Positions 1 through 26,179 of a stretch of DNA of 26,179 bases are shown in pieces. The notes below the pieces were generated by a model. It had not been told where the DNA came from, did no database searches, and saw nothing but the letters and a program-made list of their open reading frames with translations. The stretch comes from Promethearchaeota archaeon (GTDB lineage Archaea > Asgardarchaeota > Lokiarchaeia > Sigyniarchaeales > SOKP01). The DNA is taken from contig JAEOTP010000065.1 in the NCBI GenBank assembly GCA_016839765.1, forward strand, positions 1 through 26,179, given 5' to 3'. The first letter of the stretch is position 1, and every line of letters starts with the position of its first letter. The translations under genes were made by a program, and so were the position numbers.

Positions 1-2
1 AT

Positions 3-1001
3 AAAAAATATAATGAGATGTATGATTTAGGAATCGAAAGTGGGATTCCTAGCGATTTTTGTTACGGAATTAAAAGTTTGTATGGTATGCATACGAGCAA
101 AATTAAGAATGTAGAAGCTACATTAAATTTCACAATCCGCTGCAGTGCGTGGAATAAATATTTAGAGTCGTTAAAAACTATTGAAAATACATCTCAACAA
201 ATCTGGGTTGATATACCACCAAGAAATATAGGGAATGCGTTAGAAATCTTAACAGAGAATCTCTCAAAAGCTACGGAAAAACTTGAATCAATTACTGGTA
301 AAAGTGTTTCAGATAATGATATAAGAACTCATTTTCAAATTGGAAATCAGGTAAAAAAATCTTATAAAACAATATTATATGAAATTAGCACTTCAGATTT
401 TTATCCATGCAATCCAGCAACATTCAGCGAAATTTTAGCCCTATTAAGCATAACTTTCCAAGATTACAATTCTGATGCTAAAAGATATGCTGAAAATTTA
501 TCATTTTTAGTAAATGAAATGAGAGAAAGGATTAGAAAAGGTATAGGTATGGATGTATCGAAAAGACCAAAAATCTTAGTTACTCCTATGTTTGGCGGGT
601 GGGAGCCAACCATTCATGAGATAGTTTTTGAGGGAGGAGGAAGAGCGATATATGCGGACTGGGATATTCTATATCTTCTAGAGGAAATTAATGTATCAAG
701 TAATTCAAATCCCCTTGAAGAATACGCTCGATTTCTGTTAAAAGCAACTGAACATGGTATTGGATGTGATAATAATACTTTAACTAACTCTTATATGAGA
801 ATAGCAAAAAAATTAGATGCTGATGGTCTTGTTTTTATTCAATTATTTGGTTGTCATTCTGTTTCAAATTGTTATGCCATGCTAAAAGAAAAAATACGAC
901 GAGAACTTGAAATTCCTTCCATTGCTTTGACTTTCAATAAGATCGGTGAAAATATCGAGCAGGTTAAAACTCGTTTAGGAGCATTTATGGAGATGTTTTA
1001 A
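3..1001 (+). CDS. 2-hydroxyacyl-CoA dehydratase subunit family (HgdA/B, FldB/C, BcrB/C-like) Fe-S protein, 5'-truncated by window edge
   Basis: Family Cys pattern: GIPSDFCYG, IRCSAW, QLFGCHS; C-terminal 'EQVKTRLGAFMEM' matches the family's typical 'Q..TR..AF.E' end. The frame is open from base 3 (KKYNE-M) and matches paralog residues DKYNKM, so ATG 18 is internal and the true start lies upstream of the window. Confidence 0.85.
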   Translation, partial: KKYNEMYDLGIESGIPSDFCYGIKSLYGMHTSKIKNVEATLNFTIRCSAWNKYLESLKTIENTSQQIWVDIPPRNIGNALEILTENLSKATEKLESITGKSVSDNDIRTHFQIGNQVKKSYKTILYEISTSDFYPCNPATFSEILALLSITFQDYNSDAKRYAENLSFLVNEMRERIRKGIGMDVSKRPKILVTPMFGGWEPTIHEIVFEGGGRAIYADWDILYLLEEINVSSNSNPLEEYARFLLKATEHGIGCDNNTLTNSYMRIAKKLDADGLVFIQLFGCHSVSNCYAMLKEKIRRELEIPSIALTFNKIGENIEQVKTRLGAFMEMF

Positions 1002-1036
1002 AAATTCTTTAACTAGTTTATATGTTAAATTGGTAA

Positions 1037-2143
1037 TTATACATTAATTGCTAATTTTTGCCGTGATTCCACATCAAGGAATTTCTCTTCAGCTATGCGG
1101 TTTTTGATATATTTTTTCAGGTTTAGTTTCTCGATAGTTCGTCCTTCTTTCCAGAAGTTAATACAACATAAAATTGACGATAAATTAATTACAGAATCTA
1201 TAATTGGTGTTCTAATTCCTAAAAATTTAGCTAATGATGATATTGGAACTAATCCAGTTGGTACATCTTCAGTAAAGTAGCGTGTAACCAATGTTTTTGG
1301 TGCCTTAATATTATCATAAGCTTGAACATTCTGAATTGCTTCGTAAATACTATTTGAATCTACATTATAGCATTGTTTTACCCAGTCACAATATCTAAAT
1401 TGTTTTAATGCTAACTTAGCAAAAATGTCATTTAATTCCACCTCAATAGCTTCAAGAACTGCACAGGAACGTTGGGTTACACCTTCTTTATAAAATTTAA
1501 ATTCTTTCCCGTAATCCATAGCGCTTGCATTCATCAAAGAAAGTGTTGGATGAAGTAGCATTCCTATATTGTTTAATGTTACCTCTAAATAATTATTTTT
1601 TGGATTTAATTGGGGAAATACATCTTTTAAAGTATCGTAGATAAAAAAGTTATGTTTTTCTGGAAAAGCACAAAATTCAATAGAATCCTTGATTTTCAAG
1701 ATCCTTACTCCATTTTTCTTCAATTGTCTTGAAGTAAAAAGTAGAGTCTGAGTCTCAGCAATAAACAATGGCATATTTCCCATTTTTCTTTCAATAGTTC
1801 TTTGGAATTCAACTGCTCCAAAAGTTCTTCCAGGATTTAATATTATAATTTGGTCAGAAGACAAAAATGGAGCAATTTTTTCAGCAATTTCTTTATGAGC
1901 TGAAGCCGGCGTAACTATTAGAATTACATCAGAATCCTTCAAAGAAAATTCAAAATCTTGTGTAACAAAATCAATTGGAAAAAATCCTTTAAGTTCTCCT
2001 TTAGCTTTAATCCCTCCTTTCTTTTTTATATCACTTATCCTTGTAAAAGATCGATTATAAAGATTTACTGAGTATCCTTTTGATGATAAATAAGCTGCAA
2101 ATGCTCTACCTCCACTTCCAGCACCTATTATACAAAACCTCAC
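1037..2143 (-). CDS. NAD(P)-dependent opine (octopine/nopaline) dehydrogenase family protein
   Basis: N-terminal Rossmann IIGAGSGG; 'LNPGRTFGA', 'AETQTL', 'LNNIGMLLHP' (His) and 'RYFTEDVPTGL' (Asp) motifs typical of opine dehydrogenases. GTG start overlaps the upstream TGA (GTGA, 2140-2143). Confidence 0.9.
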   Translation of the reverse strand: MRFCIIGAGSGGRAFAAYLSSKGYSVNLYNRSFTRISDIKKKGGIKAKGELKGFFPIDFVTQDFEFSLKDSDVILIVTPASAHKEIAEKIAPFLSSDQIIILNPGRTFGAVEFQRTIERKMGNMPLFIAETQTLLFTSRQLKKNGVRILKIKDSIEFCAFPEKHNFFIYDTLKDVFPQLNPKNNYLEVTLNNIGMLLHPTLSLMNASAMDYGKEFKFYKEGVTQRSCAVLEAIEVELNDIFAKLALKQFRYCDWVKQCYNVDSNSIYEAIQNVQAYDNIKAPKTLVTRYFTEDVPTGLVPISSLAKFLGIRTPIIDSVINLSSILCCINFWKEGRTIEKLNLKKYIKNRIAEEKFLDVESRQKLAINV

Positions 2144-3894
2144 TCATGCATCACCTTTGGAATAGATTTCTTAGATTGAATTCTTAAAGCTGTTGATGAT
2201 AATTCAGGAACTTTTGAAAAAATATCTTTTATTCTTTCTATTTCATCGTATTTTTTCTGACGAATATCATCCCATGAATAACAAGCTCCGTCAATTATTT
2301 TTGTTTTTATTCTACCTCTTGCGAACTTGTTGTTTTTGAAATGAGCTGCGTCAAATATGCTATATTTTACAAGTCTATTTAAAACTTTATAATTTATGTA
2401 TGGATTTTTTCGTTCATCTTTAGTCTTTACTAATTTGGGGATGATATCAATAATCCATTTTGCTTGTTCAATTAATTCATTTTTTCTTTTCTGAATAGCT
2501 TTATTAATAAAATTGATTTTACTAGAATAAGTACGACTTATAACCTGATCTACAATTTTACAACTTTCAATTACGTCTTCAGGGCGAGCAGCATGACTAG
2601 CTTCAGAATAACTTACTACATGAACAATATCGGGTTTGATGGTTAACTGAACCATTGTTGCTGCCGCAAGCTGACCTTTTGCTCTATCTAAATCTAAAGG
2701 GAGACTGGCTAATCCTGTTCGAACTTGGCGAATCAGTTTAAAACTCCCATCTGTTAAAGTTTGAAGTAATTCATCTTTAGCCAAAATTTTAGCTAAATCC
2801 ATGTCAAAACTACTTGAAGGAGGGGTATTAAACATATATTGTGCAATAAAATGTTTAACACCTAATTTTTTGGCAATTATCCCACATAAATACATATCTG
2901 CTACAGCTATGGCGTCAGGCGCATCTCTAAGACTCCATTGATGGGGATCATTAATCTCTACAGGAATATTGTTTTTACCATGCCATTTTATTGCTTTTAA
3001 ATGTTGCTTTATAGATTCCTTTAAAGATAAAGGACCTCTACCATCCATTTGGTTAAACCAAAATAGAGGAATAGCTGCCCATGCATTTTGAATTGTTTCT
3101 TGATATAATTTTCCTAATTTTATAAAATCGCGTGTCCCAGCATAAATCCTTAACATCGGGAAATTACCAGTTAATTTGGCTTGGTGTAATTTAATAAAGT
3201 CTTCTCGAGACCTTAAAGGTACACCTCCAGCTCCAGATAATTCTTTCACTTGATCTTCAGGATGGAAATAATTTGCTTGTGTATTTTGATCTGGTGCGAT
3301 TGATATAACATCTAGGATTTTAGCATTAGCAATTCTCTTTATTCCATTAAGAGTTTTCTTATAGTCTGATAATCCAAAATGAGCTCTAATGATAGGATAG
3401 GGCTTCTTCCATTGTATACGCGAGATTAAATCCATTGGAATATCTGATTTGGTATCAAATGTTTGTTCCTGATTTCTTAGAATCGATATTAAATCAAATT
3501 TAGATTCCCCGCCTATAAAAAACGCGTCAAATTGTTTATATCTTTTGGCAATCTTAACAACTTCTGGAGTTCCTGCAAAAAATAATCTTTCAGGTTTTTC
3601 TTTCAATTCTTTATATTTTTTAAAAAATTGTTTAAGTACAGGTTGGACTGTTTTAGGAGTTAAGCGATAACTCAGTCCAACTATGTGTGGATGATGGATT
3701 TTAATTTGACTAATAACATCTAAGATAGGGGTTGCAGGTCCTAGAAAAAAACATTTATAACCTAATTGTTTTGAAATTTGCATAAAATTATAAACACCTG
3801 CTACATGAACACATTGACCTATACAAGCCGTTAAAATCCATTTTTCATGTTTATTCTCTATGTTGTTTTGATTTTTCTTTATCAATTTATTCAC
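2140..3894 (-). CDS. Cobalamin-binding protein: N-terminal B12 Rossmann domain fused to a glutamate-mutase-E-like TIM barrel (putative AdoCbl-dependent mutase, substrate unknown)
   Basis: Residues ~18-140: C-V-H-V-A-G (DxHxxG variant), 'LG' and 'VGLSYRL' motifs of base-off/His-on B12 domains. Residues ~167-455 follow GlmE motif order by recall (see findings). GTG start at 3894; a TTG three codons downstream, after a GGAGTGA SD-like element, is an alternative start. Confidence 0.8.
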   Translation of the reverse strand: MNKLIKKNQNNIENKHEKWILTACIGQCVHVAGVYNFMQISKQLGYKCFFLGPATPILDVISQIKIHHPHIVGLSYRLTPKTVQPVLKQFFKKYKELKEKPERLFFAGTPEVVKIAKRYKQFDAFFIGGESKFDLISILRNQEQTFDTKSDIPMDLISRIQWKKPYPIIRAHFGLSDYKKTLNGIKRIANAKILDVISIAPDQNTQANYFHPEDQVKELSGAGGVPLRSREDFIKLHQAKLTGNFPMLRIYAGTRDFIKLGKLYQETIQNAWAAIPLFWFNQMDGRGPLSLKESIKQHLKAIKWHGKNNIPVEINDPHQWSLRDAPDAIAVADMYLCGIIAKKLGVKHFIAQYMFNTPPSSSFDMDLAKILAKDELLQTLTDGSFKLIRQVRTGLASLPLDLDRAKGQLAAATMVQLTIKPDIVHVVSYSEASHAARPEDVIESCKIVDQVISRTYSSKINFINKAIQKRKNELIEQAKWIIDIIPKLVKTKDERKNPYINYKVLNRLVKYSIFDAAHFKNNKFARGRIKTKIIDGACYSWDDIRQKKYDEIERIKDIFSKVPELSSTALRIQSKKSIPKVMHE

Positions 3895-4359
3895 TCCCTA
3901 GAAATGTAAATATATTCCTATAAACCATTTATTACAAACATAAATTATTGATTTTCAATCGGTTTATAGAATTAACCGCAGCGATTTATTATAATCACTT
4001 TAATTATATCAGACGTATATTTTTGATCTTTTGAATATTTATTTTGATATAATTTTGAATTTCTAAAGTCCATTGTAAGGATATATTCTATTTCATATAC
4101 ATCAAATAAAATATATAAATTTTAGTATATTTTTATTAAAAATGGGAAGCATCTGGTAATTTTTCAAATATATTTATAAATAAATTTAAAGATTTTTATT
4201 AAAAAATCTTCTATTTAATTAAAATAAAATAAAACTAAAATTTTTAAAGTTCATAAATAAAAAGCTCTCATAAATTTTATTATAAAATCATGATTACTTT
4301 TAAATTATAATTAATTAAAAGTCGACAGTTTTTATTAAATCTAAGGAGTACCACCAAAA
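3895..4359. promoter_or_regulatory. Divergent promoter region between the B12 mutase/opine dehydrogenase operon and the dehydratase paralog
   Basis: 465-bp extremely AT-rich non-coding gap between divergent starts, with several TATA-like boxes (e.g. TTTATAAA); AAGGAG at 4343-4348 upstream of ATG 4360. Exact promoter positions cannot be assigned. Confidence 0.55.
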
Positions 4360-5712
4360 ATGAGCATTTACGCTGAGGATGTCGTCAGTTTTACATCTGT
4401 TTTAAAAATGTCCTACAATTTTTTATCTGGTAGAGATTATGTAAAAAAAAGAAAAACTCGTGAGAGAAAAAAAATAATATCAGTGGCATTAGGTTTTCCT
4501 GATTTAGTATTTGCAGCTAACGCAATCCCTGTTTTTCCTATTAGAATGGAATCATTTAAAGTTGATGCTCTTTTAATAGCATTGAATTCTGCTACGAGTG
4601 TTTTAGGTTGGGATTTAACTTCAAAAGTTCTAGACATTGCTAAACGATTTGATGTATTAAAAATCGTTGATAAAATTTTAGATGATGTTATAAAATCTGT
4701 AAATGATAAATATAATAAAATGTATGATATAGGAACTGAAAATGGAATTCCTTCAGATTTATGTTATGGTGTTAATGCTCTTTATGGAATGCACAAATCA
4801 GTAGGAACACAAATAGATGCAAACTTAAATTTTGCTATGAGATGTGGAGAATGGAATAAATACTCTGAATCGTTAAAAACATTGGTGCCAAACCAAGTTT
4901 GGATAGATATTCCTCCAAAAGAAATTGAAGATGAGGCTAAAAGATTAGATATAATGAGGAATAATGTCCAAAAAGCCATTACAGAATTAGAAAACATTAC
5001 AGGTAATTATGTCTCTGATGAGAGTTTGAAAAAGCAATTTCGAATCGGAAATCAAGTAAAAAGATTTTATAAAACTATATTATATGAAATTAATACAAGT
5101 AATTTTTATCCTTGCAATCCTGCTGTATATGCAGAGATTTTAGCATTGTTAACAATTTCTTTTCAAGACTATAATTCTAATGCTCAGAGATATCTAGAGA
5201 ATTTGAGTCAATTAGTTAAAGAAATGAGGGAAAGGATAAAAAAAGGTATAGGAATGGATGTCTCAAATAGGCCTAACTTACTTTTTTCCCCAATGTTTAG
5301 TGGATGGGAACCAACCGTTCATGAGATAGTTTTTGAGTTAGGAGGGAGAGTTATTTATGCAGATTGGGAAATTTTAGGATTGCTTGAAGAAATTCCTGTC
5401 TCCAATAATTCAGATCCTGTTGAGGAATATGCTAAATTTCTTTTGAAAGCCTCAAAAAAGGGAATAGGATGCAATATAAATAATTTAAAGAACTCATATC
5501 TAAAAGCAGCTAAGGAAATGAAGGTTAATGGGATAATTTTTAACCAGGTATACGGATGTCCTTCTATATCCAATATTTATGACAATTTAAAGGAAGAAAT
5601 CACACAAGAACTTGATATTCCAGCAATTGGAATTACTTTCAAAAAAATTGGAGAAAATGTAGAAGAAATCAAAAATCAGTTAAGACCGTTTATGGATAAG
5701 TTTAATAAGTAA
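4360..5712 (+). CDS. 2-hydroxyacyl-CoA dehydratase subunit family Fe-S protein (paralog of 3..1001)
   Basis: 'PDLVFAANAIPV' N-terminal family motif; Cys in PSDLCYG (C135), MRCGEW (C162) and QVYGCPS; long identical blocks shared with ORF 3..1001. Confidence 0.85.
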   Translation: MSIYAEDVVSFTSVLKMSYNFLSGRDYVKKRKTRERKKIISVALGFPDLVFAANAIPVFPIRMESFKVDALLIALNSATSVLGWDLTSKVLDIAKRFDVLKIVDKILDDVIKSVNDKYNKMYDIGTENGIPSDLCYGVNALYGMHKSVGTQIDANLNFAMRCGEWNKYSESLKTLVPNQVWIDIPPKEIEDEAKRLDIMRNNVQKAITELENITGNYVSDESLKKQFRIGNQVKRFYKTILYEINTSNFYPCNPAVYAEILALLTISFQDYNSNAQRYLENLSQLVKEMRERIKKGIGMDVSNRPNLLFSPMFSGWEPTVHEIVFELGGRVIYADWEILGLLEEIPVSNNSDPVEEYAKFLLKASKKGIGCNINNLKNSYLKAAKEMKVNGIIFNQVYGCPSISNIYDNLKEEITQELDIPAIGITFKKIGENVEEIKNQLRPFMDKFNK

Positions 5713-5719
5713 AATATAA

Positions 5720-6289
5720 TTATTTTTTGAATAAATCTGAAGGCTTCATAAGATGGGGTTCATCTTCGTCTTCGTCTTTCTTCTTTTTCTTTGGCACATA
5801 ACCATACAATTCAGGTTCTTGAGCAGGTTTGGTTCCGGTAATTGGCGAAGGAGTAAGACTAATATCTGCCGTTATTTGTTCAGGTTGTTGTCCCACTGAA
5901 ACTGTTGGAGTATATGCCCCTGGACTTGCCTGAATTGCCGAAGATTTCAATATCTTTAACTCACTTAAAACTTTTTCTAAATTCATAGTCTGAACGCTCT
6001 TATTCATGGTATCCATGATTTCTTGTAAAGATTTGGATGTTTCCCTAAGGCCTTTAGGATTAATCCCTGTAAGAAGGGAATCTAAATTATTATTAATATT
6101 CTCATTTAACTCTTTCAATGATTCCAAAACAGTAGACCAGTGTTTGTTCATTTGAGATTCGATAGCACTAATCATTTTAATAGTTTCGTTCATGAAATTA
6201 ACGTGAGCTTCATAACGCTCTTCATCCTTAGCCCGAAGGTCCGAAATAAGCATTATTAGCTTTTTTAATGCTTCTTTTTCTTCACTCAT
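5720..6289 (-). CDS. Hypothetical protein: N-terminal coiled coil, Pro/Thr/Gln-rich linker, charged C-terminal tail
   Basis: 189-aa ORF with ATG start filling the gap; heptad-like E/K/L/M-rich helices in the first ~115 aa; tail KKKKKDEDEDEPHLMKPSDLFKK. Confidence 0.75.
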   Translation of the reverse strand: MSEEKEALKKLIMLISDLRAKDEERYEAHVNFMNETIKMISAIESQMNKHWSTVLESLKELNENINNNLDSLLTGINPKGLRETSKSLQEIMDTMNKSVQTMNLEKVLSELKILKSSAIQASPGAYTPTVSVGQQPEQITADISLTPSPITGTKPAQEPELYGYVPKKKKKDEDEDEPHLMKPSDLFKK

Positions 6290-6511
6290 TTTTACAACAT
6301 TAAATCTTATATTTTTTTTATTATAGTAAAGATTATTCTAAAATATATATGTATTTATATTTAAATAAATCTTACAGTGTTCCAAGTTAATTTTTAGTTT
6401 TTATACACGCAGATTCTTTGAGATTCTTTTGAAATTGAAATTATTTTATAAGCAAAGAGAAATAAATTATACTCATTATACTATAAAATAGATTTTAAGC
6501 GAAGTTTTACT

Positions 6512-7996
6512 ATGTCAAAACAAAAATTAAAATGGCCTAAACATCCCAGAATTATTGAAATAAACACTTGGCCATGGTTGCACTCTTTATCTGAAATTCA
6601 TGGACATAAAATTGATTTAAGTAATATCCCTGTCCAGTTAATTGATCAAGAGTTGAAGTTTTTTGATGCTGTTTGGTTAATGGGTGTATGGGAAAGAAGT
6701 CCTAGAGGAAGAGATATTGCACTTCAACATGAAGGCTTACAGAAAGAATACCATAAAGCTCTAGATTATTATAATACTGATGATGTTATTGGTTCTCCAT
6801 ATTCGATATATTATTATCATGTAAATTCTTATCTGGGAGGTCCTGAAGCATTAGCTTCTTTTCGTAGGGAATTAAATGAACGCGATTTATTATTGATTTT
6901 GGATTATGTCCCTAATCATGTTGCTGTTGATCATTTGTGGACATTAGAAAAGTCAGATGTTTTTATTAAAGGAACGCTGGATGATTTAATGAGTAAACCA
7001 TTTGAATTTTTCTCGGTGGGTAAGGATGTTTATGCACATGGCCGAGATCCTAATTTCCCCCCTTGGACAGATACAGTTCAAATCAATGCATTCTCCTCTG
7101 AAGCTCGACAAAAAGCGATCAACACTACACTTACTATTGCGAGACAGTGTGATGGTATTCGCTGTGATATGGCAATGTTAATGACAAATAATGTATTTAG
7201 TAAAACCTGGGGAGAAAAAGCAGGGATACAACCAAAAAATGAATTTTGGGAAGATATAATACCTAAAGTTAAAGAAGAATATCCAGAATTCAAATTTTTG
7301 GCAGAAGTATACTGGAATTTGGAGTGGGAGCTTCAACAACAGGGATTTGACTATTGTTATGATAAAAAACTATATGAACGCTTAGCTAATGAGAGTGCTC
7401 AAACAGTGAGGGAGCATCTTCAAGCAGATTGGAATTATCAGAGGAAATTATTACGCTATATAGAGAATCATGATGAGCAGCGAGCTGTAGCTGTTTTCGG
7501 AGAAGAAGCTTCTATGGCAGCAGCCTTGATTACATTGACTTTACCGGGAGCAAGGTTAGTTTTTGAAGGTCAAACCCATGGGCTTGAGAAAAAATTACCA
7601 GTTCAATTAGGAAGGTATCCTACAGAACCAGATAACATTAAAATTATGGAATTTTATGATAAGTTATTAAAATTTATTCCAGGTAAGGAATTTGAGAATG
7701 CAAATTGGTCATTATGCAATGTAAATCCAGTTGATGATAATTCTTTTAATAATATTATAGCATATCAATGGTGGACAGACAAAGAGAGATTATTAATTGT
7801 TGTCAACTATAGTATACGTCATTCTAAGGCTCACATTATTTTAAAAGAACTGGATTTTGGAACTTCTAATTGGAGTTTTATTGATTTATTTAACCAAAAG
7901 GAGTATTCTTATAACAGTCAGGACCTCAAGGAAAATGGATTATATACAGAATTAGAAGCGTGGAAAGGGCATATTTTTCAAATTAAAAAGTTATAA
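6512..7996 (+). CDS. Glycoside hydrolase family 13 (alpha-amylase-like), cytoplasmic
   Basis: GH13 conserved regions: LDYVPNH (I), GIRCDMA (nucleophile Asp), LAEVYW (acid/base Glu), YIENHDE (Asp); no signal peptide. Confidence 0.93.
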   Translation: MSKQKLKWPKHPRIIEINTWPWLHSLSEIHGHKIDLSNIPVQLIDQELKFFDAVWLMGVWERSPRGRDIALQHEGLQKEYHKALDYYNTDDVIGSPYSIYYYHVNSYLGGPEALASFRRELNERDLLLILDYVPNHVAVDHLWTLEKSDVFIKGTLDDLMSKPFEFFSVGKDVYAHGRDPNFPPWTDTVQINAFSSEARQKAINTTLTIARQCDGIRCDMAMLMTNNVFSKTWGEKAGIQPKNEFWEDIIPKVKEEYPEFKFLAEVYWNLEWELQQQGFDYCYDKKLYERLANESAQTVREHLQADWNYQRKLLRYIENHDEQRAVAVFGEEASMAAALITLTLPGARLVFEGQTHGLEKKLPVQLGRYPTEPDNIKIMEFYDKLLKFIPGKEFENANWSLCNVNPVDDNSFNNIIAYQWWTDKERLLIVVNYSIRHSKAHIILKELDFGTSNWSFIDLFNQKEYSYNSQDLKENGLYTELEAWKGHIFQIKKL

Positions 7997-8004
7997 TTTT
8001 TTCT

Positions 8005-9861
8005 CTAATGTACTGTTACTGTTTTTGCTAGGTTTTGAGGTTGGTCAGGATCTAACCCAACATCTACGGAATAGAAATATGCTAATAGTTGAAGTGCTGG
8101 TATAAAAGTAATTGGGCTAAAAAGATTATAATATTTATTTGCAGGTTGATTTATTCGAATTGTTATATCACTTAAATCAGTTATAGTTTTGTCCGATTTT
8201 ACAACTAGAGAAATGATTTTACCTCCTCTTGCTTTAAATTCCATCACATTACCAACTAATCTATCATAAGTTTCGTCAGGAGGAGCTATAAAAATGATGG
8301 GAAAATCTTTTCTTACCAGAGAGATAGGACCATGCTTTGCATGAGCAGCAGAGTATCCTTCTATAAAGCGACATGCAATTTCTTTTAACTTTAAACCACC
8401 TTCTTTAGCGGTAGCTAATGAAATGCCTCGAGCTAAGAAGAAAAAATTATGGGTTTTTTCCAAATTCTTCACAATCTTTTTAAGTATTTCAATGTCATTA
8501 TTTAGGAAATCTTCTATAATATCTGGTGTTGATCTTAAAGCATCATAATATTTTTCGATTTCATTATCAGGTAAAATCTTTCTTAAGTCCGCGATTTCTA
8601 AAGCCACTAGTCCAAGAGTAAGAACTTGGGTACAATAAGTTTTAGTTGCAGCAACTCCAATTTCAGGTCCAGCTTGGGTAAGAATTACATGATCCGAATA
8701 TCTAGTAAGAGTAGAGCCTACTACATTTGTGATGGATAAAACTTTAACTCTATTTTTCAGTTTTTCTTTTGCCCACCTAATTGCTTCAATTAGATCAATA
8801 GTTTCACCAGACTGTGAAATGGCAATTATTACAGAATCTTCTTTTAAAGCATCACCTAATTGAATCTGAAATTCAGAGCATTCAATTGCTTCAATATATT
8901 TATCTAGAAATTTGGTAATAATAAATTTTCCAGCTAATGATGCATAAAATGAAGTACCTGCCGCAGTAATATAAATGTTTTTAGCACTCCATAGTATTTT
9001 AGCAAAAGTTTTTAAAATATCTTTAGAAATTTTCAAAGTTCTTCTCAAAGCACTAGGTTCCTCATATATCTCTTTCAGCATGAAATGCTCATATCCTCCT
9101 TTCTCAGCAGCATCAATGTTCCATTCAATTTTTTGTATCGCTTTCTTTTTTGGTACATTGCTATCTTTAACATCAAAAAATTCCACAGAGCCAGGTTTTA
9201 GAACAGCCATTTCATCATCATCTAATAAATAGCAGGTTCGTGTATAGGGTAAAAAGGCAGGAATATCTGAAGCACAGTAAGATGTATTGCCCTCTTCTAT
9301 TCCAACTACTATTGGTGACTCTTTTCTGACAGCAATAATAGTATTCGGATAATCTGCGTGACAAATAGCAACCCCATAAGCCCCTTCACACCTTTGTATT
9401 GCTTTAGCTACTGCATTTTTGAAATCTAAATCGTTTTCCATATAATCTTCAATTAAATGAGGAATTATTTCTGTATCTGTCTCAGAAATAAAATTATGGC
9501 CTTTTGATTGTAACTCTTCTTTTAGTTCAATAAAATTTTCTAAAATTCCATTATGAACAACAGCAATTTTGTTATGGCAATCTACATGGGGATGACTATT
9601 AAGTTTTGTAGGTGCACCATGAGTAGCCCATCTAGTATGCGCTAAAGCTAATTTGGCCCCATTTGGAAACTCATCTAGTTTAATTTTTTTATGGATCTCA
9701 TCAATTTTACCAGCATCCTTTTTAATATATAATTTTGAGCTATATTGTGTTACAATTCCACAAGAATCATAACCGCGGTATTCTAAACGTTTAATTCCTT
9801 CAAGTGCTATTTTTCCAACTGAAATCTCTTGATTAGTAATGATCCCAAATATACCACACAC
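8005..9861 (-). CDS. glmS: Glutamine--fructose-6-phosphate aminotransferase (isomerizing)
   Basis: MCGIFG N-terminal nucleophile Cys, LEYRGYDS, HTRWATHG, VVHNG, SETDTE, SQSGET, VAATK, LKLKE, KHGP, NLAKTVT; GTG start. Confidence 0.97.
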   Translation of the reverse strand: MCGIFGIITNQEISVGKIALEGIKRLEYRGYDSCGIVTQYSSKLYIKKDAGKIDEIHKKIKLDEFPNGAKLALAHTRWATHGAPTKLNSHPHVDCHNKIAVVHNGILENFIELKEELQSKGHNFISETDTEIIPHLIEDYMENDLDFKNAVAKAIQRCEGAYGVAICHADYPNTIIAVRKESPIVVGIEEGNTSYCASDIPAFLPYTRTCYLLDDDEMAVLKPGSVEFFDVKDSNVPKKKAIQKIEWNIDAAEKGGYEHFMLKEIYEEPSALRRTLKISKDILKTFAKILWSAKNIYITAAGTSFYASLAGKFIITKFLDKYIEAIECSEFQIQLGDALKEDSVIIAISQSGETIDLIEAIRWAKEKLKNRVKVLSITNVVGSTLTRYSDHVILTQAGPEIGVAATKTYCTQVLTLGLVALEIADLRKILPDNEIEKYYDALRSTPDIIEDFLNNDIEILKKIVKNLEKTHNFFFLARGISLATAKEGGLKLKEIACRFIEGYSAAHAKHGPISLVRKDFPIIFIAPPDETYDRLVGNVMEFKARGGKIISLVVKSDKTITDLSDITIRINQPANKYYNLFSPITFIPALQLLAYFYSVDVGLDPDQPQNLAKTVTVH

Positions 9862-10093
9862 GTATTTTCTTCTCTTGAGTTTGAATTTGATGATTTATAA
9901 TTAAACTAATTTTAATCAATTAATAATACTTTACTATACTTTTTTGTTTTTGTTTAATTAATGTAAATAAATTAAAAAATAATGCTAAGTATTTTAAGAA
10001 TATCATAGCTAAGTGTAAACTAACTTTTGATAAATAATGGACATCTTAATTAAAAAATTTGTTAGAAATAAATAAAATTTTCAAGATAGTAAA

Positions 10094-11215
10094 GTGATTA
10101 TTTTGAGTGAGAATCAAAGGAATGGAAAGCAGGATAATTTGGGAAAATATACTCAAAAAGAAATCTTCGAAATACCTACTTCACTAAATAAGGCAACTCA
10201 ACAAAAGGATTTAATTAGTGCTATCGCTAAAGATGTAATTAACAGAGAACCTCATCATATTTATTTAATAGGGTCTGGAAGCTCATATCATGCAGGTTTT
10301 GCAATGTCTTATATGTTCAATCGCCTAATAAGGATTCCCACCTTTACTGAACTTTCAATGGAGTTTCAATATTTAATAGAACCAATACTAAGTGAAAATA
10401 ATTGCATAATAGCACTATCTCAAAGTGGAGAAACTAAGGATACGATTAATTCTATCGATCTTGCTAAAAAAGTAGGATGTTTAACGATTGCAATAACAAA
10501 TAATTTAGATTCTAATCTAGCTAAAAAATGCGATTATCATATTGATTTGAAGTGTAAAGAAGAGAAATCTGTATTAGCTACAAAAACTTATGTTTCTGAA
10601 TTAGCAGTATTAGCTATGTTATGCCTTGAGATTGCCAAAGAAAATAAATCTATTTCAAATGAAGAGTATAATAAGATTTGGGTTGAATTAATTCGTATAC
10701 CTGATAGAATTTATTCGGTGCTTCCTCTACTACATGAAAAAATAAAAATATGTGCCGAAAAATTTAAAAATACAAAATTCTGTTTTATTTTGGGAAGCGG
10801 CCCAGAATATGCTACAGCGATGGAAGCAGCTCTTAAATTAAAAGAGGGGGCTAGAATCTTTGGTCAGGCATACTCAACAGCGGAATTTCCACATGGCCCT
10901 ATTACATTAGCAGATTCAAATACATGTATTTTAGCAATAATACCTTATGAAGATGATAAAAGAAAGATTAAATTATTAGATTTACTCAAACGTATTAAAG
11001 AGAGAGAAGCTACAATTTTAGGTATTTATGAATCGGTAGAAAAAAAGATTCCTCCCAAACAAATCGATTATGGAATTGAAGTTCCTAATACTTTAAAAGA
11101 TTTACAGCCATTAATTATGATATTAGCTATTCAATTATTAACTTTAGAAATATCAAGGATAAATGGGATAAATTGTGATACTCCTAAATTCCTTTCAAAA
11201 GTTTCAGGGATATAA
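10094..11215 (+). CDS. Stand-alone double-SIS sugar-phosphate isomerase/deaminase (GlmS isomerase-domain-like; possible glucosamine-6-P deaminase or deglycase)
   Basis: GSGSS, SQSGET, VLATK, EAALKLKE, EFPHGP and C-terminal LSKV; no glutaminase domain. The true start is probably TTG at 10103, with AAGTGAT acting as SD. Confidence 0.85.
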   Translation: MIILSENQRNGKQDNLGKYTQKEIFEIPTSLNKATQQKDLISAIAKDVINREPHHIYLIGSGSSYHAGFAMSYMFNRLIRIPTFTELSMEFQYLIEPILSENNCIIALSQSGETKDTINSIDLAKKVGCLTIAITNNLDSNLAKKCDYHIDLKCKEEKSVLATKTYVSELAVLAMLCLEIAKENKSISNEEYNKIWVELIRIPDRIYSVLPLLHEKIKICAEKFKNTKFCFILGSGPEYATAMEAALKLKEGARIFGQAYSTAEFPHGPITLADSNTCILAIIPYEDDKRKIKLLDLLKRIKEREATILGIYESVEKKIPPKQIDYGIEVPNTLKDLQPLIMILAIQLLTLEISRINGINCDTPKFLSKVSGI

Positions 11216-11235
11216 ACAAGATATTAAAAAAAGGC

Positions 11236-12660
11236 TTAAATTAAATCTAATTCTTCCATTTTAGACTGAACTAACTGATTAATCTCTTTAGTTTTTTCAA
11301 AATCTTTGTTGGATTCACCTGAAATTCTTAAATAAGGACTTGTACCCGAACGTCGGATTAAAAACCAGCCTTCATCATAATCAAAACGACATCCATCTAT
11401 AGTATTAATATTTTCTATTTTTTTACCTAAATTATTCAGTGTATTCTTCATCTTTTCAATAATTTTGTTATTAATTTCTTTAGTAAAAGAGATATCTCTC
11501 TTTAGTTTAAATTTCTCCGCGTAATATGGGTAATTAGGGATGTCTGCTAATAGTTCTTTCAAACTTTTTCCATTTTTAACAATCATATGTAATACATTAG
11601 CAATTGTAGCAATAGAGTCCGGACCATAATGAAATTTCGGCCAAATGTAAGTTCCCGAAGTTTCTCCACCAAGAAAACCTCCAAATTCCTTTAAAGCTAA
11701 AGCAACCTTTATATCTCCTACCTCTGTTCTAATAACTTCACATCCTAATGGATTTAATACGTGTTCTATTAGACTTGAGGAATTTACTGGTGTTACTACT
11801 TTCATATCCTTATTAGATAATTTATCTTTGTTATCTAGTATGAAAATTTTAGCCATAAGTGCTAATAATCTAATTGGATCAATGATTTCTCCATTTTCAT
11901 CTAAAAAGATCACTCTATCAGCATCACCATCAAGCGCTATACCTATATCCTCTTGAGGTGAAATTTTTAAAAATTTTGAAATTTGTATTAGATTTTCCTT
12001 ACTTGGTTCGCTTGCTCTTCCCGGAAATCGACCATCCATTTGGGCATTTATAGTAACTATGTTAATATCATATTTACTTAATAAATTGGGAACTATATCA
12101 CATCCAGAACCATTTCCGGGATCGACAATTACATTTAATTTACTTCCATCGAATAAAATTCGATTAGTGATGTCTAATATATGAATATCATTTATATCAT
12201 TAATAGCGGTTATTTTACCCACTTCATCCCATTTTATGTTCCTAAAATCTTTATCATTATAGATGCGTTCTATTTCTTCTTCTTGTTCTGGAGAAAATCC
12301 TACGCCAGAAGGATTCCATAATTTTAAACCTATATATTCAGGAGTATTATGTGATGCTGTTATCATAACTCCAGCATCTGCATTTAAATATCGTAATGAC
12401 ATTGCTAATGTAGGAGTTGTGACAATTCCTAGGGTTTTTACATTAGAACCTGTACTTATTAATCCGGAAATGAGAGCATATTCTACTGGTAAGGCGGAAG
12501 TTCTAATATCTTTACCTATAACAACAGTTCCTCCATTTACATAAGTACTAAGAGCTAAACCTACCTCCAATGCCATTTGTGGAGTAAACATCAAATCAGA
12601 CTCAGAATAACTCTGAAATACGCGCCTTATTCCTGATGTACCAAAAATATTGCTCGTCAT
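11236..12660 (-). CDS. glmM: Alpha-D-phosphohexomutase (phosphoglucosamine mutase or PMM/PGM)
   Basis: FGTSGIR, ITASHN (phospho-Ser), DGDADR (metal loop), GGETSG, IRRSGTSP. GlmM specificity is inferred only from adjacency to glmS. Confidence 0.8.
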   Translation of the reverse strand: MTSNIFGTSGIRRVFQSYSESDLMFTPQMALEVGLALSTYVNGGTVVIGKDIRTSALPVEYALISGLISTGSNVKTLGIVTTPTLAMSLRYLNADAGVMITASHNTPEYIGLKLWNPSGVGFSPEQEEEIERIYNDKDFRNIKWDEVGKITAINDINDIHILDITNRILFDGSKLNVIVDPGNGSGCDIVPNLLSKYDINIVTINAQMDGRFPGRASEPSKENLIQISKFLKISPQEDIGIALDGDADRVIFLDENGEIIDPIRLLALMAKIFILDNKDKLSNKDMKVVTPVNSSSLIEHVLNPLGCEVIRTEVGDIKVALALKEFGGFLGGETSGTYIWPKFHYGPDSIATIANVLHMIVKNGKSLKELLADIPNYPYYAEKFKLKRDISFTKEINNKIIEKMKNTLNNLGKKIENINTIDGCRFDYDEGWFLIRRSGTSPYLRISGESNKDFEKTKEINQLVQSKMEELDLI

Positions 12661-12983
12661 AGATACTTCTTATCAAATTGTTTTGAATTTAAAGAGAAAA
12701 GGTGATTTTAATGGTATTTAAAGAATAAAATATATCATATGTATTAAATTTAATTTAAGAATAATCTTTAAAGAAGGAGTTAAACAATTTAATGGCAATT
12801 AATCCTTTCTATAATGGAATAAACACAGCACAATTAAAAATATTTGATATAAATATCTTAAATGGGAAGATGTTTAATTAATTTTGATAAAAGAAAAATA
12901 TTAATTTTTAGATTTATTTATTATGAATTAATAAGAACATATTTCATGTCGATAATTATATTTTAAAATTACGGTAAAGCTGA

Positions 12984-14462
12984 ATGATTTTCCAAGGGCT
13001 TTTTAACATTTTAAGTTTGTATTTAGATGATATAGATCTTTTTTATAATGCCATTGATACCTATTTCCGAGAAAGAATTAATGATAGCTTTCAAATAACT
13101 TCATTGAATAAAGAGGAATTAGATAATAAAATCGATAAATTAATTGATTTAATTACAGATGAATTCTTACAAATGGGATTTAATCAAAATGAGATAGAAA
13201 ATAAATTCTTAGACCTTGGAATCGAATTGAATAAATGTGATAAATTTGAGCTTAGTTCCCTAGTAGAACTTTATGATTTGATAATTTCACCAATTATATT
13301 CGAAATCTTTCTGGAAAAAATTGTAGATTATTTAGTGGATATATCAATTTCCCCTTTAATCTTAAATTTAAAATCAAAAGGGTTGCTTCCCTTGGAATTC
13401 ATAGTAGAATTGCGAAATTTAAAAGATCTACTGGATGCAAATCCTGAAAATAAAGAAAACCTAAAAAAATATTTACAGATTAGAGAAAAGTTTATCACAA
13501 AATTAAGTCAAAATAAAAGTACAATAGAAAGTTTGGAAGATTTAAATAATCCAAAGGATAAATTACAATTACTCTACCTAATATATCGAATAATTAGTTT
13601 TTTCCATTTAGAAAAAAGGTTCGATTTTTCTCACATAAAAGATTATATTGTGAATAATGTTAATGAGTGGTTAATTACTATTCCGTTAGTTACTTTGAGA
13701 AACCCAGATCTTTATTTTTGTGGATTATTTTTAGCTAAAAGTTTGAATATTAAACTTAATCCCGAAAAAGTAAAAAAATTTTTATTGGATCTTTATGAGG
13801 AAGGTGTTGATGAATTTGAAGCTCCATTAGTAGAAGCTACAGATGGATTATATTACTTTTTAAAATCAACAGAATTCATGAAAATATGGTTAAACGATGA
13901 AAAAGTTAATAGATTAATTGAAACTGATCAAAAATTTTTTGAACCTAATTATTTAAAGGATTTAGAGACATCTCAGTTAGTTGTAATATTAAAAATTTAT
14001 ACTTTACTTAGGAAAATTAAATTAGAACAAAATATAAATGCAATATTGGAAGAATTAGAACAAAGAATAACTCCTGAAGGCATTAAACAGTATCGCGACG
14101 GATTTATATCTTCTGAGGCAACCTACTACACATTATTTTGTAATTACATGAGAAATACATTAGATAAGTTAAAGGAGTATGATTTGTTAAATAGTATAGT
14201 TTCAAGGATTTATAGAAATTTAGAACTCTTAGAATTTTCAGCAGACACCAATTTTGATTTAATATCTGAGCTATTTTATTCATTTGAAAGTTTAAAATTA
14301 TTTAATTGTGTAGAAACGAGACAAATGATAATCCATCTTGCTAAATATTTATTTCCAAAAGAAGTTGTAGAAAAAATATCACTTAATACAGAGATAATTG
14401 AAACTAAAGCAAGATTCCGGCATTTGAAAGTTGATAGAATAACAGGAGAAACTATTTATTAA
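12984..14462 (+). CDS. Hypothetical all-helical protein with C-terminal ~46-aa repeats (possible alpha/alpha toroid)
   Basis: 492-aa ORF, Leu/Ile/Glu/Lys-rich with no clear transmembrane segment; six periodic Tyr/Leu-rich helices in the C-terminal 300 aa. Confidence 0.7.
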   Translation: MIFQGLFNILSLYLDDIDLFYNAIDTYFRERINDSFQITSLNKEELDNKIDKLIDLITDEFLQMGFNQNEIENKFLDLGIELNKCDKFELSSLVELYDLIISPIIFEIFLEKIVDYLVDISISPLILNLKSKGLLPLEFIVELRNLKDLLDANPENKENLKKYLQIREKFITKLSQNKSTIESLEDLNNPKDKLQLLYLIYRIISFFHLEKRFDFSHIKDYIVNNVNEWLITIPLVTLRNPDLYFCGLFLAKSLNIKLNPEKVKKFLLDLYEEGVDEFEAPLVEATDGLYYFLKSTEFMKIWLNDEKVNRLIETDQKFFEPNYLKDLETSQLVVILKIYTLLRKIKLEQNINAILEELEQRITPEGIKQYRDGFISSEATYYTLFCNYMRNTLDKLKEYDLLNSIVSRIYRNLELLEFSADTNFDLISELFYSFESLKLFNCVETRQMIIHLAKYLFPKEVVEKISLNTEIIETKARFRHLKVDRITGETIY

Positions 14463-14481
14463 TCTCTTTTTGATTTTCTTT
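14463..14481 (+). terminator. Putative archaeal oligo-T terminator
   Basis: TCTCTTTTTGATTTTCTTT immediately after stop codon 14462. Confidence 0.4.
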
Positions 14482-14572
14482 AGTATAATAATTAATTTTT
14501 CTTAAACTAAATAAAAATTTTAAATTTACCTAAATCTTTTTACTAAGTTAACTATTATAGATTACTTGATTA

Positions 14573-16054
14573 TTGATGAACCTAGAAAATTTTGAGATTA
14601 TTTATAAAGAAAATAGAATCGAGATTAAAAATAAACAGAAAATGAAAGAGAAATTAATTGAAATTGTTGGCGATGGAAATGTCTCAATTGATAAAATTGA
14701 TCTCTTAGCATATTCAAGAGATTCGACCCTAATTACTTTAAATTGGACAATTCAAGGAAAAATTGCTGGCTTACCAGATTTCGTGGTTTGGCCAGAAAAT
14801 AAAGCTCAAATTTCGGAGATTCTAAGATTAGCCAATAATGAAAAAATTCCTGTTATTCCTTATGGGGAAGGTTCTGGAGTTGTTGGAGGAGCTATACCCA
14901 TCTATGGTGGCATTATAGTTGATATGAAAAAGTTTAATAAGATCCTTGAAATTAATGATAAGGATTTGACTGCAACTGTAGAAACAGGGATTAATGGAAT
15001 GAATTTGGAGAGGTATCTGAATGCTAAAGGTTACACTTCTGGTCATATTCCTCAATCACTTTACATCTCCTCATTAGGGGGCTGGATTGCACATAGAGCT
15101 GCTGGCCAATTTAGTACTAAATACGGGAAGATTGAGGATATGGTATTAGGAATGGAAGTAGTTCTACCTCAAGGAAATATAATCGATTTTAAACCAATTA
15201 TACGAGCTTCAACAGGACCTCAACTTAATAAATTATTCATTGGAGCTGAAGGGACTTTAGGAATAGTGACTAAAGCCACTTTAAAAATTTGGCCTTTTCC
15301 TGAAAAAAGAGCGCTAATTTCTTATGCCTTTCCTATAATTGAAGATTCTTTTAATGCTACAAGAGAAATTATGAGGGAACATATCTTTCCTGCTGTAATA
15401 AGAATTTATGATCAATTTGAAACGGAACGACATTTTGTAGATATTGAGCAAGCTAAAGATAAAGTTATGGTTGTATTTGTATGTGAAGGAAATAAAAAAT
15501 TAGTTGAGCTTGAAGAAACTATAACCAAGGAAAAATGTGAAAATAATAAGGGTATTAATTGTGGGGAACATCCTGTAGAACACTGGTTCGAAACTAGATT
15601 TAGAGTTACAGAAACTTCCACAATGCCGCCATATAAAATTGTATTTGATACTTTAGAGATAGCTTCATCGTGGGATAATGCTGCAAAAATTTATCATAGT
15701 GTTATCGATTCTGTAAATAGTTTAAAGGGCATTTTAATAATTTCAGCTCATGTATCGCATTTCTATCCAAATGGGGTAGGAATTTATTTTACTCTTGGAG
15801 GGGTCCCCCCCAAAGGAAAAACAGAATTTGAATTTTATCAAAAATGTTGGGATACAACAATAAGAGGTGTTTTAGATGCAGGTGGTTCCATAGCTCATCA
15901 TCATGGCATTGGTATCAATAGATCGCATTGGATGGAAGAAGAGTGGGGTAAATCTATGGATATAATGAGAAATATTAAGAGGTTACTCGATCCCAACAAT
16001 ATTCTTAATCCAGGAAAAGTTTATACACATATTTGGAAGGGGAGTGAATCATAA
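14573..16054 (+). CDS. FAD-linked oxidoreductase, VAO/PCMH family, alkyl-dihydroxyacetone-phosphate synthase (AGPS)/YgcU-like
   Basis: PDFVVWP, PYGEGSGVVGG, GHIPQS...SLGGWIAHRAAGQFSTKYGKIED, GAEGTLGIVT, SHFYPNG, AHHHGIG, LDPNNILNPGK. Start uncertain (TTG 14573, ATG 14576 or ATG 14642). Confidence 0.88.
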   Translation: MMNLENFEIIYKENRIEIKNKQKMKEKLIEIVGDGNVSIDKIDLLAYSRDSTLITLNWTIQGKIAGLPDFVVWPENKAQISEILRLANNEKIPVIPYGEGSGVVGGAIPIYGGIIVDMKKFNKILEINDKDLTATVETGINGMNLERYLNAKGYTSGHIPQSLYISSLGGWIAHRAAGQFSTKYGKIEDMVLGMEVVLPQGNIIDFKPIIRASTGPQLNKLFIGAEGTLGIVTKATLKIWPFPEKRALISYAFPIIEDSFNATREIMREHIFPAVIRIYDQFETERHFVDIEQAKDKVMVVFVCEGNKKLVELEETITKEKCENNKGINCGEHPVEHWFETRFRVTETSTMPPYKIVFDTLEIASSWDNAAKIYHSVIDSVNSLKGILIISAHVSHFYPNGVGIYFTLGGVPPKGKTEFEFYQKCWDTTIRGVLDAGGSIAHHHGIGINRSHWMEEEWGKSMDIMRNIKRLLDPNNILNPGKVYTHIWKGSES

Positions 16055-17329
16055 ATGGGAATATTTGAAACTTTAAAAAAATATAAATGGATGCTCCCCC
16101 TTATTGGCAAAGCAGATAGAGAGACAAAATCGATTCTATTAAAAAATTTTCGCCAAAAAAAGAAGAATTTTTATCCAGAGGGGGAGTATAAAGCAGATAT
16201 CGACAATTTAATTAAATGTATGCTATGCCCAAATATGTGCAGATTTGATTGTGGCACGCTACAAGCTTCAAATACAGAATCTATGAGTCCCGCCTATAAA
16301 GCGAGAATTGGTTATTATCTTTCAATAGGAAAGATTGATCCAACTCAACCAGAGAATAAACAATTCATTGACCTAATGTATAAATGTACCAATGAAGAAA
16401 ATTGTAAAGTTTGGTGTCCATTTGAGTTCTCAGTTGTTTCCTTATTAGAAACTGTGAGAGATGATCTAAATGATAAAGGATTAATGCCAGACTACTGTAA
16501 GGGGCAAATTGAGAAATTAAATAAGACAAAAACCATAGAAGATTATAATATTTTTGAAACTTTTAAAGAGAAAGGAATAGAAAATATTAAAACCGATGGA
16601 AATGATGAAGTTTTTTACTTTATTGGTTGCGAAATGATGAAATTTCCAAATGTGGTAAATGCTAATATTGCACTATTAAAAAAAGCAGGCATTAAATTTT
16701 CTACAAATCTTGAAAAAAGAGTTTGTTGTGGAGCACCTTCACTTACTATACGGGATATGGAAACAAGCAAAAATTTTGCTCAAGAGAATCATGAGTTAAT
16801 TAACAATACTGGAGCAAAAGTTTTAGTATCAGACTGTCCTGGGTGTGTATTAACATTATCAGAAAGATATAAAAATGTAGGAGTTAAAATTGACACAAAA
16901 GTTATTCATATTGTTGATTTTTTTAAAACTCTCATAGAAGAAGGAAAATTAAAGCCAAAAGGAGAATTACCAAAAGATTTGAAGAAAGTCGCAATTCATG
17001 ATCCATGTCTAATGACAAGAAATCTGAAAGATATAACCTCAATCAGAACTGTTCTTAAAGTTATCCCAAATTTAGAAATAATCGAACCTATTTATAATAA
17101 AGAATATACTCATTGTTGTGGTTGGAGCGGTACTGTCCATTGGGCAGATCAAGATCTTGCTATTAAAGAAGCATCAAATAGAATAGATGAATTAAAGGAA
17201 ACAGGCGTAAATCTTTTCATAACGGCATGTCCCCTATGTGAATTAGGATTAGCATATGGTCTTCTAGACAATGAAAAAGAAAAATATAAAATATTAGATA
17301 TATCTGAATTATTACTCAAAGTAATTTAA
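16055..17329 (+). CDS. Fe-S oxidoreductase subunit, GlpC/GlcF/HdrD-like (ferredoxin motifs plus two CCG domains)
   Basis: CMLCPNMCRFDC and CTNEENCKVWCP; FIGC...CCG...DCPGC; HDPC...CCG...ACPLC. ATG directly follows the upstream TAA and is preceded by a GGAGTGA SD. Confidence 0.9.
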   Translation: MGIFETLKKYKWMLPLIGKADRETKSILLKNFRQKKKNFYPEGEYKADIDNLIKCMLCPNMCRFDCGTLQASNTESMSPAYKARIGYYLSIGKIDPTQPENKQFIDLMYKCTNEENCKVWCPFEFSVVSLLETVRDDLNDKGLMPDYCKGQIEKLNKTKTIEDYNIFETFKEKGIENIKTDGNDEVFYFIGCEMMKFPNVVNANIALLKKAGIKFSTNLEKRVCCGAPSLTIRDMETSKNFAQENHELINNTGAKVLVSDCPGCVLTLSERYKNVGVKIDTKVIHIVDFFKTLIEEGKLKPKGELPKDLKKVAIHDPCLMTRNLKDITSIRTVLKVIPNLEIIEPIYNKEYTHCCGWSGTVHWADQDLAIKEASNRIDELKETGVNLFITACPLCELGLAYGLLDNEKEKYKILDISELLLKVI

Positions 17330-17376
17330 TATTTATTTTCAATTATTGTTGTTTTTTATGCATTTAAGGTGATAAA

Positions 17377-18837
17377 ATGAGTGATTATATATGTGTATTT
17401 GATGTAGGAACAACAGGGGCAAGGACAATTATATTCGATCTTGACGGAAATGAGATTGTAAAATCTTATGAACAATATCCTGTTATTAAACAACCGGTTG
17501 GGATATCAGAACAGGATCCCGAAATTTGGTGGACTGCTGTTAGAAATACATGTAATAAAGTGGTAAGAGCAATTAATCCTGATGATATAATAGGGATATC
17601 AGCGACATTTCTCCGAGGTACGGTAACAATGATTGATAAGAATGGTGAAGTGCTTCACCCCGCTTTAACTTGGATGGACGAAAGAGAAGCCCATACAGCA
17701 ATAGAATGGAAAAAGGAAGTTGATCTCAGAAGGTCGATTCCTAAAATACTCTGGGTTAAGAATAACAAACCAGATTTATTCAGTAAAACTGATAAAATTA
17801 TTCACACTGATTCCTATATATATATGAAATTATGTGAAGAATGTGTAACTGACCCATCAATTAGTATTTGGGGAATATTAAATAATAATTCACTTAAATG
17901 GGATGAGGAATTAGCGGAACGATTTGATTTACCCATAGACCTCTGGCCAGAACTGCATCAACCTGGAGAAATTATTGGTGAATTATCCAGTAGTGCTGCG
18001 GACGTTTTAGGTTTAAAGAAAAACATTCCGATTATAGTCGGGGGCGGTGATCAACAATGCTCAGCATTAGGATTAGGAGCTATTAACGTAGGTCAGGTTA
18101 AAGCGACTACTGGGACAGGAACATTTTTAGATTATGTTGTAGATCACCCCATTGAAACCGCAGGAGATTTTCCTATTTTTTCATTACCTTCTGTTTTAGA
18201 GGGTAAGTGGAATATTGAGGGTGTTTATCCAGGATCAGGTGATGCATTAAAATGGTTTGCGAATAATTTCTCACAATTACATCTTAAACAGAGCCAAGAG
18301 CAGGGTAAAAATGTGTATGATATGCTAACTTCAGAAGCAGCAACAATACCCCCTGGAAGTGGAGGATTGTTATTTTTAACGGGATTATCTATCTTCCGAA
18401 AAGGGACTATTCATGGTTTAGATTGGAATCATACTAGAGCACATATAATACGTTCGATAATGGAATCTGCTGCCCTGGGTACTCGATATTATCTCCAAAC
18501 AACAGAAGCAATGGGGCGTGAAAAAACGACTGAATTAAGAGTTGATGGAGGAGGAATGAATAGTGATTTATGGGCTCAAATTTTTGCAGATATAACAGAG
18601 AAAAAAATATTAGTTTCAGAGAATAAAGATGGTGCTGCTATGGGTGCTGCAATTTTGGGATTTATTGGGAGTAAAAGATATGATACTGTTGAAAAAGCAA
18701 TTGAAAATATGGTTAGATTTCCTACATTTAAAAATCCAATTAAAGAAAATTCAAAAATATATAAAAAATTATATAGAATTTTTCTGCCAACACTTCTAGA
18801 AGTTTATTCAAAAAAGCGAGTTACCAAAGATTTATAA
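17377..18837 (+). CDS. FGGY-family carbohydrate kinase (xylulokinase/glycerol kinase-like)
   Basis: FDVGTTG, EQDPE.WW, WMDER, GGGDQQC, TTGTG, DGGG..S.LW.QI.AD, AMGAA; SD AAGGTGAT at 17366-17373. Confidence 0.93.
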   Translation: MSDYICVFDVGTTGARTIIFDLDGNEIVKSYEQYPVIKQPVGISEQDPEIWWTAVRNTCNKVVRAINPDDIIGISATFLRGTVTMIDKNGEVLHPALTWMDEREAHTAIEWKKEVDLRRSIPKILWVKNNKPDLFSKTDKIIHTDSYIYMKLCEECVTDPSISIWGILNNNSLKWDEELAERFDLPIDLWPELHQPGEIIGELSSSAADVLGLKKNIPIIVGGGDQQCSALGLGAINVGQVKATTGTGTFLDYVVDHPIETAGDFPIFSLPSVLEGKWNIEGVYPGSGDALKWFANNFSQLHLKQSQEQGKNVYDMLTSEAATIPPGSGGLLFLTGLSIFRKGTIHGLDWNHTRAHIIRSIMESAALGTRYYLQTTEAMGREKTTELRVDGGGMNSDLWAQIFADITEKKILVSENKDGAAMGAAILGFIGSKRYDTVEKAIENMVRFPTFKNPIKENSKIYKKLYRIFLPTLLEVYSKKRVTKDL

Positions 18838-18860
18838 TTTTTTCTTTTTTTCCACTTTTT
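18838..18860 (+). terminator. Putative archaeal oligo-T terminator ending the flavoprotein/Fe-S/kinase operon
   Basis: TTTTTTCTTTTTTTCCACTTTTT directly after the kinase stop codon. Confidence 0.55.
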
Positions 18861-18965
18861 CATGATTAATACCTGTTAAAATTAGTAATTCTGAAAATTT
18901 AGTAAAGTATTTTTGAAATCTTTTATTTCAAAAATTATTAGCAATACTCAATAAGAATTTCTTGC

Positions 18966-19802
18966 ATGCCTTATTTCATTAATAAAGAGGGTTATAAACT
19001 CTACTATGAAGATATCAATGGTGATACAAAAGAAAGTACAGAGGGTACTATAATTTTACTTCATGGTTTTGCTTCTTCAGCATCTTTTTTTAAAGGTCAA
19101 ATCCAAATTCTTAGAATAAATTATCGAATAATAGCGTTTGATGCTTTAGGGCATGGAAGAAGCGATCATCCTCAAAAAGTGGATCTTTCAAAGAATCTTA
19201 GATATGATATTATTAGAGATCTTGAGGACCTCCTTGAATATTTAAACGTTGACGAGAAATATGGTATAATAGGTCATTCACTTGTAGGTGGAATGATTGC
19301 ACAATTAATCTGTATGAAACATCCCAAAGATATTAAATTCCTTATTTTATTAAATTCTGGGTACATAATGATTGATAATGTAATAAGGAACATCTTTTAC
19401 AATTTGCTTCCTTATTTTATCCGGATGAATTTTTTACAAGTAGTTGCTAATTCTATTGAGCATATTTTAGATAAGATTATTCCCTATATTTTAAGATCCT
19501 TAGCAGAATCAATAAATGGAATGAAATTAACAAAAGATAAATTGTATATGTTAATAGAAGAACAAATCTTTGGAATGATAAATGAAATAAGTGAATATGA
19601 TCCATCAAATATAAAATGTCCAACACTCATTATTGGAGGAAGATTAGATAATTTTGCTCCAGAACAAATGTCAGAAGAATTACATAAAAAAATCCCTAAT
19701 TCCAAGCTTGAAATAATAGATATGGCAGGCCATTTTGCTCCAGCTCAACGTAAGGAAGCAATTAATGAGTTAATATGTGAGTTTATAAAAAATCTAAAGT
19801 GA
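18966..19802 (+). CDS. Alpha/beta-fold hydrolase
   Basis: LLHGF, FDALGHGRS, GHSLVGG (Ser), PTLIIGGRLD (Asp), AGHF (His). Confidence 0.9.
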   Translation: MPYFINKEGYKLYYEDINGDTKESTEGTIILLHGFASSASFFKGQIQILRINYRIIAFDALGHGRSDHPQKVDLSKNLRYDIIRDLEDLLEYLNVDEKYGIIGHSLVGGMIAQLICMKHPKDIKFLILLNSGYIMIDNVIRNIFYNLLPYFIRMNFLQVVANSIEHILDKIIPYILRSLAESINGMKLTKDKLYMLIEEQIFGMINEISEYDPSNIKCPTLIIGGRLDNFAPEQMSEELHKKIPNSKLEIIDMAGHFAPAQRKEAINELICEFIKNLK

Positions 19803-19831
19803 ATAAATCATAATTCTTTTACTCATATTAT

Positions 19832-20212
19832 TTGGTATCTATGATGAATTCGAGTGAAAATGATAAAAATACTTCTATAGCTTTTTTCAAAGAAAAAGTT
19901 AATAATTTTGTTAGGAAACGTAATTGGTCAAATTATCATACGCCAAAAAATTTAATTCAGGCTTTGGGAATTGAAATTGCTGAGTTATCAGAACTGTTTT
20001 TATTTAAAGAATATAGTGTGGATGAGATTCTAAAAAACAAGAGTTTATTTGAAAGTATTTCAGATGAATTAGCAGACATTTTTATATATTTAATTAGTCT
20101 TGTAAATTGTTTAGGAATAGATTTAACTAAATCTTTCAATAATAAAATAGAAAAAAATGAAAGAAAATATCCTATTAAAGAATTTAATGATGGAAAGTAT
20201 TACAAAAAGTAA
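19832..20212 (+). CDS. MazG-like nucleotide pyrophosphohydrolase (dCTP pyrophosphatase 1-like)
   Basis: R.W..YHTPKNL, E.AEL.E.F, DELADI..YL, N..KYP motifs; ATG 19841 or 19844 is the more likely start. Confidence 0.88.
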   Translation: MVSMMNSSENDKNTSIAFFKEKVNNFVRKRNWSNYHTPKNLIQALGIEIAELSELFLFKEYSVDEILKNKSLFESISDELADIFIYLISLVNCLGIDLTKSFNNKIEKNERKYPIKEFNDGKYYKK

Positions 20213-20303
20213 AAATATGTATCTAAGGATTATTTTAGGATTAATAATCAGTATATAAAAGATATAATAAGATTTTTTATGCGAACTACTCTTTAATAAT
20301 AAC

Positions 20304-21281
20304 ATGGTTGTAGACAACATTGATGATGTAATCAAAAATCAATTAGATAAAACTCTAAATGAAACTAATCTTTCATCTTTAGGGAATTTATATAGAGGAA
20401 AAGTGCGTGATAATTATATTAAAGATGATATTAGAATTATTATAGCAACCGATCGCTTATCTGCATTTGATCGTGTAATTACCACGATACCATTTAAAGG
20501 GCAAATGTTAAATCAGGTTTCTTCATTTTGGTTTGACAAAACTAAAAATATTGTAAAGAATCATATTATTGATATACCTGATCCCAACGTAGCAGTAGTT
20601 CATCAATGTGATTTGATTCCAGTGGAGATGATTATTAGAGCATATATAACCGGAACAGCATGGCGTAACTATTTAAAGAACATACCTACTTCAGGCATTA
20701 AACTTCCAAAGAGGTTACAAAAGAATCAGAAATTAGATGATTTAATGATAACTCCATCTACTAAAGCAGAGTCAGGTCATGATATTTACCTTTCAAAAAG
20801 TGAAATAATTAAAAGAAAATATGTAGAAAAAGATATCTATGAAGAAATGGAGGATACTGCTATAAAACTATTTAGATTTGGACAAAAATATTGTGAGCAT
20901 AATGGACTTATTTTAGTTGATACAAAATATGAATTTGGTTTAAAAGATAATGAATTGTATGTAATTGATGAAATTCATACACAAGATTCTTCTCGCTTCT
21001 GGATGTTAGAATCTTATGAGGATAATTTTAAAAATGGAGAGGATCCTGAAATTTTAGATAAGGAAATCTTTAGGGGTTGGTTAATGAAAACTTATCCAGA
21101 GATCTTCCCTGATATAAGTCCAGATCAAGATATCCCTCCAATTTCATCAGATATTAAAATTGAATTAGCAAAAAGATACATGAGGAGTTATGCAAAAATA
21201 ACAGGATTCGAATTCAAAGCTGAGGTTGCAAATGTAGAAGAGAGAATTATTAAAAATTTACAAAAATATAATTATTTTTAA
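20304..21281 (+). CDS. purC: Phosphoribosylaminoimidazole-succinocarboxamide (SAICAR) synthase
   Basis: YRGKVRD, TDRLSAFD, TPSTKA, DTKYEFG, DEIHT.DSSRFW, LDKE. Confidence 0.96.
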   Translation: MVVDNIDDVIKNQLDKTLNETNLSSLGNLYRGKVRDNYIKDDIRIIIATDRLSAFDRVITTIPFKGQMLNQVSSFWFDKTKNIVKNHIIDIPDPNVAVVHQCDLIPVEMIIRAYITGTAWRNYLKNIPTSGIKLPKRLQKNQKLDDLMITPSTKAESGHDIYLSKSEIIKRKYVEKDIYEEMEDTAIKLFRFGQKYCEHNGLILVDTKYEFGLKDNELYVIDEIHTQDSSRFWMLESYEDNFKNGEDPEILDKEIFRGWLMKTYPEIFPDISPDQDIPPISSDIKIELAKRYMRSYAKITGFEFKAEVANVEERIIKNLQKYNYF

Positions 21282-21327
21282 GTTCACAAGAATAAATTTA
21301 TATATTAAATAATAGTAAATTTCTATT

Positions 21328-21531
21328 ATGTTTAGTTCTGTTTTATTGGTTGGCACCATCGGATTATTTGTTGTAAGTTTTATGTTAATAATAATTGATC
21401 TACTCTCAAGTAAAAGACATCAAAAAGCGCCACCAAATAAAAAATTCCCAAAATTAAGTACCTATAGTCTAATATTGACTCTTGTAAGTCTATTCCTTTT
21501 AGTTTTTGTAAGTTTAACCACTACAGTATGA
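21328..21531 (+). CDS. Small hypothetical membrane protein (2 TM helices)
   Basis: 67 aa; two hydrophobic stretches separated by a basic loop (SSKRHQKAPPNKKFPK). Confidence 0.6.
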   Translation: MFSSVLLVGTIGLFVVSFMLIIIDLLSSKRHQKAPPNKKFPKLSTYSLILTLVSLFLLVFVSLTTTV

Positions 21532-21662
21532 ATAATTTTTGTTGAAATTATTTTAAAATCGACTTTTTAAAAAATCTTCGGATTATATCGTATTTTGTCG
21601 GTGGATATTATTTATAAATTAATAAGAATTATTTTAATTATTATCTACCTTTTTTTTCATCA

Positions 21663-21935
21663 ATGATTTATTCAGAATTTATTATTGAGGTTGTATTAGA
21701 AAATAAACCTGCTGCTAGAGATCCTGTTGGGGAAACTATTAGGAGAGATTTACTAGCAAAAAAAGGCTATGATATGGTTTCTAATGTTCGAAGTGGACAA
21801 TATCTTAGATTTTATCTTACTGCTGAAAATGAGAAGAAAGCAGAAGAGATAATAGAAGAATTACTTAATAAGCTTAGAATATTTAATCCTGTTACTCAAA
21901 ATTTCAAGATTTTAAAACTACAAAAAGAGTCTTAA
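21663..21935 (+). CDS. purS: FGAM synthase subunit PurS
   Basis: K...DP.G.TI, VRSG, L..NPV motifs; 90 aa; directly upstream of purQ. Confidence 0.93.
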   Translation: MIYSEFIIEVVLENKPAARDPVGETIRRDLLAKKGYDMVSNVRSGQYLRFYLTAENEKKAEEIIEELLNKLRIFNPVTQNFKILKLQKES

Positions 21936-21940
21936 AAATA

Positions 21941-22648
21941 ATGAGTGTAAAAATAGCAGTTATAGATTTCCCAGGCAGTAATTGTGATTTAGATACTATA
22001 CACGTATTAAATGATGTAATTAATATTAAAGCAGATTTAGTATGGCATAATTATTTTAAAGAATCTAAGTATGATGGTGTTATCCTACCAGGAGGGTTTG
22101 CATTTGGTGATTATTTAAGAGCTGGAATTATAGCAGCCCATAGCCCTGCTATAGATGAAGCAAGAGTGATGCTAGAAGATGGAAGACCTGTAATTGGCAT
22201 TTGTAATGGCTTCCAAGTTTTAACAGAAGCACAATTTCTTCCCGGTGCGTTATTACAAAATGATACTCTTACTTTTATATGCAAATGGGTCATGGTTAAA
22301 GTAGAAAATAATGAAACTGCTTTTTCTAATAAAATGAATATCGGTGATATCTTAAATATTCCAATTGCTCATGCAGAAGGACGTTATTATATTGAAAATT
22401 TAAAAGAATTAGAAGAGAATAACCAAATCGTTTTTAGATATTCTAATGAAAATGGAGAATGCACCAAGGATTCAAACCCTAATGGTTCCTTAGCAAATAT
22501 CGCAGGAGTATGTAATTTAGAACGAAATTGTATTGGATTTATGCCGCATCCAGAAAGAGCCTCTGAATCAATATTAAGTCCTAAAGGAACATCCCATGGT
22601 AAAAATTTCTTTAATTCAATGGTGGAATTTATTAAAAAGAGGTTATAA
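21941..22648 (+). CDS. purQ: FGAM synthase glutaminase subunit PurQ
   Basis: FPGSNCD, LPGGF..GDYLRAG, GICNGFQ (Cys), IAHAEGRY, NPNGS, MPHPER (His-Glu). Confidence 0.97.
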   Translation: MSVKIAVIDFPGSNCDLDTIHVLNDVINIKADLVWHNYFKESKYDGVILPGGFAFGDYLRAGIIAAHSPAIDEARVMLEDGRPVIGICNGFQVLTEAQFLPGALLQNDTLTFICKWVMVKVENNETAFSNKMNIGDILNIPIAHAEGRYYIENLKELEENNQIVFRYSNENGECTKDSNPNGSLANIAGVCNLERNCIGFMPHPERASESILSPKGTSHGKNFFNSMVEFIKKRL

Positions 22649-22650
22649 TC

Positions 22651-24897
22651 ATGACGAAAGTTAAAGTTGATGAAAATGAATTAAATGTTGATTTAACACA
22701 ATCTGAAGTTGAATGGATACAAAATACATTAGAAAGAAACCCTTCAATTACAGAATTAGGTATGTTTGATGTAATGTGGAGCGAACATTGTTCTTATAAA
22801 TCATCACGACCAAAATTATCTTTGTTTGAAGATGCTGAAAAGAATTATGATTATGTTTTAGCTGGTCCGGGACAAGATGCTGGTGTAATTGATATTGGTG
22901 ATGGATATGCTTTAGCTTTCCGAATTGAGTCTCATAATCATCCCTCTGCTATTGAACCGTATCATGGTGCCGCAACTGGTATAGGTGGAATTATTAGAGA
23001 TATTTTATGCATGGGTGTACGACCTATTGCTTTATTAGATCCACTTCGATTTGGCCCATTAAAAGGTAATCCTCATTCTCAATGGTTATTTAAATATGTA
23101 GTAAAAGGAATAGCTGATTATGGAAATTGCACTGGGATACCAACTATTGGTGGAGAAGTCGAATTTGATAAAGATTTTGAAAGTAATTGTCTTGTTAATG
23201 TTGCCTGTATTGGATTAGGAACCATCGAGGATTTTAAACACGCTCCAAGCAGAGCTTATAATCCAGGAGATTACGTTATATTAATGGGAGGCTCAACTGG
23301 AAGAGATGGAATTCATGGGGTTACTTTTGCTTCAAGAACACTCACTGAACTTTCAGAAGCAGATAGACCAGCGGTTCAAATTGGCGACCCCTTTACTAAA
23401 AAAATGATAATCGAAGCAACTTTAGAAGCAATCAAAACAGGCTATGTAAGAGGTTTAAAAGATCTGGGGGGTGGAGGATTATCTTGTGCTTTAAGTGAAT
23501 TAACGGGAGATGGTGGAACTGGTGCTAAAATTGATATGAGAAAAATATTTACCCGAGAACCAAATATGAATTCATATGAGATTATGTTATCGGAATCCCA
23601 AGAAAGAATGGCATTTATCGTCAAACCAGAAGGATTAGAAGAAGTTTTGAATGTATTTCGAAAATATGAAATGGCGCATGCTGTACTTGGTCGTACAGAT
23701 GATTCTAAAATTCTCAGAGTCTATGACGGAGAGAATTTAGTGGTTAACCTTCCTGCAATCGCGCTTTCAGAATCTCCGACTATTCCTCGTAAAGAAAAAC
23801 GTCCTGAATATCTCGATAAGTTATTAACTGAAATAACGCCAGAACCTTCTAAAACTCTTGATGAGCTCATTTATAAATTAATTGCTTCTGAAAATATTTG
23901 TAGTAAAGAATGGGTATATAGGCAATATGATCACGAAGTTGGAGTACGATCTGTTGTAAAATGTGGGGATGGGGATTCAGGCGTGTTACGAATAATAGGT
24001 ACAGATAAATTTATTGCTGCTAGTGTAGGCACCAATTCAAAACACTGTTATCTAGAACCGTATGAAGGTGCTAAGGAAGGTATTGTTGAAGCATGTGGAA
24101 ATGTGATTGCAAACGGTGCTAAACCAAAAGCGATGGTAAATTGCTGTAATTTTGGAAATCCTGAAAAACCCGAATCTTTTTGGTATTTTGCCGAAGCTGT
24201 GAGGGGAATGGCTGATTGCTGCAAAAATTTAAGGATTCCGGTGGTTGGGGGTAATGTCTCATTTTATAATGAAGATGAAGTTAGTAATACTGCAATCAAG
24301 GCCACACCTGAAATCATGATTGTAGGAATTATTGAGGGCGAAGAAAACATAATTACTTTACCATTTAAAGAAGTTGGAGATCAGATTCTTATAATTGGAG
24401 AGACTAAAGCGGAATTGGGAGGATCAGAATATCATTCTGTTATATATGACCTTGAAGGAGGTATTCCACCAAAGGTAGATGAAAATCAGATAAATTCAAG
24501 ATGGAATTTTATCCAAGAATTATATAAAAAGAAACTTATTAAAGCAAATCATGACGTCAATAAAGGCGGCTTCATAATTACTATTGGAGAAATGTGCTTT
24601 AAAAATGAACTAGGGGTGAAATTAGATTTAAAAGATTATAATAACTATAATTTACGAGATGATGAATTACTATTTAGTGAATCGGTAGGAAGGTTTATTA
24701 TCGAGACAAATCCTAAAGACCATAATGAAATTATGAAATTAGCTAAGGAATTTAAAGTATACGTAAAAAATGTTGGAGTTTTGTCCCAAAATCCTATTAT
24801 CGAGGTTAAAGGTTTAAAATCTGGAAAACTTGAACTTGATGTTATAAAAATGAAAAATCTTCATAACTCAACTATACCAAATCTCATGGAGATTTAA
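22651..24897 (+). CDS. purL: FGAM synthase subunit PurL (small type)
   Basis: MWSEHCSYKSS, ESHNHPS, GRDGIHG, DLGGGG, SESQERM, QYDHEV, NFGNPE, GGNVSFYN. Confidence 0.97.
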   Translation: MTKVKVDENELNVDLTQSEVEWIQNTLERNPSITELGMFDVMWSEHCSYKSSRPKLSLFEDAEKNYDYVLAGPGQDAGVIDIGDGYALAFRIESHNHPSAIEPYHGAATGIGGIIRDILCMGVRPIALLDPLRFGPLKGNPHSQWLFKYVVKGIADYGNCTGIPTIGGEVEFDKDFESNCLVNVACIGLGTIEDFKHAPSRAYNPGDYVILMGGSTGRDGIHGVTFASRTLTELSEADRPAVQIGDPFTKKMIIEATLEAIKTGYVRGLKDLGGGGLSCALSELTGDGGTGAKIDMRKIFTREPNMNSYEIMLSESQERMAFIVKPEGLEEVLNVFRKYEMAHAVLGRTDDSKILRVYDGENLVVNLPAIALSESPTIPRKEKRPEYLDKLLTEITPEPSKTLDELIYKLIASENICSKEWVYRQYDHEVGVRSVVKCGDGDSGVLRIIGTDKFIAASVGTNSKHCYLEPYEGAKEGIVEACGNVIANGAKPKAMVNCCNFGNPEKPESFWYFAEAVRGMADCCKNLRIPVVGGNVSFYNEDEVSNTAIKATPEIMIVGIIEGEENIITLPFKEVGDQILIIGETKAELGGSEYHSVIYDLEGGIPPKVDENQINSRWNFIQELYKKKLIKANHDVNKGGFIITIGEMCFKNELGVKLDLKDYNNYNLRDDELLFSESVGRFIIETNPKDHNEIMKLAKEFKVYVKNVGVLSQNPIIEVKGLKSGKLELDVIKMKNLHNSTIPNLMEI

Positions 24898-25019
24898 ATA
24901 ATATCTTAAAGCCGAATATTATACCCTAAACTATTTTTAATTTGACTTATTTGTTTTGGATAAACAAAATTTTATTACCTAGAAATTCTTCTAAGTAATT
25001 GTAAAAAATTCTATTCAGA

Positions 25020-25238
25020 ATGGTGTGGGGTATAAGAGTACGAGCTTGTATTAAATGTAAAGAATATGTTGCAATTCATCCAAATGATCCACAAAATCAA
25101 GTTAAAATACACGAATTTGAAAGAAGACACCATCTTCACACACTTATTACAGTAAATCTTGATGAGGTAAAAGATTCCTATCAAATATATAGAAATAATG
25201 GTTCAGAAAATTCGAGTGAAGGATTAGAGGTTTCATAG
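25020..25238 (+). CDS. Small putative zinc-binding protein
   Basis: 72 aa with CIKC followed by FERRHHLH (C-x2-C...H-x2-H). Confidence 0.65.
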   Translation: MVWGIRVRACIKCKEYVAIHPNDPQNQVKIHEFERRHHLHTLITVNLDEVKDSYQIYRNNGSENSSEGLEVS

Positions 25239-25268
25239 AAATATTTTTGTTGGCCTGTTTGTTTTATT

Positions 25269-26054
25269 TCACAAATAATCTAAAACTGATTTAAAAGAAT
25301 CAATAATGAGAAAAGGTGTTGTGTTTTTCATAGATGGCTTATAATGAACTCCTTTTCCAGTTCTAACCAATATAGATTTTATACCTACATTGTTAGCTCC
25401 TTGAATATCTGATTCAAAATCATCTCCAACTACGATACAATCACTGGATGTGAGGTTTAATTTATTTAATGCTTGATTGAAAAATTCTATTGATGGTTTA
25501 CCGAATATTTTGTAAGGGACATTTGCTGCATCTGCTAACATTTTTACGAACGAACCTGTATCAATTACAGGTTCACCTTTATAGTCTAAAAAGTATCTAT
25601 TTCCTTGGGTTCCAAATAACTTTGCACCCTTTAATATATATTTAAAAGCACCATTCAATCGAAAAACATCCCAATTATCCCTAAAATCTGCAATTATCAC
25701 ATAATCAGGTATTTCGTCTCCCTGCACTGAACTAAATTCGCTAAATTCATCCTCAATTTCTTTTGTAGATATTAAAAATATTTTTTTCTGGCGATGTACT
25801 GATAAAAACTTTTTTAGCGCAATAATAGGCGTAAATAATTCATCTTCCTTAACATTAAATCCATATTCTAATAGGCTTTTATAAATTGATTTCGGAGTCT
25901 CACTATCTGTATTAGTAAAAAATAGAAGTTTTATTCCCTTCCGTCGCAGTGTAGATACGGTTTCAATTGCTCCTGGAACTGGAGACCCTTTAAAATATAA
26001 AGTTCCATCAATATCAGATAATATACCTTTTATGTTTTCCAGTTTCTTTTTCAT
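25269..26054 (-). CDS. HAD-superfamily subfamily IIA hydrolase, LHPP/HDHD2-like
   Basis: DIDGTL (motif I), FTN (II), GKPS (III), VGDD..SDI.GA (IV), LVRTGK. Confidence 0.9.
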   Translation of the reverse strand: MKKKLENIKGILSDIDGTLYFKGSPVPGAIETVSTLRRKGIKLLFFTNTDSETPKSIYKSLLEYGFNVKEDELFTPIIALKKFLSVHRQKKIFLISTKEIEDEFSEFSSVQGDEIPDYVIIADFRDNWDVFRLNGAFKYILKGAKLFGTQGNRYFLDYKGEPVIDTGSFVKMLADAANVPYKIFGKPSIEFFNQALNKLNLTSSDCIVVGDDFESDIQGANNVGIKSILVRTGKGVHYKPSMKNTTPFLIIDSFKSVLDYL

Positions 26055-26096
26055 TAATTTAGAAATAGAACTAATCTCTATATTTATATTTATATC

Positions 26097-26114
26097 AAAA
26101 AAAGAAAAAAAGAG
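26097..26114 (-). terminator. Putative oligo-T terminator of an upstream minus-strand gene
   Basis: Minus strand reads CTCTTTTTTTCTTTTTTT about 30 nt after a candidate stop at 26144. Confidence 0.4.
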
Positions 26115-26143
26115 ATTAGTGGAATATTTTTTAATTTTAAGAA

Positions 26144-26179
26144 TTAGAATTTCAGTGCTGGATTAAAGTTTTTAAACAT
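26144..26179 (-). CDS. Probable 3' end of a gene entering from beyond the window (..MFKNFNPALKF*)
   Basis: Open frame from the window edge to TAA at 26146-26144, followed by an oligo-T tract; too short to identify, and another frame is also open. Confidence 0.3.
   Translation of the reverse strand: MFKNFNPALKF

Follow-up and report, generated by a model that had tools for sequence, protein, structure and literature searches.

To our knowledge, the known radical reactions of AdoCbl number only about a dozen. Among the closest described systems to the locus analyzed here is glutamate mutase (GlmS/GlmE with GlmL, EC 5.4.99.1; 1CB7, 6H9E), in which the S and E chains are separate and the pathway partner is methylaspartate ammonia-lyase; the PLP/AdoCbl aminomutases (LAM and OAM) have a related barrel and the same AdoCbl radical chemistry. 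Among the opine dehydrogenases (ODHs), R111 together with G198 changes the specificity to Asp/Glu, and an Arg at position 35 points to NADPH as the cofactor (Telek et al. 2024, PMC10787698), whereas CENDH (1BG6) carries A111/N198 and acts on hydrophobic amino acids with NADH. The characterized ODHs of the acidic type prefer Asp over Glu, and their gene context and physiological role are not given in that paper (PMC10787698).

A B12-dependent family that invariably neighbors PF02317, with Ddl and AsnB close by, was predicted by Zhang, Rodionov, Gelfand and Gladyshev in 2009 (PMC2667541), and the Hore_09740/09750 operon was described in the same year by Mavromatis et al. (PMC2626281). The mutase-ODH pair, presented as newly noticed in a preliminary description of this DNA, had thus already been reported. 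The match was made by description rather than by sequences and rests on a distant N-terminal B12-binding domain, PF02317 adjacency, Ddl/AsnB neighbors, and hosts among Clostridia and Chloroflexi. The available parts of the two reports cover 11 bacteria and no archaea, assign no function, and say nothing of GlmL, of a riboswitch, of the specificity of the ODH, or of a relationship to glutamate mutase. The further statement that no characterized pathway joins a B12 mutase to an ODH agrees with the searchable literature, which leaves out most subscription papers and in which we found none.

The window, the whole 26,179-nucleotide stretch of DNA that was analyzed, comes from a Lokiarchaeon and carries the pair with the following features.

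1037 to 2143, minus strand: opine dehydrogenase of the CENDH family, by signature of the acidic-amino-acid and NADPH type (368 aa).
2140 to 3894, minus strand: putative single-chain AdoCbl mutase, an N-terminal B12-binding domain fused to a GlmE-like (beta/alpha)8 barrel (584 aa from GTG).
2140 to 2143, minus strand: GTGA stop/start overlap of 4 nt, joining the mutase TGA stop to the ODH GTG start (sequence, bases 2143-2140).
2150 to 2156, minus strand: AGGTGAT, Shine-Dalgarno-like (archaeal), for the ODH, within the mutase 3' end and 6 nt ahead of the ODH start (sequence).
2224 to 3447, minus strand: GlmE-like catalytic barrel and C-terminal helices, aa 150-557 (Foldseek, VIA, hhalign).
3475 to 3840, minus strand: cobalamin-binding Rossmann domain, about aa 19-140 (PF02310 E 1.4e-4; VIA Z 15 to corrinoid proteins 4jgi and 1y80).
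3891 to 3897, minus strand: GGAGTGA, Shine-Dalgarno-like, 5 nt upstream of TTG 3885 (sequence).

Both minus-strand open reading frames and their overlap were confirmed, in line with the operon of two overlapping genes that had been proposed. Of 19 Asgard loci, 15 show the same 4-nt overlap; in the remaining four, the genes overlap by 1 nt or lie 2-4 nt apart. GGTGA/GGAG motifs occupy the equivalent position in most Asgard loci. Because of the GGAGTGA motif and the length match to a 581-aa database protein (P0001, which aligns to residues 4-584), TTG 3885 (581 aa) is a more likely start of the mutase than the GTG. A sigma-70 promoter scan of the window, using a model ill-suited to archaea, gave chance-level results only. 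HGD-D genes flank the pair; they were found only in close Lokiarchaeal kin and were taken as local synteny.

The barrel of the confident predicted model best matched glutamate mutase E, by Foldseek (1cb7_B, E 5.5e-17), by VIA (Z 29.6, rmsd 3.2, 375 aligned), and by hhalign (probability 94%, E 1e-7). The first 21 VIA rows were AdoCbl mutases only (GlmE 29.6, lysine 5,6-aminomutase 28.2, ornithine aminomutase 25.8, MCM about 20), whereas pterin-binding barrels reached a Z of about 15; the barrel is thus of the mutase (beta/alpha)8 type. Its conserved polar residues are R170, H172, S198, Q206, R249, Y251, D284, R286, E313, N315, R323, Q352, R392, and H425. In the alignment, E431 (nt 2602-2604), found in 145 of 148 sequences, corresponds to GlmE E330, which promotes Co-C homolysis (PMC4413051), and would be the conserved Glu that contacts the adenosyl ribose.

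The N-terminal region is a His-on cobalamin Rossmann domain as in class I AdoCbl mutases, with CxHxxG (C28, H30, G33; nt 3796-3813) in place of DxHxxG. Across 148 family sequences, H30 and G33 are each kept in 143, and position 28 is C in 119 and D in 24. With glutamate mutase the window protein also has in common the D96 equivalent and an HGT-like motif (YxGT); it differs in being a single chain, in its identity of 14-16%, and in the CxHxxG motif. GlmL, the partner of glutamate mutase, is fused to relatives of the window mutase (P0142, P0144, and P0146); of the 40 bacterial loci sampled, 10 carry it either as a fusion or within the operon. A CobA adenosyltransferase is encoded in the window's genome, as are three large subunits of MCM. 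That genome (96% complete) and MK-D1 yielded no GlmL; this and the change of the DxHxxG Asp to Cys count against the explanation that we favor below.

Close homologues are called methionine synthase by NCBI, a mislabeling that had been anticipated. The name agrees with the B12 domain, whose best sequence matches are corrinoid proteins and MetH, so that a methylcobalamin methyltransferase has to be considered. However, these matches are limited to some 65-100 residues within the Rossmann domain, and methyltransferase-type barrels fit the protein's own barrel much less well than AdoCbl mutases do. MetH was rejected as a candidate, as the similarity is confined to the B12 domain, the rest is a GlmE-like barrel, and the homocysteine-binding, folate-binding, and activation domains were not encountered. 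Matches of the B12 protein to PF02310 and PF06368 were weak and under the cut-off (PF06368, 16.8 bits against 26.6). The GlmE-like barrel, the kept E431, and GlmL fused or in the operon in relatives indicate that the protein is very probably an AdoCbl radical mutase, as first described, and make a methyltransferase highly improbable.

The substrate pocket departs from that of GlmE. In a profile alignment at 17% identity, GlmE R66, R100, R149, and Y181 correspond to H172, Q206, Y251, and D284, and E171 probably to Ala (A274), the alignment being uncertain around E171; N123 and K326 are also replaced. By this alignment, the glutamate-binding arginine claw (R66/R100/R149 with E171 and Y181) is absent from the window mutase. 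Near-invariant new arginines stand at the positions of GlmE Q64, Q147, and H291, and would fit a longer, N-substituted polycarboxylate substrate. Methylaspartate ammonia-lyase was not found in the window's genome; it is not enriched with the pair (9 of 41 pair-bearing genomes against 40 of 201 overall) and was never adjacent. Glutamate fermentation via methylaspartate was rejected, the claw being lost and the ammonia-lyase link lacking.

These data bear on a scheme in which the mutase acts first, using a free amino acid or a similar acid to make a branched amino acid that resembles aspartate (3-methylaspartate, for instance, or its amide), which the NADPH-dependent ODH then traps as an opine. 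GlmE, the closest fold, does work on a free amino acid, related ODHs prefer aspartate, which 3-methylaspartate resembles, and the ODH could be the sink, given that there is no ammonia-lyase association. Yet free glutamate seems an unlikely substrate since all main glutamate-binding residues appear to be replaced, and no other free substrate is evident; we consider this scheme, one of the options of the preliminary description, unlikely.

Comparison of the ODH gave E values of 2e-73 with Arthrobacter CENDH 1BG6 and 1.5e-41 with PF02317 (142 bits; cut-off, 30), and the catalytic H198/D293 dyad, R288, and W254 are present, as expected of an NAD(P) opine dehydrogenase. It has the fold and His-Asp dyad of the acidic mODHs and CENDH; by 1BG6 alignment, its R31, R106, and G194 occupy ArODH positions 35, 111, and 198, which would place it with the acidic mODHs that use NADPH rather than with CENDH. 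R106 and G194 occur together in 112 of 112 mutase-linked ODHs against 7 of 20 unlinked ones. The NADPH motif is found in 103 of the 112, and the ODHs of the GlmL-fused clade are without the NADPH Arg. The 22-residue mODH-48 motif, the only part compared, best matched mutase-linked bacterial ODHs (17 of 22), so the tested mODH enzymes probably belong to the linked clade; the window ODH is about 33-40% identical to that bacterial clade.

The ODH consistently adjoins homologues of the mutase, a point that the preliminary description had proposed to check. The neighborhood survey found the two together in 42 of 42 places in the Bacillota sample and in 73 of 80 loci across phyla, far beyond chance, and they almost certainly act in one pathway. 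Weak PF06368 matches in two genomes without the ODH (G073 and G077) were rejected as counter-examples, since both fall outside the family profile and resemble methylmalonyl-CoA mutases. The B12 protein family comprises more than 6,400 protein clusters, with at least 590 matches in the species-genome collection and none in the plasmids and viral contigs searched. About 20% of the Bacillota sample and most Lokiarchaeia carry the pair, the cultured Promethearchaeum syntrophicum MK-D1 among the latter. The hosts of the pair are anaerobic, and many ferment peptides.

Taken together, we favor, at a probability of about one in three, a biosynthetic pathway in which the pair makes an acidic opine that the AdoCbl mutase rearranges to a solute for K+/osmotic balance. 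We infer the reaction direction, the step order, the substrate, the product, and the physiology of the pair. Using NADPH, the ODH would join pyruvate and an acidic L-amino acid into an N-(1-carboxyethyl) tricarboxylic opine, whose carbon skeleton the B12 protein would rearrange by AdoCbl radical chemistry in the manner of glutamate mutase. The product would most likely be an anionic solute, which some lineages may amidate or ligate (AsnB-like, ATP-grasp). That the pair is biosynthetic is likely, and the odds lean slightly toward the opine as the mutase substrate, which the preliminary description had listed as an option. The most specific guess, N-(1-carboxyethyl)-glutamate to N-(1-carboxyethyl)-3-methylaspartate via acrylate and an N-alkyl-glycyl radical, is doubtful in that exact form. 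Against a Glu-opine route, the tested acidic ODHs prefer Asp, and an Asp-opine cannot undergo glutamate-mutase chemistry.

Neighboring genes speak to the direction of the pathway. Among the 80 loci, AsnB-like genes adjoin the pair in 17 and Ddl-like genes in 10, never both at one locus, and some pair loci sit within glycan biosynthesis clusters. A c-di-AMP riboswitch lies directly upstream of the pair in 18 of 40 bacterial loci, against 1 of 20 unlinked-ODH controls. None was detected in the window's genome or in 18 Asgard loci (L031-L048); an Rfam scan of 11 Chloroflexota loci gave no element at gathering level, and that of the window gave chance-level matches only. The scanned loci showed no Li+/Na+ riboswitch. 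c-di-AMP riboswitches control cell-envelope genes too, which, with their absence at the Asgard loci, counts against solute biosynthesis.

The reverse direction would be a catabolic or carrier cycle, in which the mutase isomerizes an acidic opine or N-substituted amino acid taken up by the cell and the ODH then cleaves the isomer oxidatively to pyruvate and an amino acid, the pyruvate possibly serving as a recyclable N-handle. The ODH reaction is reversible, and an anaerobic, often peptide-fermenting host would suit such a cycle, as would a DASS/CitMHS transporter within the operon at two loci (L071 and L075). GlmL-fused copies, moreover, adjoin peptide/dipeptide ABC transporters and amide hydrolases (peptidase C26, AAT-family amidase), neighbors that look catabolic and count against biosynthesis. 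Most loci, however, are without a transporter, and the NADPH signature of the linked ODHs, the c-di-AMP control, the recurrent ATP-consuming amide ligases, and the location in glycan clusters make opine catabolism, an option of the preliminary description, less favored; as a general explanation it is unlikely. It may hold for the GlmL-fused clade only, as the ODHs of that clade lack the NADPH Arg.

The obligate partnership also bears on whether the ODH could supply an imine in place of PLP. In such a PLP-free aminomutase, the pyruvate ketimine processed by the ODH would replace the PLP aldimine and allow a 1,2-amino shift, for example from alpha- to beta-glutamate, followed by conversion to beta-glutamine by the AsnB-like enzyme, or from 1-carboxyethyl to 2-carboxyethyl. 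In the VIA comparison, the barrels of lysine and ornithine aminomutase rank just below GlmE, and beta-glutamate and beta-glutamine are known osmolytes. Unlike LAM and OAM (Z 25-28), the window mutase has its B12 domain N-terminal to the barrel and no PLP-binding Lys past the B12 motif: positions 41-44 are variable in the 148-sequence alignment, with no conserved Lys, and a PLP aminomutase was rejected on this ground. A free ketimine is short-lived, however, and would need channeling, and no mutase-ODH fusion or longer, fused ODH form was found, which weighs little. PF02317 was absent from all 14 control genomes, among them Thermotoga maritima and M. jannaschii, which are beta-glutamate producers. 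We regard the PLP-free shift as quite improbable.

The B12 family has been an orphan since 2009, and it is large and often labeled methionine synthase by NCBI. The fold, the GlmL link, the ODH signature, and the riboswitch now give a short substrate list, which is amenable to assay using organisms in culture, for example Caldanaerobacter subterraneus. Very tentatively, the pair could represent a new AdoCbl enzyme class that uses a pyruvate-derived N-carboxyethyl (opine/ketimine) handle rather than CoA or PLP and turns an acidic amino acid into an undescribed compatible solute common to Asgard archaea, Chloroflexota, and Bacillota. If our favored reading is true, the family would add a new B12 reaction and probably a new anaerobe solute, and Asgard metabolic reconstructions that count its genes as MetH would need correction.

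The gene pair was delimited in the window by ORF calling as follows:

1037-2143, minus strand: opine dehydrogenase (ODH) of the CENDH family
2140-3894, minus strand: single-chain B12 protein (mutase); probable start TTG at 3885, giving 581 aa

The two frames share GTGA, as the preliminary description had claimed, and this 4-nt overlap is kept in 15/19 Asgard loci. Because the overlap recurs and a Shine-Dalgarno-like AGGTGAT lies 6 nt ahead of the ODH start, translational coupling of the two genes is plausible and a reasonable inference from the sequence. The window's closest homologues are found in Promethearchaeota (Lokiarchaeia), and the genome to which the window belongs (as contig C44) is 96% complete. 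Two HGD-D-family paralogues (2-hydroxyacyl-CoA dehydratase/double-cubane-like; 61% identity) lie on the other strand to either side of the pair, at 18-1001 (+), truncated at the contig start, and 4360-5712 (+); their proximity to the pair is retained in close Lokiarchaeal kin only. By translation alone, 6512-26054 encodes an ordinary-looking alpha-amylase, glmS, a SIS-domain protein, a phosphohexomutase, a HAD hydrolase, an FAD oxidase/Fe-S oxidoreductase/carbohydrate kinase operon and purC-purS-purQ-purL.

The preliminary description had proposed a gene-neighbourhood survey, and this revealed consistent ODH adjacency. Matches occurred in 36 of 61 related genomes, every one from the same order, and the ODH adjoined the mutase in 25/30 loci, three of the misses being contig ends. 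A scan of species genomes yielded at least 590 relatives, distributed over Asgard archaea, Chloroflexota, Bacillota and Poribacteria. An ODH was present in 73 of 80 mutase loci, upstream or downstream and co-oriented in every case; four of the other seven lie at contig edges, and three have an ODH elsewhere in the genome. In a Bacillota sample (an even draw of 200 genomes plus one centre), all 42 mutase places (41 genomes) had the ODH domain PF02317 within 3.2 kb, and ODHs occurred in 62 genomes. Related genomes are not independent, but the link holds across domains, both gene orders and divergent clades. The pair is real and its chemistry testable, and our literature search found no biochemical study of it, although the pairing, presented in the preliminary description as a candidate new pathway, was already published: in the available portions, Zhang et al. 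2009 (PMC2667541) predicted the family in 11 bacteria, always beside octopine/nopaline dehydrogenase and close to Ddl and AsnB, and Mavromatis et al. 2009 (PMC2626281) reported the operon, function unknown, in Halothermothrix and other thermophilic anaerobes.

Pfam matches of the mutase were all sub-threshold (B12-binding, aa 19-81; MutE, aa 326-485). An AlphaFold2 model built from a 42-sequence alignment was confident (pLDDT 90, pTM 0.82), and its top Foldseek match was glutamate mutase E (GlmE; E 5.5e-17), in agreement with the glutamate-mutase-like enzyme originally proposed. The VIA Z was 29.6 for GlmE (rmsd 3.2, 375 aligned), 28.2 for lysine 5,6-aminomutase, 25.8 for ornithine aminomutase and ∼20 for methylmalonyl-CoA mutase (MCM). 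Pterin-binding barrels scored ∼15, below these AdoCbl mutases, which rejects a MetH identity; that the B12 protein is a methyltransferase is very improbable. Profile alignment with canonical GlmE (probability 94%, E 1e-7; template numbered 1:1 with PDB 6H9E) was used to map the active site, with the beta-1 and E171-Y181 registers read manually from motifs. The substrate residues R66, R100, R149 and Y181 are all replaced (by H172, Q206, Y251 and D284), which rejects glutamate mutase. Of the remaining substrate residues, H150 becomes Ser/Ala, N123 is Gly, K326 is Val and E171, reading the alignment, is probably Ala. D202 aligns with GlmE D96, and E431, found in 145/148 sequences, with GlmE E330, which promotes Co-C homolysis (PMC4413051). 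Near-invariant arginines R170, R249 and R392 occupy the positions of GlmE Q64, Q147 and H291; R286, E313 and R323 are likewise conserved. In the main clade the B12 motif reads CxHxxG, whereas a divergent clade of 600-640-aa proteins has DxHxxG. The family alignment has no conserved lysine at the aminomutase PLP-binding site, which rejects a PLP aminomutase; a ketimine-assisted amino shift appears improbable.

The accessory protein GlmL (NF040745, 600 bits versus a cut-off of 475) is fused to the mutase or co-operonic with it in 10/40 sampled bacterial loci, and fused at the C-terminus in homologues P0142, P0144 and P0146; it was not found in the window's genome or in MK-D1. Genes for a CobA adenosyltransferase and for three MCM large subunits are present in the window's genome. 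Fold matches, active-site mapping, GlmL association and CobA therefore make it highly probable that the mutase works like a class I AdoCbl mutase.

The three-part fusions (B12 domain, barrel and GlmL; 1,210-1,270 aa) occur at loci L119-L121 and L222-L224 and include the three homologues named. Peptide ABC transporters and peptidase C26 or C45 lie near them, and in their ODHs Pro replaces the NADPH arginine. With peptide transporters and amide hydrolases nearby and an ODH lacking that arginine, the GlmL-fused clade is possibly a catabolic sub-clade; that the pair in general is catabolic we consider unlikely. An ATP-grasp domain (GshB/RimK-like) is fused to one homologue, P0122 (863 aa), and a peptidase M15-like domain to P0134 (732 aa). 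Divergent GlmE-like proteins at L296-L298 (408-453-aa frames, E 1e-59 to 1e-69), without the usual N-terminal part, constitute another uncharacterised mutase-like group.

The window ODH matches CENDH 1BG6 (E 2e-73) and keeps the His-Asp dyad. Mutagenesis showed that Arg111 and Gly198 shift ODHs to Asp/Glu with pyruvate, and Arg35 marks NADPH acceptance (Telek et al. 2024, PMC10787698); the window ODH has R106, G194 and R31 at these positions. All 112 mutase-linked ODHs carry R106 and G194, and 103 of them also have R31; among unlinked ODHs, the R/G pair is seen in only 7/20. The short motif of mODH-48, an acidic-amino-acid ODH tested in that study, is nearest to the linked bacterial ODHs. An order in which the mutase would act first, on a free acid, seems doubtful. 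Lokiarchaeal ODHs L286 and L287 have long C-terminal extensions (508- and 526-aa open frames) and lie apart from the mutase; in their genomes an AsnB-like gene is downstream of the mutase (L067).

A c-di-AMP riboswitch was detected by cmscan directly 5' of the operon in 9/11 and 8/20 Bacillota loci, and in 18/40 loci with a profile seeded from the cmscan matches, compared with 1/20 unlinked ODH loci; none was found in the window's genome. As the available part of PMC8517857 describes, c-di-AMP governs potassium and osmolyte homeostasis. Two such riboswitches stand in tandem ahead of the pair in L196 (2481-2870, minus strand). Longer operons in L218-L221 and L242, 3' of a membrane pyrophosphatase-like gene, comprise the riboswitch, ODH, a Ddl-like ligase, a hot-dog thioesterase, GlmL and the mutase; L221 has two ODHs and an upstream group II intron RT. 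A second thioesterase family lies 3' of the mutase in six other loci. AsnB-like amidotransferases occur in 17/80 mutase loci and Ddl-like ATP-grasp ligases in 10/80, never together. Methylaspartate ammonia-lyase showed no link to the pair in the window's genome or the genome sample. The divergent mutase clade frequently lies within glycan clusters, and divergent or relocated copies in L122, L123, L226 and L254 stand among surface-glycan genes (Alg14/GT28, MurJ, DegT, FdtA, WecA, ATP-grasp). These copies suggest that the pair's product can acylate an amino sugar; opines are established acyl substituents of O-antigens (PMC10609480).

The analysis establishes the fold, residues, linkage and riboswitch, whereas a substrate, order, direction and physiology for the pair are proposals. 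The most likely reading, to which we give a probability of about one in three, is a pathway in which the ODH would condense Glu or Asp with pyruvate, using NADPH, to N-(1-carboxyethyl)-Glu/Asp, and the mutase would rearrange this opine to a branched tricarboxylate, which, optionally amidated, may serve the cell as a K+-balancing solute.

Follow-up and report, generated by a model that had tools for sequence, protein, structure and literature searches.

An AGPS-like flavoprotein, an iron-sulfur subunit, and an FGGY kinase form a candidate glycerol-phosphate oxidation unit in an Asgard archaeon

The 26,179-nucleotide stretch of DNA analyzed here (the window), from a Promethearchaeota archaeon, carries a three-gene unit that most likely serves to oxidize a phosphorylated derivative of glycerol, not to make ether lipids. 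We put the probability at roughly 0.55 that the first two products, an AGPS-like flavoprotein and a CCG-domain protein, form a two-subunit flavin/iron-sulfur dehydrogenase whose substrate is a glycerol-phosphate- or DHAP-type compound that may carry a substituent at C1. Judged from the sequences and gene neighborhoods of its relatives, the unit, completed by an FGGY-family kinase, belongs to a widespread glycerol-phosphate gene module.

Results

Table 1. Features of the locus, in window coordinates
Feature	Position	Strand	Details
Conserved 492-aa all-helical protein, upstream	12984..14462	+	Syntenic only within Asgard; AF2 pLDDT 64.5
AGPS-like VAO/PCMH-family flavoprotein	14576..16054	+	492 aa from ATG 14576; TTG 14573 in the ORF list; Pfam FAD_binding_4 and FAD-oxidase_C
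HHH triad H442-H444	15896..15904	+	Equivalent to AGPS HHH; replaces Gly/Thr-Glu-His of D-lactate dehydrogenase; alignments to 2uuu, 4bby, and mouse LDHD
HdrD/GlpC-like iron-sulfur subunit	16055..17329	+	Pfam CCG (two) and Fer4_8; ferredoxin-like Cys motifs
FGGY-family kinase, neither canonical glycerol kinase nor xylulokinase	17377..18837	+	Pfam FGGY_N and FGGY_C
T-rich tract after the kinase stop, plausible archaeal terminator	18838..18866	+	Letters read directly; function inferred
Alpha/beta hydrolase, esterase/lipase-type fold	18966..19802	+	Pfam Abhydrolase_1; PDB matches generic only; synteny in Asgard loci

The ORF list holds three plus-strand ORFs (14573-16054, 16055-17329, and 17377-18837), and their coordinates and Pfam domains agree with the unit as an earlier note on this DNA had placed it. 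The boundaries described there were also borne out: the flavoprotein stop abuts the ATG of the CCG protein (TAAATG; the junction reads TCA TAA ATG GGA), and T-runs lie 3' of the kinase stop (TAATTTTTTCTTTTTTTCCACTTTTTC). Orthologs begin at a Met one codon past the TTG, so the true flavoprotein start is probably ATG 14576 rather than TTG 14573. The upstream protein had no Pfam or NCBIfam match, and its AF2 model had no significant fold match; its gene is probably a separate transcription unit. The downstream hydrolase is only a putative member of the pathway, because the gene is co-oriented and syntenic only within the same Asgard family.

The flavoprotein proved to be AGPS-type rather than GlcD-type, as the earlier note had proposed. 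Its translation carries the signatures SGHIPQSLYISSLGGWIAHRAAGQFSTKYGKIEDMV and AHHHGIG, with HHHG (H442-H444-G445) at nucleotides 15896-15907 as previously located; AGPS enzymes are its best solved relatives, and the Glu that binds metal in LDHD is absent. The best match in a PDB sequence search was Dictyostelium AGPS (2uuu; 3e-61, 211 bits), with guinea pig AGPS (4bby) at 9e-55 and 189 bits, and D-lactate dehydrogenase at 7e-45, behind AGPS by 54 bits. With an AF2 model (pLDDT 85.9), Foldseek returned AGPS at 1e-38 and LDHD at 1e-33, and the structural VIA Z-scores were a tie (mouse LDHD, 37.8; AGPS, 36.5). By sequence and modeled fold, the protein sits in the AGPS/LDHD branch.

Like AGPS (EC 2.5.1.26), the flavoprotein has VAO-type FAD and cap domains, and it keeps three of the four AGPS catalytic positions in the alignment. 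R277 corresponds to R419 of guinea pig and R352 of Dictyostelium, and Y405 corresponds to Y578 and Y508, respectively, the guinea pig equivalents being located via the mutant chains 4bc7 and 4bca. R277, Y405, and H442-444 are invariant across the family (sets of 30 and 128 sequences), and a DHAP-type ligand is plausible for the window protein. The N terminus is where it departs from AGPS, being ~90 to 160 residues shorter, with ~20 residues ahead of the shared common core. Its model aligns to guinea pig AGPS 148-658 and Dictyostelium AGPS 81-586 only. An ADPS-specific extra domain with a gate-keeping helix is said to control the fatty-chain channel of AGPS; since AGPS residues before ~148 (guinea pig) and ~81 (Dictyostelium) have no counterpart in the model alignment, this gating domain is absent. 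The second essential Arg of AGPS, Dictyostelium R447 (PMC3509576), is replaced in the flavoprotein family by Thr, Ser, Gly, or a gap, in a loop whose alignment is not fully secure. The window protein is 26 to 28% identical to mammalian AGPS and 40 to 57% identical to its relatives in Thermoplasmatota and bacteria.

AGPS stands alone as an enzyme, catalyzes a redox-neutral reaction alongside FAR and GNPAT, and to our knowledge it is the sole enzyme to use oxidized flavin as an electrophile for group exchange on DHAP. Because redox-neutral AGPS has the same catalytic residues, these alone are no proof of dehydrogenase chemistry. In contrast to AGPS, however, the flavoprotein is paired with a CCG Fe-S protein and, across its family, lies in operons that encode a kinase and glycerol-3-phosphate dehydrogenase instead of FAR or GNPAT. 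No FAR or GNPAT gene was found in the operon; genome-wide, the PF07993 matches were unspecific and the PF01553 genes were unlinked.

The iron-sulfur subunit contains two complete CCG domains and ferredoxin-like Cys motifs (Pfam), and no predicted membrane anchor was seen in its sequence. It resembles GlpC of the anaerobic glycerol-3-phosphate dehydrogenase GlpABC, but its NCBIfam matches to TfrB, LdhH, GlpC, and GlcF were partial and all under cut-off; its PDB matches were HdrB and a 1,042-aa FAD/Fe-S reductase. The dedicated electron-transfer partner suggested earlier is a feature of the whole set, as the pairing is obligatory: a CCG gene adjoins the flavoprotein gene in essentially all of the ~80 loci (40/40 of the non-Asgard loci with sequence downstream, and the Asgard loci), and a flavoprotein-CCG fusion protein exists (P0129). 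The window pair consists of a VAO-type flavoprotein adjoining a 4Fe-4S protein with two CCG domains, and since the same genome holds at least six other VAO-type flavoprotein-CCG pairs, this is a standard dehydrogenase format in the host. MqnA/D and MenA were not found in the 96%-complete host genome.

A VAO-type flavoprotein feeding a GlpC-like 4Fe-4S/CCG module is likewise found in the glycolate oxidase GlcDEF, in D-lactate dehydrogenase of the Desulfovibrio LdhAB type, and, in fused form, in E. coli YdiJ, a D-2-hydroxyglutarate dehydrogenase (PMC9504171). These enzymes differ in having a His-His-Glu metal site for the 2-hydroxyacid, whereas the window protein has AGPS-type residues instead. 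In mouse LDHD this site comprises H398, H405, and E442, of which Glu442 is a Mn2+ ligand (PMC10589216); the alignment gave no equivalent site in the flavoprotein.

The kinase scored below every NCBIfam cut-off (score/cut-off: XylB TIGR01312, 248/380; LsrK, 221/528; GlpK, 178/590; NF011601 [XylB], 125/912). The glycerol site of GlpK (R84, E85, W104, Y136, and D246; E. coli numbering, Met1 counted) is incomplete: Gly replaces E85, and Y136 lies in a deleted segment, with R84, W104, and D246 kept. Operon-linked FGGY kinases, including GlpK-like ones, lack Glu85 and Tyr136, and the GlpK-like kinases have a ~30-residue insert at the glycerol site; an unlinked FGGY kinase on contig C22 of the host genome retains both residues. 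Orthologs of the window kinase (41 to 43% identity) occur in the AGPS-like operons of other Asgard families. The kinase beside the flavoprotein-CCG pair varies among remodeled FGGY, GlpK-like, and YegS-type lipid kinases, the last of these (YegS/Rv2252/BmrU family, above the NCBIfam cut-off) occupying the FGGY position in seven bacterial loci, which fall into two separate clades of the flavoprotein tree. The functional tie between kinase and flavoprotein drawn in the earlier note is strengthened by this linkage, which recurs across phyla.

The ~80 flavoprotein loci came from Asgard, Thermoplasmatota, Bathyarchaeota, Dehalococcoidia, and Bacillota, with a patchy distribution in Asgard (82/301 genomes). 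More widely, the prokaryotic family is large, with 2,038 cluster representatives at E <= 1e-30, more distant VAO-type relatives included. Outside the Asgard family of the window, the pair lies within operons for glycerol-3-phosphate dehydrogenase. It heads such operons in Thermoplasmatota, Dehalococcoidia, and Bacillota, together with GlpA (DAO and BFD domains), a Pyr_redox_2 protein, DUF1667, and a kinase. Other Asgard families show the arrangement kinase-GlpA-...-CCG-flavoprotein-CCG, in which the kinase is 42 to 43% identical to that of the window. CCG-GlpA fusions were present in five loci. These operons with GlpA or GlpK and these fusions make the glycerol-phosphate link much stronger than could be seen from the window, where no GlpA adjoins the pair. 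A GlpA/Pyr_redox_2/DUF1667 trio of the Thermococcus type (GlpA/NADH-oxidase-like/DUF1667; PMC11962113) lies on another contig of the host genome (C51). The pair shares operons, and sometimes polypeptides, with GlpA in its relatives, but the window flavoprotein is VAO-type, not DAO-type as in GlpABC and the Thermococcus-type enzyme, and is added to GlpA rather than substituting for it.

E. coli YgcU (b4463; ygcNOPQRSUW-yqcE-ygcE) was correctly named as a homolog (32% identity, 223 bits) clustered with the FGGY kinase gene ygcE. It has the same AGPS-like motifs, is likewise linked to a kinase of this type, and lies with a GlpP-type glycerol-3-phosphate antiterminator, YgcP, a link to glycerol-3-phosphate-related regulation. 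Its neighbors also include ETF genes and an ETF-QO-like pair, which points to an independent electron-transfer partner in place of the CCG protein, and it falls in another clade of the family tree.

Discussion

We infer net redox catalysis, a substrate of the glycerol-phosphate/DHAP kind, and the direction of electron flow. Genes 1 and 2 would encode a dehydrogenase of GlcDF, LdhAB, or YdiJ architecture with an AGPS-type active site that contains Arg277, Tyr405, and His442-444, lacks a metal site, and may be shaped for DHAP or a glycerol-phosphate-like molecule. The FGGY kinase would phosphorylate a glycerol-like compound, possibly with a group on C1, to give the substrate; the flavoprotein would oxidize this phosphorylated compound or its keto form, and electrons would travel via the 4Fe-4S and CCG clusters of the iron-sulfur subunit to an acceptor that is soluble and probably not a quinone. 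In those relatives whose operon includes GlpA, glycerol-3-phosphate oxidation is already provided for, so the AGPS-like enzyme must catalyze a different step.

One possibility is that glycerol-ether or -ester lipid backbones are broken down anaerobically. This would be a special case of the dehydrogenase reading rather than its opposite, and we regard it as conceivable but rather unlikely. The kinase would phosphorylate a 1-O-alkyl- or 1-acyl-glycerol, GlpA or the AGPS-like enzyme would oxidize the product to the alkyl- or acyl-DHAP level, and AGPS-type flavin-N5 chemistry, or oxidation beside the ether oxygen, would free the alcohol and leave DHAP or glyceraldehyde-3-phosphate. Consistent with this are the YegS-type kinases replacing FGGY in seven bacterial loci, the altered glycerol-binding pocket seen in operon-linked FGGY kinases, the AGPS substrate class (1-substituted DHAP), and the anaerobic sediment lineages that carry the genes. 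GlpA of these operons also bears a BON domain, a putative membrane-binding module; acyl-CoA synthetase and acyl-CoA dehydrogenase genes lie near several bacterial loci, and an esterase-type hydrolase gene follows the kinase in Asgard. However, the flavoprotein lacks the AGPS gating region and does not keep the Arg447 position, the hydrolase synteny is limited to close relatives whose whole gene order is kept anyway, and more distant members of the family carry a fused PfkB sugar kinase or HAD phosphatase, which suggests soluble substrates there. Those PfkB fusions, together with the kinase's top score against the xylulokinase model (under cut-off), the JGI naming of its orthologs as xylulokinase, a Dehalococcoidia locus with class II aldolase, LsrK-like kinase, and SDR genes, and the sugar-type transporters and SDR of the E. 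coli ygc cluster, would suit a route in which the flavoprotein oxidizes a sugar phosphate that the kinase makes from a pentulose, tetrose, or polyol. We consider such a lipid-free route quite unlikely: all of the closest relatives of the window flavoprotein come from GlpA/GlpK-type operons, other clades hold YgcU and the PfkB and HAD fusions, and the FGGY position can hold a lipid kinase.

The shared two-subunit architecture and the tied Z-scores would also accommodate an LdhAB/GlcDF-type dehydrogenase acting on D-2-hydroxyacids (D-lactate or glycolate), and TIGR00387 (glcD) was the top NCBIfam match. Its 243 bits fell below the cut-off of 568, as did NF008408 (130/897), another curated model of this group. 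The metal-binding Glu of LDHD is His443 here, the H..GDGN.H region is swapped for the AGPS-type SHFYPNGVGIYF, HMMER was unable to align the LDHD segment, and AGPS leads in sequence score; the gene context is glycerol phosphate, and no lactate permease or glycolate genes were found in it. This activity is therefore very improbable. Even less is to be expected of a true alkyl-DHAP synthase making ether lipids de novo or by reusing free alcohols, although JGI annotation uses that name, the R419, Y578, and HHH equivalents are kept, and PlsC-family acyltransferase genes occur in the host genome. A redox-neutral enzyme is ill-suited to an obligatory Fe-S partner, the gating region and Arg447 position are missing, FAR and GNPAT are not linked, and identity to mammalian AGPS is low. 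Moreover, Archaea form ether bonds by a different route. Ether-lipid synthesis by this unit is not supported. The same holds for the suggestion that an Asgard host would tie the locus to how eukaryotic AGPS arose: the DNA does come from an Asgard archaeon, yet identity is low and distribution patchy, and a 2025 preprint (10.1101/2025.10.10.681575) derives the eukaryotic ether-lipid pathway from Myxococcota and found none of it in Archaea.

In the preferred reading, a flavin/iron-sulfur dehydrogenase for a glycerol-phosphate-type compound, a large prokaryotic family couples the catalytic residues of AGPS to iron-sulfur clusters. The subfamily to which the window flavoprotein belongs is tied to glycerol-phosphate genes. 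'AGPS' (K00803) is counted as an ether-lipid marker, including in reconstructions of LUCA (PMC11383801); the flavoprotein-CCG finding bears on such claims, as archaeal 'AGPS' annotations are probably not ether-lipid synthases. Knowing the reaction would clarify E. coli YgcU and supply a missing piece of anaerobic glycerol and glycerolipid metabolism in Asgard, Thermoplasmatota, Bathyarchaeota, and Dehalococcoidia, which are abundant sediment lineages. In one speculative and unlikely form of that reaction, the module would break or exchange the ether or ester bond at C1 of glycerolipid backbones without oxygen: a lipid-type or remodeled kinase would make 1-radyl-glycerol phosphate, which would be oxidized to 1-radyl-DHAP, and an Fe-S-wired AGPS-type flavin would free or swap the alcohol. 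If true, no earlier anaerobic pathway for turnover or recycling of ether lipids would be known from the archaea and bacteria that dominate marine sediments.

Organization of the locus

The three ORFs of the module lie in the same orientation and encode a flavoprotein, an HdrD/GlpC-like iron-sulfur (CCG) protein, and an FGGY kinase. The window is a 26-kb contig (C44) from a genome of 3.3 Mb at 96% completeness, and it is closest to MAGs of Asgard archaea that carry labels such as Promethearchaeota and Lokiarchaeota. The earlier note had placed the stop of the first gene directly against the ATG of the second (TAAATG) and an oligo-T stretch after the kinase; the junction is as described, and T-runs are present 3' of the kinase gene. 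The flavoprotein probably starts at the listed ATG, since its orthologues start at the Met one codon past a TTG. The kinase gene, which follows a 47-nt spacer, may be expressed in part independently of the two genes before it. A bacterial-type promoter scan, which has little meaning for an archaeal host, gave counts at or below those of shuffled sequences.

P0124, the protein encoded upstream of the flavoprotein, had no match in Pfam or NCBIfam and no significant fold match in Foldseek, its AF2 model being weak (pLDDT 64.5). Further upstream, the GlmS-like protein and the phosphoglucosamine mutase belong to ordinary amino-sugar metabolism and are syntenic with the operon in Asgard genomes.

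Features of the window and of other contigs of the same genome
Feature	Contig	Coordinates	Strand	Description
GlmS-like SIS-domain protein and phosphoglucosamine mutase	C44 (window)	10094-12660		GlmS-like protein of 373 aa, no glutaminase domain; the adjoining mutase is archaeal-type and encoded on the other strand
P0124	C44	12984-14462	+	492 aa, all-helical, 60-97% conserved; always upstream of the flavoprotein in its own Asgard family
Three-ORF segment	C44	14573-18837	+	
Flavoprotein	C44	14576-16054	+	FAD_binding_4 and FAD-oxidase_C (Pfam)
HHHG motif	C44	15896-15907	+	
CCG protein	C44	16055-17329	+	Ferredoxin-like Cys motifs and two CCG domains (Pfam)
Spacer before kinase	C44	17330-17376		47 nt; T-run TGTTGTTTTTTAT; GGTGA five bases before ATG
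FGGY kinase	C44	17377-18837	+	FGGY_N and FGGY_C (Pfam)
L101	C51	9622-11702		GlpA/Pyr_redox_2/DUF1667 trio, then genes for a membrane methyltransferase of the ICMT/PEMT type and a B12-binding radical SAM protein
Acyltransferase	C61	1794-2960	-	564-aa open frame; two PlsC/GNPAT-type domains (PF01553, E 1e-28 and 3e-24)
Further VAO flavoprotein and CCG pairs	C53, C58, C11, C67 (two sites), C64			

Fold and active site of the flavoprotein

By sequence, the nearest solved protein is alkyl-DHAP synthase (AGPS) from Dictyostelium (3e-61) and guinea pig (9e-55), with mouse D-lactate dehydrogenase (LDHD) behind at 7e-45. Foldseek matched the AlphaFold model (pLDDT 85.9) to AGPS at 1e-38 and to LDHD at 1e-33, and in VIA-align the two were tied (Z 36.5 for AGPS, 37.8 for LDHD). 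The fold therefore does not separate AGPS from LDHD, but the residues do. AGPS catalytic residues were placed exactly by means of the PDB mutant chains 4bc7 (R419) and 4bca (Y578). Guinea pig R419 is the Arg of PAVIRIYD and corresponds to R277 of the flavoprotein, Y578 is the Tyr of GIYF and corresponds to Y405, and the AGPS HHH corresponds to H442-444. These residues are invariant in a 30-sequence alignment covering Asgard, Thermoplasmatota, Bathyarchaeota, Chloroflexota, Bacillota, and others, and almost so across 128 rows, among them 75 distant representatives and Escherichia coli YgcU.

Mouse LDHD served as the comparator for the "GEHG" type, the VAO paralogues of the genome itself being too divergent. 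Its Mn2+ ligands are His398, His405, and Glu442 (PMC10589216); in contrast, the flavoprotein has His443 where LDHD has Glu442, and the segment that in LDHD carries the two His ligands is AGPS-like. The AGPS-type motifs read earlier from the DNA are present, with HHHG at exactly the expected bases, and the proposal of an AGPS-type rather than a GlcD/D-lactate-type active site holds. The flavoprotein also departs from AGPS. In the Dictyostelium enzyme (ADPS), R352, R447, and Y508 are required for catalysis, and an ADPS-only extra domain supplies a gate-keeping helix above the fatty-chain channel (PMC3509576). However, R447 aligns with Thr, Ser, or Gly in the flavoprotein family, and the window protein has no counterpart to the AGPS residues before approximately 148 (guinea pig) or 81 (Dictyostelium). 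With the AGPS residues kept and the LDHD metal Glu replaced, the flavoprotein therefore combines an AGPS-type active site with a shorter scaffold of about LDHD size.

In a FastTree phylogeny, the Asgard and Bathyarchaeota flavoproteins are sister to those of Thermoplasmatota, and Dehalococcoidia and bacteria with a CCG-GlpA fusion fall within the same subfamily; the forms fused to PfkB or HAD, like YgcU, are placed elsewhere. The tree was used for grouping only, because its supports are modest, and it lacks true AGPS, as the top 150 representatives held no eukaryotic or myxobacterial AGPS. One representative with an N-terminal extension, P0235, is no nearer to AGPS than the window flavoprotein. 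Other homologues carry an N-terminal PfkB sugar kinase or Cof-type HAD phosphatase (P0216/P0263; 825 or 773 aa), and several forms of 726 to 989 aa have two FAD_binding_4 domains.

The CCG protein as probable electron-transfer partner

A CCG protein adjoins the flavoprotein in the Asgard loci and in all 40 non-Asgard loci with downstream sequence, and the two are fused in the 894-aa homologue P0129. Like YdiJ, the pair has the format of known FAD/Fe-S dehydrogenases (PMC9504171). This genome has at least six other VAO-type flavoprotein genes, each within about 1 to 2 kb of a CCG gene, and these make up a sizeable set of paralogous FAD/Fe-S dehydrogenases. The adjacency across phyla and the fusion bear out the suggestion that the flavoprotein has a dedicated electron-transfer partner, which argues for net electron transfer. 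No homologue of the menaquinone-synthesis markers MqnA/D or MenA was found in the 96%-complete genome with the queries used, so a quinone acceptor is doubtful.

Gene context across phyla

The pair stands first in an operon in Thermoplasmatota and Dehalococcoidia. The other products of this operon are a GlpA-type dehydrogenase (DAO and BFD, frequently plus BON), a Pyr_redox_2 protein, a DUF1667 protein, and an FGGY kinase. Five bacterial loci, labelled Syntrophomonadaceae, Methylocystaceae, Chitinophagales, and Solirubrobacterales, encode a CCG-GlpA fusion of about 940 aa. The GlpA/NADH-oxidase-like/DUF1667 set is a Thermococcus-type arrangement (PMC11962113), and the present genome has its own set on a contig other than the window (L101). 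Other Asgard families show the order kinase-GlpA-...-CCG-flavoprotein-CCG or kinase-flavoprotein-CCG. The kinases in these loci are 41 to 43% identical to the window kinase, which is therefore of the module's cognate type in Asgard. A phylum-wide kinase search (E ≤ 1e-90) also drew 35 to 45% identical paralogues from families without the flavoprotein; only matches of at least 58% identity or with physical linkage were counted.

E. coli YgcU, named in the earlier note as a homologue encoded near ygcE, is 32% identical, with this FGGY kinase gene in the same cluster. Its other neighbors are ETF genes, an ETF-QO-like pair, a GlpP-family glycerol-3-phosphate antiterminator, an SDR, and transporters, giving a second, independent kind of electron partner (ETF) and another glycerol-phosphate link.

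The window kinase scored below every curated cutoff, and two glycerol-site residues of E. coli GlpK, Glu85 and Tyr136, are missing from it. The Thermoplasmatota operon kinase, which passes the GlpK subfamily model (586 versus a cutoff of 498), likewise lacks both residues and has an insert of about 30 residues there, as does a GlpK-like gene product inserted after the CCG gene in some Asgard loci. The unlinked FGGY kinase on contig C22 of the same genome retains NQRET and DPYF. Seven bacterial loci, whose flavoproteins fall into two distinct clades, have no FGGY kinase and carry in its position a YegS/Rv2252/BmrU-family lipid kinase (TIGR00147, 173 and 147 bits; cutoff, 119). Thus, the minimal conserved unit is flavoprotein, CCG protein, and kinase, with the kinase family interchangeable. 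The swap and the remodelled glycerol pockets suggest that the substrate is a substituted glycerol, possibly one with a lipid chain.

Function of the module

Gene context across phyla is the main evidence on function. We favor, at a probability of roughly 0.55, a two-subunit dehydrogenase acting on a kinase-made phosphorylated glycerol- or DHAP-type compound, with electrons leaving via the CCG subunit. A soluble polyol or ketose route is a rival. A D-2-hydroxyacid dehydrogenase, for all its likeness in fold, fails on defining features that were tested, as does a true ether-lipid synthase, whose catalytic residues are otherwise largely shared.

In loci with GlpA, oxidation of the glycerol-3-phosphate type is already accounted for, so the AGPS-like enzyme must carry out some additional reaction. 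One version of the favored dehydrogenase that is attractive on chemical grounds involves 1-substituted DHAP. The kinase would yield a 1-substituted glycerol-3-phosphate, and oxidation would give 1-substituted DHAP, the AGPS substrate class, from which the AGPS-type site could remove the substituent, Tyr serving as the base and flavin N5 as the electrophile. Alternatively, the enzyme might oxidize the carbon beside the ether oxygen to a hemiacetal that would fall apart.

Among the lipid-related probes, PF07993 (FAR) matched every control genome and is uninformative, and PF01553 had zero matches in four archaeal control genomes. The C61 protein is a bacterial-type glycerolipid acyltransferase within an Asgard genome.

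The origin of eukaryotic AGPS, to which the earlier note saw relevance if the host is Asgard, was judged on identities and the literature. The host is Asgard, but the window flavoprotein is 26 to 28% identical to mammalian AGPS and 40 to 57% identical to archaeal and bacterial relatives; Myxococcus and human AGPS share about 42% identity, and the pathway has been proposed as transferred from Myxococcota, with none found in Archaea (2025 preprint, 10.1101/2025.10.10.681575). The flavoprotein was present in 82 of the 301 Asgard genomes sampled (53/68 in its own family; 0/76 and 0/28 in two others). The flavoprotein-CCG-kinase module is real and conserved, and it probably represents a variant FAD/Fe-S dehydrogenase whose active site is of the AGPS type.
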